Shown: positions 1 to 64,000 of the stretch, in pieces
Layout: every line of letters begins with the position of its first letter
How positions within the stretch are numbered: position 1 is the stretch's first letter
NCBI RefSeq assembly: GCF_006345805.1
Contig: NC_043000.1
Location: forward strand, 89,404,001 to 89,468,000
Direction: 5' to 3'
Source: Octopus sinensis
Taxonomy: Eukaryota
DNA length: 64,000 bases
Notes under the pieces: generated by a model
Told to the model about the DNA's origin: nothing
Database searches by the model: none
Seen by the model: the letters and a program-made list of their open reading frames with translations, nothing else
Program-made: the position numbers and the translations under genes

Positions 1-401
1 TTTTTATTTTTGGAGCTGATCAGTGGCTTCACTACAGGTTATCTTGCTTGTAGGTTATGTTCAACTAAACGATGAGACACAGTTTTTCGAGATAACGTTT
101 TCTTCAGTACAATGCTCATTTCCCAAGAAACAGCAGCAGCAGTTTTAAATCTGTCCTTTTTAACCAACTTTACCATAGCACAATCTTCTCTCTTGGTCGT
201 TTTTCTTGGTCTACCTGTAGACTTTCTTGTTTCACACGAACCACAATCATCGAAGACCTTCAGAATACCGTGAGCAACACTTTTTGACTTGTTAACAATA
301 TTAGCAATAGACCCAATACTTAAATTATCCTTCTTTCGAAGCTTAATAATCTGCTGACGAATTGGTAACGGAGTAAGTGGTATTATATTAACAAAGTACA
401 C
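1..401 (-). pseudogene. Tc1 transposase DNA-binding region, interrupted by a stop codon
   Basis: ORF 39-401 has the GRPRK linker. The frame continues past TAA (39-41) as PVVKPLISSKNK, typical of Tc1 transposases, so the stop is a nonsense mutation. Confidence 0.8.
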
Positions 402-725
402 TGCAGATATTCTTACTAATGTTTAGTAAACGAACCATCACGTAAACAAATTCAAAACATTAGAGTTCGCCGGTTAAATATACTAAAACACGGAGTAAAA
501 GCAACCGTTCTGATAATTTTGGCCGCCATAGGTTTTGCAGTAAATCACTAAATCATCCATAACTTTTGTATTATCCTCTCAAATTACACCGAAATCTCAG
601 ACAATAACAATTAATATTGTATTTATTGTCTGTGAAAATTATAGAATATAAAACAACTTTGATAAAAACTTATATCTACTCTTCTGGCGAAAACAATGCC
701 GTTCTGAACATTTTGGCCGCAACTG
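1..725 (-). mobile_element. Tc1-like DNA transposon, 5' part (left TIR of IR/DR type plus transposase N-terminus); continues beyond window start
   Basis: The minus-strand terminus reads TA|CAGTTGCGGCCAAAATGTTCAGAACGG (TA at 726-727). A 22-bp motif is repeated at 505-526 and 699-720 (20/22 identical). ORF 39-401 encodes a paired-type HTH region (QIIKL..SIGSIANIVNKSKSVAHGIL..STGRPRKTTKRED..VKKDRFKTA). Confidence 0.85.
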
Positions 726-822
726 TATACATACGTACATACATACATACATACATACATACATACATACATACATACATACATACATACATACATACAT
801 ACATACATACATACATACATAC
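726..822. repeat. (TACA)n microsatellite abutting the Tc1 TA target site
   Basis: Direct reading of the sequence. Confidence 0.95.
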
Positions 823-1500
823 ATGTTTGTGTGTGCGTATGTGTGCGCGCAAGTGAATGTGTATGGAACACAGTAAGATTGAATTCGGAATGTGTTGCAT
901 GAGTATCATTGTTAATTCTCTCAAGAAATATACGTATGATTATTTATTTCAGCTTGCCTTGAAAATAGAAGATATCGCCTCATGAAAGCGAAATTATGTT
1001 AAATATGCCAGAGCAATATAATAAGCAATTTTTCCGATATGAAGTCAAGTAGAACTGTTTATAGTTGATATGTGTAGTCTTGCATCGTAAATGCCAAAAG
1101 ATTTTCCTTTATTATTGCGTTTAAACCTACTCTTTTCGTGTAATGCAAACTAAAGTTGCTATAAGAGGCATTTATAATTTGTCATGCTGTATACGGAAAT
1201 TCGATGTAAGTTAATAATAAATTACTCAAAATAATTTCTCTTTTTTCGGCAAATTTAACCAACTTTTGTCATGAAATACTTAAAGTCTATTTGAATGCAT
1301 TACTTTCTTTTGTCCCTTATCGACAAGCTATTTGTAAAGGGTTGTGGGTAGGATAGAACTAAAAATTTGTTGTGTGATCGAATAATTATGCAATGACAAA
1401 ACATTCGGATGAACTGAACCTCGAGATATACAGCGATGAAAGAGAAAATATAGAGTAGTCTTCTCTGAAAATGATTCATTAGTATTTGCAGTATCTTTCA

Positions 1501-1955
1501 CTTGGCTTAGCTTCGTGAGCGAAGATTGTCTGTTACAGGCTTGCTGATGCCCCACGAGTCCAATTCAAAATAGGCATGTACAGCTGTGGAGAGTGCATGA
1601 GAAGGTGAACTAGTCAGCGCTTGTCGTGTTGTCATTTTTTTACTTCTTTTTCGTCTTGTTTGCAAGAAGAATATTACTAGTGATTTCAAAGGGGGACACT
1701 ACCCAAAGGCTTCACAGACAGCGGGAAGAACCAACCACTGACGGCGATCAATGTATCAGACGCCGAAGGATTTCTCTAGGGAGCCTTTGTACCTCTTCTT
1801 TGGTGGTCCTTTATCAAGGACCAAGGGAGATTCCACTATATAGCGTGATCTTGGGTAGTTGATTCTCCATCTTGGTGGTGTCTCTTCAACAGAGATGATT
1901 TGGAGCTGATGACTTTCGACTGCTCAACGACCTGGAGGAGTTTATCCGCGGTATA
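1501..1955 (-). mobile_element. RTE-clade LINE, 5'-truncated and decayed 3' end
   Basis: Minus-strand frames give RMENQLPKITLYSGIS, KKRYKGSLEKSFGV*YIDRRQW and IGLVGHQQAC. The 3' end reads CAATCTTCGCTCACGAAGCTAAGCCAAG. These match recalled RTE ORF C-terminus and tail motifs. Confidence 0.75.
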
Positions 1956-3792
1956 AACCTTTTACATATAGACATACTTAACAGTTTCTTGAATATACCT
2001 TCACGTCATATTTTATATGATATGGTAGGCTTATTAAAGGTTTATTTCATATAAAATCTGTAATGGTTTTATCCATAAAATTAGTTTTACTAAACTGATT
2101 GTAAGATATTCCTTGAAATGCATCTGGTACAATTTATTCCTGAAAATTGATTCCCAGTATGTTTATATTTATTTTTCCCTCTTTTACTGGATAAAGGTTT
2201 TTGAACTTATGTTGTGTGACTCCATATAATGCGTTACAAGACATTTGTAAGAGGTCAGTAATAAAATATATGAAACACTTGCTTCTTAAAACGAGCTGAT
2301 TACGTATCCTGAAGCTTTTTTTTGTGCGTGTTAAGGATTCATTTTAAAATCAGGTAAACTATGTAGAACGATATATTTTCTTTGTTTAAGACAATAATCA
2401 GTTCCAAGGTAGTTTGAATGCTTTGAAGGGAGGAAATAGCCGCCAGAAAAGATAGAGTATTTTTAACATTCCAAGGGCACTAAATCAAGTTTTATAACCG
2501 GGAAATAAAGTTATAAATCAAAAGTCAAAGCTGGATCATGGACTCTAACTAATTTATCAAAACTCTATTCTGTGAAGCTGAACGAACTGCCAGTTGAGAA
2601 ATCAATCTGCCCAACGACTTTTACATCTATTTACATCCTGAAAACTATGAATACAATCTTGCTCCATAACTTGTGGGCATAATTGAAAGAAAGACATTCT
2701 AAGCTCTTTTATTTCTGAGATAAGCTCTGGTAAATTATCGATTTTATGAGAGAATCAACTGGCACCGCTTCTTGGTCATATATTTTAGAAATAAATCACT
2801 GCATATAAACTTTATTAGCAATATATGTCCTACTGAAAAGGTTGTATGCATCAAATATAAACGCTGCATGGCCGAATAGTTAAGAAGTTCGCTTCGTAGT
2901 TTCATGTTTCCAAGTTAAGTTAAATGACAGTGCGTTACAACTTCGGCTAGAGTTTTTGCTATACTTTTGACTTAATCTAAACCTTATGAGTGAAAGAAGG
3001 TTTAAGGAAATTGTTTGGAATATCGTAAGATGAAATTTACCCGTAATTGTCAATCTAATAAATTTTTAATGTCACGATGATGACAGAAATATCCTTAATA
3101 CAATTAGCTGTTAATAAAAACACATTTCTGTGGGCCTTGACATCATACATGCCTCATATTTGTGGAATTTGTCTGTAGATATGCCCACGCTCAGCTTCAT
3201 TTAGTGTGACTATCATTACAAACCAGGTGAGACACATTTTCTTGAACATTTGAATTATTTCTTAGGAAAATTGGTATTTTGAATGCACCCTTATCGTTTT
3301 GATTGTGAGGTCACATGGATCGAAGTTACACAGATTCTTCCTGATAATTACTTTAAGATCAAATGTACGGCTGTGGAATACTCCTCTACATATAAATTAA
3401 TGCAATTAACAGGTAATTCAGTTGATCGAACAACTGAATACTCATCATCGAAACCGTCAAACATCCAATTATTTTGTGGCTCAAATAAGAGAAAAAGGCA
3501 GGATTAACTGAAACTCACGGACAGTTTGAATATTTATTCTACTGGCTGCCTTCTTGTTTCCAGTTCATTTTGTCAAACACTACAATTAATTTATTGACTA
3601 AGTGCTTAATTTGTCGTCGTTGGAAAGATGGGGAAAAAGTGGATCAGGACAGTAAACAAGGGTTAGAATGTAAAGGATCATAACTGATTAACACAAGGTC
3701 TGACACTGTCGCGTTCAGGAGAAAAACAGAACACATCAGTGCAATTTGAAAATACTATGAAAATGTGTGCGTGAGTGTGTGTGTGTGTGTGT

Positions 3793-3831
<39 letters not shown>

Positions 3832-3842
3832 ATAGATATGTA

Positions 3843-4061
3843 TTGGGTTGTCCGGAAAGTTCATGCCGATTTTTAAAGGAAAGAAAAAGGTCAATACTTG
3901 CCATTACATTTTTAATCAACCAAATATGAACCATTTTCTTGCACAATGCGTCTCCATCTTTCCTTTAACTTGAAAACACCCTCTTCCCGGAATTGAGGTG
4001 CCTGGGAGGGTAAGTTGAAAGATAAGCTACTATAAATCGGCACGATTTCCAGACAATCCAA
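3843..4061 (-). mobile_element. Mariner-derived MITE (internal deletion derivative, ~219 bp)
   Basis: TIRs are TTGGGTTGTCCGGAAAGTTCATGCCGATTT (3843-) and AAATCGGCACGATTTCCAGACAATCCAA (4034-4061), with TA on both sides (3841-42, 4062-63). The interior encodes the mariner C-terminus FREEGVFKLKERWRRIVQENGSYLVD*. Confidence 0.85.
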
Positions 4062-4269
4062 TATATATACATGTATGTATGCATGCACACATACACACAC
4101 GCACACACACACACACATGCATATATGAATCAAACGCAAATAAAATATAAAAACAACAAAAGTACCAGAAACGTTTACGTTTAATATTAGATTGATACCT
4201 AAGTAAGAATAGAAAGGGTAAGAGTTATGTTTCAGACATAGTCCTTACACTCACCCCCCACACACACAT

Positions 4270-4310
<41 letters not shown>

Positions 4311-4325
4311 CGTCTGTGTGTGTAT

Positions 4326-4349
4326 AGACAGATAGACAGACAGACAGAC

Positions 4350-4440
<91 letters not shown>
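4326..4440. repeat. (GACA/GATA)n microsatellite
   Basis: Direct reading. Confidence 0.95.
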
Positions 4441-4441
<1 letters not shown>

Positions 4442-5114
4442 TTATCTAAATGAGGAGAGAGAGAGTCTAAAGCTTAAATGTTCATTTTTCAATAATACTT
4501 GATGATAAAGGAAGTTCAGTACAATGACGCGCCCTATCTAATCAAACACTATACACCGCAGCTAACCATCCTTCATGAAGCCGCCATTTCACGGGCATTC
4601 AAACCTAAGTGACATTATCAAACTACATATTGCTTTGTTTGCCACTGAGCTGCCGTCTAATTTTGCTTCAAATCATTGTTGTATATCACTTCAAATCGTA
4701 GAGTGATGCAATATGTTTACTCATATGCTGATAAATCTAACTAGACACAAAGTTTATTCTGTTATTATGTTTAAATAGTTCCTAATATGACCCCAAATTG
4801 AATTTCGTCTCTATTGGCGGCTATTAATTCTTCGTTCACAGAAAAAAAAATAAAAAGCACAATTATATATAAAGATATATATTTCGTTAAACAGATAACA
4901 CGATAAAGAAGCAATAAAATAAAATACGATAAAATCTATTAAGATGTCTTGCAAACAGGAAAGAATTATTTCTTGCTTAAAATGGTAATTATCGTTCTAC
5001 GTTATTTCTGTTGGCGACATCCATTTTGACAACAGGAAAATAATTCAGTTCAAACTCTCAACAACAACCTTATATGATTTTCGCAGGAAATCTAGACTTA
5101 CTGAAAAAATATTT

Positions 5115-5483
5115 GATGGTTGTGGTGGTAGTTGTGGCCGGTCGGAGTAGTGGTGGCCAGTCGTCGTTGTCCTGGTGGCGATGACAATTATGATGGTGAT
5201 ATCGACGATGACGACGACGATGATGATGATGAGGAGGAGGAGGAGGAGGAGGAGGATACCGACCAATGATGAGGATGATGTGATGGTCATGGTCATGGTC
5301 ATGGTGGTGGTGGTGGTGGTGGTGTCGATGAAAACGATGATGGTGATAATGTCGGTGATGATGATAATAATGACCGATGATGGAGGGTTTGGTGATGACG
5401 ATGATGGTGACGGTGGTGGTGAAGACGACGATGATCATGATGATAGTTATATATATATATATATATATATATACATACATACA

Positions 5484-5514
<31 letters not shown>

Positions 5515-5615
5515 TGTGAGTAGAAGTAGTAGTGGTAGTAGTAGTAATTGTAGTAGTAGTAGTAGTAGGACGAGGAGGACGAGGAGGAGGAGGACGAAGA
5601 CGACTACGACGAGGA
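5115..5615. repeat. Compound triplet low-complexity tract (GAT/GGT/GAG/GTA) with internal (AT)n and (TACA)n
   Basis: Direct reading; it produces spurious homopolymeric ORFs. Confidence 0.9.
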
Positions 5616-5912
5616 GAACTAAGGATTCTAAGAGTTAATATTCATCAATGAAACTATATACGTATATATAGACGTGCATGTATAGGTATGTATGTATCCA
5701 TATGTGAATCGTTGGCGATTTTTTCCTTCGTCTTCCTTTCCTATTGCACGTTCCTTTATCTCCTTCCTGAAGAAGAGCTTTGCTCGAAAATTAAAACCAC
5801 TTTCTTTAGCTGAGCGTCTGCTAATACCTTACATGTACCACGTCCACGCGTTGTTGTTTTCTTGTGTTTGCTCTTCGTTTTCTTTTATTTACTACATATA
5901 TATGTATATATA

Positions 5913-6208
5913 TTCTTTTATTCTTTTATTTAATTAGTCATTTGATTGCGGCCATGCTGGAGCACCGCCTTTAGTCGAACAAATCAACACCAGGATTATT
6001 TAAGCATAGTACTTACTTTATCGGTCTCTTTTGTCGAACTGTTAGGTTACGTGGACGTAGGCATCAGTTGTCAAGCGATGGTGAGGGAACAAACACAGAC
6101 ACACAAACACACACATGCATACATATGTATGTATATATATATATATAATATATATATACGACGGGCTTCTTTCAGTTTCCGTCTACGAAATCCACTCACA
6201 AGGCTTTG
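5913..6208 (-). mobile_element. SINE family B, 5'-truncated
   Basis: Reverse complement matches the full copy at 47073-47478 (GACGGAAACTGAAAGAAGCCCGTCG ... GACTAAAGGCGGTGCTCCAGCATGGCCGC..). Confidence 0.85.
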
Positions 6209-6463
6209 AGGATAGTTACAGGAAGCTAGCTGGTTGCTATAGCAACACCCTTCTGTGCATGTCCACTTCACACATACTCACGCACGCGGACATGGGAAAC
6301 ATTTGTCAATTTCTTGAAAATGGGGTAATACTGAATAAAGGTCTATATTAATTCACATATTTGTTTTCTTGTGATTTACCTTGCATTTACTTCGCGTTGT
6401 TTTGGACTTACCCACAATCCTTTATACAATATATTCTACAAAATGCTTCATAGTAATCATTCC

Positions 6464-6533
<70 letters not shown>

Positions 6534-6727
6534 AAGAAAGAGAGAGAGAAAGAGACATATATAGACTTATATATATATATATATATACTATATATATATA
6601 TATATATATATAGCATGTATCTATCTATCTAATTATATATATATATATACATACATACATACCTACATACATACCTACATACATACATACATACATACAT
6701 ACATACATACATACATACATACATACA

Positions 6728-6759
<32 letters not shown>

Positions 6760-6946
6760 CATACATACATACATAAACAGAGAGAGAGCGAGAGAATGAT
6801 TATGATAGGTAATGGTGTGAATAAGACCCAAAGGTGTCAGGTAATGCTGAGTAAGTGCTATAGACGGACTATAGTTAAGCTCCAGGTTCGGTGATTATGC
6901 TAATAAGGAGTCCAACGTAGATCATTCATCAGCATGTGTATATATT

Positions 6947-7109
6947 AAAAAACTCTTTTCTTTTTCAGAATGAGAAAAAAAACAAGACTGTGAAGATTTT
7001 AGAACTTTTATAAATAAGTCTTACAGCTGTTTTCTGGATATTTCTTATATCCCTTCACCATCTCCGATGAAGGGACATGAAATAATATCCCGGAAGCAGC
7101 TGTAAGACC
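6947..7109. mobile_element. Fold-back pseudo-LTR-like fragment with two degenerate hammerhead-like cores
   Basis: Inverted arms around 7017-7062 and 7068-7109. Plus arm reads ATCT-CCGATGA-AGGGA..TATCCC-GGAAGC-AGCT-GTA-AGAC, with mutated core positions. Confidence 0.55.
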
Positions 7110-8536
7110 TTCTATATATAAATGTTCCGGCTTCCTATGTTCAAAACTTGCCAATTCAATTCCGTCTTTCTTCCTCTCACGGTCGATAAATAATAAAGTA
7201 CCAACCCTTTACTGGAGATGCTTAATCTCTTCCTTTCACTCTGTCTGACTCTAATTGTCCTGGAAGAAATTGGCGGTGATTTGATCTGAATATATATATG
7301 GACGCCGCAACATCTAAAACGTACCCAAGACGCAATGTATGTCATCACATCTCATAGAACTTCGCTAAGAAGTTCACGACCCAAAGTAAGACAGGACATG
7401 TGTGTGTATGTGTACGTACACATATATATATGTGTGTGTGTACTTATACATATGTTTTATGAGTGTCCCCACACGTCGATATATATGTATATATCGCTCA
7501 GCCTTATATCTGCTGAGTACAGCTTTTGTATACACTATCCATATGTTTATACATACAATGCTGATATATTAGCACTTATCGCCATTATCCCCAAATTTTC
7601 AGACCTTATTCTTATATTAGAAATATCTTCCTCTATTTCAGTCCACCTTATCTTACACAATATTCTACTACTATAGTCAGCCTCGCTTCCTGGGCACCTT
7701 GTCTTTATAATTCTGAGTAATCCTACACTCCGTGACACTTTACTTTATTCCCATTCTATCAAGTCCTTTGATTAGTTTCGATTCTTATGTTTTCTTCCAC
7801 TCCATATCCTTCCTATCTTATTTCTATGTACGTCCATAGTATTGTATCAATGTTAATTCGTTCCACCACATTGATTTCTCACATTCTCTAATTCACTTAA
7901 ATTTCCTTTTCCCAAATTTGTTTAATTACGGCCAATGTATTCTCTTCCGCATAAGCAATACAAACAACAGAAACGTTGTATTCCCTCCACACACCCAACC
8001 CATCATCAAACCAAATAAAGTCACTCTACAGTATTTCACTGCCACGCTATTTGTCAATGCGGACAACCACCTCGGATTCTGAATCTTACCTTTCTTTTCT
8101 TTTCTTTTTTTTTCTCTTTTCTTAAACGGCCATTGTCCTGTCAGATATATTTTACTTAAGATTACTTAAGCATGTTTATCTAAGCATACTCAACTATTTG
8201 TATGTTACTCTGTGCTTCAAATGAATGTATCTCTGTGGATGTCTGAGAGAGTGAGAGAGAGAGTGTGTGATATGGAGTGGAAGAGAGAGGGGAGAAGAAG
8301 CAAAAAAGAGAGAGATATTTAAATGTCAACGTTTTACATATATCTACTATCTTTGTATGGATGCATACACATGAATTTTCCCTAGGCACACATACATAGA
8401 TACATACATACATAGACAAACACACTCACACACATATAGACATACATACATATACATATGTATATATGTATATGTATGTATATATATATATATGTATATA
8501 TATACATATATATATATGTATGTATATATATATATT

Positions 8537-8578
<42 letters not shown>

Positions 8579-8582
<4 letters not shown>

Positions 8583-8779
8583 GGAGTAAACACATAAATG
8601 TGAAACAAGGTGGAAAAAAGAGTACTCAAATACCAGTGGTAGAGTAATATGCTTTATTTTAAGCAGCAGAAAATTCAACAAAATCTGTTACTCTGAGTTT
8701 CTCGTTGCCGTTCATCAGACAGTTTAACGAGAAACTCAGAGTAACAGATTTTGTTGAATTTCTGCTGCTTAAAATAAAG
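8579..8779 (-). mobile_element. Penelope-type pseudo-LTR fragment with inverted partial copy, flanked by (AT)n
   Basis: Inverted arms 8652-8706 and 8726-8779; hammerhead on the minus strand; (AT)n on both sides. Confidence 0.7.
8685..8722 (-). ncRNA. Minimal type I hammerhead ribozyme motif
   Basis: Reverse complement reads CUGU-CUGAUGA-ACGGCAACGA-GAAAC-UCAGA-GUA-ACAG. Stem I is CUGU/ACAG, stem II is minimal (CG-GCAA-CG), stem III is near-palindromic (ACUC-A-GAGU), triplet GUA. Confidence 0.7.
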
Positions 8780-8814
8780 TATATATATATATATATTATA
8801 TATATATATATATA

Positions 8815-8862
<48 letters not shown>

Positions 8863-8957
8863 TATGTATATATGTATATATATATATATGTATATATATA
8901 TATGTATATATATATATGTATATATATGTATATATATGTATATATGAGTGTGTGTGT

Positions 8958-9007
<50 letters not shown>

Positions 9008-9035
9008 GTATATGTGACAATTATTCGGTAGCCGT

Positions 9036-9096
9036 GATAAAACTCCGAGTTTCGGATGTCAGGGTGGAAATCCATGCCGCCATCTCTTCAGTTATC
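9036..9096 (-). ncRNA. Type I hammerhead ribozyme motif (inverted copy)
   Basis: Reverse complement reads GAUAA-CUGAAGA-[31-nt stem II]-GAAAC-UCGGA-GUU-UUAUC. Confidence 0.72.
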
Positions 9097-9135
9097 CGGC
9101 CATCGGAAAAATACTATGAAAATGACCGATGGCCG

Positions 9136-9196
9136 GATAACTGAAGAGATGGCGGCGTGGATTTCCACCCCGACATCCGAAACTCGGAGTTTTATC
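9136..9196 (+). ncRNA. Type I hammerhead ribozyme motif
   Basis: GAUAA-CUGAAGA-GAUGGCGGCGUGGAUUUCCACCCCGACAUCC-GAAAC-UCGGA-GUU-UUAUC. Stem I is GAUAA/UUAUC; stem II pairs GAUG/CAUC, CGG/CCG and GUGGA/UCCAC; predicted cleavage after 9191. Confidence 0.75.
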
Positions 9197-9310
9197 ACGG
9201 CTGCCGAATAATTATCACAAATTGCATTTACAGATATATTCCTCTATTTACATAATATCGAGGTCTCTTTCATTCTTTTGTTGTCTTACCATTTCTATCA
9301 TTATATATAT

Positions 9311-9680
9311 ATACAAATATTCTATAATTATAAACATAATTATAATTAGTGGTCAGCTAATTGCTTCACCACATACCGAATTTAGAAATAGGAGTTAAAA
9401 ATCACCCAGAGATTAACAGCCTTTCTTTTACGTAGGCAAAGAGAAAAAAGTGTGTTACTGTCTGGGAGATTCTTGCGGTAGTAGAAAAGGAATTATTTAA
9501 CTCCTATTTGTAAATTCGGTATGTGGTGAAGCAATTAGCTGACCCCTAATTATAATTATGTTTATAATTATAGAATATTTGTATAATTTTACCTATAAAG
9601 GTTATTTTAACGTACCGATCTACTTGGTAAAATTATTGATTAATTAATTAATTTTACCTTTTTATTATTAATTTTTAAAT
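9311..9680. repeat. Fold-back element (arms 9311-9399 and 9496-9584) in (AT)n context, family unassigned
   Basis: ~89-bp inverted arms; no hammerhead core found. Confidence 0.7.
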
Positions 9681-9847
<167 letters not shown>

Positions 9848-9870
9848 TATTTATATATGTATATATATAT

Positions 9871-10298
9871 AAGAAATAATAAATCTCTGAACGAGGTATA
9901 GACAGTAACTGCACGACAATGTGAAGTATATTTGCCATCTAAATATGACTAAACACCAAGGGTGGATATTACTGTAGCTTGTAGCTCCAGTTGGCTATTG
10001 ACACACTTTCTGTGCCCTATCAGTATTTGCAAAGGGAGGTCATCCTTCCCTCGTCAACCTAAGTGATCCGCACGGACTGCAGTTTCTGGGTATTGACCCG
10101 TCATCAGCGCACGACAGTCACCGGTTTTCGATGGAAGGGTCCCAATGTAAATACATATATCCTTTTTCCAGTGACTTTTCCTCACTGATCTTGAAAAAGT
10201 GTATACAAGCAATAATAAATCTCCGAACGAGGTATAGATAGTAACTGCACGACAATGTGAAGTATATTTGCCATCTAAATATGGCTAACCACTAAACA
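9871..10298 (-). mobile_element. Hammerhead-bearing monomer with ~83-bp terminal direct repeat (period 336 bp), PLE pseudo-LTR or retrozyme-like
   Basis: AATAATAAATCTC(T/C)GAACGAGGTATAGA.. occurs at 9875 and 10211; one hammerhead lies between them; (AT)n on both sides. A related fold-back copy is at 18921-19186. Confidence 0.72.
10070..10112 (-). ncRNA. Type I hammerhead ribozyme motif with palindromic helix III loop
   Basis: Reverse complement reads GUGCG-CUGAUGA-C-GGGU-CAAU-ACCC-A-GAAAC-UGCA-GUC-CGUGC. Canonical core, GUC triplet, palindromic UGCA loop. Confidence 0.8.
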
Positions 10299-10311
10299 CT
10301 ATATATATATA

Positions 10312-10409
<98 letters not shown>

Positions 10410-10825
10410 ATGTATGTATATGCATTTCATACCTATAGAATTATGCTTCTCTGTGTGCGCATATGTATATATGTATGGGTATGTATCTGATATATAATAT
10501 TGAAATTTTTATTTTTTGTGAAATTCCTGCAAGGTAACGCCTGCAGATTATTTTCTTATTAAGTTAGGTTAGGCAGCGTTCATAAATTTCTTGCTTAGGC
10601 TATATTTATTCTATTTGCAAGAATCAATATAGTTGTTCTTCAAAAAAAAATCTACGTTCTGGGTTGCATCATAAATAATGACAGCTGCATTAACACCGGA
10701 TACTCACTCACGACATTTTGCAAAATAGTAGTTTTAAAGAAAATTCCTAAAGCATATATTTTATATATATTTTTAATGCAACAGCATTAGGACGAGATAA
10801 AGTTTCTTCTATTTGAGGCGCTTAT

Positions 10826-11206
10826 GGTGGAAAGATGGCAGAACAGTTAGCACGCCGGGCGAAATGCTTAGCGGTATTTTGTCTGCCGCTACGTTCTGAG
10901 TTCAAATTCCGCCGAGGGCGACTTTGCCTTTCATCCTTTCGGGGGTCGATTAAATAAGTGCCAGTTACGCACTGAGGTCGATATAATCGACTTAATCCGT
11001 TTGTCTATCCTTGTTTGTCCTCTCTGTTTTTAGCCCCTTGTGGGTAGTAAAGAAATAGGTATTTCGTCCGTCCTCACGTTCTGTATTCAAATCACGCCGA
11101 GACCGACATGCCTTTCATCCAACTGGTACTACATTTTACTGAAAATAAGTACCAGTTTATCACTGGGATCAAGGTAACTGACTTAATCCCTCTCCAGAAA
11201 TTGCTG
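10826..11206 (+). mobile_element. SINE family A composite: head, near-consensus body with alternative tail, then a much more diverged second body
   Basis: A-box-like TGGCAGAA and B-box-like GTTCAAATTCC are present. The junction AAAGAAATA|GGTATTTCG is at 11058. Confidence 0.85.
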
Positions 11207-12630
11207 TACGAAATTCTTCATCTTAACGTCAGAATATATATGAAAAATTAAGACAGTAAATTTGCCGAATTGCTAGAGAAACAAGCGAAATGTGATTCGA
11301 TATTTGTTTCGGCTCTATACGTTTTAAGTAAAAATTTCACCGAAATCAACTTTTCTTTTTATTCTTCCTCAATAAAATATAGTACCTGTGAAATACTGGA
11401 GTCGATTCTGCCAGTTCACCGCCTTGTTTATATATACATCTATGAAATGACAACCAGGGAACAACTACTAAAAGGAACCTTACAGAAAGAGAATGCCTTT
11501 TCACTGAATTTAGACACTATTTTACAACGAAATACAAGCATTTTGGAAAGAGAATATATTTACATTCCCGAGGAGATAGTTCTTTAAAAAACAGTCATGG
11601 TGATATACTTAACCATAGCAACATAGAAACAACGCACCAACACACACGAACAAACAATATTTTTAAAATACAAATAATGACTGGAATTTTAATGAGGATG
11701 ATGAGTTTCTTGATTTGTAGATAAAACATACACCAAACAAAGTTTGAATTAGACGGAAAACAAAAGATTGCATGCGAGTATTATGTGACAAAACCAAATG
11801 CCTTTCAGCCCGAGAATTTTGTGTGCATTCCCTGGATATTTTAGAAGTCTTCGAAGAGTGAAAGTGACATCTCTGCACTCATTGAAGGATTCTTGAATGA
11901 ATGCATATAGAAAGGTCGGCTAGAAATACATTTCATTTTGTCACATAATACTGGTTCTATACTGGTAAGCAACTACTTGACAGAGACGGGCATCAAAACT
12001 GTCCCTTCTCCTGCTACAGCCTAAACTTAGCTTTCTGTGACTTTTTGTTTGTTTCCCAAACAGCTTCAGGGGCAGTTGTTTTGAACACGAAGGATATCTT
12101 GTGAGAGTTCCATTGGACCTTTACAAAGTAACTAGAGCATTACAACAAGTGCATTGAGGTTATAGGATTCTAGAAGATTAGAGTATTGTACTTATTTGAA
12201 ATTAATAAATGTCTCTCCCAAAAATGTCGCAAAACTTCTGGAATGCACTTTTTGGATATTGATGTTGAAGTGTTCATGATAACACAAGTCCACTAACGAT
12301 CTTAAATTTGTACACTCTAGTGGATGGCGATAGAAACGGTTTACGACAGGTCATTCAGAGACGAAATCCCGGCTGTTATACCAGTACCGGTAAATTAGAC
12401 CCCTTACAGCCCAAAATGGTGGTAAATCTAAAAGGACAAAAATCTACAGTATCAACCGGTCACTCAAATTGCTGTTCATGGAGCTCTATCAGTTGCAGCT
12501 TCAAGTACGTCTAAATGAAGGACTTGACCTCTGTTCCATGACTCGTCATCAGTCTCTCCGAACACGTGAATTTTTACAAAGTGTAAATAAAAGATATTTT
12601 TATATTTTCTAACATCAGGCGTGGCTTACA

Positions 12631-13090
12631 GGCGCAGGTGTGGCTGTGTGGTAATGGGTTCAGCTTCACTTCGTGACACCTTGGGCAAGTATTTTCTACT
12701 AATGCCTCGGGCCGACAACAGCCTTGTGAGTGGATTTGGTGGACAGAAAGTGAGAGAAATACGTCGTACATACATAAGAGTGTGTATGTGTATGTGTGGG
12801 TGTTTGTGTGTGTGTGTGTATGTGTGTGTGTGTGTGTGTGTGTGTCTGTCTGTGTGTGTGTGTGTGTGCTTTGTGTCATGTTTATCGTCAGCGCTAGATA
12901 ACCCTTGTTGGTTTGTTTACGTCCCTATAACCAAGCAGTTCGGCAAAAGGAAAACTGATGGAATAAGTATGAGGTTTAGAAAATAAAATAAGTACTGGAT
13001 TCGAGTCATTCAACTTAACGTACTTCGATACAGTGCACCAGCATGGCCGCAGTCTAATGTCTGAAACAGATTAAAGATAAAAGATAAAAG
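12631..13090 (+). mobile_element. SINE family B, near full length, diverged
   Basis: Head GGCGCAGGTGTGGCTGTGTGGTAA, then CACCTTGGGCAAGT, an internal (GT)n, and the tail CAGCATGGCCGCAGTC..(AAAGAT)n. Confidence 0.85.
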
Positions 13091-13400
13091 ACATGAATTT
13101 CAAGATTTGAAACTTTTCAAAACTATAGATCTATTGTATTTTTGTAACCGACCTCAAAAGTTTCGTCTTCTGAAATATTTTTTTTCTCCTTTCTTTCGTC
13201 GTCAATTTTGTAAATATGGCTGCTTGTTATCAAATTAATAATTCCGTAGCCAAGAAAGCGAATAAAGAAAATATTTTTTTAAAAAGCGAAAATGACTAGT
13301 AAAAATGGAAGAAAGATAAGAAGAAAACACAATTCTTTATCAGACAACAATAACATTTTAAGAAATAGCAAACAAAACAACAACGATAATAATAATCTAT

Positions 13401-13627
13401 CTTTTATCTCTTACAAGTTTCAGTCATTGGACTGGGCCATGCTGGGGCACCATTCTGAAGGATTCAGTCGAACAACTGGACCCCAGTACTTGTTATTTTT
13501 ATTTTAACTTGATACTTATACCATCGTTCCCTTTTTGCCAAACCGCAAAGTTAAGGGGACATAAGCAAATCCTCACTGACTGTCAAACGGTAGTGAGGGA
13601 CAAACATATACACCAAGACACACACGC

Positions 13628-13630
<3 letters not shown>
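13401..13630 (-). mobile_element. SINE family B-related 3' half
   Basis: GTTTCAGTCATTGGACTGGGCCATGCTGGGGCACC is the reverse complement of the family B tail. Confidence 0.7.
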
Positions 13631-13677
<47 letters not shown>

Positions 13678-13994
13678 TATATATTTACATATGTGTATAT
13701 CAGGTGATCAGGAGATGTAGCCGATCGGGCTATCAGATACGTTACACATCGCTAGTCACAATGTGCCTTTTCGTTGTTTTAACTTTCAAATGACGTCATA
13801 CTGCTGGCTAGGTGAGCAGGCCAGCAATCCTCCCTGAACGAAAGGAGGTGGAACAACGGGAACAACTGTTCGCATGCCCAAATTCTTCTTATTTCAAATT
13901 TTAAGGGATTGTATCTTTTTTTTCTTCCTCTTTCTTTACGATCTTGGAATCAAAAGGGCATGATGGGTTGATACGTAAGCAACTACGCTTTTCA

Positions 13995-15483
13995 TCTCTC
14001 TATATATAAAACTGAGAATGTGTGTCTGTCTGTGTGTTTCCCTAAAACTTGAGAACTACACAACCAATTTCATTCAAATTTTACACATGCCTTACTTAGG
14101 GTCCATGTAGTTTCATGGGCAAAAAAATGTTCAACTTCTTGCCAAGGGCGAGCCCATAGCAATATCATATCTTCTCCACTATTTCAGTATTACGTGTTAA
14201 AAGTGAAACAAAAACATTTCTCTATTTTATATCAGATACTTTCATTTTAACAATAAAAATTAGAGATAATAATAACAATTGAATTATATGTAGTATGTAA
14301 TAATTAAAATCAAACTAAAGTATAATATAGTCGTAACATAACAAATGTAAAAATAGCAATTGGTATAAAATTGCATCAATGACTTGAACTTGAATAAGTG
14401 GTTTCACATGAATGGGAATAAAATAAAAATAAAATTAGCGTGCAGAAATGGAATAGTCCAGATGGAGGTGTGCACATACCTTTTACCACGGCTTTTACAT
14501 TAGATTATCTGCTAATTAGCTAGCATTAAGTATCTATATGAAGTTTGGCTGTATGTAATGTGTTTTCTCGAACAACCGCTTTTACTGAGTACAGCTGTTA
14601 GTTTATTTCTTATACATAAAGGACTATAGCTTCAACTGAGTACCGCTTTTTGATTCACCGTAAGGTTTGTTGTTATTATTATTACTGTTTAACTATTGTT
14701 ATCACATTTGTTGGTTCCTCGTAAGGGAAACGTTGTTGTGTTGCATTTGTTAAATAATTGTAAACTGTAACCCTCCCACTTTGGGAGAAGGAGCTTTGGT
14801 TATTGTTTAAAAATTGAATTATGTCCCTGTTTGGGGAAATTGACAATATTTTCACCGTTTATACGGAAGCATTTTTGTTAGAATGCCTTCGATAGAAGAA
14901 AATTCAAAAATGAATTTCGCGGCAGCCGTCGGCGGGCGCGAACTCATTAAAATTAAAATGGAAGAAATACAAACCTATTTCGGATTGATCATCGACAAAG
15001 ACGGTGAATCTAGGATAAAACCACCAAACGAAATAAAAAATTAAATTAAAGAAAAGACTATTGTCTATAAAGTATACAATGTAGAGAAAATAAAAAGATT
15101 TGAACACCTGGAAGAAAGCACCATCGAAAAGTGTCTTGGTGCGACGATGAAAGATATCTAACCAGTGGCGGTAAATTCGCCACAATAGAAGCAAGGCTCG
15201 AGTCAACGGAGCGTGCAAGGGAGTACTCGACTCGAACCGTGCAAAGTGGAAATATTTTATTTTTACCTTTATATCTGGGACGTAGGACGTCCCAGATAAA
15301 AATTAAAAATGTCCCCCCCAGAAGTAGAGGTAGGCTGGATTGTAGCCACACTTCTATACAAGAGGGAGGACAAGATACAATTGATCGAAATTGCAAGAGA
15401 CGGGCCTACAATTCCAGTCTGTTATATATTTTGAGTATTGTTATCACTAGCGATATCAAGATATAACTTTGTATTTTGTATTT

Positions 15484-15529
<46 letters not shown>

Positions 15530-15607
15530 TGTAATATGTACACATATATATACACATATATACATGCACTAGAACTATGACCCGGCAACGACGGGTCATA
15601 ATGCTAG
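13995..15607 (+). mobile_element. Non-autonomous Helitron (~1.6 kb)
   Basis: 5' end is A|TCTCTCTATATATAAAACTGAGAATGTGTGTCTGTCTG. The 3' hairpin is TATGACCCG-GCAACGA-CGGGTCATA (15576-15600), followed by CTAG (15604-15607)|T. Pairing the two ends into one element is an inference. Confidence 0.7.
14570..15420 (+). pseudogene. 5' UTR and ORF1 N-terminal fragment of a Tx1-like LINE, inside the Helitron
   Basis: Frameshifted peptides EESTIEKCL, YLTSGGKFATIEARL and TSQIKIKNVPP align with EEKIEKCL, YLRRGKKFGTVEVRL and TSRIKITRVPP of ORF1 at 34.6-34.9 kb. The 5' boundary is approximate. Confidence 0.75.
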
Positions 15608-15608
15608 T

Positions 15609-15985
15609 TATCTATAATCGTTATGTCTGATTTAATATTTACTAACTTCTTGTCTGTTTGAATCGGAAAGTCCCACAAGATCTAACATTTCTCCGACACC
15701 GGTACCCCTCGACTCGTGAAATTGTACCATCTTTTCCAGCTTCAAATCACCATTTCTGGCACAGTTTCCACTACAAAACTTTTACAACCTGGCCGTACCT
15801 CCATTTCTTATACTCTTCCTCTGCCAACTTGGAGCATTCATCTACAACGTGTACCACTTTCTCGTTCCAAATTCCACAGGCTCTATATTTTTCTGATACA
15901 TTCTCCCCATATATATTTTTTCTCAAGTTGTTTTTTATCGATTGATCCTAGGCTGCTACAATCAGGCTCTCTGTTTCTTTCCTTA
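15609..15985 (-). mobile_element. R4/Dong-type LINE fragment (zinc knuckle to RLE region), decayed
   Basis: Minus frames give LRKETESLIVAA*DQ, HVVDECSKLAEEEYKK and LWDFPIQTDKKLVNIKSDITIID; (AAT)n on the 5' side. Confidence 0.75.
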
Positions 15986-15991
15986 ATTGCC

Positions 15992-16045
<54 letters not shown>

Positions 16046-16108
16046 TACTACTACTACTACTACTACTATTACTACTATTACTACTACTACTACCACTCCT
16101 ACTACTAT
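15986..16108. repeat. (ATT)n(ACT)n microsatellite
   Basis: Direct reading. Confidence 0.95.
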
Positions 16109-16111
16109 TTT

Positions 16112-16636
16112 TATTAAAAGCTGCGTGGTGGATTCGTCTGAAAAGTTTGAAGACAGGCACTTTCCTGTCTGGCAAAGCATTCGTCAATTTCTTCAAATAC
16201 CATTTGAAGAGGAAGGTAAGAGCAGAGAGGGAGGTACTGCCTTCTAGTGTGTTTAGCAAAAGGTGGTCGACAATGGTAAGAGTGGTGAGACCGAATGGAC
16301 AAACTCTGAGTGTACTTTTCTCAGCAGGAGGAAAAAAACTGGAAGATGGCACTTTCCTATACCTTGGGGATGGCAGAGCAATCCGGGATTCTTGCGTGGA
16401 GCTTACCCCGAATTACCCTCAGTAGATTTCCCCGCTTTTGGAGATTATGATTACTTATTTATTATTCATTACTCTAATTTCTATTACATATCCTATGTTA
16501 TACCCTTTAATGTGGCATTATCTCCCTTTGAATGATATAAGCGCCATCTGCTTTTGTATTTTTGTTTGTTTTGTGATTGTGTGCTGTAAGTCGTTCTTCG
16601 GTATTGCCCTCCATGTTTTCGGCCCAAGTGGCCAAT
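16112..16636 (+). mobile_element. Tx1-like LINE, 5'-truncated 3' end (ORF2 C-terminus and 3' UTR)
   Basis: KAAWWIRLKSLKTGTFLSGKAFVNFFKYHLKRK..FSKRW aligns with KEAVWKTRIKGIKTGNFISGDNLRSFFSFHLKRK..FQKRW (38900-39060). It ends in ATGTTTTC-GGCC-CAAGT-GGCC-AAT. Confidence 0.8.
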
Positions 16637-16998
16637 GGGGACGATCTGTTAGAATCATTAGCATGATGAACAAAATTCTCAGCAGCATCTCTTCTGGCTT
16701 AACGTTCTGAGTCAAGGTCGGTTTTGCCGTTCATCTCTTTCGGGGTTCGATAAAATAGACTGTTACCCTCCCTAAAAATTTCAAGCCTTGGGCCCATAGT
16801 AGGGAAGATTATTATTAGACGATGAGCTCTTTGAAACTTTAGCGCGTCGGACAAAATGTTGATTCCGTTAACCTCTGCCTTTCACGCTAAAAGCAAAGTT
16901 TAACTTTATCTTTCATCCTTCTGAGGTCGATTAGATAGCTACCTGTCAAGTGTTGGGGTAGATGTAATTGAGAAGTTCCCTTGCCTATGATAGAAAGC

Positions 16999-17000
<2 letters not shown>
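16637..17000 (+). mobile_element. Two degenerate SINE family A copies in tandem (~16637-16810 and ~16818-17000)
   Basis: Diverged head, CGTTCTGAG and TTCATC(T)CTTTCGGGG(T)TCGATAAAATA motifs. Confidence 0.6.
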
Positions 17001-17033
<33 letters not shown>

Positions 17034-17423
17034 AAGCAGCAGCAGCAGTAGTAGAAGAAGATTTTGCAGTAATAAGGCCAGGTCTTGCAGGTTACAACGA
17101 TCGCGTGATTACTGGAAAGAGGGGCAATGTGGTTGAGTGCGCTCCTTATCACTTAAAGTGCCCTTATCTGACGCCACTTGTGACGTACAAATGACGTGAT
17201 GTTTTTGATACGAAACACAAATCAAAATAAAACAACCCGTCTCAACATTTTCTCTCTTTCTCTCTTTCTCTCCCTACACACACAAAATATACGTATACAT
17301 GTATTTATATCTACACAACTTTGTACCTGTGTGTGTATACATATGTATGCACTTGTATATATATATATATATATACACATTTATATATATAACATATATA
17401 TATATATACATGTATACATATGT

Positions 17424-17456
<33 letters not shown>

Positions 17457-17476
17457 CACATTTATATATATAGCAT

Positions 17477-17508
<32 letters not shown>

Positions 17509-17516
17509 ACATATGT

Positions 17517-17582
<66 letters not shown>

Positions 17583-17699
17583 ATACATATATTGATTATT
17601 TATATTGTGTTATAGATAAAAGCAATTTAACATTAAAATGAAAGATTATTCAATACTTTTTAAAAGAGTTAATATTTATTAATTTTTACAGAAAAAATT

Positions 17700-18005
17700 G
17701 GCACCTCGTCGATTACGACGACGTGTGTATCAGTTGAGCCGTTCAACAGAACAGCCTGTTCGTAAAATTAACGTACAAGTGGCTGAGCGCTTCACAGACA
17801 AGCGAACCCTTAACGTAGTTCTTAGGGAGATTCAGTGCAACACATAATGTGACAAGGCTGGCTTTTTGAAATACAGATACTACTCATTTTTACCAGCTAG
17901 GTACACAGGAGCAACGTAAAATAAATTGTCTTGCTCGAGAGCTAAACACACCGGTGGCATTCGAACTTGCGATGAAACGATCATGAGCCGAATACCCTAA
18001 ACACT
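17700..18005 (-). mobile_element. tRNA-derived SINE family C
   Basis: The minus strand begins with the tRNA-like AGTGTTTAGGGTATTCGGCTCATGATCG..GTTCGAATGCC and ends GGTGCC. A second copy lies at 50214-50505. Confidence 0.75.
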
Positions 18006-18033
18006 AATTTTTACAAAAGAAAGATTAACGGTG

Positions 18034-18081
<48 letters not shown>

Positions 18082-18310
18082 TATATGATTTATTATTTAA
18101 TTTTAATTTTAATTAAACGCGACACCACCTTTTTGATGCAACTCTCTACTCTGTACTGTTTTCTTCCACCATCCTTTTCTAATTCCTCTTTTCTCCCCCT
18201 CCTTCCTTCACTGTTTTCTCTCTCTCTCTCTACCTACCCCAACTTTGTCTGTTTCTCTCTCTCGTTGCTCACACGTGGCCATCGTCCATTTTTCTTTTAC
18301 TCATGTTACC

Positions 18311-18537
18311 ATCTGTTGTGTCTGGTGAGAGTCGTTTTTTTTGTGCCTTATAATTTAACACGCTCACCGGTAAAATTTCCACTTTTTATTTTTGTATGGA
18401 AATTTTCATATGGAAATTTTACAGGTGAGTGTCTTAAATTATGATACACAAAAAGAAAATGGCTCTCCCCTGACACAACAGAATATGCTTCAACACACGA
18501 ACTCACATAAGAATCTTGCAAACCAATCCCAAAACGA
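18311..18537. repeat. Older fold-back element (arms 18311-18381 and 18411-18484)
   Basis: Inverted arms about 80% identical by eye; (AT)n downstream. Confidence 0.6.
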
Positions 18538-18561
18538 TATATATATATATATAATATATAT

Positions 18562-18616
<55 letters not shown>

Positions 18617-18624
<8 letters not shown>

Positions 18625-18860
18625 GAATACAAAAATGGGACAATAACGCAAAACATCCAGACCGATGATACAAAAAAAAGGAACAAAAAAACAAGGATGG
18701 GTCATTCGAAGTTTTCTTTCCTCAGTCGAGTTCCAGATTATCTTTGCAATTTCGGCTGGTTATACTCGAATGATCCGTCCTTGTTTTTTCTTGTCCCTTT
18801 TTTGTATCAACTGTCAGGATGTTTTGTGTTCTTGTCCCATTTTTGTATTCCTTTTTATAT
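18617..18860. repeat. Fold-back element (arms ~18617-18709 and 18766-18859); related single copy at ~20330-20615
   Basis: Inverted arms; the spacer reverse complement GTATAACCAGCCGAAATTGCAAAGATAATCTGGAAC recurs at 20463-20500. Confidence 0.7.
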
Positions 18861-18920
18861 ACATTTGCCGGCGTACGTACTCTTTGGTTTCTTATATGTA
18901 AGTACATATATATATATAAG

Positions 18921-19186
18921 CAATAATAAATATCTGAACAAGGTATAGACAGTTAACTGCACGACAATGTGAAGTATATTTGCCATCTAAATATGGCTAA
19001 CCACTAAGGGTGGATGTTAGTGTAGCTTGTAGCCCCAGGAGAACATCTTCTCCAGCTGGCTATTGACACACCGATAGGGCACAGAAAGTGTGTCAATAGC
19101 CCGCTGGAGAAGATGTTCTCCTGGGGCTACAAGCTACAGTAACATCCAGCCTTAGTGGTTAACCATATTTAGATGGCAGATATACT
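18921..19186. mobile_element. Fold-back copy of the 9871-10298 family, truncated before the hammerhead
   Basis: Same start (CAATAATAAA..GAAC(A/G)AGGTATAGACAG); arms 18973-19071 and 19088-19186. Confidence 0.75.
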
Positions 19187-19202
19187 ATATATATATATAT
19201 AT

Positions 19203-19493
19203 CAATTAGAAAAAAACACCTTTTATTAATTCAAAATGAACAATTAAATTACACCATCTAGAAAATTACATATAATATATTCCTTTCTAGATGGTATAGG
19301 AATATGCTTCAAAGATGAATTCCAAAAGAGTGGTTCCATTTTACCTGTAAGTTCCATTGTTCATTTTGAATTGATGAAAGGTGGTTTTTTTCTAATTTTA
19401 ATATATATATAATATATTTTGTGAAATTTGATTTAGTATCTCTAAATTGAGTTTTTCCCTGTAAGTTAGGAATAATATTCCCTCAAATTATTA

Positions 19494-19557
<64 letters not shown>

Positions 19558-19830
19558 ACTAACGTTTCTGAGGTATTACTTTCATTATCGTCGGTTATGG
19601 AACTTACAGGTAAAATAGAACCACTCTTTTGGAATTCATCTTCGAAGGATATCCCTATACAATCTAGAAAGGAATATATTATATGTAATTTTCTAGATGG
19701 TGCCATTTAATTGTTCATTTTGAATTGATAAAAGGTAGATTTTTTTCTAATTTTCATATATATATATTTTGTGAAATTTGTATTTCTAAATTGAATTTTT
19801 CGCTGTAAGTTAGGAATAATATTCCCTCAA

Positions 19831-19835
<5 letters not shown>
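19203..19835. repeat. Compound element with inverted (19203-19356 vs 19604-19755) and direct (19357-19490 vs 19710-19835) duplications around (ATT)n
   Basis: Segments matched by eye. The tandem-plus-inverted layout resembles Penelope pseudo-LTR arrays. Confidence 0.7.
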
Positions 19836-19897
<62 letters not shown>

Positions 19898-22800
19898 CAT
19901 ATAAATATAATTTTTTTACGAATCTCTTATTCTTTCCTTCTTTCTTTCTTTCTATCAGCCCCTTCACACTTACTTCGTTCTTCCCATTCTACTTTATTTC
20001 GTTCCCTCATCCCACATTTTCTGGCTTTCTCTTCATTCTCACTTTCCATCCTCTTTCACGTCACTCTGTCCCTTTTCTTTTTTTTTCTTGTCCCTCCTTA
20101 ATTCCTCTATCCCTCTGCGTCTACCTCTCTCTCCTCTTTCCAAGTGACCGGTGTTCGGCCAAGCCTGACCTTCCTTTCATGGTTCGACTACCATGCATGC
20201 AACATCTATATACCTCCCCATGCCTGTCATCACTTATACCCCTGTTGTAAGGCTTCACCTCCATGCACGCCAGCTTAATTTAATTCGTCCTTAGTCGAAA
20301 GACACCCATTGTTAATGTCCTGTTATTTGCATTTGTATTTGTGTAACATTTCTCCATTTTTTTCCGTCCTTGTTTTTGTATACATTCGCTGCTTTCTTCC
20401 AAGGAATCCAGTGCTCTTAGCTTAGGTTTTCCTTGGGGCTGGCCAGATTGGAGCAATTTCGTGTATAACCAGCCGCAATTGCAAAGATAATCTGGAACAC
20501 AACTGAGGAAAAAATCTCCGAATAACCTGTCCTTGTTTTTTCTTGTCCCTTATTTGTATCATCTAACTCTCTGGATGTTTTGCGTTCTTATCCCATTTTT
20601 GGATCCTTTTTATATATATATAGCGGCGTACGTAGTTTGGTCTCATATATATATATATGTGGGGGGGTAGGTGGGGATATATAAATATATATAGACACGG
20701 ATGAAGAAGCCAAAGCTTCGAAGTAATTGTCAACTTTTATTGCAAAACAAATAGGTACTCCATTAAAAAGTATAGAACAGTCCTTCAGTTTAATGCTAAA
20801 TTGTTTTTGAGTGTAACTTGGCATGAACGCAAACCACCCAAGCATGTCATCACATCTGATGGGTCCTGCAGTTCTGTCGACCCCTTTTTTAAAATAAGGC
20901 TTCAGTTGACCTAATTACGGAGTCGTAATATCACATTTGGAATCATGTATTTCCTAACCAAACTCTTAGCCACACGGCCATACTTTCGTCCATAAATATG
21001 CTACAATATATTATCAATATCAACTATATTGTCAACAAAGCAACAGAAAAATATTAAGATCAAAACAACAATATTAAATTCCTCAAACCAAAAATCATAG
21101 AATCAAAAATTATATAAATACGTCATAAAAGCAAGAAATAATTCTAAATTGCCCAAATTTCAGTAGTCTTTGACACTTTTATACAAAACTATAATAATAT
21201 TTCCCTTGTCTGACAAATCATTTTGGACTGTAAATTACGCTAAAACATCTATCATTGTTAACTCAGAAAGTTATTCGTTGACTGTAAAACACTGCCAATA
21301 AAACTGACATGTTTTATATTTTATTAAGGAATCAAATCTTTTTTTTTCTGTGATACGTTCTCTAACACACCGTCTCTTCTTTTCGCTATACATTTCTCTC
21401 TCTCTCTCTCACTCACTCTCTCTTTCTCTCTCTTTCTCTCTCTTTCTCTCTCTTTGTTAAAATGAAATACAGGAAATTACTGCAACCAACACACGTTAAA
21501 AACATTCCTATAAAATATTACATGACCACTCTATCAACAACCAGAAAAATACACGAAAAACTGTCCACTTTAATATCAGTAATAATGGTAAGAGTTACCA
21601 CCACAAGTTCTTATAAACTAAATGTAGAGAAGGTTATATATGTAACAGATGCCGTCTGAATATCGCCCAAGTTGTGCCATATGTGTATAAAAATATACGC
21701 TGAACAGAAAGAATAATGCTTCCCAATTTTCACATTGTAATAACTAAAACAAGTAAGAAAAGTTAAAGAATAAAGAATAAGCACCGAGTATAATCTGTCA
21801 ATATATTAATTGGACAGGCACATCATGTTGTTTTTTGTGTAAAGTACACAAGTAACAGCTAGTTTAGTTCACACAGTAACAAAAGTAGAATGTAGCAGAG
21901 AAAAATGCAGATTGCGTAAAAATATATTTGCTCGACTTGTAATGGAAACAAATAAAGCACACAGGCTTAGTAGCAAAAATGAATAAATAAATAAACAATT
22001 CATTCGGAATTTGTTCTGATAACAGTTGATATTGATCAGCGTTTACATTATATTTCAAATATTGCCAGAACGAAGAATTATAGTTCAAACAATGCGGAAT
22101 AGTTGAAAATAAATGTCCATGTCAAAACATGAGCGATTGGTCTCTCGCTGATAAATTCTTGATCCTACTCAATTATTGCAATTGTGAATGACACATAAAA
22201 TAGTTTTAAATGAGGTGACTGTACACTTACTGCAATGATCTGAAACTTAATTTCCTAAAAGTTACTCAAAAATATATATGTATCGAAGCCCCTTCTGAAA
22301 AAAGTGCTATAGACTGAGAGTGTTGAAAGTTGATCAATACCTAAAAAAAGATAAATAAGCTATAGAAAACCAGGTCACAGCTTATTTGAATGACTGAAAG
22401 AATTTGAGAAATTTGTATACTCCATGTCGAAAAATCTCTTTTCAAATATGCATTGTTAAAATGTTTTTCACTTGAACATATAGTACAATGTTAATCCTGA
22501 AATACATGAAAACCTTACAAGTTAGAGCGAATTTTGGTCTTCCAGTTGTCAATGTATGCCATCTGTTTAGAAATAGCAACGGTTATAGCGAACGATAAGC
22601 GTGTACTCTTGTTTTCATATGAATTCCCAAAACGATTCGTCAATTTAATTCAGATGCTCTTGGTACCACAAAACATTTTTCGAGTTCTTTCATAACATTA
22701 ACATTATTAGGTAAGTGATAAGATTTCATGCTTTTCAATAATACTAGAAATATCTATCATATCTCTCAAGCTCTATATCCCGTTTTCCAGAGTATATTTT

Positions 22801-24790
22801 ACTTATTTTACACAATGTGCGGTACATAAGAATTAAAGTGTGAGTTTTCAAATAATTTATTAACTCGCATAGTTTTATTTACAAATGTACATCCAACAAA
22901 CTAAAGGAATTTTCTGGATATAACTTACTAGATAATATGAAAGCAGTGCAAATAATTTAAATCATTGCATAGGATTAATATGTGTTACTCAACATAACAA
23001 TTTAAGGTGGACGGCTTTTTTCGAGTACTTAAATTTGAATTCGCCCATATTTTATTATTGTCAGCCCTAGAGTTCTAGAATCTTCGGCCAAACTGTTTGA
23101 CGAGGTAACTCGTACACTTCCATTGAAAATTGTCGCCCCAACCAGTCGTAATTGGTTGAGCCAAATTCACGTAGGCTTTTTATGGTGATACATTACTTTT
23201 TGGTTGTAGATTGGCCAAATCTGAAAGATATTGTTCAAATCTGAGCCGGGGTTTCGCTAAACATCTTTTAGGAAAGACACCTTTACAGAAAACAAAATAT
23301 TCACCATCCTGAATGCTCGTATTATCACATAAATACCCATTATTCTTTGTACACCACGCAATAGCTCACCAGCAAATATAGCCCTCATATTTGCCTGCCA
23401 AATTTCATCTTCTAACATACAAACCCTTCCAAAGCTCCCCTTCTCCACCAAACACGTATACACAACTTTTAAGTTTGAAGATATCTCTAGTAACCGCTGT
23501 CTTGTAGAAGAAATGCTTTGATATAGTCCCTTGCATCACAAAACAACACATCCGCTACCTAATTCCTGCTTTCAGCAAATTCTAGTATCTTTCATTCTCT
23601 ACATAAATCTATCGCAGTATATGTACTCCAGCAGTGTGCCTCAATACAAAGACAATATAAATTGTCCCATCTTTCTAATTAGATTCTATCAACCCACTAT
23701 CTTTATTACGATATAAACTATCTCATGCAACCGCACGATATATTTCTTCAGGTTCTTTGTCGTTGAAGTAGTCACCATTATGTTTGTTACAGGGAAAGGT
23801 CTTTCACTACTCAGAGCTTCCAGAAAAGCACTAGTATTTCATATGGGATTAGCAGTATCTGGTATCTAAGCTTGCAATGATGTCTGCGTATGGATTCCAA
23901 CTGCCTTTCAACGCTGCATTTCTGCACGCAAAGACGTGAATATCTTCGATCTGTATTCTCTATCAGCTGTGCTCTAAAATATAAATGGTGATGTCTATGA
24001 TACCATTTCTTCAGTACGCTAAATACTTCTTTATTTTTCATGAGATACCAATCTTCATTCTATACCAAGGCATCATTTACACGCATTCTGGACACCTTAC
24101 ATCAGATATACATAGATTCTATGTTCGAAATCCTTGGAAATATTCCCCAATGTAGACATGACAATTTAGTTTTATCAACAAGTACAAAAACCAGCCATTA
24201 CAAATTTCAAGGAACCAATTTCACAGAGTTATGTTACTCCTGCAGACAAAAGACAGCAAAATGCTCAATCACTGCAAATTCTGTACGCCACAAGATCTCA
24301 TGACGATCCCTCATATGTAATGTTGCCAAACGTTTGTACAAAAGACAAAATTATGACATCACATCCAGAAAATACTTGCACACGTATTAGTTGCCACATT
24401 TCATTATCATTAAACTGTGTGTCATGATAGGGTAGTGCTCGAATATCTGGAGCATTGCTATTGATTCGCTCAAAACATCTTAGATAGCATTAAAAAAATA
24501 GCAAACCGGCTAATGGTAAAGATTCTCGGAAGAACATTCTAATTCCACCAACCAATCTACTTAGCCTATTTTGTCACTACTATATTGATCTATACTCCAA
24601 TCAACTAGCAAACTTTGTATCCACTCCGCCAAAACTCACCCGATAAAATTCCTTTCCTCTTTTTGCCATTTCTATTGTCTTCCTAGTCCGAATAGCAACC
24701 CTCCACTAAACATTTTATTAAATTCTTCCTCCTGAAAATTTCAATGTCCATGATTTCATTCCTTTTACACGTTCTTTTAGATCGTTTACC

Positions 24791-26942
24791 AAAGCACAAA
24801 CACTTAAGTTGGTTTTGTTGGGATCCAACTCATCTCAGCTGGAGCAGACTTATGACCAAAGGTATTCCACCCGTGACCATTACGTGTTTTATGTCAGCAT
24901 AGTACATCATGGGGTAAATTAATTTAAAAGTTAACAAGGTTTGATTTGAGCAAAGTTAGCCTGGTATTTCTGGCACTTCGAATAACTAAAGAGAGAATAT
25001 GATTTCTCATAAGTTATACGGAGTTTCGTGATAAGTTGGCGTTGAGAAAAATCGCGTCCCCTAAATTATAATCAACCATGGCCACATCACTTCTCTCGAA
25101 AAACCAACAATAATCATAGCAACTATACTTCTAAAGATGAATATTAACAATATGGCCGAAGACTTTATAATAGATTAGCCAAAACTATTTGTACATGATC
25201 ATCAAGAATCCTAAACATAACTAATATTGCCCAATGTTCACACATCAATGCAATCACTACGTAGTAAAAGAAATGTCGAATTCTATGCCTATATGCACTC
25301 CCACACAATATAAAGAAATCAATTTCTGAATAATTTGACTTCACAAATTGCTGATAATAATCTGTTGCATGATTAACATCTACAAATATCAGTGACATTG
25401 AATTCTTGGTTTCATTGATTAATTACATTTAGCTACATTAAACTGACACGTTTCATAATATATATTATCTGCTACTGCTTTCGTTTATAGCAGAATCTTG
25501 CATTAATCAATATATTCACGTTTCTATGTGTATATGTCATGATATGTAAATATATAAATGTATATATACTATATTAAATCTCTGAGCGAGATATAAACAG
25601 CAGCAATACGGAATCATAACAATTAATTGCTAACCAAGTGTGGCGTCCTATACAGGACAGTGCTACTGACGTTTATAGTCCCAGGAAGACATCTCTTCCA
25701 GTTGGCTAACGAAAGGTAACACTGAAGACGTGTAGCCACCCAGAAACTTGAATCCGTGTGTATCACGTAAGGCTAGAGATGGTAGCGATGATCTCCCGTC
25801 GCAAATACTAATCAGACACAAAATACGTAAACTGACATCTGACTGTTTGAAGAAGACTTCAAAAGTAACTAGCAGTGACTTTTCTTGAAAAGGGACAAAA
25901 TCTGGCATCGTGGTATTATCAAGTACCAGTAGAAAAACGGTTTAGCCCCTAAGGACGTTCATGCTAACATGCTTACTACATTAGATGACAGTTCATCTTT
26001 ATCAGCAGCGCAAATTGAACAGATAAATTTAAGAAGGAAAGGGAGAGTCTTAAACATGACTCAAGGTCTGGACGTCCAGCAATTGCCACCACCGAGGGAT
26101 AACAGGCGATTGACTATAAATCAAATAGTCAATACTATTAACATACCGTATGAGAGAGTTCAGGATATTCTGCACAATGAACTTGGCATGACGAAGATCT
26201 CTGTTCGGTGGATCCTACGTCTTCTGACATCTGATCATCAGCTGATCAACCAGGCTGTACTTGTCTCTACTTGCAATAAAGCGATTAATTAGAAAATGAG
26301 ATATTTATTAACCTTTTTTCAGTACAACTTATTCAATATATGTATTTATCATTACTAAATCGATGTCTCAGTCTAGTAATCATTGAGTGTTTACTACAGC
26401 AGAGATTGTAATTTTTCGACGTTCCGCTTCACTACATGAACATATAATTAATTTTGTTACTGGGTATAATTAATTGTTTATGTTATGGGGGAAAGTCAAG
26501 TTCTCGCCTCATACACAATCATCATTGGTGTACAGGTGTTAATATACAGTTTAAGCTTCTGTGTTTGTGAGAAGCTAGTTGAATCAAGAATTAGGAAGAA
26601 CCGATAGGCTTCTGTTAATATTTAGTTTGTGTTAATTTTTAGATTTTAGATTGTTTTCGAAAGCGCAAACACATAAGTTGGTTTTGTTTGGATCCAACTC
26701 ATCTCAGCTGGAGCAGACTTATGACCAAAGGTATTCCACCCGTGACCATCATGTGTTTTATGTCAGCATAGTGCATCATGGGGTAAATTAATTTAAATGT
26801 TAGCAAGGTTTGATTTGAGCAAAATTAGCCTGGTATTTCTGGCACATCGAATAACTAAAGAGAGAATATGATTTTTCATAAGTTATACGGAGTTTCGTGA
26901 TAAGTTGGCGTTGAGAAAAATTGCGTCTCCTAAATCATAATC
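24791..26942 (+). repeat. 283-bp direct duplication (24791-25073 and 26660-26942)
   Basis: The two copies differ only by scattered substitutions; spacing is 1869 bp. Confidence 0.9.
25893..26250 (+). pseudogene. Mariner transposase N-terminal remnant (irritans-like)
   Basis: Frameshifted peptides DKIWHRGIIKY..GLAPKDVHANMLTTLDD, SRSGRPAIATT and RRLTINQIVNTINIPYERVQDILHNELGMTKISVRWILRLLT. Confidence 0.75.
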
Positions 26943-28959
26943 GTTTAATAATGAGTGACAAGTTCCTGTCATTATATTCCGGATATGCTTATGCTATAAA
27001 ATGGAAATATGAAGAATTATTCATTTATTTTATTTAAATTAATTGCTTCTGAAATTTATTAAATTTTTTTTTTAATTAAATATCTTTTGTGAATGTATGT
27101 CTGAACGAACTTATTGAATATTGCCAATCTCTCATCACTGGTAATTAATTTAAAATTTGGTTTGTATAGGATTTCTTTTTTAATTTTGGTTTCTACTTGA
27201 TTATTTGTTTTTGTTTTTGTTTTTTTATGTGGTGTTCTGCAATATTTTTCGAAATGGATTTATTGAATAATACTAGTGCCATATCACTGCTAATTATTTG
27301 TTTATTGAGAACACTTATAAGATATTTAGTAATGATCTTTCCTTGACTATTGTTAATTTTAATGAGTGCTTTTAGTAATTTGATCGAATTATTTCTGTTT
27401 AGTTTTGTTTTACGTGTCTCACATAAATCAATACATACCATTGATTAAACAGAATGGCTTAACAAGGAGGTCTTTCTGAAGTTATATAAACCTTGACTTT
27501 AATGGTTCTGCAATTTATATGTAATAATATATCTATCATGCGATCATATTTAAAAGTCTTCTCGTCAGTAATATATATTCCAGGTGGTCATATTTAAAAG
27601 TATTTCTTTCATTACTATATTTGTCTTGTGAATATATCTATTTAGAAGCCTTCCTATCAATATGGCAGAGAAACGATGCAACTATTTTTGGTAAAATCCT
27701 TTGTGAGTAAAGCAGTGAGTATTTGTGCTTTTCTTCACCCGTGTCACTCACATTCTCTCGTTGCTTCACTTTCTTGTTGCTGCTCCTTAACCTCAGGTCG
27801 GTCTTTGTTGAACTTTTGATGAAACACATCCCAACTATAACCATTCAGTAGTTTTGTTCAAATATAATGTACTCTGAACTATATTTTTTTGAGGACGTTA
27901 TGGTTATCGCTAGGGATAAATATGATTACTATTTCTGAAAAACTAGCGACCAGGAAGGCTACTTATTTGGCTCATATTCATTTTACTAGAGGCATATGCA
28001 ATGTGCTTGATGATAAAATGATAAAGCTATTTGCTAATTCGGATATTTAGTATTCTAGGCCTTTCAGATACTATTTTTGTTTAATGAATATTAAATGAAA
28101 GGTTAATTCCCAATAGTACTAATTATAAATTATTTATCGCTAAACGAGGTTCCATTATAATCGTTGAAATACATACTTCGAGGTTAGGTCAAAGTTGTGA
28201 GGTTATCGCTAGAAACCTTTCATTTAAATCTAAAATGTGAGGGTTTGTAATTAATTCTGGATTCATGCGTTCATTTAAGGATCCCAAGAGCCTCTAGTTT
28301 GTCTAGAAAATGCTTTATTTATCATGTGATTCATAATCTTAGTCTCCAGGTTAATTATCTAACAGCTAGCAATGATGAGACTTAAAAGGAGATCGATCGA
28401 TACTTTTGTGGTGTTTATAGGATTTTATTCTGTGAACGATGTCAATGGAAGCAGATCAGTAATTTTCTTAAGACACTGGGGAGTAAAATAAAAAGTTTTG
28501 TCATATTATGTCTGTGACAGTTTACACTAGAACGCTTGTAAATAATATTTCAACATCAACATTCTTACAAATCACCTGACTCACTGATTTTTAAGAATTT
28601 CTGAAGATTTGTATGAAGTGTTAATTTCTAATTAGTTATGTTGTATGGTTTGCTTAACTTCTTTAGTTTCTTTTTTCATTCTGTGTTGTATGTGGTATCA
28701 AAGAAATTCGAGGTCTCTCTGTTTTGACAACACCATCAATACAATATGGTGAAAATTCGCCCGCAGCTTCCGGATGCTTCAATTTCCGCTTTATAACAGC
28801 TAATCTGAGTTTTTTCTTTAGTACAGAAAGTGTATTACACTCACACTTACGCACACACACACACACACACATACACATACAGAGAGAGAGAGAAATACAC
28901 GCGCACACGCGCACGCACACATACACATGCACAAACACACGCACTCACACTCACATATT

Positions 28960-29570
28960 GACAAAACTACTCGAATTTTGATTTTCGAAATAATCAGAAC
29001 TTATTCTGAAATTCGGAAGAAAGATCCCAACTCCTGTGACATTTTCTGAATACATCTACTGAACTCTATGTTATTAAATACTTAAAATGCTATTCATATA
29101 TATATATAATTTAGAGTGTGTTCCTCTGTCAGATTTATGGTTTACTGACCATAAGAAATCATTGAAAAAAATATTAACCAACGCAAGGCTATATCCATTA
29201 ACAACGGAACCAAAAGTGAAAGAATGCGGTCGGCCTAACTGTGACACATGCCCCGCCTTTTGGAGGGTATAGAATTCCACTTTAAACTAGGTGAAATATA
29301 TAAGATTGAATCAAATTTCATCTGTGCCTCAGAAAATCTAATCTATGCCATTACCTGCTTAGGATGTGGTAATTAATATTTTGGCCAAACAGGAATATCA
29401 CTCCGTCGAAGAACCATCCTTCACATATAACAAATCCGCCACCCACAATACAGACAGATACAGACTTCCTAATTTTTCCCTTCTATCAATGTTCACAGAA
29501 CACATCAGTGCAGCAAAGAATGAACAAACAGGCAACTTTCATCTATAAATTCCACCCACAACTTAACATG
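28960..29570 (+). pseudogene. Penelope-like element remnant: linker and GIY-YIG endonuclease
   Basis: Peptides SLKKILTNARL..KVKECGRPNCDTCP, FICASENLIYAITCLGCGN*YFGQTGISLRRRTILH and IFPFYQC..FIYKFHPQLN. Confidence 0.85.
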
Positions 29571-29970
29571 AACACATAACATCATACGGAAAACTACCCA
29601 TAATACCACTAACTCCCATACATCCCATACAGCATTCTTATTACGGTGTTATATCTACCCTAACTGCACCACATCCAGAACGACTTACCTCCCTTACATA
29701 TAATCTTTTTACTCAGGGACTAGTAGACCCAACACCTTCGATAATCGGTGCCCATTCAAAGCCAGTAAACAGTAATTCCAAATAATGTCTTTTATTCCTC
29801 TTAATTCTACCTTAGTTCATCTAATTGTATGTATTTATCGTTACTTTTCAATAAAAAGCCTTTATTTTTCTTTTGACATCCAATGTTTATTTTCGCTCTT
29901 TTCTTCTTACTTTCCCTATACCTCTTCCACGTGTAGTTTCTATTTTCTTTTTGAAACATCTCTCTCTCTC

Positions 29971-30028
<58 letters not shown>

Positions 30029-30249
30029 ACTAATGTAGGCTAAAATTTTTTTCGGGAAAAAAAATTTCATCAATGGACAGCATATCAAAAAATACCTTTG
30101 AAGGTTAAATTTATAAATAATTTACAATATAAGGGCAAAAGAAAAAATTCTAATGCCAAATATGCCAAAAAAGACAAATATTGTCGATTAACCATTATAG
30201 TATATGCGTCTCGAAATAAACTGATAGAAATTTCTAAAAAAATTCGTTA

Positions 30250-30309
30250 TTACCGTATTGGACCAATTTCGGAGTTAATTCATAAGAATTTTCCCCTCTT
30301 CAGCGGCAA
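30250..30309 (-). ncRNA. Type I hammerhead ribozyme motif (left arm)
   Basis: Reverse complement is identical over 60 nt to 31396-31455. Confidence 0.8.
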
Positions 30310-30400
30310 ATACGTGAGATATAAGTGAAATACTTACTCATACCCATGGAAAAAGCAAACACCAAGTCCTGAGCAGACCTAAGTACCTCAAAAATAATAC

Positions 30401-30768
30401 GCGAAATGCGTAGCTGTATTTCGTCTGCCGCTACGTTCTGAGTTCAAATTCCGGCGAGGTCAACTTTGCCTTTCATCATTTCGGGGTCGATAAATTAAGT
30501 ACCAGTTACGCACTAGGGTCGATATAATCGACATAATCCGTTTGTTTATCCTTGTTTGTCCTCTCTCTGTTTAGCCCCTTGTGGATAGTAAAGAAATAGG
30601 TATTTTATCTGCTGCTACATTCTGAGTTCAAATTCCGTCGAGATCGATTTTTGCCTTTCATCCTTTCGGGGTCGATAAATTAAGTACTAGTTGCGTAGGG
30701 GGTCGATGTAATCGACTGGCCCTCTCCCCACAAAATTTTGGGCCTTGTTCCTAGAGTAGAAAAGAATA
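30401..30768 (+). mobile_element. SINE family A dimer (partial head, tailed module, terminal body) inside the captured segment
   Basis: Begins GCGAAATGCGTAGCTGTATTTCG; internal junction AAAGAAATA|GGTATTTT at ~30599. Confidence 0.85.
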
Positions 30769-31395
30769 TATGTTTCTTTTCTGGTTCGCTTCAGTTTTTA
30801 TACGGGAAGTTTATGAAACAATATATGTGATACGAGAAGGATCCAAGAAACGAGTCATTCGAATTTGGTAGAACAGGAGCCAGACATTAGAGTGTGATCT
30901 CCCTCTGACCACATTCTGATATTGCTAAAAGTTATAGACGTAATAAGAATAATAATGAACGTGATTTTTGTTTTGGAACAGTGGATCTCGAAGTACATGA
31001 AACTATAAGAGTATGTATGTATTGAGTTGAAAAACTCTTTTGAATTTCAGCTATAACTATCCCAAATGGTTTTTCAACTTAATGTATAATGTTTTATGCG
31101 TTGCAGTCCAGTGGATTTGTTCCAAAATTAATCTCTAAAAGATTTATCACGGAGCTTTTGTCATAGACCTAGATGTATATGGTACAACCGAAAATATTAC
31201 CATATTTTTGTACTCATTCACATGGTTGGTCAGGTGGAAATGACTTCATAAGCTCCAGTTACGATCATGGTCTGAACCAGTGTACACAATTCGTTTCATA
31301 TTGAAACGTTTATCAAGGATGATGGATTGGAAGGCTATTATTTTTTAGGTACTTAGGTCTGTTCAGGACTTGGTGTTTGCTTTTCCCATGGGTAT

Positions 31396-31455
31396 TTGCC
31401 GCTGAAGAGGGGAAAATTCTTATGAATTAACTCCGAAATTGGTCCAATACGGTAA
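31396..31455 (+). ncRNA. Type I hammerhead ribozyme motif (right arm)
   Basis: UUGCCG-CUGAAGA-GGGG-AA-AAUUC-UUAU-GAAUU-AA-CUCC-GAA-AUUGG-U-CCAAU-A-CGGUAA. 6-bp stem I, two-part stem II, palindromic 5-bp stem III, AUA triplet. Confidence 0.82.
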
Positions 31456-31588
31456 TAACGAATTTTTTAGAAATTTCTATCGGTTTATTTCGAGACGCAT
31501 ATATTATATTGGATAATCGACAATTTTTGTCTTTTTTGGCATATTTGGCATTAGAATTTTTTCTTTTGCTCTTATATTGTAAATATAT

Positions 31589-31635
<47 letters not shown>

Positions 31636-31638
31636 TAT

Positions 31639-31900
31639 CTTCAAAATGAGAAAAGGAAGAAATGAATAAAATTTACATACAGCTGTTTTTATTTAAAGAC
31701 ATTCAAATTATACATAGAAATGCCTACCTACAGCTGTTTCCAGCTGCAGTGAGGCATTTCTACGTATAATTTGAATGTCGTTAAATAAAAACAGCTGTAT
31801 GTAAATTTTTTCCATTTCTTCTTTTTCTCATTTTGAAGTTTATTCAAATACCTATACGTTTCGGTGATAAACTAATATACTTGGTTTCCACTGAATGCTG
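31639..31900. mobile_element. Fold-back pseudo-LTR-like fragment (arms 31639-31725 and 31752-31838) with a hammerhead 3' half
   Basis: Spacer reverse complement contains GAAAC-AGCT-GTA-GGTAGG. Related to the 45596-46680 family, sharing the end CCTATAC..TCGGTGATA..TACTTGGTTT. Confidence 0.65.
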
Positions 31901-32061
31901 TTATAAACCGGTGAACTAACATACTCGTATCCCTTAAGGGACTTTAGTTCAACAAATATATATATTTGTGTGTGTGTATACACACATATATATATATATA
32001 TATTTGTGTGTGTGTGAGTATTCATATACATATAAGTATATAGGTATTATGTATGTATATG

Positions 32062-32098
<37 letters not shown>

Positions 32099-32920
32099 GT
32101 GTGTGTTTGTGTCCTTAGTTTCAGTCATTCGACTGCAGCCATGCTGGAGCAATTACTTCATTCTTTTATTCTTTGAATAACTATTTGATAGAAATAAATG
32201 TGTATGAGTATACAGATATAAGCTGACAGATTAAAATATTTCGAGAAAATGTTCAAAAATTGCATATTCATATATGAGTTTTATTTTTTTGTTTCATTCA
32301 AAGTCCGAATTCTTTTTGCCGGGTTTCTTAATTTCCTAACACAAATGCATTTCATACTCAACTCGAGTATCTGTAAGTCCATGACTGCAGTGAAGGAACT
32401 ACACGCACGCATACACACACACTGAAACACACACACAAATATCTAAACGGACAGTCTAAAATGAGTGAAGTGTTGTGTATTTTGTGTTTGTACGTGTATG
32501 ATTGTAATATGAAGAGCCACAAGTAGGTTAGTAATATCTAGAAGCAAGACGAATGGAGACATACTTAAATCTTGGGTACACTTGTGATGACAGAATATGC
32601 GTCTTCACACATGACAGTACAGCTGTCTCGCATACATATTCCTATATTATTATCCAAATGAAAGACAGATGGTGTCTTGCCCATTAGGTTTTTGTACTAA
32701 ATAATGTTAAAAATTTTACTGATGCCACGTGCAACAATACTGCATTTCCTGAATTTTTCAAGAATGAGAGACCCTTGATGTATGACGCAGGATAGGTATT
32801 CGACATTTGATCTAACTAACAGGAAAGCACTTATTCTCGTTCGTCAGTCGTCTCAATTTTTCTCTGATCTTCTCCTTCCTTTCTCGTTCTGCAAATTTCC
32901 AAACGTTTTTATTGAATAAC

Positions 32921-32993
<73 letters not shown>

Positions 32994-33004
32994 GTGTGTG
33001 TGTG

Positions 33005-33035
<31 letters not shown>

Positions 33036-33124
33036 CGGTCTTTTGACTACTGTCCTACTAGCATCCGTTTCCTTCTTGTTTCATCCCCTTCCTTTCTTTT
33101 ATTGTTCACAATATATTCTTTGCT

Positions 33125-33315
33125 GTTAATGCATTGCAACGTACATTCTGGCTCTTTAGATTCTGAGTTCGAATCTCATCTAGATCAACTTTGCCTTTTA
33201 TCCTTCCAAGATCTATAAAATAAAAAAAATCACTTAAATATTGGGTTCGATTTAATGGCCTAACGTCTTCCCTTCTCAAAATTTTCACTTTTGTACCTAT
33301 CATGAGAACAAATAT
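33125..33315 (+). mobile_element. Highly degenerate SINE family A
   Basis: TTCTGAGTTCGAATCTC..CAACTTTGCCTTTTATCCTTCC motifs. Confidence 0.5.
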
Positions 33316-33505
33316 TTCTATCTGTCTATCCATCTATCTATTTATCTATCTACCTATCTATCTATCTGTCTGTCGATCTATCTATCTGTCTGTCGATCTA
33401 TCTATATCTCTGTCTTATCTCACTCTCTCTCTATTTCTCACTCTCTCTCTTACCCTTACTTTCACTTTCTCTCACTCTTTCATTATCACTATCTCTCTCT
33501 ATCCC

Positions 33506-33553
<48 letters not shown>

Positions 33554-34041
33554 CCTTTTTCTTTCTTAGATGATCAGTCAGCAGAATCTTTAGTGCATTA
33601 GACAAAACGTTTAGCTGCTGATTTTTGTGTCTGGTGTTCGGATGCAATGGAGACCAGCCTTCTGAGGTCATAAAATATAGCACTCATCGATATTTAGGAT
33701 TAAGTTGATTAATTATACCTGCCCAAAATTTTTACAGCCTCGTATCTATGATGCAAATAACTACTCTCCCTCTCCCTCTCTCTCTCTCTCTCTTTCTCTC
33801 TCTCCCTCTCCCACTTTTATTACTTCTCGTCAATTAATTCATCACTATCAGTAAGTAAATATTTTATCTCTCTCCGCCCAAATATCCTTCTAATAACGTT
33901 ATACATTTCACCCGCGCATCAAAATAATTTATTCCACTGCAAACATTTTATATCTTCTATTTGTTCCAATATCAGATAACCGCTACATTCATCAGCTGCT
34001 ACCTATTCACTTTTGCCTCTTAATATATGTTGCTTTTCTAA

Positions 34042-34063
34042 GACGGCGAGCTGACAGAATGTT
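34042..34063 (+). mobile_element. First 22 nt of a SINE family A head, forming the 5' flank of the Tx1 LINE
   Basis: GACGGCGAGCTGACAGAATGTT compares with the heads GTGGCGAGCTGGCAGAAACGTC (41611) and GCGGCGAGCTGGCAGAGTCGTT (reverse complement ending at 58116). Confidence 0.7.
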
Positions 34064-34215
34064 CGTGGTAAGAATTGCTGTTTCTTGGTGTTAATATTGT
34101 TAATAACTGTTGTTTCTTGTTAAACTGTTGAATAACTTAACTGTTGGAGTTTTCAATTGAAAACACTTAGTGCTTGTGGTAGCACGCGTTGTTCATTCCC
34201 CCTTTGCGGGGAAGA

Positions 34216-35340
34216 ATGTCGTCTAGCATGGAGCCTACCGTTGGAGCAGAAATACTTGTTTCTCCTGTTGAGAGGAGGAAATACATGTCCGGCGAGGAGC
34301 CAACTACAGACAAGGAAATAGGGGTTTCCCCCGCTACAAGAAGGAATAGCAGAGTGGATAATATATTTGATTTTTTTGGAGATGTGTCTGAGAGCTCGTC
34401 AGAACTTTCACCAGAAGAGTTTCCGACTTTGCCAGAGAACAAAGGCATTGTGTCGAAGAGAATAATTGATGTACCTAGCATCCAGATAAAACCAAAAAAT
34501 GGGAAAAAAAGTTTTGCGTTGGCTGCTGGGGGTGGAACCCGGCTACTGTCGACGAATAAAAGCGATGATGAAAATAACTGACAACGGTGTGAAAATTGAA
34601 CCTCCGCAAAAGTTATTACAAGAAGAAAAAATAATTTTCAAAACATATTGTCTACAAAAATAAAAATTGAAAGAATGTCAGAAGAGAAAATAGAAAAGTG
34701 CTTAAAGCCAATATGGGGCGACGTAGTATATCTGAGAAGAGGCAAAAAATTCGGAACGGTGGAAGTAAGGTTAACCAATAAAGAAATAGCACACAAGAAC
34801 TCAGTTGAAACGCTGAAAACGAACGACGTGGAGCTCATCCCCTATTGTATGGAGATGAAGACGTCCAGAATAAAAATTACAAGGGTCCCGCCAGAGGTCG
34901 ACCCTATGTGGTTGTTGGCGGCAGTCCTAATCAAAGGGGTAGAAAAAATTACTCTCCTCCAGGCTACCGCTACGGAAAACCCACGCTGGGATGGTCAACA
35001 ATTAATCTTCTCATTCAAGCGAACCCTAAAATAATTCAAACAATTCCCGAGACAATTGAGGTAGGGGAGGAGAACCTCGTGGTGTTTGTTGAGGGCTGAA
35101 AACCTCGATGTTTTTTATGTGGTCAATTAGGCCACATTCGAAGGAACTGCAAGGAAAATGAAGAAGAGGAGGAGAGGAGAAAAAAGACATAGAGGAAGAA
35201 GATAAAGAAGAAACAGATGAGAAAAAAACAACAAACAAAAGAAAAATACAACCAGCAACCCAGCCGAGAGCGGCGACTACTACAGAACAACGACCAAAAA
35301 AGACTGCCAGAAGAGAAAAGAAGAAAAAGGCATAATAGCC
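34216..35340 (+). pseudogene. LINE ORF1 (gag-like), frameshifted
   Basis: Pieces in ORFs 34189, 34648 and 34845. The CX2CX4HX4C knuckle CFLCGQLGHIRRNC is at 35109-35150, just after an in-frame TGA. Confidence 0.8.
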
Positions 35341-35719
35341 GTATACACTAAAGATACTGAGCTCATGAGAGACATTCAACTGATAAAGACTGTAAAAAAA
35401 AAGATAACCTTTCAGGGGAATTTATCAATTACGACATATATGAAGTCTCAAATAAGACTTATAGAATTCTACAAAATAAATACAGAAAGACTGTATCTTC
35501 ATTGAGATTAGATTTTAACAAGTCGATATTTCATGGATTACCAGCCCCGATCCCGCGAGAAAAGGAAAAGGTGGAGATTCCCCCCTCCACCTGATAATTC
35601 TGTGTCGGTGGTGAGACGGATTTTGACAAATCTATTTCCCAAGACCGTCCACCTCCGACCCTGGATCAAAAAAAGGTGGAGTGTCCCCCTCCACCGACAA
35701 TCCTGATTAAACAGGTAAG

Positions 35720-36830
35720 TTATGTCTATTCACATTGGTTGTTTAAATGTTCATCGCCTGTTGTCAAGCTGGAAGCAAGGACGCTTTCTAATGACATCAG
35801 GTCGAGAAATTTGGATGTAATTGTTGCAACGGAAACCCGGGTGAAGGGGCCAAGAGATCTGCTCCCCCTCCTGAACGGCTACGAGATACGTTTCTCCGAG
35901 TCGGGCGGGAGGTGGGGGTGGGGTGTTGGTCCTACTAAAAAGAAACGGGGTAGCCGAAAAAAAGTCGGTTTTTTCTGACCCAGAGGCAGGCTGGTCGTTC
36001 TCAACTTGACATTCAGTTGTGGCAAGACAATCAGGCTAGTCGCTATTTACGCACCAAACATTATTGGCCCGCAAACTGAATATTTTCGTGGCCTAGGAAA
36101 GTTCCTAGCCACGTCGCATTCACTAGTAGTATTAGGAGACTCTAATACAATATGTGCAGCACACACAGATTGTGTTGGCTCAAGCTCGAACATGAACAGA
36201 AAATGTAAAGTCAATTTCAGCTAGCAGATCCATATAGGTTGGAGCACCCGAACACTCCACAGTGGACGTGGTCAAATAGTGACGGGTCTACCAGAACATA
36301 TCTAAATAGGATTTTAATTAGAGAAAAAGATAAGTCCATAGTTGAGTGTCCACAGTTTTTTCTAGTCAGCTACAGTGACCACAAGATGGTTACCTGTAAA
36401 CTGACGGTAGCTAAGTTGCATAGACAGGGATCTGGCTACTGGAAACTCAATACGGCCCTTTTGGCGATTGAGGAGTACAGAAAGCGGATGAAGATGTTAA
36501 TACAGAGGGCATTAACAGGTACCATCATTAATAACAAATGGTGGTACGCCCTAAAAAGAGCCATCAAATGAGTCTATTAGGTTTAGCATAAGTTTAGCTA
36601 AGAAGGGACGTAAAATAGAGATGGTCTAGTTAAGGAACTAGAAGAAGCCTGGAGGACTGGTAATACAGACCAAGCGAGGGTGAAAAGACTGGAGTTAAAC
36701 CAGCATCTTGAAGCCCACCACATGGGAAGTATTACTAGAGCTAAGTTACGTGCAATGGGAAGTGAAGGAATCAAAGCCGCTGGATGGGCCCGAGTGGTGG
36801 AAGCTCGACAAGGAATAGTTTTCTATTCGG
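35720..36830 (+). pseudogene. LINE ORF2 N-terminus: APE endonuclease and linker, frameshifted
   Basis: Motifs LDVIVATETRV, IRLVAIYAPN, LVVLGDSN, WTWSN..TYLNRILI, SDHKMV and GYWKLNTALL. Confidence 0.85.
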
Positions 36831-36833
36831 TCT

Positions 36834-38765
36834 TTGACGAATCAAAATGGTGTCTTGGTAAACGAACCCGAGAAAATATGTGAGGTCTTTCGGGAGTACT
36901 TCGCCCAGCTGTTCGGGGATGACGGCGGTCCTGGTGGTGGGAGAGCCCTCGAGGACTTTCTTACCGGGATGCCGTTCCTCTCGGGGTCGGATGCGGAGTC
37001 TTGCGAAGGGCCAATCACATCTGAGGAGGTGATGGAGGCTTTGGCCGATTGTAAAGCGGGTAAGTCACCGGGACTTGATGGTCTTCCGTACGAGCTGTAT
37101 AAATGTATGCCAGACTTGTTCGGGCAACTACTGACTGACGTGTACGCGAACTGGAAACAGAATGGGTTTATCCCCAGATCTGTGCGTCGGGGAGTAGTGA
37201 CGTTGGTCAGAAAGGACCCAGACAAGGGGGACGTTCTAGAGAATTTCAGGCCCATCACTCTGTTAAACGCAGAAGTGAAGATTTTGGCCAAGGTTCTAGC
37301 AAAAAGGTTGGCGCGTGTCGCGAATGGTATAGTCGGGGAGGCACAGACATGTGCCATCCCAGGCAGAACCATTCAGGATACCCTCCATCTTATTCGCTAT
37401 ACCATAGAGAGGGTTGGTAATAAATCTGGCAAAGGTGGGGCATTGGTACATTTGGACCAGTCTAAAGCTTTTGATAGGGTTGACCATCGATACCTAGCGA
37501 CTGTACTTGCACGGTTTGGCCTGGGTCTTGGCTTCCTCAGGTGGTTTATCGCTTTGTACCACAACATTGACTCGATAGTTCGGGTGAACGGTTTCCTTTC
37601 GAAGCCGTTCTGCATCAGACGCTCGGTTCGTCAAGGATGTCCGCTTTCACCACTGTTGTATGTGATGGCTCTCGAGCCATTACTGCAAAGGTTGAGTGGC
37701 ATCCCGAGAGAACCAGGACTAGAGGAGTTTGTTACGGCTTTCGCGGATGATATCACTATCAGTGTAACCACAGTAGCATGCCTACGTGAAGTAGGTAAGA
37801 CTATTGAGGCTTACGAGGAGGTAGCAGGAGCAAAGATTAACCGGGAAAAGTCGGTCGGCTTGCAGCTCGGCACCTGGGTTGGCAAGTCGATGCCTTCAGA
37901 CAGTGTTGTTAGGCGCTGGACGGAGGGACCGGTTAAGTTGCTGGGAGTCTGGTTTGGACCAGGCCTCCAGATAGAGAAGAACTGGACGGAGATATTGAGC
38001 AGGGTGGCTGCAGTAGTCAAGACCTGTTCTTGGCGGTGGCTATCCCTGAAAGGGAGGGCGGAGGTGGCCAATGTGTTTATCGCATCGGTCATTACCTACC
38101 GCCTGACCGTCGTGCCCTGTCCGGATTCGTGGTTGACCAGGTTGGAGAGACAGCTCTTTCGCTTTTTGTGGAAGGGCAGGTCGCCACTTGTGAAACGCTC
38201 TGTCTGCAGTCAAAAGCCTTTAAAGGGAGGTTTAGGGATGCCTTGGTTAATGATGCGCAGACATGCGTTGAGGTTGAGGCACCTCTGGATTCTCCTGGAT
38301 AGTGAACGGGTGTGGTCTCCGCTAGCCAGACAAATGTTCCCTGAGTTCAAGAGTTTTTGCGAACAGGAAGCCTGGTGTTCTCGTAGACCGAGGTCGAGTG
38401 AGTGGCATAAAGAGTGCGGTAAGGCCCTCTTGCTGTTCCGGCGCTCGGGCAACGCCAGCGGTGGGGGTTCCACACAGATTTTATATAGTGGGTTGGTAGA
38501 GTCTGAATGCGACGATGGCCTGGGGTCGACTCTAGGTCTCGGATTTATTCAACTGGACAGCTTGTTTTATCGGACATTCGGGTTGAGAACGTTGGACAAC
38601 TTCCAAAAGTCCTTAACCTGGCAATGCTACAGAGGTGCCTTGCCCGTTTGGGATAAGCTCGCAAGACATGGTAAACGTCAGTCGCCGACCTGTCCAAGAT
38701 GCGGGGGGGACAGGGAAACCGTCCCTCACGCTATTGTTCAGTGTCCGGAGATAACTGAAATGTAG
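36834..38765 (+). CDS. Open 643-codon stretch of LINE ORF2: reverse transcriptase and C-terminal zinc finger (not an independent gene; no true ATG)
   Basis: Motifs KSPGLDGLPYELYK, FRPITLLN, DQSKAFDRVDH, VRQGCPLSPLLY, FADD and CPRCGGDRETVPHAIVQCP. It ends at a probable nonsense TAG, with homology continuing to ~39090. Confidence 0.85.
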   Translation: MTNQNGVLVNEPEKICEVFREYFAQLFGDDGGPGGGRALEDFLTGMPFLSGSDAESCEGPITSEEVMEALADCKAGKSPGLDGLPYELYKCMPDLFGQLLTDVYANWKQNGFIPRSVRRGVVTLVRKDPDKGDVLENFRPITLLNAEVKILAKVLAKRLARVANGIVGEAQTCAIPGRTIQDTLHLIRYTIERVGNKSGKGGALVHLDQSKAFDRVDHRYLATVLARFGLGLGFLRWFIALYHNIDSIVRVNGFLSKPFCIRRSVRQGCPLSPLLYVMALEPLLQRLSGIPREPGLEEFVTAFADDITISVTTVACLREVGKTIEAYEEVAGAKINREKSVGLQLGTWVGKSMPSDSVVRRWTEGPVKLLGVWFGPGLQIEKNWTEILSRVAAVVKTCSWRWLSLKGRAEVANVFIASVITYRLTVVPCPDSWLTRLERQLFRFLWKGRSPLVKRSVCSQKPLKGGLGMPWLMMRRHALRLRHLWILLDSERVWSPLARQMFPEFKSFCEQEAWCSRRPRSSEWHKECGKALLLFRRSGNASGGGSTQILYSGLVESECDDGLGSTLGLGFIQLDSLFYRTFGLRTLDNFQKSLTWQCYRGALPVWDKLARHGKRQSPTCPRCGGDRETVPHAIVQCPEITEM

Positions 38766-39333
38766 GCTTATGCTGAACATCTGTTGTCCGGCGAAGGAAG
38801 AGTACGGCTGTAGACTGAGTCAATCATAAAAATTGACCCACCGGGAGTTCTAACGAACGAAGGTAAGAATTGTTTTCTCACGGTTGTAGCAATAGCAAAA
38901 GAGGCAGTATGGAAGACTAGGATAAAAGGAATTAAGACAGGCAACTTTATCTCTGGTGACAATTTACGATCCTTTTTTTCTTTTCATTTGAAAAGGAAAC
39001 TGTGGCTGGAGAAGAGGTGTCTGTCAGAGTGTACGTTCCAAAAGAGATGGAAGTATGTTGCACGAGTGTTGTGCGTGCAAGGAACCGTGTGAATAGACGA
39101 GGAAAAAAAAAGGAAAAATAAGGTATCAGCGGTAGATCGGGGCTTGTGGGATCGGAGCGTAACTTGATCATCGCTTCATTTGTATTGTTTTTGTACTGTG
39201 TATTCCATTCGATTTTTATGTATTGTATTTTAGTTTTGAAGTCACATTTATTTAAAATCATATCGATTCACTGATCCCATCAGTTGTACTGTCCATATCT
39301 ATGTTTGGCCCCCGGTGGGCAATAAAGAAATTC

Positions 39334-39628
39334 GTATTTCGTCTGCCGTTACGTTCTGAGTTCAAATTCCTTTCGGGGTCAATAAATTTAGTACCAGTTA
39401 CGCACTGGGGGTCGATGTGATCGACTTCATCCGTTTGTCTGTCCTTGTTTGTCCTTTCTGTGTTTAGCCCCTAGTGGGTAGTAGAGAAATAGGTATTGCC
39501 GGGGTTGTATTTGCCTTTCATCCTTACGGGGTCGATAAATTAAGTACCAGTTGCGTGCTGGGGTCGATCGAATCGACTGGCCCTCTTCCCACAAAATTTT
39601 GGGCCTAGTTCCTAGAGTAGAAAAGAAT
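39334..39628 (+). mobile_element. Headless SINE family A dimer forming the 3' flank of the LINE
   Basis: Starts GTATTTCGTCTGCCG; tailed module, then a terminal body ending CCTAGAGTAGAAAAGAAT. Confidence 0.85.
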
Positions 39629-41479
39629 ATATGTTTCTTTTCTTGTTTGCTTCAGTTTTTATACGGGAAGTTTATGAAACAATATATTTCAATATGATAC
39701 TTGTAGGTTCCAACAAACGAGCTTCTACATGTCATTCGATTTTCGTAGGACAGCAGCCAGATATTAGAGCGTGATCTCCCTCTGACCACATTCTGATATT
39801 GCTAAAAGTTATAGACGTAATAAGAATAATAAATGAACGTGATTTTTGTTTTGGAACAGTGGATCTCGAAGTACATGAAACTATAAGAGTATGTATGTAT
39901 TGAGTTGAAAAACTCTTTTGAATTTCAGCTATAACTATCCCAAAGGGTTTTTCAACTTAATGTATATTGTTTTATGCGTTGCAGTCCAGTGGATTTGTTC
40001 CAAAATTAATCTCTAAAAGAATTTTTGAATTTATCACGGAGCTTTTGTCATAGACCTAGATGTATATGGTACAACCGAAAATATTACCATATTTTTGTAG
40101 TCATTCACTTGGTTGGTCAGGTGGAAATGACTTCATAAGTTCCAGTTACGATCATGGTTTAAAGCAGTGTACACAATTCGTTTGGTATTGAAACGTTTAT
40201 CAAGGATGATGAATTTGGAAGGCTATTATTTTTCTTTTCGGTAGTACTCTATACATGGGCGTAATAATTATACAAGACGTAATAAATTTGACTTTAATGC
40301 TTTTCATCGTATGTCTGTCAGATCAAGCAGATATATGATCAACAAAACAAACATTATGGCAGCACTATTTTTTTTTTAATTTTGAAATCTTTTGAATTAT
40401 ATAGCCAATTCAATTAGTTTATATAATTCTTCAATTTACAGTCATTATTCGTTTTGGCAAACGTGATTCTGTCTCCAATTCAAAATTTATGCGTCAAATA
40501 TCTAATTTAACTCGAATCATAATTAGATGAAATTTTAAGGAACGTAAATTATGATGCTAATGAAACCAATTTAACAGTAGAGAACTTTAGAGCTAATTTT
40601 GAATTTTAATATTATACTTTTTTAATTTTGCTAAAGATAATAATTATCAGAAGTTGTTTAATTAAAAATATGTAACTTAGCATTTGCATAACTTCTAGTG
40701 TATAAATGATAATAGATATATAGAGCTACATAGATACACATTAAGCAACCACGAAAATTGACTAAAATCGATATAGTATTTGAGAGGTAAATATAAAAAT
40801 ATCCGAGTCCAGTTTCGATCGGAAATATTTGTAATCTGGGATTTAGTTTTTCAGTCTTAAATCCAGTAGAATCTGAAATCTGGTTTTAACTGATCTAGTT
40901 TTAATCTGAAATCCAATACTGTACCAAATAGTTTTACTTCACGGCAACTTAAACAATGATGTAGTCGTGGCGGTGAGGATAAGAGGTTTGCTTCTCAAAC
41001 ATATGGTGTCGAGTTATATCTCGCAATGTTTGTTTCTACAAACTCAAGAAAACGAAATATGGAAGACGGGAACGTTTCTACGTCGAGCGTTCGTTCGTGT
41101 GAACGCGCGCACACACACGCACACACACATACTCATACTTATATCGATATATAAGGATAAGATCCAGGACAAGTGTAGTAAGTTGTAAGCTTTAAGCGGT
41201 CCGTGGCAGTTATAAAAAAAAAAAACGTCGACAGTGTACGATCAGCAAAAACAACAAATTATTGGCATCGAAGGTTACACACTTTTTCCCATAGAGAAGT
41301 TCCAAGGTATTTCGATAAGCTGCAAGTTTCTGTATAGCTCACGGTTAGCACATCAGAGAATCATCTACCTAAGCAACTTATGTAACCTGGATTTGCACAC
41401 TTTTAAATACGTGTACATATGTATGTTTGTGTGTGTGTGTGCGTGCGTGTGTGCGTGCGCGTGTTTGCGTGTGTGCACA

Positions 41480-42570
41480 CTAAATTCAGATACAATAGGA
41501 TATATAAATTCCACTTGCTATAAACAGAGCCATCACTCCAAAACTACCAATTACTATTAAGATACACACGGCTAATGCAATGAACATAACAGAAACAGGC
41601 TTACCTTAAGGTGGCGAGCTGGCAGAAACGTCAGCACGCCGGGCAAAATGCTTAGCGGTTTTTCTTTCTGAGTTCAAATTCCGCCGAGGTCGACTTTGCC
41701 TTTCATCCTTTCGGGGTCGATTAAATAAGTACCAGTTACGCGCTGAGGTCGATACAATCGAGTTAATTCGTTTGTCTGTCCTTGTTTGTCCCCTCTGTGT
41801 ATAGCCCCTTGTGGGCAGTAAAGAAATGGGTATTTTGTCTGCCGATACATTCTGAGTTCAAATTCCGCCGAGGTCGACTTTGCCTTTCATCCTTTCGGGG
41901 TCAATAAAATCAAGTAGCAGATGCGCACTGGGGTCGATATAATCGACTTAATCCGTTTGTCTGTCCTTGTTTGTCCTCTTTGTGTTTAGCCCCTTGTGGG
42001 TAGTAAAGAAATAGAAATAGGTATTTCGTCTGCCGCTACATTCTGAGTTCAAATTCCGCCGAGGTCGACTTTGCCTTTCATCCTTTCGGGGTCAATAAAA
42101 TCAAGTAGCAGATGCGCACTGGGGTCGATATAATCAACTTAATCCGTTTGTCTGTCCTTGTTTGTCCTCTCTGTGTTTAGCCCCTTGTGGGTAGTAAAGA
42201 ATTAGAAATAGGTATTTCGTCTGCCGCTACATTCTGAGTTCAAATTCCGCCGAGGTCGACTTTGCCTTTCATCCTTTCAGGGTCAATAAACTAAGTACCA
42301 GTTGCGTACTAGGGTCGATCTAATCGACTGGCCCCCTTCCCAAAAATTTCGTGGAATACAAAAGTAAGGCATGTGTATACCTCAGGATCAATTGATTTTG
42401 CCCTCTGTATGAAAAATCAGACTTTGAGCTCATCACCTGAAAATAACACTTTAAAATCTATTTCTGAAATATTCATCACCGTATGCGTTCGTTACTTTTA
42501 AATGTCCACGCGACATTCAAACGTGAGCCAGTATAAATTTTAATGAAATAAGTATTATTACCGTTATTAT
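41480..42570 (+). repeat. Interspersed repeat (same family as 54065-54710) split by the SINE A array
   Basis: ..GGCTTACCTT|SINE|GTGGAATACA.. here versus the uninterrupted CTAACCTTGCGTGGAATACA at ~54111-54130. Confidence 0.75.
41608..42350 (+). mobile_element. SINE family A head-to-tail array: one head, three tailed modules and one terminal body
   Basis: Junctions at 41829, 42020 and 42211 (period 191 bp), each AAAGAA..|GGTATTT. Confidence 0.9.
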
Positions 42571-42598
42571 TATATTATTATTATTATTATTATTATTA

Positions 42599-42629
<31 letters not shown>

Positions 42630-42708
42630 AATAATAATAATAATAATAATAATTATGATAATAATAATAATGATAATAATAATAATAATAATGATAATAA
42701 TAATAATG

Positions 42709-42747
<39 letters not shown>

Positions 42748-42820
42748 TGATAATAATAATAATAATAATTATGATAATAATAATATTAATAATAATAATG
42801 ATAATGATAATAATAATAAT
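42560..42820. repeat. (ATT)n/(AAT)n microsatellite with a strand flip
   Basis: Direct reading. Confidence 0.9.
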
Positions 42821-42899
42821 ATATCATTTTAAAGCCCGTTTTCGCTCTATCCAATTTGTTTCTCTTTTTCTTTTTGAATAATTAGGCCATTTTTTCTGG

Positions 42900-43485
42900 A
42901 ACGTTGGACAAAAAGCAAATTCGCACAGTTGTCTTATTCCAGTTCAAGCTAAGCCGAAAAGCTGCTGAAACAGCTCGCGATATCAACGATGCGTTTGGCC
43001 CATGAACCACCAATGAACGTACAGCACAATGGTGGTTCAAGAAATTTTGTAGTGGTGACGAAAGTCTTGAAGATTATAAGCGTAGTGGTCGGTCATCGGA
43101 TGTTGACAACGATCAGCTAAGAACTTTAGTCAAAGCCAATCCACGCACAACTGTTCAAGAGCTTGCTTCTGAATTAGACGTTACGTATACTACAATTACC
43201 AACCACTTGAAAGAGATTGGAAAAACAAAAAATATTTGAGAAATGGGTAACGCACGAATTGACAACCAAAAAAAAAACGCCATTTGAAGTCTCATCTGCC
43301 TTTTTTTATGCAACAAGAACGACCCGTTTCTCGACCGGATTGTGACTTGCGATGAAAAGTGGATTCTTTACGACAACCGGCGACACTCAGCTCAGTGGTT
43401 GGACGCCGACGAAGCTCCACGACACTTCCCGAAGCCAAAGTTGCACCAAAAGAAGGTCATGGTGACTGTTTGGTGGTCAGCGCGC
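42900..43485 (+). pseudogene. Mariner transposase remnant (cecropia/Hsmar1-like), 3'-truncated
   Basis: Peptides LDKKQIRTVVLFQFKLSRKAAETARDINDAFGP*TTNERTAQWWFKKFCSGDESLED..SGRSSDVDNDQL and [43 protein letters not shown]. Confidence 0.9.
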
Positions 43486-43977
43486 CGGTCTCATCCACAC
43501 CTTACCAGTAACATTAAGTGTGATTTCACACAAATGCTTACGCAAACATATACAGACGGACAGATAGACAGATATTGAGTGCGAGATGTTTTGGCACAGC
43601 CGTTTTTGCATCGCTAATTCGACACACACATTGGTTCTTTTAATGTTTCACTCGTTCTTGCCCCACATCTTTCTCTCTCTCTCACCCTCTTTCTCTCTCT
43701 TTCTCTCGCTCTCTCTCGCTCTCTCTCTCGTTTTCTCTCTCTCTCACCCTCTTTCTCTCTCTCTCTCTCTCTCTCTCGCTCTCTCTCTCTCTCTCGTTCT
43801 GTTTCACTTCGAGCTTTTGTGTGTGAACATAAATCACTCTGCGTGTATGTCGTGCTCAGTTAATAAAATGTAATGTCTCGTTCTCTGTCTCTCTTTCTCT
43901 CTCTCTTTCTCTCTCTGTCTCTCTCTTTCTCTCTCCCTCTTTCTCTCTCTCGCTCTTTCTCTCACTGTCCCTCTCTA

Positions 43978-44226
43978 CCGGTTCGATTCCCAGACCGGGC
44001 GTTGCGTTATTCTTGAGCAAAGTACTTCATTTAACGTTGCTCTGAGATCATTTCACGATCTGATATGTGGCACCCGTTGCACCTATACAAGTAATGTCGA
44101 TCTGATGGAGGGAGCGAGTTCATATCAACATAAACATTACAGCACTATAAACAAATCATCTGTGTGGTTGCTCGGTAAGAAATTGCCGAACACTCATACG
44201 TCATCTAACGAAGCGGGAGTCCATCA
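43978..44226 (+). mobile_element. Possible headless tRNA-derived SINE (family D)
   Basis: B-box-like GGTTCGATTCCC followed by TTCTTGAGCAAAGTACTTCATTTAACGTTGCT, similar to the family C centre; only one copy seen. Confidence 0.45.
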
Positions 44227-44237
44227 TATATATATAT

Positions 44238-44435
44238 ATATATATACATATATATATCAGTAGCCACTAAACACATTTTTTTCTCTCCTTGTTTTTTCTG
44301 TGTTCCTTTCTGTGGAAGAGCGTTGGCTCGAAACCTTAAAGATATTTTCAATTCCCGAGCGTTATATTAATACATCTCTTTGTTTTCTACACCACCTGTC
44401 TTCGTCTTTTGTTTATTTCGTGATTCTCCCTATAT
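44238..44435 (+). mobile_element. Short (AT)n-embedded element with variant hammerhead (degenerate copy)
   Basis: Homologous to 48912-49115 and 55458-55595; the core reads CTGTGGA-A-GAGC-GTTG-GCTC-GAAAC-CTT. Confidence 0.7.
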
Positions 44436-44689
44436 ATATTGAAATTCAGGATAAAATATTTTCTCCGGTAGTTAGCATGTACTAAACCGGTTAAAGTAAA
44501 ATCGATATATATATACATATAACTGTGTTAGAAGATATGACATGCTATCAAGTAAATTTTGGTCGGAAATTGCCATGCTAGCGAGCGGAATCCGAACTCT
44601 GATATATATTAATAGAAAATGTAATTTGAATTTTTAATCTTTACATAACGTACGCATGTTGCCAGCAGGCAACTGGCGCGCTTCCTTGG

Positions 44690-44745
<56 letters not shown>

Positions 44746-45139
44746 TTATATATATATAATTATGTATGCACTCTGTAAATAATTATAGCAATTAAGAATT
44801 GCATATCTGTGTTATGAGAGTGTAAAAAATATATCAGTTTGAAATACTTGTTTTACACACACATTTGTACATTTGTACACACACACAAACACACATACAG
44901 AAGAAAGAAAGTCAGTAACGAAGAATAAGAGAAAGAGAAGACTCAATCCCAGTAGAGAACTACTTTCCCAAACTTGAATAGGAGAAAGGTAGTCATCCAA
45001 GGCAAGGACGGAAACAACATTGATTTGGAACGACCACAGTAAAACTATCAATCTATACGGCCAAGCAACTACGCTAAGGACTCTATGCGTATGTATGTGT
45101 ACATATATATTTATATTCATATATATATATATATGTATG

Positions 45140-45170
<31 letters not shown>

Positions 45171-45288
45171 TATATTTATATATATAATATATATATATAT
45201 ATATTATATATATATATATATATATAAATATATATTTATATATATATATATAATTTATATATATATTTATATATATATATATATATTA

Positions 45289-45339
<51 letters not shown>

Positions 45340-45362
45340 TATATATATATATATATTTATAT

Positions 45363-45415
<53 letters not shown>

Positions 45416-45595
45416 TTATATATATATTTATATATAAATATATATATATTTATACTTATATTTATATATATTTATATTTATACATGCGCTTGTGTGTGAG
45501 TGTATCTCTCTTTCTATATATATATATGTGTGTGTGTGTGTGCGCGCGCGCGCGCGTGTGTGTATGTGTGTGTGTATGTATATACGTATATGTAT

Positions 45596-46678
45596 AAACT
45601 TTAAATTAAGAAAATGGAAAAAATTTTCAGGCAGATGGTTTTATCTAAAGACATTTAAATTATACATAATTCCTACCTACAACTGTTTCCATACACAATT
45701 CTTTAATTTCAGAAAGGAAATATCTCATACGATACCAGTAAATTATGTATATCCTAAGGGCAAATTTCTAAAGGAAATTTAACAACGTGTAGGCTAACCT
45801 ACAACAAACTCAGGAGTGTTTGCCATTGCTTAACGTTGGCGTTCGGTAGAAACCATTATTGCCACGTATATACAGAAACAAACACGTTCGACACATCCTT
45901 ACACGTGCAAATATGATAGACAATAGTTCAGTGATGGTGTTATGATAGTTAAGATATAGATATTTTTGAGAGAAAAAGAATAATAGATAAAACTAGTGAA
46001 TGGAGGAAAATGTCATAGATTAATTGTTAAGGTGAGAGCAGCTAGACACGACAATTCGTGGAAGATATGCCTGTCGATAATACTACAGATTAACGAAATA
46101 TATGATATCAAGCCCCACCGAACTCATTCCAAAATTGCTAAGTTAATCCAAGTTTGCGCAAATACACGGTCTATACATAACAAGTAAACACATATATACA
46201 TACCTATATATATATTAACAATTAATCTATAACATCTCCCCCGTTCACTAGTTTTATCTGCTATTCTTTTTCTCTCGAAAATATCTATATCTTAACTATC
46301 ATAACACCATCACTGAACTATTGACTATCATGTTTGCACGTGTAAGGATGTGTAGAACGTTTTTTTTTTCTGTATTTACGGAAAGCTTGCGTTAAGAAAA
46401 AACGAACTCTTCTGAGTGTGTCTTAAGTTAGCCTACACGTTGTTAAATTACCTTTAGAAATTCTCCCTGAGGATATACACAATTCACTAGTTTCCTATAT
46501 GGAATTTTATCTCTGAAATTAAAGAATTGTGTATGGAAACAGCTGTAGGTAGGACTTTCTATGTATAATTTGAGATAAAATCAACTATCTGAAAATGTCT
46601 TCCATTTTCTTCATTTCCTTGTTTTAAAATTTTAAAATCGTATATACCTATACAATTCGGTGATATACTTGGTTTACT

Positions 46679-46680
<2 letters not shown>
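45596..46680. mobile_element. Large fold-back element (arms ~45600-46035 and ~46205-46640)
   Basis: ~430-bp inverted arms; hammerhead-like core in the right arm and a degenerate one (CTTAGGA, AGTT) in the left arm. Confidence 0.75.
46465..46553 (+). ncRNA. Hammerhead-like motif with long stem II and weak stem I
   Basis: CC-CUGAGGA-UAUACACAAUUC-[38 nt]-GAAUUGUGUAUG-GAAAC-AGCU-GUA-GGUAGG; only 2 clear stem I pairs. Confidence 0.55.
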
Positions 46681-46716
<36 letters not shown>

Positions 46717-46717
<1 letters not shown>

Positions 46718-46719
46718 TG

Positions 46720-46804
<85 letters not shown>

Positions 46805-46810
46805 GTAGAC

Positions 46811-46850
<40 letters not shown>

Positions 46851-46860
46851 GATAGGTAAT

Positions 46861-46927
<67 letters not shown>

Positions 46928-46992
46928 GTAATTAGATAGATAGATAGATAGATAGATAGGTAATTAGATAGATAGATAGATAGATAGGTAAT

Positions 46993-47072
<80 letters not shown>
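46717..47072. repeat. (GATA)n microsatellite with GGTAATTA interruptions
   Basis: Direct reading. Confidence 0.95.
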
Positions 47073-47478
47073 GGCGCAGGAGTGGCTGTGTAGGAAGAAG
47101 CTTGCTTCGCAACGACACGGCACTGGTTTCAGTCCCACTGCGTGGAACCTTGGTTAAGCGTCTTTTATTATAGCCTCGCACTGACCAAAGACTTGTGAAT
47201 GGATTTGGCAGACGGAAACTGAAAGAAGCCCGTCCTGTATATATGTATGTATATATGTGTGTTTGTGTGTCTGTGCTTGTCTCCCCACCATCGCTTGACA
47301 ACTGATATTCGTGTGTTTACGTCCTGATAATTTAGCGGTTCGGCAACAGAGACCGATACAATAAGTACTAGGTTTACAAAGAAGTTCTGGGTTCGTTTTG
47401 TACGACTAAAGGCGGTGCTCCAACATCGCTGCAGTCAAATGACTGAAACAAGTAAAAGAGTAAAAGAATAAAAGAATA
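47073..47478 (+). mobile_element. SINE family B, full length
   Basis: tRNA-like head GGCGCAGGAGTGGCTGTGTAGGAAGAAG..GGTTTCAGTCCC, internal (AT/GT)n, and (AAAAGAAT)n tail. Confidence 0.9.
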
Positions 47479-48113
47479 TATCTTAGTGTACGTATTATGT
47501 CTCACGGGTGCATTTTGGGTACATATCCATAAATATTTATTCTTCAATATTTATGCATGCACTAGGTGATCCGTTCTCTTTCTCTCTCTCCTTACCACCT
47601 TTTTCTTTCTTTCTGCCTTTGTCGCTCTCTCTCCCTCTCTCCTTCTGTCTTTCTCTCTCAATATATATATATATATATATATAAATGTGTGTGTGTGTGC
47701 ATCTATGTATGAACTTGTTTATGTAATTATTCACGTTTAACTACTTTTGGAATCCTTTAAGTATATATTTTTTATTTGCATTACATCTCTGTTGTTTGCG
47801 TATGTAAATATGTACTAAATAATTATAAATCATTTGTCATATAGCTCTCTCTCTCTTTCTCTCTCTCCTTCTCTCCCTCTCTTTCTCTATTTTCTCCCTT
47901 TTCTCTCTCTCTATCTTTCTCTTTCTCTATTTACTGTCCACTAGATTAAAGCCTATACATTAATAAACAGATTATTGCGTACAGTGAGATGCCTGTTTAA
48001 GTCCACACTGACTTGTTTCTTTTACGTTGGATATAAATACACACACACACATATATATATACACTCACATAATGAAATGAGCATATATATATAAATGCAT
48101 ATTTATGTGTATA

Positions 48114-48146
<33 letters not shown>

Positions 48147-48147
48147 A

Positions 48148-48197
<50 letters not shown>

Positions 48198-48200
48198 CAT

Positions 48201-48271
<71 letters not shown>

Positions 48272-48431
48272 ATATATATGTATGTATATATATGTATATG
48301 TATGTATATATATATATGTATGTATGTATATACAATATATATATGTATGTATGTATATATATATATATGTATGTATGTATGTATATATATATATGTATGT
48401 ATGTATATACATATATATATATGTATGTATG

Positions 48432-48498
<67 letters not shown>

Positions 48499-48841
48499 TA
48501 AGTATGTATGTAAGTAATGTTTCGTATTCTCTTATATTCTCATTATTATGCATATCAGTATGACTATCTTACTTGGTTTTTGCCATTAATAACAGTTTAT
48601 CATATACAGATATTAAGATGAATATATGTAGTTATTCGTTTATATTTATATGTAAGTTGTTAATTAAGTATATTTTAAGCAAAAACAAACACAGCGTATG
48701 TAATTTTAAAATATTCTATTTATTTTGTAAGATGTAGACACGAACAATCATCCACAAACACAACACACACGTATCTGAATATATGTCCGAGTGCATATAT
48801 TTATGTGCAACTATGTTAGCTTCGTTAATCGTATTTATGTA

Positions 48842-48911
<70 letters not shown>

Positions 48912-48912
<1 letters not shown>

Positions 48913-49115
48913 TAGTCGCCACGATAGATCGTTAGCCACTACATACATTTTTTCTCTCTTTTTTTCTCTCCTTGTTTTTTCTGTATCCCTTTCTGTAGAA
49001 GAGCGTAGGCTCGAAACGTAAAAGACGTTTTCTATTCCTGAGCGTTATACTAATACATCTGTTTATTTTCTACACCACCTGTCTTCGTCTTTTGTTTTTT
49101 TCGTAAACTCTCCCT
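48912..49115 (+). mobile_element. Short (AT)n-embedded element with variant hammerhead
   Basis: CUUU-CUGUAGA-A-GAGC-GUAG-GCUC-GAAAC-GUA-AAAG at 48989-49024. Confidence 0.75.
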
Positions 49116-50173
49116 ATATATATATAATTTCAGTTCCCTCCTTGTGCTATTATTAACACGCAACGCACTACAACTGGTTGTACAATCACCCACAAACACC
49201 CACAGGTATATGAATATATGTCCGAGTGCATATAGTTATGTCAAACTATGATGGCTTCATTTAATCGTATTTATGTACGATATATGTATATGTACATAAA
49301 ATGTCAGTTCACTTTTTGTGCTATTTGTAACACGTAACGCAGTACAACCGGTTGTATGTTCAAGCTGTGTACGAAATAACTCTTTGGTAAGAAAGATGGC
49401 TTTCGTTAAGATAAATGAGTTCTCTAGAATCACCGGCCATACATCAGATGTGAGTGAGAGACCCCTAGTCCTTGCTTAGATATCTCTCAAGGACAAAGAA
49501 AACTCTAATGTAATACTTGCAGACAGTGGTATCGACTAGTTTTTCTTTAGGCAATTGAATATCTTGTACATAGAGTGAGATTGGTCCTAGACAAGACCTT
49601 TCATATTGCTGTTAAAAAATGTTCAGACACAAGCATCGCTTGATTTTTAGCATGTCTATTGACGTCTCTTATATTATGTCACATATTTTGGTTTTGCGTA
49701 ACCGAAAAAAGCCAGAATACTGAATCAACATTCCTCGATATAATTATGGCATGTCTGAGCGTGGGCAGTAAAATATCTCAACACCTGCTGTAAGTGGGGT
49801 CCATTGTTCTATTTTTGTCACATTTGTGCAAAAGTATGTAGGTTCCTTGCAGGTCTCAAACGCCATACCCGTGCTGCTTTAAGAGTCATATACATAGATA
49901 GACAGACAAACAGACAGACAGACAGATAGATAGATAGATAGATAGACAGACTCAGACACACGCACACACGTACATACATAGACTCAAAAATACACACATG
50001 CACACATATATACATACACATACATATATATATGCATACGTATACTTATATGTATGTATACGTAGAGGTATATGTATATATACATATATATATATACATA
50101 TGCCTATACATATATACGTATATATGTATATATATATATATGTGTGTATGTGTGTGTGTGTGTGTGTGTGTAT

Positions 50174-50213
<40 letters not shown>

Positions 50214-50215
<2 letters not shown>

Positions 50216-50505
50216 CACTCCATCAGTTACGACAACGCAGGTTCCAGCTGATTTGATCAAAGGAGCAGCCTACTCGTAAAATTAACATGCAAGTACCCTT
50301 AACATAATTTTCAGGGAGATTCAGAGTGACACAGGGTGGTATACGGCCGGCCCTTTGATGTACAGGTACTACTCATTTTTACTAGTTGAGGGAAGTGGAG
50401 AAAACTGAAACAAAGTCTCTTGCTCAAGGTGACAATACGTCACCTGGAATTCAACTCATGACCTTAAGATCGTGAGCTGAATACCCTAGCCAGTAAGCCA
50501 CGCGC
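50214..50505 (-). mobile_element. tRNA-derived SINE family C
   Basis: Homologous to 17700-18005. Confidence 0.75.
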
Positions 50506-50534
50506 TGTAGCCACACACACACACAGACACACAG

Positions 50535-50582
<48 letters not shown>

Positions 50583-50592
<10 letters not shown>

Positions 50593-51170
50593 AATTGAGG
50601 ATAAAATCTTTATAAGAAATTATTATCAGTAGTTAGCGTGAAAAACCTCGTAAGAGAAAAAATCCCTAAATTTTTCCACTTTGAAAATATTTATTTATAT
50701 TATATTGAGGGTACTACTATTCGTAGATACCATACGCTAAGAGGGACCAATGCGGTCAAAACTACTAAAATAAACAAAATTTTACCGAATGCAAAACTTC
50801 AAAGCAAATCATTTAAAAAAATAATTTAGTTACATATCACCTGTGATTTCGCAATTAATGCAGAATATGCATTCTATGTTCATCAGTGCAACAAACTCAA
50901 GATATATAAGAAAAAACATAACGTTACAAACTCGATAGCCAACCGTAGAATTCGTCGTAGCATGTACGAATGTTTATCTTTACATATCTATGAAAATGGC
51001 GGGCTTATTCGCAATGCATTTCGGCAACAAATTGCTTACTTGGAATAAAAATTCAGTATTGAACTATTCCGGTGAAAAATATATATTTACAATTGAGGAT
51101 AAAATCTTTTTAAGAAATTATCAGTAGTTAGCGTGACAAACCTCGTATGAGAAAAAATCCGTAAATTTTT
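50583..51170 (-). mobile_element. Hammerhead-bearing monomer with ~85-bp terminal direct repeat (period 498 bp)
   Basis: TTTACAATTGAGGATAAAATCTTT.. occurs at 50588 and 51086; one hammerhead lies between them; the right end abuts a truncated mariner TIR. Confidence 0.7.
50829..50892 (-). ncRNA. Type I hammerhead ribozyme motif
   Basis: Reverse complement reads GUUGCA-CUGAUGA-ACAUAG-AAUGCA-UAUUC-UGCAUU-AAUUGC-GAA-AUCAC-AG-GUGAU-A-UGUAAC. 6-bp stem I, 5-bp stem III, AUA triplet; the base of stem II is imperfect. Confidence 0.72.
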
Positions 51171-52581
51171 CTGTCCGAATTCTGAATAAATAAAACAAGT
51201 GATCAAATATTATTTTTAATTGAAATTTAATCATCAATGTACTTTCCCTGACTATCTATGACTTCCTTCCATCTATTTACAAGCTTTTTAATCCCATCAA
51301 TGTAAAATTCTTTTGGTTTCAAAGTGAAGAACTCTGAAATGTTAGTTTCGACTTCCTCCTGGCTCGCGAAAGTTATGTCCCCCAAATAATTCTGGAAACT
51401 ACGGAGCAAATGGTAGTCTGAAGGAGCAAGGTCGGGAGAATAAGGTGAATGAGGAATTTTTTCCCAACCAAGCTCTTTGATCTTCTGTGATGTGATCTTT
51501 GCAGTGTGGTGTCACGCATTTTCCTGATGAAATATCACTTCTTTTCGATTCACTAAAGTGGGTCTTTTTTTCTTCAACGCTTGACTCAAACGCTCTAATT
51601 GCTGACAGTAGACTTGAGCATTGATTGTTGCATTAGGTGGTAACAATTCAAAGTGAATTACTCCTTTGCAATCCCACCAGATACAGAGAAGAACCTTTTT
51701 TTTCCATGAAGTTCCCTTCTCGGTTGTGGTTGAGCTTTTTCCCTTCTATCAAGCCACTGTTTACGACGTTTAACATTTCGATAGAAGATCCATTTTTCAT
51801 CACCAGTCACAAGTCTATCCAAAAAGGGTGAAATGAATTCGTGAGAATGGAGAGAAGAGCAGATGTCAACTCGGGATTTGCGGTTGCTTTCGGACAATTC
51901 ATGAGGCACCCATTTTCAAAGTTTAGGAACCTTTCCAAGTTTTTGAAGATGACGATGAACAGTTGTATGGTTTCAACTCATATTTTTTTTTTGCCAATTC
52001 TTCAACTGATAATACAGGATTTTCTTCAAATAATGCCTCAAGGAGCTTATCATCAAACTCAACTGGACGTCTTGTTCGATCTTCACCTTCAAGGCTGAAA
52101 TCTCCACTTCTGAATTTTGCAAACCATCTCCTGCAAGTTCTTTCACTCAAGCATTCTTTCCCATAAACTGAGTATATGTTTCGAGTCGCTTCGGCTGCAG
52201 AGTTCCCTTTTTTGTACTCATATGTGGCTTAAATGCTCTTTGGATATGTCCATGTTAGAAAGGATTTTAATCAAAGAAATTTTAATTCTGTTATTCTGTT
52301 TCCCATTAACTGAGTATATGTTTCGAGTCGCTTCGGCTGCAGAGTTCCCTTTTTTGTACTCATATGTGGCTTAAATGCTCTTTGGATATGTCCATGTTAG
52401 AAAGGATTTTAATCAAAGAAATTTTAATTCTGTTATTCTGTAAAATAATATTTAATTAGTTTAAATGTACACAAATGCATAAAAATAATTTTAATTCCAT
52501 TAGACTTTCTGAACTACTATTAAATTTCATTTATTTTTTTAAAATTAGGTAAAATCGGACAGAACTTATGGGATGACCTGA
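51165..52581 (-). mobile_element. Mariner element, decayed, with one intact TIR
   Basis: The TIR at 52551-52581 plus TA has reverse complement TA|TCAGGTCATCCCATAAGTTCTGTCCGATTTT; only TTCTGTCCGA remains at the other end (~51169). Peptides: RTCRRWFAKFRSGDFSL, FLDRLVTGDEKWIFY, YSPDLAPSDY and FYIDGIKKLVNRWKEVIDSQGKYIDD. Confidence 0.9.
52157..52441. repeat. 142-bp tandem duplication over the mariner transposase start
   Basis: Two near-identical copies start at 52157 and 52299. Confidence 0.9.
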
Positions 52582-52619
52582 TATATTATATGATATTTAT
52601 ATATATATATATATATTAT

Positions 52620-52651
<32 letters not shown>

Positions 52652-52660
52652 GCATATACT

Positions 52661-53232
52661 CAGCGCCGCCACAATAAAATGAGTGTGTACCTTCATTGGG
52701 TATTATGCTGTAAACATCAATATGAAGTAACAGAGAGCTGGTATGAGCATCTACGAAGTTAAATTATACAGGAGGATAGAAAAGTAGCGATACTCTGGGA
52801 CTATGATTTTCAGACGGATTGTGTAATCGAAAACCGTCGGCCGGATATTGTCATATTGAGTAAGAGAGACAAATACTGTCAGATCATAGATGTAGCCATA
52901 CCAAATGACATGAATGTTGTGAGTAAAGAGGTTGAAAAGATCACCAAATACTCCGAATTGAAAGCTGAAATAGCAAGAATGTATGGAATGCGAGAGGGTA
53001 ATGTGAAAGTGATACCAGCGGTGATCGGAACGTTGGGCTCAATCCCACTGGAACTACAAGACCTCTTAAGGTAACTGGAAATCCCATGCAAAATTGATGT
53101 CTTGCAAAAAGCAGCTTTATTGGGCACAGCGCATATCTTAAGGAAAGTATTATCTGTCTAAGGTCCTTGTTGTGACTTGACAGATTACTAAAGATTCCGA
53201 TGCAGTTTTACCTACACTGTGTTACGAAGGAC
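52661..53232 (+). mobile_element. R4/Dong-type LINE 3' end (RLE domain), followed by (TAA)n
   Basis: Peptides RRHNKMSVYLHWVLC, ILWD..QTDCVIENRRPDIVI, CQIIDVAIPNDMNVVSKEVEKITKYSEL and LQKAALLGTAHILRKVL. Confidence 0.85.
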
Positions 53233-53269
53233 TAATAATAATAATAATAATATAATAATAATAATAATA

Positions 53270-54060
53270 TGCCTTGAATAGAATTTATAAACATTTAATG
53301 CATTGCTATGCGCGTTTCCACAAATAACATGTCTCTTAAGATCACAGTCCGTATTCTTAGGATGATTGCTGTGCAGTCCGTAGTATCCATGGGCATCGAG
53401 TACATCATCATCATGGATTCATTTCGTCGGATGATATAACATTAATGGATGTACAACACAGGGATGCTTATCCCTTTTGATCAGTATGGAGGATGACTGA
53501 GTTATGTGGGTATTTTTATTTGTATTTGGTAGGGAGGAGGGGAAAGTGATGGAAAGAAAGGAAGGAATGTTAGTTACATGGGAATGGAGGTGAGTGTAGT
53601 GGTATTGAACGTATTTTCCTATTCATTCAGCAGATGTCAAGGATGGGTAGTACATTCTATTGTTTGATCTAATTTAAGACACGACTCTCTTCGATGGATT
53701 CTGAAGTCAACAGGTCATCCAGAACTGCCTCTATAGTCATCAGCTGTTGGGATTTATTGACTGAACTGACAACGGATATTTTCTGAGGGTGATCTTTTCT
53801 ATGTTTCTAGTGGTATAATGTATAGCATCCTAAATATTGATTGTTCGTTTATTTATTTGCATTCCTTCCTTCCTCTATAATGTGTTAAATGCGGTTGATA
53901 TTATCTCGTTTCAAAATGTTTTTTTTTATATCTACATAATATGATCACCTCTAATTGCCTATTTATCACTTTTTACCTGCAAGTGATTATTTCCAAGGTT
54001 TCTTCTAGGCATAAGTTGCATACCCATGATGTTACATTGTATGGTGCAGCATTTTTAAGC
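53270..54060 (-). mobile_element. Penelope-like element 3' remnant (GIY-YIG C-terminus and downstream non-coding part)
   Basis: Minus frames give KNAAPYNVTSWVCNLCLEE and VINRQLEVIILCRYKKKHF, similar to the recalled CNLCL.EK...LNKR.E...CRH motif. Confidence 0.65.
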
Positions 54061-54064
54061 CTCT

Positions 54065-54710
54065 CTATTAAGATACACACGGGCAATGCAACGAATATAG
54101 CAGAAACAGCCTAACCTTGCGTGGAATACAGGAGTAAGGGATCTGTATATTTAAATATCAACTGAGTTCGTCCACTTATGAAAAGCCATACTTTCAGCTG
54201 ATCAGGTAAAAATAACACGTTTAACATCTATTTCTGAAATATTCGTCACATTACTTCGTGTGCGTTCTTTACTTTAAACGTCCCTGCGACATTCGGAAAA
54301 AAAAAACTATCGTGAGCCAGTAACAATTTAAATCAAAGAAGTATTATTACCGTTATTAATAATAATAATGATAATAATCAAGTGGCGAGCAAGTTTACAC
54401 CTTTACACCTTTGTAGATAAAATATAAATTAAATTCAGATACAATAGGGTATTTAAATACCACTTACTACAAACAGAATCATCGCTCCAAAACCACCAAT
54501 AACTCACTATTAAGATACACACGGGTAATGCAGCGAATATAGCAGAGTTATTGGTGGTTTCACAGCGATGGCACTGTTTATAGCAAGTGGTATTTAAATA
54601 TCCTATTGTATCTGAATTTTATTTATATTTTACCTGTAAAGGTGTAAATTGCTAGCCACCTTATTATTATCATTATTATCATTAATAACAGTAATAATAC
54701 TTTGATTCAT
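54065..54710. repeat. 442-bp permuted monomer with ~40-bp terminal redundancy plus inverted partial copy (54547-54710)
   Basis: CTATTAAGATACACACGGG occurs at 54065 and 54507; 54547-54710 is the reverse complement of ~54330-54504. Confidence 0.75.
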
Positions 54711-55159
54711 ATATATATAGATAGATAGATACATACATACATACATACATACATACATACATACATACATACATACATACATACATACATACACAGAATT
54801 TAGAGACAAACCACTATTTAGTTATTCAATCAATACTGAAACAATATTATCTATAATATCCACATAGAAATTAATTAAATATATTATAATTATTAAACTA
54901 AAAATGACAAAACAAGTCAAACATTATATATATATATATGTGTGTGTGTGTGTGAGTGTGTGTGCGTGTGTGTATAGTTGAAATTCACAGAAAAACAAAA
55001 GACGAAGACAGGCGTATAAACAAGAAACAGGTATATATATAATATATTGTGAATTTTTATTTAGTGTGCTAAATTTAATTTTTTCCCTGTTGGCTTGGAA
55101 TTTTTATATTCCCTAACTATTAATTAATTATTATATATATATATAAATATATATATTAT

Positions 55160-55261
<102 letters not shown>

Positions 55262-55299
55262 AGAAAGAGAGATCGCAAGTGTAGATATGTGTAATAACG

Positions 55300-55423
55300 G
55301 CTTGCTTCACAACCACATGGTCCCAGGATCAGTCTCACTAGGCAAGTGTCTTCTCGTATAGCCTCGGGCCGACCTGAGCCTTGTGAATGGATTTGGTAGA
55401 CGGCAACTGAAAGAAGCCCGTCG

Positions 55424-55454
<31 letters not shown>

Positions 55455-55800
55455 ATTGACCGCTAAATCCACAATTTTTTATTCTCACTCTGTTTATTTC
55501 CTCGTGTTCCTTTCTGTTGAAGAACGTAGGCTCGAAACGTAAAAGACTTTCTCACCTTCGCGAGCGTCACACTAATACACCTGTTTCTTCTTTATACACA
55601 CACACACACACACACACACACCACACACACACATACACACACTCACACATATATGTATCCCCGTAACTTAGCATTTCCCAAAAGGCTCCGACAGAATAAG
55701 TACTACGCTTACAGAGAATAAATCCACTAAAAACCCTTCAAGGCAGTACTCCAGCATGGCCGCAGTCAAATGACTGAAACAAATAGAAGAATAAAAGAAT
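55300..55800 (+). mobile_element. SINE family B split at its internal microsatellite by a variant-hammerhead element (55458-55595)
   Basis: 5' half at 55300-55455 and 3' half at 55655-55800. The insert has CUUU-CUGUUGA-A-GAAC-GUAG-GCUC-GAAAC-GUA-AAAG at 55510-55545. Confidence 0.75.
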
Positions 55801-56860
55801 ATATGAATTACCAATGAAACGGGTAAGAAGGCAGGAGAAACGTTTAAAAAGAAGGTAAGTGCAGCGAAGTCCGTTTCAATATTACCCAATCGGGATTCGT
55901 TGAGGTATTTTCTTAAATTGAGGGTCGCTTATTGTCGTTATGTGTCTAGGCAGATATGTATATTTGTGTTTTGCCTGTATGCGTGTGAATAGCAAATGCG
56001 GGAGAGGCAGACAGTGACAGAAACAAAGTCAGATGCCACCAGACAGTATTTAGAGATGGATATAAGAGAAAGAAGACAAAGAATGAGAAAATATTAGCTT
56101 ATGAGAATTTAGTCTTTCTGCGTCCATAAATCAAACGAAAGGAAAACTTTCTATTAAATGCAATATTCTACTACAATTCTTCTGAAAGGAATGTGACATC
56201 TTCAAATAGTTTTCCTGAATAATATTCTTGCAAGAGTAAATATCATTAAATTGACATATTCCATTGTGTAAAAGAAACAGCGAATCCAATAAAAACAACT
56301 GATTTTTATTTTTAAAAATGCAAAGCAGACGATAACTTAAGAAGAAAATGTATTATTTTCCGAATGCTCCAACGATGGGTTGTCAGGATGGTCAAACAAT
56401 GGGTTTGCAATATATGATGTATAAAGATACGATGAATCTATATATTAGTCAATACATACATTACACAACAGATTTCACCTCAGAATTACTATTGTGCCTG
56501 TTTTGTATTATGCTTGTGTATAATTTTTCTTTGAGCTTATTTAAGTTCTTCAGAGAGTTCAAACCGACTGCTAACAAAGCGATAAGACATTTTTAGTTGA
56601 GAGAATTCCCGGTGTTTGTAAATATGTGGTTGAGATGGTGTGTTGTTTGAACAGTCGATGAATGCACCCAAGTGTGTGCGTTTATTCATATTAGAATCTC
56701 AGATGAAGAACTATTGGAATATTTTACAAATCTTCAATATGTATGTATATGTATGCGTATATGTATGTATGCAAATGTATACGTACATGTAGATAGGTAG
56801 ATAGATAGATTGATAGATAGATAGATAGATAGATAGATAAATAGATAGAGAGAGAGAGAG

Positions 56861-56911
<51 letters not shown>

Positions 56912-57171
56912 CAGACACGTACACGTATGTATATATGTTTATCTTTATACATTTAAACAAATATTCATATACATACATGTATAATATAAATGTGTGTAGT
57001 GATATATACATTTATTTAAGCATACATACACACATATTTAAAGAACACTTATGTATATACGTTTTTATACATGCTTATATAGATACATTTGTGTATACGT
57101 ATGTATGTACATACACACGCATATACGCATATATATATATATATTAACATATATATATATATATATATATT

Positions 57172-57247
<76 letters not shown>

Positions 57248-57710
57248 CATATATATATATATATATATTAACATATATATATATTCACATATATTATATT
57301 CACATATATATATGTTCACATATATATATATATATATTCGTGGTCATGCACACTTATATATGTTCGTGGTTGATGTATCTATGATCGTATATTTCTCTGT
57401 AATATGTAAGAAATAGCTAACAATGTTGCATACTTTCGTCTCGGTTAATATAACCCAAGAAAATTACTATTGAGAAATAAGAATACGTATATTTATAGGT
57501 CAATAAGAATACTCGAGTATACCTCTCTTCGGGATGTTTCCTAAGGTTGAAAAGTCAAGCTTCTTTTCCCCATATCTGAAGAATTCTTATCTTTGCCAAT
57601 TTGTAACTTCAAACAATATTTCCATTCAGATACTTATATCCCTATGGCATCAGTAGACATTGTAATAATAAAAAGATTTGATTTGAAATAATAATAAATA
57701 ATAATAATAA

Positions 57711-57741
<31 letters not shown>

Positions 57742-57751
57742 AAGAAGAAGA

Positions 57752-57885
57752 AGAAACATCCTACGTAAAACACTATCAATAGAATAACAATAAGAGCATC
57801 ACAAGAAATCACACAGTACATACCCAGGCACACAGAGCTGCGCTCAGTAGTGCAGTGAAAGCACGTGATAAAAATAAGACTAATG
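57752..57885 (+). mobile_element. R4/Dong-type LINE extreme 3' end
   Basis: Homologous to the reverse complement of 61570-61700 (CACATACCC(A)AGGCACACAGAGC.GCGCTC.GTAGTG.AGTGAAAGCACG). Confidence 0.75.
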
Positions 57886-57902
57886 AAGAAGAAGAAGAAG
57901 AA

Positions 57903-58117
57903 GAATGTTTCCAAATTTTGGCACACGACAACTAATTTCGGGGAGGATTTACTGTTGATTACATCGACCCCAGTACTTGACTAGTACTTATTTTATCGAC
58001 CGGAAAGGATGAGAAGCAAAGTCGACCTCGGCGGTGTTTAAACTCAGGATGTAAAGACTGACGAAATGCCTCTAAGTATTTTGCTCAACGCCGTAACGAC
58101 TCTGCCAGCTCGCCGCT

Positions 58118-58155
<38 letters not shown>

Positions 58156-58360
58156 TAATAATTATCATTATTATTATTATAACAACAACAACAGCAATGA
58201 TATCACCTCAGTCATTTTTGGAGAGGGGAAAAATCAATTACATCAGCCCCTAATTTCACTGGTACTTAATTTATCGACCCAGAAAGGTTAGAAAGCAAAG
58301 TCGACCTCAGTGGAACTTAAACTCAGAGCGTAGCGGCAAGCGAATTACTGCTAAGCGTTT
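57903..58360 (-). mobile_element. SINE family A monomer (57903-58116) and a second partial copy (~58205-58360)
   Basis: The reverse complement starts GCGGCGAGCTGGCAGAGTCGTT and contains the GTCGACTTTGC and GGTCGATAAAATAAGTAC motifs; no alternative tail module. Confidence 0.75.
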
Positions 58361-58402
58361 AATAATAATAATAATAAGAAGAAGAAGAAGAAGAAGAAGA
58401 AG

Positions 58403-58962
58403 AATTGCCCTGATGCAGTACTAGGCACTGTTTCTCATGGCTTCAGATCTTAACTGATTGGAAGTGTTATCATGTACATTGTTTTGTCTTGGTATAAAAG
58501 ATGGGCTACAGCAAATATTCTGCTCAATACCACAGATTTGCTTGTCAGTTGTTTGACCTTAAACAGTTGACTATGTCCCTTAGTGGCTGACAATATATGC
58601 ATCTCTGATAATGAGCAGAAGTAGTGGGGGAGCATCATAGCCATGTGTTGAGAGGGATTCTTTAGGGCTTGAATAATTCACCTCTGGAAACATGGGTGTT
58701 TCGTTCAACATCCTTAAACAACCGTTCATCAGGGTCCTTTTGAGCAGGATGGGCTACCCAACCTGAAGAAAATTCTAACTGGGCCCCAACTGCAAGGTCA
58801 TGCGCTGTTTATCTTGATATGAGATCACTATGTCGTGCACATATGGTTGTGATGTATGTGTCTGGTGTACCCTTATAAGACGGGTAGTCATGATGGGTAT
58901 ACTGGGCTTCGTATATTTTACCCCAGTGTCACTTTGATGGCATGCACTGCTCTCTCACCCAA
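58403..58962 (-). repeat. ~555-bp non-coding interspersed repeat, copy 1
   Basis: Reverse complement of 60861-61417; flanked by AAT/AAG triplet repeats. Confidence 0.85.
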
Positions 58963-59130
58963 CAACAATAATAATGATGATTTTATTTATTGGCCACAAG
59001 GGTGAAAGATGAGGGTCACAATATAGAGACAAATTGTAGGTGTTTACATATAATAATGAAATGTTAAAAAACAGTATACACGGGTATACACTGGGAAAAA
59101 AAGAGACATACTATGCATAGCATACACAGG

Positions 59131-59455
59131 TAAGAAGAAGAAGAAGAAAAAGGAGGAGGAGGAGAAGAAGAAGAAGAAGAAGGAGGAGGAGGAGGAGAAG
59201 AAGAAGAAGAAGGAGGAGGAGGAGGAAGGAGGAGAGAAGGAGGAGGAGAAGAAGAAGAACGAAGAAGAAGAAGAAGAAGAAGAAGAACGGAGAAGAAGGA
59301 AGAAGAAGAAGGAAGAAGAAGGAAAAAGAAGAAGGAAGAAGAAGAAGGAAGAAGAAGGAGAAGAAGAAGAAGAAGAAGAAGGAAGAAGAAGGAAGAAGAA
59401 GAAGGAAGAAGAAGAAGGAGAAGAAGAAGGAGAAGAAGAAGAAGAAGAAGAAGTA
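59131..59455. repeat. Near-pure polypurine (AAG/GAG)n tract
   Basis: Direct reading. Confidence 0.95.
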
Positions 59456-60254
59456 TTTTACATGCTTATCATTTCTCTGGAATTTACTAAGTGGTTTCGT
59501 TGTTAATGAATTGTATAGCTTCCTACAGAAGGGAAATCTATTACCAGAGGAGCAAGTAATCAAGAAAAAGCAGTCAAGTGGAACTGCTGACCTTCAGTAT
59601 ATCGATAGCATGAAGCTAATTGAGATACAGTTGTGCATGTTAATGTTCAAATCCGCGCATTCATCTTCTCCTTTCACCTTACGGCTTGTATGATTCAATT
59701 GACTTAGTATTTTCTCAACAAATTCGTGCGTTTTGCCTTTGTAATATAAGACCACATTACTAAATAACATTTATATTAACCTATGCATTGCATACAAGAC
59801 GAGTATTATAAAAGACTGAATCTACTGCCTGTGATATTGCTATCTATTTCTTCGTCTCTCTCGGGTGAATACAAGGGCCCACCTTTCAGTAGTTGCTATG
59901 TATCATACGTATTTATTCAGTTCATTGCCGCCTACTAGCTTTCCTGTTGAATATTGTAAGAGTTCCATCATTCTGATAGTGCAGTCCCTTGTTATATTTT
60001 CCTCTTGGAAAATTATATTTATATTGTCTAATATAATTCAACGTTGAAATTTTTGACAGTTAATTCCTTCATGATTATATATATGAGTTTATATCTGGTT
60101 CTTAACATCGAATCGAGATGACGCGTCTTCCTATGCTGTATATTATTATATACACAATACGCTAGTCAACTCACAAATTATCTTGTAAAGAAACAAATTG
60201 CATATTATATATAATATATATATATATAATACGTATATGCATAAATGCAAGGAT

Positions 60255-60805
60255 ATAAATTGTATATATGCACTTCTGCATTTGTCGCTGTCGGTAGTGT
60301 TGTCTGTGCTGCACTTCACATACTTGGTCCTTAACGCTTGTTCTTGAGCTGCGCATACAAGTCCTTCTCTCTCTATCTTCAGGTCATTTCTCATCATCCA
60401 TATTCACCAGACATCTGTATCTGTCTTGGCGTTCACATCTATTGCGAACTGACTGTACATTTTCCCATTCCATGCTCTTTCTTTTTTTTGTGTCCATTTC
60501 GTTAATTCTTTTTTCATTACGGTTCTGTTTTGATTACACCGGCCTTCTTCGTGTATTTCAACAATGGTTGCACAGCATTATTTATATACCACTCTAAACT
60601 GTTTTCCTCTGCTTCAATACAGTCCTTTCTTCTTGATACATACAGTCCTTTCTTAACGATACATACAGCCTATCGGTGTCTTTTTTAGGGTGGAAGGCTC
60701 CGTGTACTGTCAACAATTTTCTTCTCTTCGTAACCATTTTCATCACTGCTCCCTTTTTCAATTTATAATCCCAGCTCCATACCGAAGTGATGCGATCGCC
60801 CACAT
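60255..60805 (-). mobile_element. R4/Dong-type LINE internal fragment, decayed
   Basis: Peptides RKLLTVHGAFHPKKDTDRLYV and DLKIEREGLVCAAQEQALRTKYVK. Confidence 0.75.
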
Positions 60806-60860
60806 ATTAACTGCTTGGATTTATTATTTTATTATTATTATTTTATTATTATAAGTATTA

Positions 60861-61417
60861 TTGAGTGAGAGAGCAGTTCATACCATCAAAGTGACACTGG
60901 GGTAAAATATACGAAGCCCAATATACCCATCATGACTACCCGTCTGATAAGGGTACACCAGGCACATGCATCACAACCATATGTGCACGACATGGTGATC
61001 TCATATCAAGATAAACGACACATGACCTTGCAGGTGGGGCCCAGTTAGAATTTTCTTCAGGTTGAGTAGCCCATCCCTCAAAGGTCCCTGAATAACGGTT
61101 GTTTAAGGATGTTGAAAGAACCACCCATGTTTCCAGAGGTGAATTATTCAAACCCCAAAGAATCCCTCTCAACACATGGCTATGATGCTCCCCCTCTACT
61201 TCTGCTCGTGATCAGAGATGCACATATCGTCAGCCACTAACAGACATGCTCAACTGGTTACGGTCAAACAACTGACAAGCAAATCTGTGGTATTGAGCAG
61301 AATATTTGCTGTAGCCCATCTTTTATACCAAGACAAAACAATGTACATGATAACACTTCCAATCAGTTAAGATCAGAAGCCATGATAGCCAGTGCCTGGT
61401 ACTGCATCAGGGCATTT
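60861..61417 (+). repeat. ~555-bp non-coding interspersed repeat, copy 2
   Basis: Flanked on both sides by (ATT)n. Confidence 0.85.
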
Positions 61418-61499
61418 ATTATTATTATTATTTTATTATTATTATTATTATTATTTTATTATTATATTATTATTATTATTATTATTATCATTATTAATA

Positions 61500-61542
<43 letters not shown>

Positions 61543-61569
61543 TTATTATTATTATTATTATATTATTCA

Positions 61570-64000
61570 GTAGTTTTATTTTTATAGCGTGCTTTCACTT
61601 CACTACCGAGCGCGGCTCTGTGTGCCTTGGGTATGTGCTGTGATTCGTTGTGATGCTCTGATGGTTATTGTATGGAAAGTTTCTGCGTAGGATGTGTGCA
61701 GTGCCTAGTAGTGCAATTTTCTGTATGTTATATGTGTTTGTAAGTCCTGGTGTTTTTGTTATGTATTTGTCTGAATATTTTTTTATCATGCCTAATGCAC
61801 CTACTATGATAGGGATTGTTCCTGTTTTTAGATTCCACATTCTGGTTATCTCTATTTCCAGGTTTTGTATTCTGAAAGTTTCTCCATTTCTTTTAGAGAC
61901 ACGTTGTCATCTGCCTGTATTGATACATCAATTAGAAAGCATTTTTTTCTTCATGATCTCTGACAACTATATCTAGCCTGTTGGCCTTCATTTCTCTATC
62001 TGTGTGTATCGGCATATCCCAGAGTATGGTTACTTCTCGTTTTCTGTGACCTTTTCTGGTGTGTGCCTATACCATCTTTTTCTGTTGTTATTCCATAATG
62101 TTGGCATAGCTTCCAATGTATGTATGTTCCAACTCTGTCATGTCTGTGAATATATTCCTTCTTAGCCAGGACTGGCAGCTAGAGATAATATGATTTATTG
62201 TTTCTTGTCCATCACCACATATTCTGCAGTTACTTGTAATATTTCTTTTCATTACATGTCTTCGGTAATTTCTGGTGGGGAGGCTTTGGTCTTGTGCTGC
62301 AATTAAAAATCCCTCTGTTTCTGCTTTGAGTCCTGAGCTTATCAACCATTGCCGGGATTTTTCTTTGTCTATTTCTTTTGCGTTTAGTTTAGTCCAGTAT
62401 TTACCGTGAAGGGGTTTTCTTGCCATCGTTTTATCATGGTTCGTTGCTGTTCTATTTTTAGTTTGGATTTCATTTGTTTTATAGATTTTGTTGTTTCTTC
62501 ATCTTCTTCTTCTTCTTCTTCTTCATATTTATTAGGTGGTATGATTTCTTGTTTGTATTTGTCAGCTTCCTTAAATACTGAGAACAATTTTTCGTTTTGC
62601 TCGTGTTTTGCCGCTATTTGTATCAGTTTTCCTTCCTTCTGAAGTAGATATTTTTGCAGTCCTATGGTGGTTATTTTATAGTAGTTTTCCAGTTGTATAA
62701 GGCCTCTACGATGTATATATAGTCTTTCTATGTCAGATTTTGGGTGATGCATCCTAGATCCTGTCATTATTTTTCTTGTTTTCCTATCTATTTTGGTCAG
62801 TTCATTTAGTGCCCAGTTAAGGATATTGTAGCTGCAACTTATAACTGGGACCGCTAAAGTGTTAATACCTATTATCTTGTTTTTAGCATTGAGCTCTGTT
62901 TTTAGTATTGATCTAACTCGTCTATAATATTATTTTTTATTTTCTCTTTCATTTGTGTGTGTTGTGTCTTATCTAGTTCATGGATTCCTAAGTATTTGTA
63001 AGTTTGGCTTTGGTCTAATTCTCTTATTTCATTGGTTTTATCTAGTATGATGTTGCTACTCTTAACTAGTTTTCCTCTTTTCATGGTTACTTTGGCGCAT
63101 TTTTCTAATCCAAATTTCATATCTATTTCTTTGGTAAATCCATGAACTGTCTTTAATAGTGTTTCCAGCTGTTTGTCATTTGCAGCGTATAGTTTTAGGT
63201 CATCCATATATAAAAGGTGGCTGATCGTTTTGCCGTAACATTTATATCCGCATCCAGTTCTATTTAGCATATCAGATAGAGGTGACAGTGCCAAGCAGAA
63301 AAGGAGTGGAGAGAGCGTGTCTCCCTGGAATATTCCTCTTCTAATGGGGATGTCTTTGGTTTTCATGAGTCCCTCTTTTGTTTGGAGGTGTAGGACTGTT
63401 TGCCATTTATTCATAGAGTGCCCTATGTTGGTGCTACTTTGTTAATGGCTAGCGTTTCGAGGATCCATGTGTGGGGGATGCTATCAAACGCCTTTTTGTA
63501 GTCAATCCAGGCCATACTGAGGCCTTTCTTATTTCTGTGGCTGTCTTCAGTTATGGCTTTATTAATCATTAGTTGATCTTTACAGCCATATGACCCTTTG
63601 CGGCATCCTTTCTGCTCTTCTGGGAACAGTTTGTTTTCGTCCAGGTGCTTGTTCAACCTTTGCGATATCACTGCAGTAAATGCCTTGAACATTGTAGGGA
63701 GACAGGTATTGGTCTGTAGTTTTCTGGTTTTGCTGTCTCATTTGATTTGGGAATTAAGATGGTTTTCCCCTTCGTGAGCCATTCAGGCATTGTCTCTGGC
63801 TCTGCTTGTATGTTGTTAAAGTTTCAGCCAGCTTTTTGTGCATTCCTTTTAGATATTTCAACCAGAAGTTGGGGATCTTGTCATGCCCAGGTGCCTTCCA
63901 GTTGCTTAGTCTTTGCAGTGCCTGGGTGACCTCTTCAGTTGTTATGGGGGTCCAAAGTTGTTCAGATGCCGAGTTTGTTATTTTGATACTCCTTTTTTTT
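61570..64000 (-). mobile_element. R4/Dong-type LINE (RT, CCHC, RLE, 3' UTR), frameshifted; runs off the window end
   Basis: Motifs EQKGCRKGSYGCKDQL, WIDYKKAFDSIPH, RRGIFQGDTLSPLLF, HLLYMDDLKLY, CRICGDGQETINHIISSC and IQKIALLGTAHILRR; ends in (AAT)n at 61418-61569. Confidence 0.9.

What the first reader, a model, noticed from the sequence alone, without database searches (positions are those of the whole stretch)
41608..42350. A SINE module with a Tx1-like 3' tail sits at the same site in its own SINE family and builds arrays
Internal SINE A modules end in TCTCTGTGTTTA-GCCC-CTTGT-GGG(C/T)-AGTAAAGAAAT. This matches the LINE 3' end TATCTATGTTTG-GCCC-CCGGT-GGGC-AATAAAGAAAT (39296-39331) at about 30 of 36 positions, keeping a 4-bp stem, a 5-nt loop and an AATAAA-like motif. 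Terminal bodies and monomers have a different tail. Every tailed module in the window (10.8, 30.4, 39.3 kb and three at 41.6 kb) is followed by (G)GTATT, the same point as the LINE junction. Inference: a SINE that acquired the LINE tail is mobilised by the LINE's site-specific machinery into existing SINE A copies. Joining by homology at the 5' end would regenerate both the target and an A-box/B-box Pol III promoter, making a self-targeting, self-promoting SINE. Caveat: units 2 and 3 here share private variants, so part of this array probably grew by tandem duplication.
Basis: partly seen in the sequence, partly recalled or inferred. Interest (0 to 1): 0.85.

Follow-up and report, generated by a model that had tools for sequence, protein, structure and literature searches.

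The report
SINE arrays built at one site
An ordinary octopod LINE/SINE partner pair has, in this window, repeatedly landed at one exact position inside the head of resident SINE copies, building head-to-tail SINE arrays; this is a self-targeting variant of a known behaviour and is not yet shown genome-wide.

Summary
Six SINE units and one LINE (34064-39333) end in the same roughly 42-nt tail with a small hairpin. All seven are followed by SINE head sequence starting at (G)GTATT.

- The tailed module (A1) is a normal, old tRNA-type SINE with a LINE-derived tail. It occurs as free-standing copies in Argonauta, O. bimaculoides and two other octopod contigs.
- The seven junctions are about four or five independent events. 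The 30.4 kb dimer is a local copy of the 39.3 kb dimer, and units 2 and 3 are a tandem duplicate.
- Internal units lack the A box.

New evidence supports real, repeated DNA-level integration at that site.
- The LINE sits inside a SINE dimer flanked by a 17-bp duplication, and a paralogous LINE-free copy exists.
- The 10.8 kb dimer is an age mosaic: old, young, old.
- The downstream partners belong to three subfamilies.

The targeting is a preference, not an obligation. Outside the window, 0 of 3 tails and 0 of 8 sites are joined in this way.

The closest known case is SINEU with Tx1-Mar LINEs. I rate this a new variant of a known kind, with moderate interest. A genome-wide census is still needed.

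The parts
41608..41828 (+). Array unit 1. Full SINE 5' end (AAG plus head nt 1-47 with the A box), A1a-type body with a 12-nt deletion just after the GGT of the target site, and the LINE-type tail at 41804-41827.
41829..42019 (+). Array unit 2. SINE nt 48-231 (B box only), LINE-type tail at 41989-42012, plus an extra AGAAATA.
   Evidence: It is 97.4% identical to unit 3.
42020..42210 (+). Array unit 3, a tandem duplicate of unit 2. Tail at 42180-42203 plus AGAAATA.
42211..42349 (+). Terminal unit. It starts at GGTATT, has an A2-type 3' part, and is truncated at ...CCCAAAAATTT. It lacks the last roughly 35 nt of the A2 tail, and there is no target-site duplication.
54066..54130 (+). Paralogous empty site for the array, in another copy of host repeat R: ...CAGAAACAGCCTAACCTTG|CGTGGAATACAGG. 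The R flanks of the array are 41481-41607 and 42350-42590.
34064..39333 (+). L1/Tx1-type LINE. ORF1 region from about 34.18 kb, a frameshifted endonuclease region at about 35.6-36.6 kb, the RT ORF at 36834-38765, and a 3' UTR ending in the hairpin tail at 39290-39331 (+TC).
34023..34063 (+). 5' copy of the 17-bp target-site duplication (ATATATGTTGCTTTTCT, 34023-34039), then AAG plus SINE head nt 1-23 (34040-34063). This is the left part of the SINE that the LINE split.
39334..39643 (+). Right part of the split SINE. It comprises the A1b unit from GTATTT (nt 49), its tail at 39467-39490, the A2-type unit, and then the 3' copy of the target-site duplication (ATATATGTTTCTTTTCT, 39627-39643).
30401..31345 (+). 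Local paralogous copy of the 39.3 kb dimer plus 580 bp of its 3' flank, without the LINE. The head is continuous across the site (GCGAAATGCGTAGCTGTATTTCG). It lies at the centre of a roughly 295-bp inverted repeat (30105-30399 / 31336-31600).
10826..11057 (+). A1a unit with full head and tail (11033-11056). Five of its 14 differences from the consensus lie in nt 1-25, and the rest of the unit is young.
11058..11200 (+). Old, decayed downstream unit starting at GGTATT. It is about 70% identical to the consensus body, keeps 5 of 11 CpGs, and has an A3-like end.
57954..58348 (-). Two SINE A monomers of older subfamilies with non-LINE-type tails, embedded in trinucleotide microsatellites. Their GGTATT-equivalent sites are unoccupied.

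Best explanation
What it is. The element at 41608-42349 is a four-unit head-to-tail array of an octopod tRNA-derived SINE. Three units belong to subfamily A1. A1 is a conventional SINE whose last roughly 42-55 nt (a hairpin plus AATAAAGAAAT) are copied from the 3' end of an L1/Tx1-type LINE. One copy of that LINE lies 2 kb upstream of the array.

What happened. In this window, the LINE and A1 have integrated repeatedly into resident SINE copies at one bond of the tRNA-like head, TTAGC|GGTATT, between nt 47 and 48.

Inferred mechanism:
- The LINE machinery performs target-primed reverse transcription at a nick there.
- It is helped by pairing between the RNA's 3'-terminal (G)GUAUU-like flank and the target. 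This is analogous to the CTATT shared by element ends and targets in Argonauta.
- The second break falls about 22-25 bp upstream, after head nt 23, so that target nt 24-47 are replaced.
- For SINE cDNA, the 5' join forms within the homologous head. The product is therefore seamless and looks like a tandem repeat of nt 48-231.
- Each insertion keeps the site downstream and, when long enough, adds another, so arrays can grow.
- Ordinary tandem duplication (units 2 and 3) and block copying add to the growth.

The targeting is a preference of the young copies seen in this window, not a strict specificity of the LINE family.
For: Shown directly:
- Tail homology far exceeds chance. The same tail occurs on LINEs and SINEs of Argonauta and on O. 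bimaculoides A1. The hairpin shows one compensatory swap.
- The LINE is a secondary, DNA-level insertion. A 17-bp TSD (16/17 matching) brackets SINE head nt 1-23, the LINE and the dimer together. The paralogue at 30.4 kb has the same dimer and flank without the LINE.
- The LINE's 3' junction is at the same nucleotide as all six A1 junctions.
- The 10.8 kb dimer is an age mosaic. Nt 1-25 carry 5 of 14 mismatches (Fisher p = 0.010). The middle is young and keeps 14 of 17 CpGs. The downstream unit is about 70% identical and keeps 5 of 11 CpGs. The old/young boundary (nt 21-25) coincides with the LINE's 5' junction, after nt 23.
- The downstream partners differ: A3-like, A2-type, and A1. The upstream units come from two A1 variants, TAAATAAG and AAATTAAG. 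The junctions therefore arose several times.
- The site is occupied at 7 of 10 positions in the window against 0 of 8 in 76 kb of O. bimaculoides.
- In Argonauta, two SINEs with the same tail sit in tandem around a shared TSD, and a TSD includes the junction pentamer CTATT.

Inferred only: microhomology priming, the two-nick geometry and the homologous 5' join.
Against: - Free-standing A1 copies exist. One in O. bimaculoides has an 11-bp TSD. Others are on an ENA contig and a Logan contig. That makes 0 of 3 joined at GGTATT.
- LINE relatives end next to unique DNA in Argonauta or next to an (ATT)n run.
- Only one LINE copy could be examined in this genome.
- The 41.6 kb array has no TSD, and its 3' end is truncated with 2-4 nt of microhomology. 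It, or its precursor, therefore arrived as a block by a non-canonical route.
- Units 2 and 3 share CpG-site variants with unit 4 in their 5' halves, which also fits unequal exchange.
- Numbers are small, the consensus was built from few copies, and the source species could not be sampled further.
Confidence: 0.52

Rival explanations
1. RNA-level chimeras. While copying a SINE RNA, the reverse transcriptase stops at or near nt 48, either at a processed 5' end or a strong stop in the tRNA-like head. It then jumps to the 3' end of an A1 or LINE RNA. A1-plus-truncated-SINE composites are thus made in one retrotransposition event and can land anywhere.
For: - Template-switch chimeras with a fixed 3' end on the upstream partner are well known, for example U6/L1 (PMC4476161 and PMC5729268, listed).
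- The 39.3 kb dimer is bracketed as a whole by one TSD.
- The 41.6 kb array has a full-length RNA-like 5' end and entered as one piece.
- The junction motif GGTATT could serve as microhomology with the acceptor RNA's 3' end.
Against: - The LINE junction is demonstrably a later insertion into an existing SINE: TSD, retained head nt 1-23, and a LINE-free paralogue.
- The 10.8 kb dimer has an old 5' tip and an old downstream unit around a young middle. A single chimeric cDNA cannot produce that pattern.
- A fixed truncation point in the downstream partner is not typical of template-switch chimeras.
Confidence: 0.17
2. One or a few composite (dimeric) SINE masters carrying an internal relic LINE tail spread as units by means of the A2 tail. 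The array then grew only by unequal crossing-over or replication slippage, and the position of the LINE is a coincidence.
For: - LINE-derived middle bodies in SINEs are known (PMC5786205).
- Terminal units at 30.6 and 42.2 kb share GCCGCTACA at nt 60-70, unlike O. bimaculoides A2 monomers, which have GTCTTTACG.
- Units 2 and 3 are tandem duplicates.
- The 30.4 and 39.3 kb dimers are one event.
Against: - The downstream partners belong to three subfamilies and the upstream units to two A1 variants.
- The 10.8 kb partner is much older than its A1 unit.
- By my own rough estimate, not a computed value, a LINE landing at the very same nucleotide by chance has a probability of roughly 1e-3 to 1e-4.
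- No dimer was seen among 8 heads in 76 kb of O. bimaculoides.
Confidence: 0.13
3. Chance. The tail resemblance and the common junction are coincidental features of a few repeats in a repeat-rich window.
For: Small sample, and several junctions are not independent.
Against: - Zero of 100 and zero of 5000 shuffles reach the observed matches.
- The tail and hairpin are conserved across genera with a compensatory change.
- Site occupancy differs from the control locus.
Confidence: 0.02

Closest known systems
SINEU families mobilised by Tx1-Mar LINEs in crocodilians (Kojima 2015, PMC4494074)
   Same: A SINE and its L1/Tx1-type LINE partner share a preferred integration position inside another abundant transposon. 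Tandem SINE insertions result from sequential hits, and the preference ranges from weak to nearly exclusive among subfamilies.
   Different: - There the target is an unrelated Mariner DNA transposon and the tandem copies sandwich a TSD.
- Here the target is the head of the SINE's own superfamily and the joins are seamless, with about 24 nt of target replaced and no TSD.
- SINEU heads derive from snRNA; these heads are tRNA-like.
- Genome-wide preference is documented for SINEU but not here.
Target-specific Tx1-clade LINEs: Tx1L in Tx1D (Xenopus), Keno (U2 snRNA), Kibi and Koshi (microsatellites), Dewa (tRNA-Leu spacer). As summarised in PMC4494074 and PMC3706591.
   Same: An L1-superfamily LINE with an apurinic-type endonuclease (seen in relatives) that integrates at a defined position of a repeated sequence. 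A relative ends next to an (ATT)n run.
   Different: Membership of the Tx1 clade was not tested. Only one copy was seen at the site, and relatives in Argonauta lie in unique DNA.
LINE/SINE pairs with a common 3' tail (Ohshima and Okada model; stringent-type recognition, for example eel UnaL2/UnaSINE1). From general knowledge.
   Same: tRNA-like head, conserved body, roughly 42-55-nt LINE-derived tail with a conserved hairpin, and dispersed copies, some with TSDs.
   Different: Nothing unusual at this level. A1 is an ordinary member of this kind.
Template-switch chimeras (U6/L1 and SINE-SINE fusions; PMC4476161, PMC5729268) and LINE-derived middle bodies of SINEs (PMC5786205)
   Same: A full upstream RNA copy is joined to a 5'-truncated downstream retroposon, and a LINE tail ends up internal.
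   Different: The downstream breakpoint is fixed here. At least two junctions show signs of insertion into pre-existing DNA copies.
Alu insertion into A-rich parts of resident Alus, and Zepp LINE clusters in Chlorella. From general knowledge.
   Same: Retroposons that preferentially land in earlier copies of their own kind and build clusters.
   Different: Those cases follow simple A/T-rich nick preferences or nested insertion. They do not use one defined bond in a promoter-bearing head, and they do not give seamless unit arrays.

Membership tests
tRNA-derived SINE with a LINE-derived tail | Internal Pol III promoter (A and B boxes) in a tRNA-like head | tested here: inconclusive
   Read by eye: TGGCGAGCTGG at nt 3-13 (9 of 11 positions of the A-box consensus) and GAGTTCAAATTCC at nt 73-85 (B-box-like). 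ARAGORN and Rfam found no tRNA in the window.
tRNA-derived SINE with a LINE-derived tail | 3' tail homologous to the 3' end of a LINE in the same genome | tested here: met
   A 42-nt alignment scores 24 against at most 14 in 5000 shuffles. The O. bimaculoides A1 tail is 90% identical to the window LINE tail.
tRNA-derived SINE with a LINE-derived tail | Dispersed copies flanked by target-site duplications | tested here: met
   O. bimaculoides A1 has an 11-bp TSD. Argonauta copies have 13-16-bp TSDs. The 39.3 kb dimer has a 17-bp TSD.
L1-superfamily / Tx1-clade LINE | ORF2 with apurinic-type endonuclease, RT and a C-terminal zinc-binding domain | tested here: met
   RVT_1 and zf-RVT are present in the window copy. 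The endonuclease region is frameshifted with no Pfam hit, but relatives carry Exo_endo_phos. The nearest solved structure is human LINE-1 ORF2p, E = 5e-46, against R2 at 1e-21.
L1-superfamily / Tx1-clade LINE | RT groups with Tx1 reference elements in a phylogeny | not testable with these tools
   No Repbase or RTclass reference set was available. 'Tx1-like' remains a lead.
Target-specific LINE/SINE pair (SINEU/Tx1-Mar type) | LINE and SINE share the same integration position in a repeated target | tested here: met
   One LINE and six A1 tails (about four independent events) are all followed by SINE nt 48/49.
Target-specific LINE/SINE pair (SINEU/Tx1-Mar type) | A large share of all copies in the genome lies at that target (Kojima's criterion is more than 20% of flanks) | not testable with these tools
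   The source genome could not be searched. Outside the window, 0 of 3 A1 tails and 0 of 3 LINE-relative ends are at the site.
Target-specific LINE/SINE pair (SINEU/Tx1-Mar type) | Insertion into pre-existing target copies, shown by an empty site or by an age difference | tested here: met
   For the LINE: TSD plus a LINE-free paralogue. For the 10.8 kb dimer: an age mosaic.
SINE-derived tandem repeat (satellite-like growth) | Neighbouring units share private mutations | tested here: met
   Units 2 and 3 are 97.4% identical with shared private variants and a shared AGAAAT duplication. This is not met for unit 1 against unit 2 (91%), nor for the dimers.

The most novel reading that the evidence does not exclude
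A LINE/SINE pair has evolved to home into a single bond in the promoter-bearing head of its own SINE superfamily. It uses a defined pair of nicks about 24 bp apart. Pairing may be guided by a read-through 3' extension (GGUAUUU...) that each copy inherits from the previous target. Every hit would then recreate the target and the guide, and SINE arrays would grow by retrotransposition rather than by recombination.
Probability: 0.35. Interest if true: 0.7.

Novelty: new variant of a known kind. Interest (0 to 1): 0.55.

Why it matters
SINEs make up about a tenth of Octopus genomes (11.6% in O. vulgaris, PMC13282606), and their expansion is specific to the octopus lineage.

If a major SINE and its LINE preferentially land in resident SINE heads, three things follow:
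- Much SINE growth would be routed into already-dead DNA, a 'safe haven' strategy.
- SINE dimers and arrays, which confuse repeat libraries and age estimates, would be explained.
- There would be a natural example of retrotransposon targeting set by RNA-target pairing plus a fixed nick geometry in an L1-type element.

It would also extend the SINEU/Tx1-Mar precedent from 'targets another transposon' to 'targets itself'. If the census fails, this remains an ordinary LINE/SINE pair with a local cluster of dimers.

Tried and rejected
- Tail-pattern scans of viral, metagenome and prokaryote-genome collections gave only single matches (none in the viral set), which I take to be chance; no octopod DNA.
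- A protein search with SINE reading frames gave one usable O. bimaculoides locus (76 kb) and three short contigs. One look-up failed.
- A mariner transposase search meant to harvest octopus contigs returned only short Logan contigs and insect genes. That search was wasted.
- A large ENA contig carrying a related RT has no SINE A, so it is not octopod.
- Other LINE-relative contigs stop before the tail or lack the motif. The last look-up found nothing.
- Rfam and ARAGORN found nothing in the window.
- Pfam found nothing in the ORF1 or endonuclease pieces.
- No TSD was found for the 10.8 or 41.6 kb loci.
- I considered that the LINE's 3' UTR might itself contain the SINE, through 3' transduction or a 5'-truncated LINE copy at 30.4 kb. 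I rejected this because the 30.4 kb copy carries SINE head nt 36-47 in front of GTATT rather than LINE sequence.
- I considered unequal crossing-over between unit 1 and unit 4 as the origin of units 2 and 3. It is not excluded, but it is disfavoured: unit 1 has 7 private changes in its 3' half where units 2 and 3 have 1-2.
- The apparent duplication around the N-gap in the O. bimaculoides A1 copy is an assembly artefact, not a dimer.

Full report
**Setting.** The window is microsatellite-rich and transposon-rich cephalopod DNA. The SINE in question ('SINE A') also occurs in Octopus bimaculoides and, in diverged form, in Argonauta hians. The source is therefore an octopod. I could not identify the species or sample the rest of its genome.

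**Checking the observation.** TRF finds a 191-bp period, 3.5 copies, 92% matches at 41666-42329. BLAST and a multiple alignment of all SINE A pieces in the window show two unit types.
- A1 units end in ...TTAATCCGTTTGTCTGTCCTTGTTTGTCCTCTCTGTGTTTAGCCCCTTGTGGGTAGTAAAGAAAT.
- A2 units end in ...GACTGGCCCCCTCCCC-AAAATTT(T/C)GGGCCTTGT(T/G)CCTAGAGTAGAAAAGAATA.
- Two minus-strand monomers at 58 kb carry older tails.

The degenerate tail pattern hits seven times with up to 3 mismatches, where none is expected. Six hits are A1 tails and one is the last 24 nt of a LINE. The LINE and A1 tails match at 29-30 of 36 positions. A local alignment extends to 42 nt with score 24, against a maximum of 14 in 5000 dinucleotide shuffles. 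All seven tails are followed by (G)GTATTT..., which is nt 48/49 onward of the SINE head.

**The tail is an old, functional LINE/SINE module.**
- The LINE (34064-39333) has a 643-aa open RT frame with Pfam RVT_1 and zf-RVT. Its endonuclease region is frameshifted.
- Its nearest solved relative is human LINE-1 ORF2p (E = 5e-46) rather than R2 (1e-21).
- Relatives carry Exo_endo_phos.
- This places it in the L1 superfamily. 'Tx1-like' is plausible, since L1-Tx1 families are active in O. vulgaris (PMC13282606), but it was not tested.

The closest proteins are only about 60% identical, from Argonauta and unnamed contigs. In the Argonauta locus L001, two LINE 3' ends and seven SINE copies end in the same motif...CTGTGT(T)CGGCCCTTGTGGCTAATA(A/G)AGAAAT. 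The single A1 copy in 76 kb of O. bimaculoides has GCCCCCTGTGGGCAATAAAGAAAT, one mismatch from the window LINE.

Across 15 tails, the 4-bp stem is paired in 95% of cells, against 10-50% when the partners are slid. One pair switches C:G (Octopus) to G:C (Argonauta). RNA folding recovers the hairpin in all four tails tried.

A1 is therefore a standard 'common-tail' SINE whose partnership predates the Octopus-Argonauta split. It is not a SINE module that recently captured a tail.

**How many independent junctions?**
- 30416-31345 aligns with 39334-40233 at 85% over 959 bp. Both share the sequence beyond the SINE, including ATATATGTTTCTTTTCT. The 30.4 kb piece sits exactly at the centre of a roughly 295-bp inverted repeat. 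I read it as a local copy of the 39.3 kb locus, 9 kb away, captured at a palindrome.
- Units 2 and 3 of the array are 97.4% identical and share private variants and an AGAAAT duplication.
- That leaves about four or five events: A1a joined to an old A3-like copy (10.8 kb); A1b joined to A2 (the 30/39 kb ancestor); one or two in the array; and the LINE into A1b.
- The partners differ in subfamily, so these are not copies of one composite.

**Evidence that the junctions are insertions into resident SINEs.**

(a) The LINE.
- Immediately 5' of the LINE lie AAG plus SINE head nt 1-23, preceded by ATATATGTTGCTTTTCT (34023-34039).
- The same 17-mer, with one mismatch, follows the end of the dimer at 39627-39643.
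- One target-site duplication therefore brackets head fragment, LINE and dimer together.
- The paralogue at 30.4 kb shows the uninterrupted head across the site.
- The LINE thus entered an existing SINE, replacing head nt 24-47. Its 3' end abuts nt 48/49.

(b) The 10.8 kb dimer.
- Five of the 14 differences between its A1 unit and the consensus lie in nt 1-25 (Fisher p = 0.010).
- Nt 26-231 are young, keeping 14 of 17 CpGs.
- The downstream unit is about 70% identical and keeps 5 of 11 CpGs.
- This old/young/old mosaic is what an A1 cDNA would leave if it were integrated at nt 47|48 and joined, through homology, to the target's upper strand broken near nt 21-25. That is the same two positions as the LINE junctions.
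- This is inference from two cases, but it argues for defined nicks and against one-step RNA chimeras.

(c) Argonauta.
- Two full SINEs with this tail stand in tandem around a shared TSD, CTATAGGCCAGCAC / CTATAGATCAGCAC. This is the 'sequential insertion' picture described for SINEU-3 (PMC4494074).
- A 13-14-nt TSD includes the pentamer CTATT that follows most Argonauta tails (seven of nine 3' ends seen; another has CTATA).
- The junction bases are therefore present in both the target and, presumably, the RNA's 3' flank.
- The Octopus equivalents are GAAAT-AG-GTATT (A1) and GAAAT-TC-GTATT (LINE).
- Because AATAAA sits 8 nt from the LINE end, transcripts must include downstream flank. A1 copies followed by GGTATTT(T) could likewise yield RNAs ending in GGUAUUU.
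- Such read-through guides are known to sharpen targeting in R1/R2-type elements (discussed in PMC4494074). Here this remains a hypothesis.

**Evidence limiting the claim.**
- Outside the window, all three A1 tails I could find are free-standing:
  - O. bimaculoides, with TSD TATAAGGCCTA;
  - an ENA contig, where the tail is followed by a 5'-truncated A2 fragment joined at another position;
  - a Logan contig.
- None of 8 SINE heads in the O. bimaculoides locus is occupied, against 7 of 10 in the window (Fisher p = 0.004).
- LINE relatives end next to unique DNA in Argonauta or next to (ATT)n.
- The free-standing copies are more diverged, about 7-11% or more against about 4-6% for the window's units. 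This could mean that homing is a recent trait of one lineage. However, the consensus came from the window itself, so this is weak.
- Internal units start at nt 48 and keep only the B box. The array has one complete promoter, at its 5' end.

**The array's own arrival.**
- The array lies in a copy of another repeat, R. A second R copy at 54.1 kb reads straight through the site...CCTAACCTTG|CGTGGAATACAGG.
- The filled site shows no TSD.
- The terminal A2 unit stops at ...AAAAATTT(CG), about 35 nt short of its tail, with 2-4 nt of microhomology.
- So the array, or a shorter precursor, came in as a block through a non-canonical route. Candidates are internal priming, an endonuclease-independent insertion, or templated break repair.
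- Later growth may combine a further A1 integration, unequal exchange and the unit 2/3 duplication. The sequence cannot separate these.

**Comparison with known systems.** The nearest precedent is Kojima's SINEU/Tx1-Mar system. There, SINEs and Tx1 LINEs share preferred positions in Mariner-N4_AMi, with tandem SINE insertions and preferences ranging from 13% to nearly 100% of copies.

What differs here:
- the target is the SINE's own superfamily;
- the joins are seamless;
- there is apparently a roughly 24-bp replacement instead of a TSD.

Template-switch chimeras and LINE-derived middle bodies are the main alternatives. Both are less consistent with the LINE and 10.8 kb loci.

**Verdict.** I rate it a new variant of a known kind, of moderate interest, pending a genome-wide census that these tools could not provide.

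Noticed in passing
window 30105-31600: A roughly 295-bp inverted repeat (30105-30399 against 31336-31600, 85% identical). Its exact centre holds a 936-bp copy of the 39.3 kb SINE dimer plus flank. The right junction shares 10 nt (TATTATTTTT) with the repeat arm. It looks like break repair at a palindrome using a template 9 kb away.
   Followed up: partly
window 62091-64000 (-), 61416-61567: A second L1-type LINE (RVT_1 plus zf-RVT), cut by the window end. Downstream of its last ORFs lies a (TTA)52 microsatellite. It may be a microsatellite-associated relative.
   Followed up: partly
window 58364-58978 vs 60845-61455: A 615-bp inverted repeat at 91% identity flanks about 1.9 kb. It lies next to the two old SINE monomers, which are embedded in (TAA)n/(AAG)n runs.
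   Followed up: no
window 41481-41607, 42350-42590, 54066-54660: Repeat family 'R', which hosts the array. The 54.4-54.66 kb copy is a long hairpin (foldback or MITE-like), and its terminal motif TATTAAGATACACACGGG occurs twice.
   Followed up: partly
window 51230-52228 (-), 43006-43575 (+), 42-422 (-): Mariner and Tc1-type transposase remnants. The 51-52 kb copy is 89% identical to a protein from a Logan contig. A 142-bp unit is duplicated at 99% identity at 52157-52441.
   Followed up: partly
window 24775-25073 vs 26644-26942: 299-bp direct repeats, 94% identical and 1.9 kb apart. They may be the ends of an element. The ORF between them had no Pfam hit.
   Followed up: no
L004 65991-66620 (-), O. 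bimaculoides: Three A2-type SINEs lie head to tail, separated only by a few bases (...GAATATAAG|GCGGCGAGC...). L012 shows a similar adjacent pair. SINE-next-to-SINE insertion at 3' ends seems common in Octopus and is distinct from the nt-48 junction.
   Followed up: partly
L001 14832-15309, Argonauta hians: Two full-length SINEs carrying the LINE-type tail, in tandem, around a shared 14-nt target-site duplication. Most Argonauta tails seen (seven of nine, including LINE ends) are followed by CTATT, and one more by CTATA.
   Followed up: yes
L004 40780-40800: A run of 10 N inside the only O. bimaculoides A1 copy is flanked by the same roughly 57-nt sequence on both sides. This is an assembly-gap artefact that mimics a partial duplication.
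   Followed up: yes
window 41655-41675: Unit 1 of the array has a 12-nt deletion exactly at its own GGTATT site (GCGGT|TTTTCT|TTCTGAG). This creates a T5 run that would stop Pol III. It may be a scar of an aborted event or simple decay.
   Followed up: no
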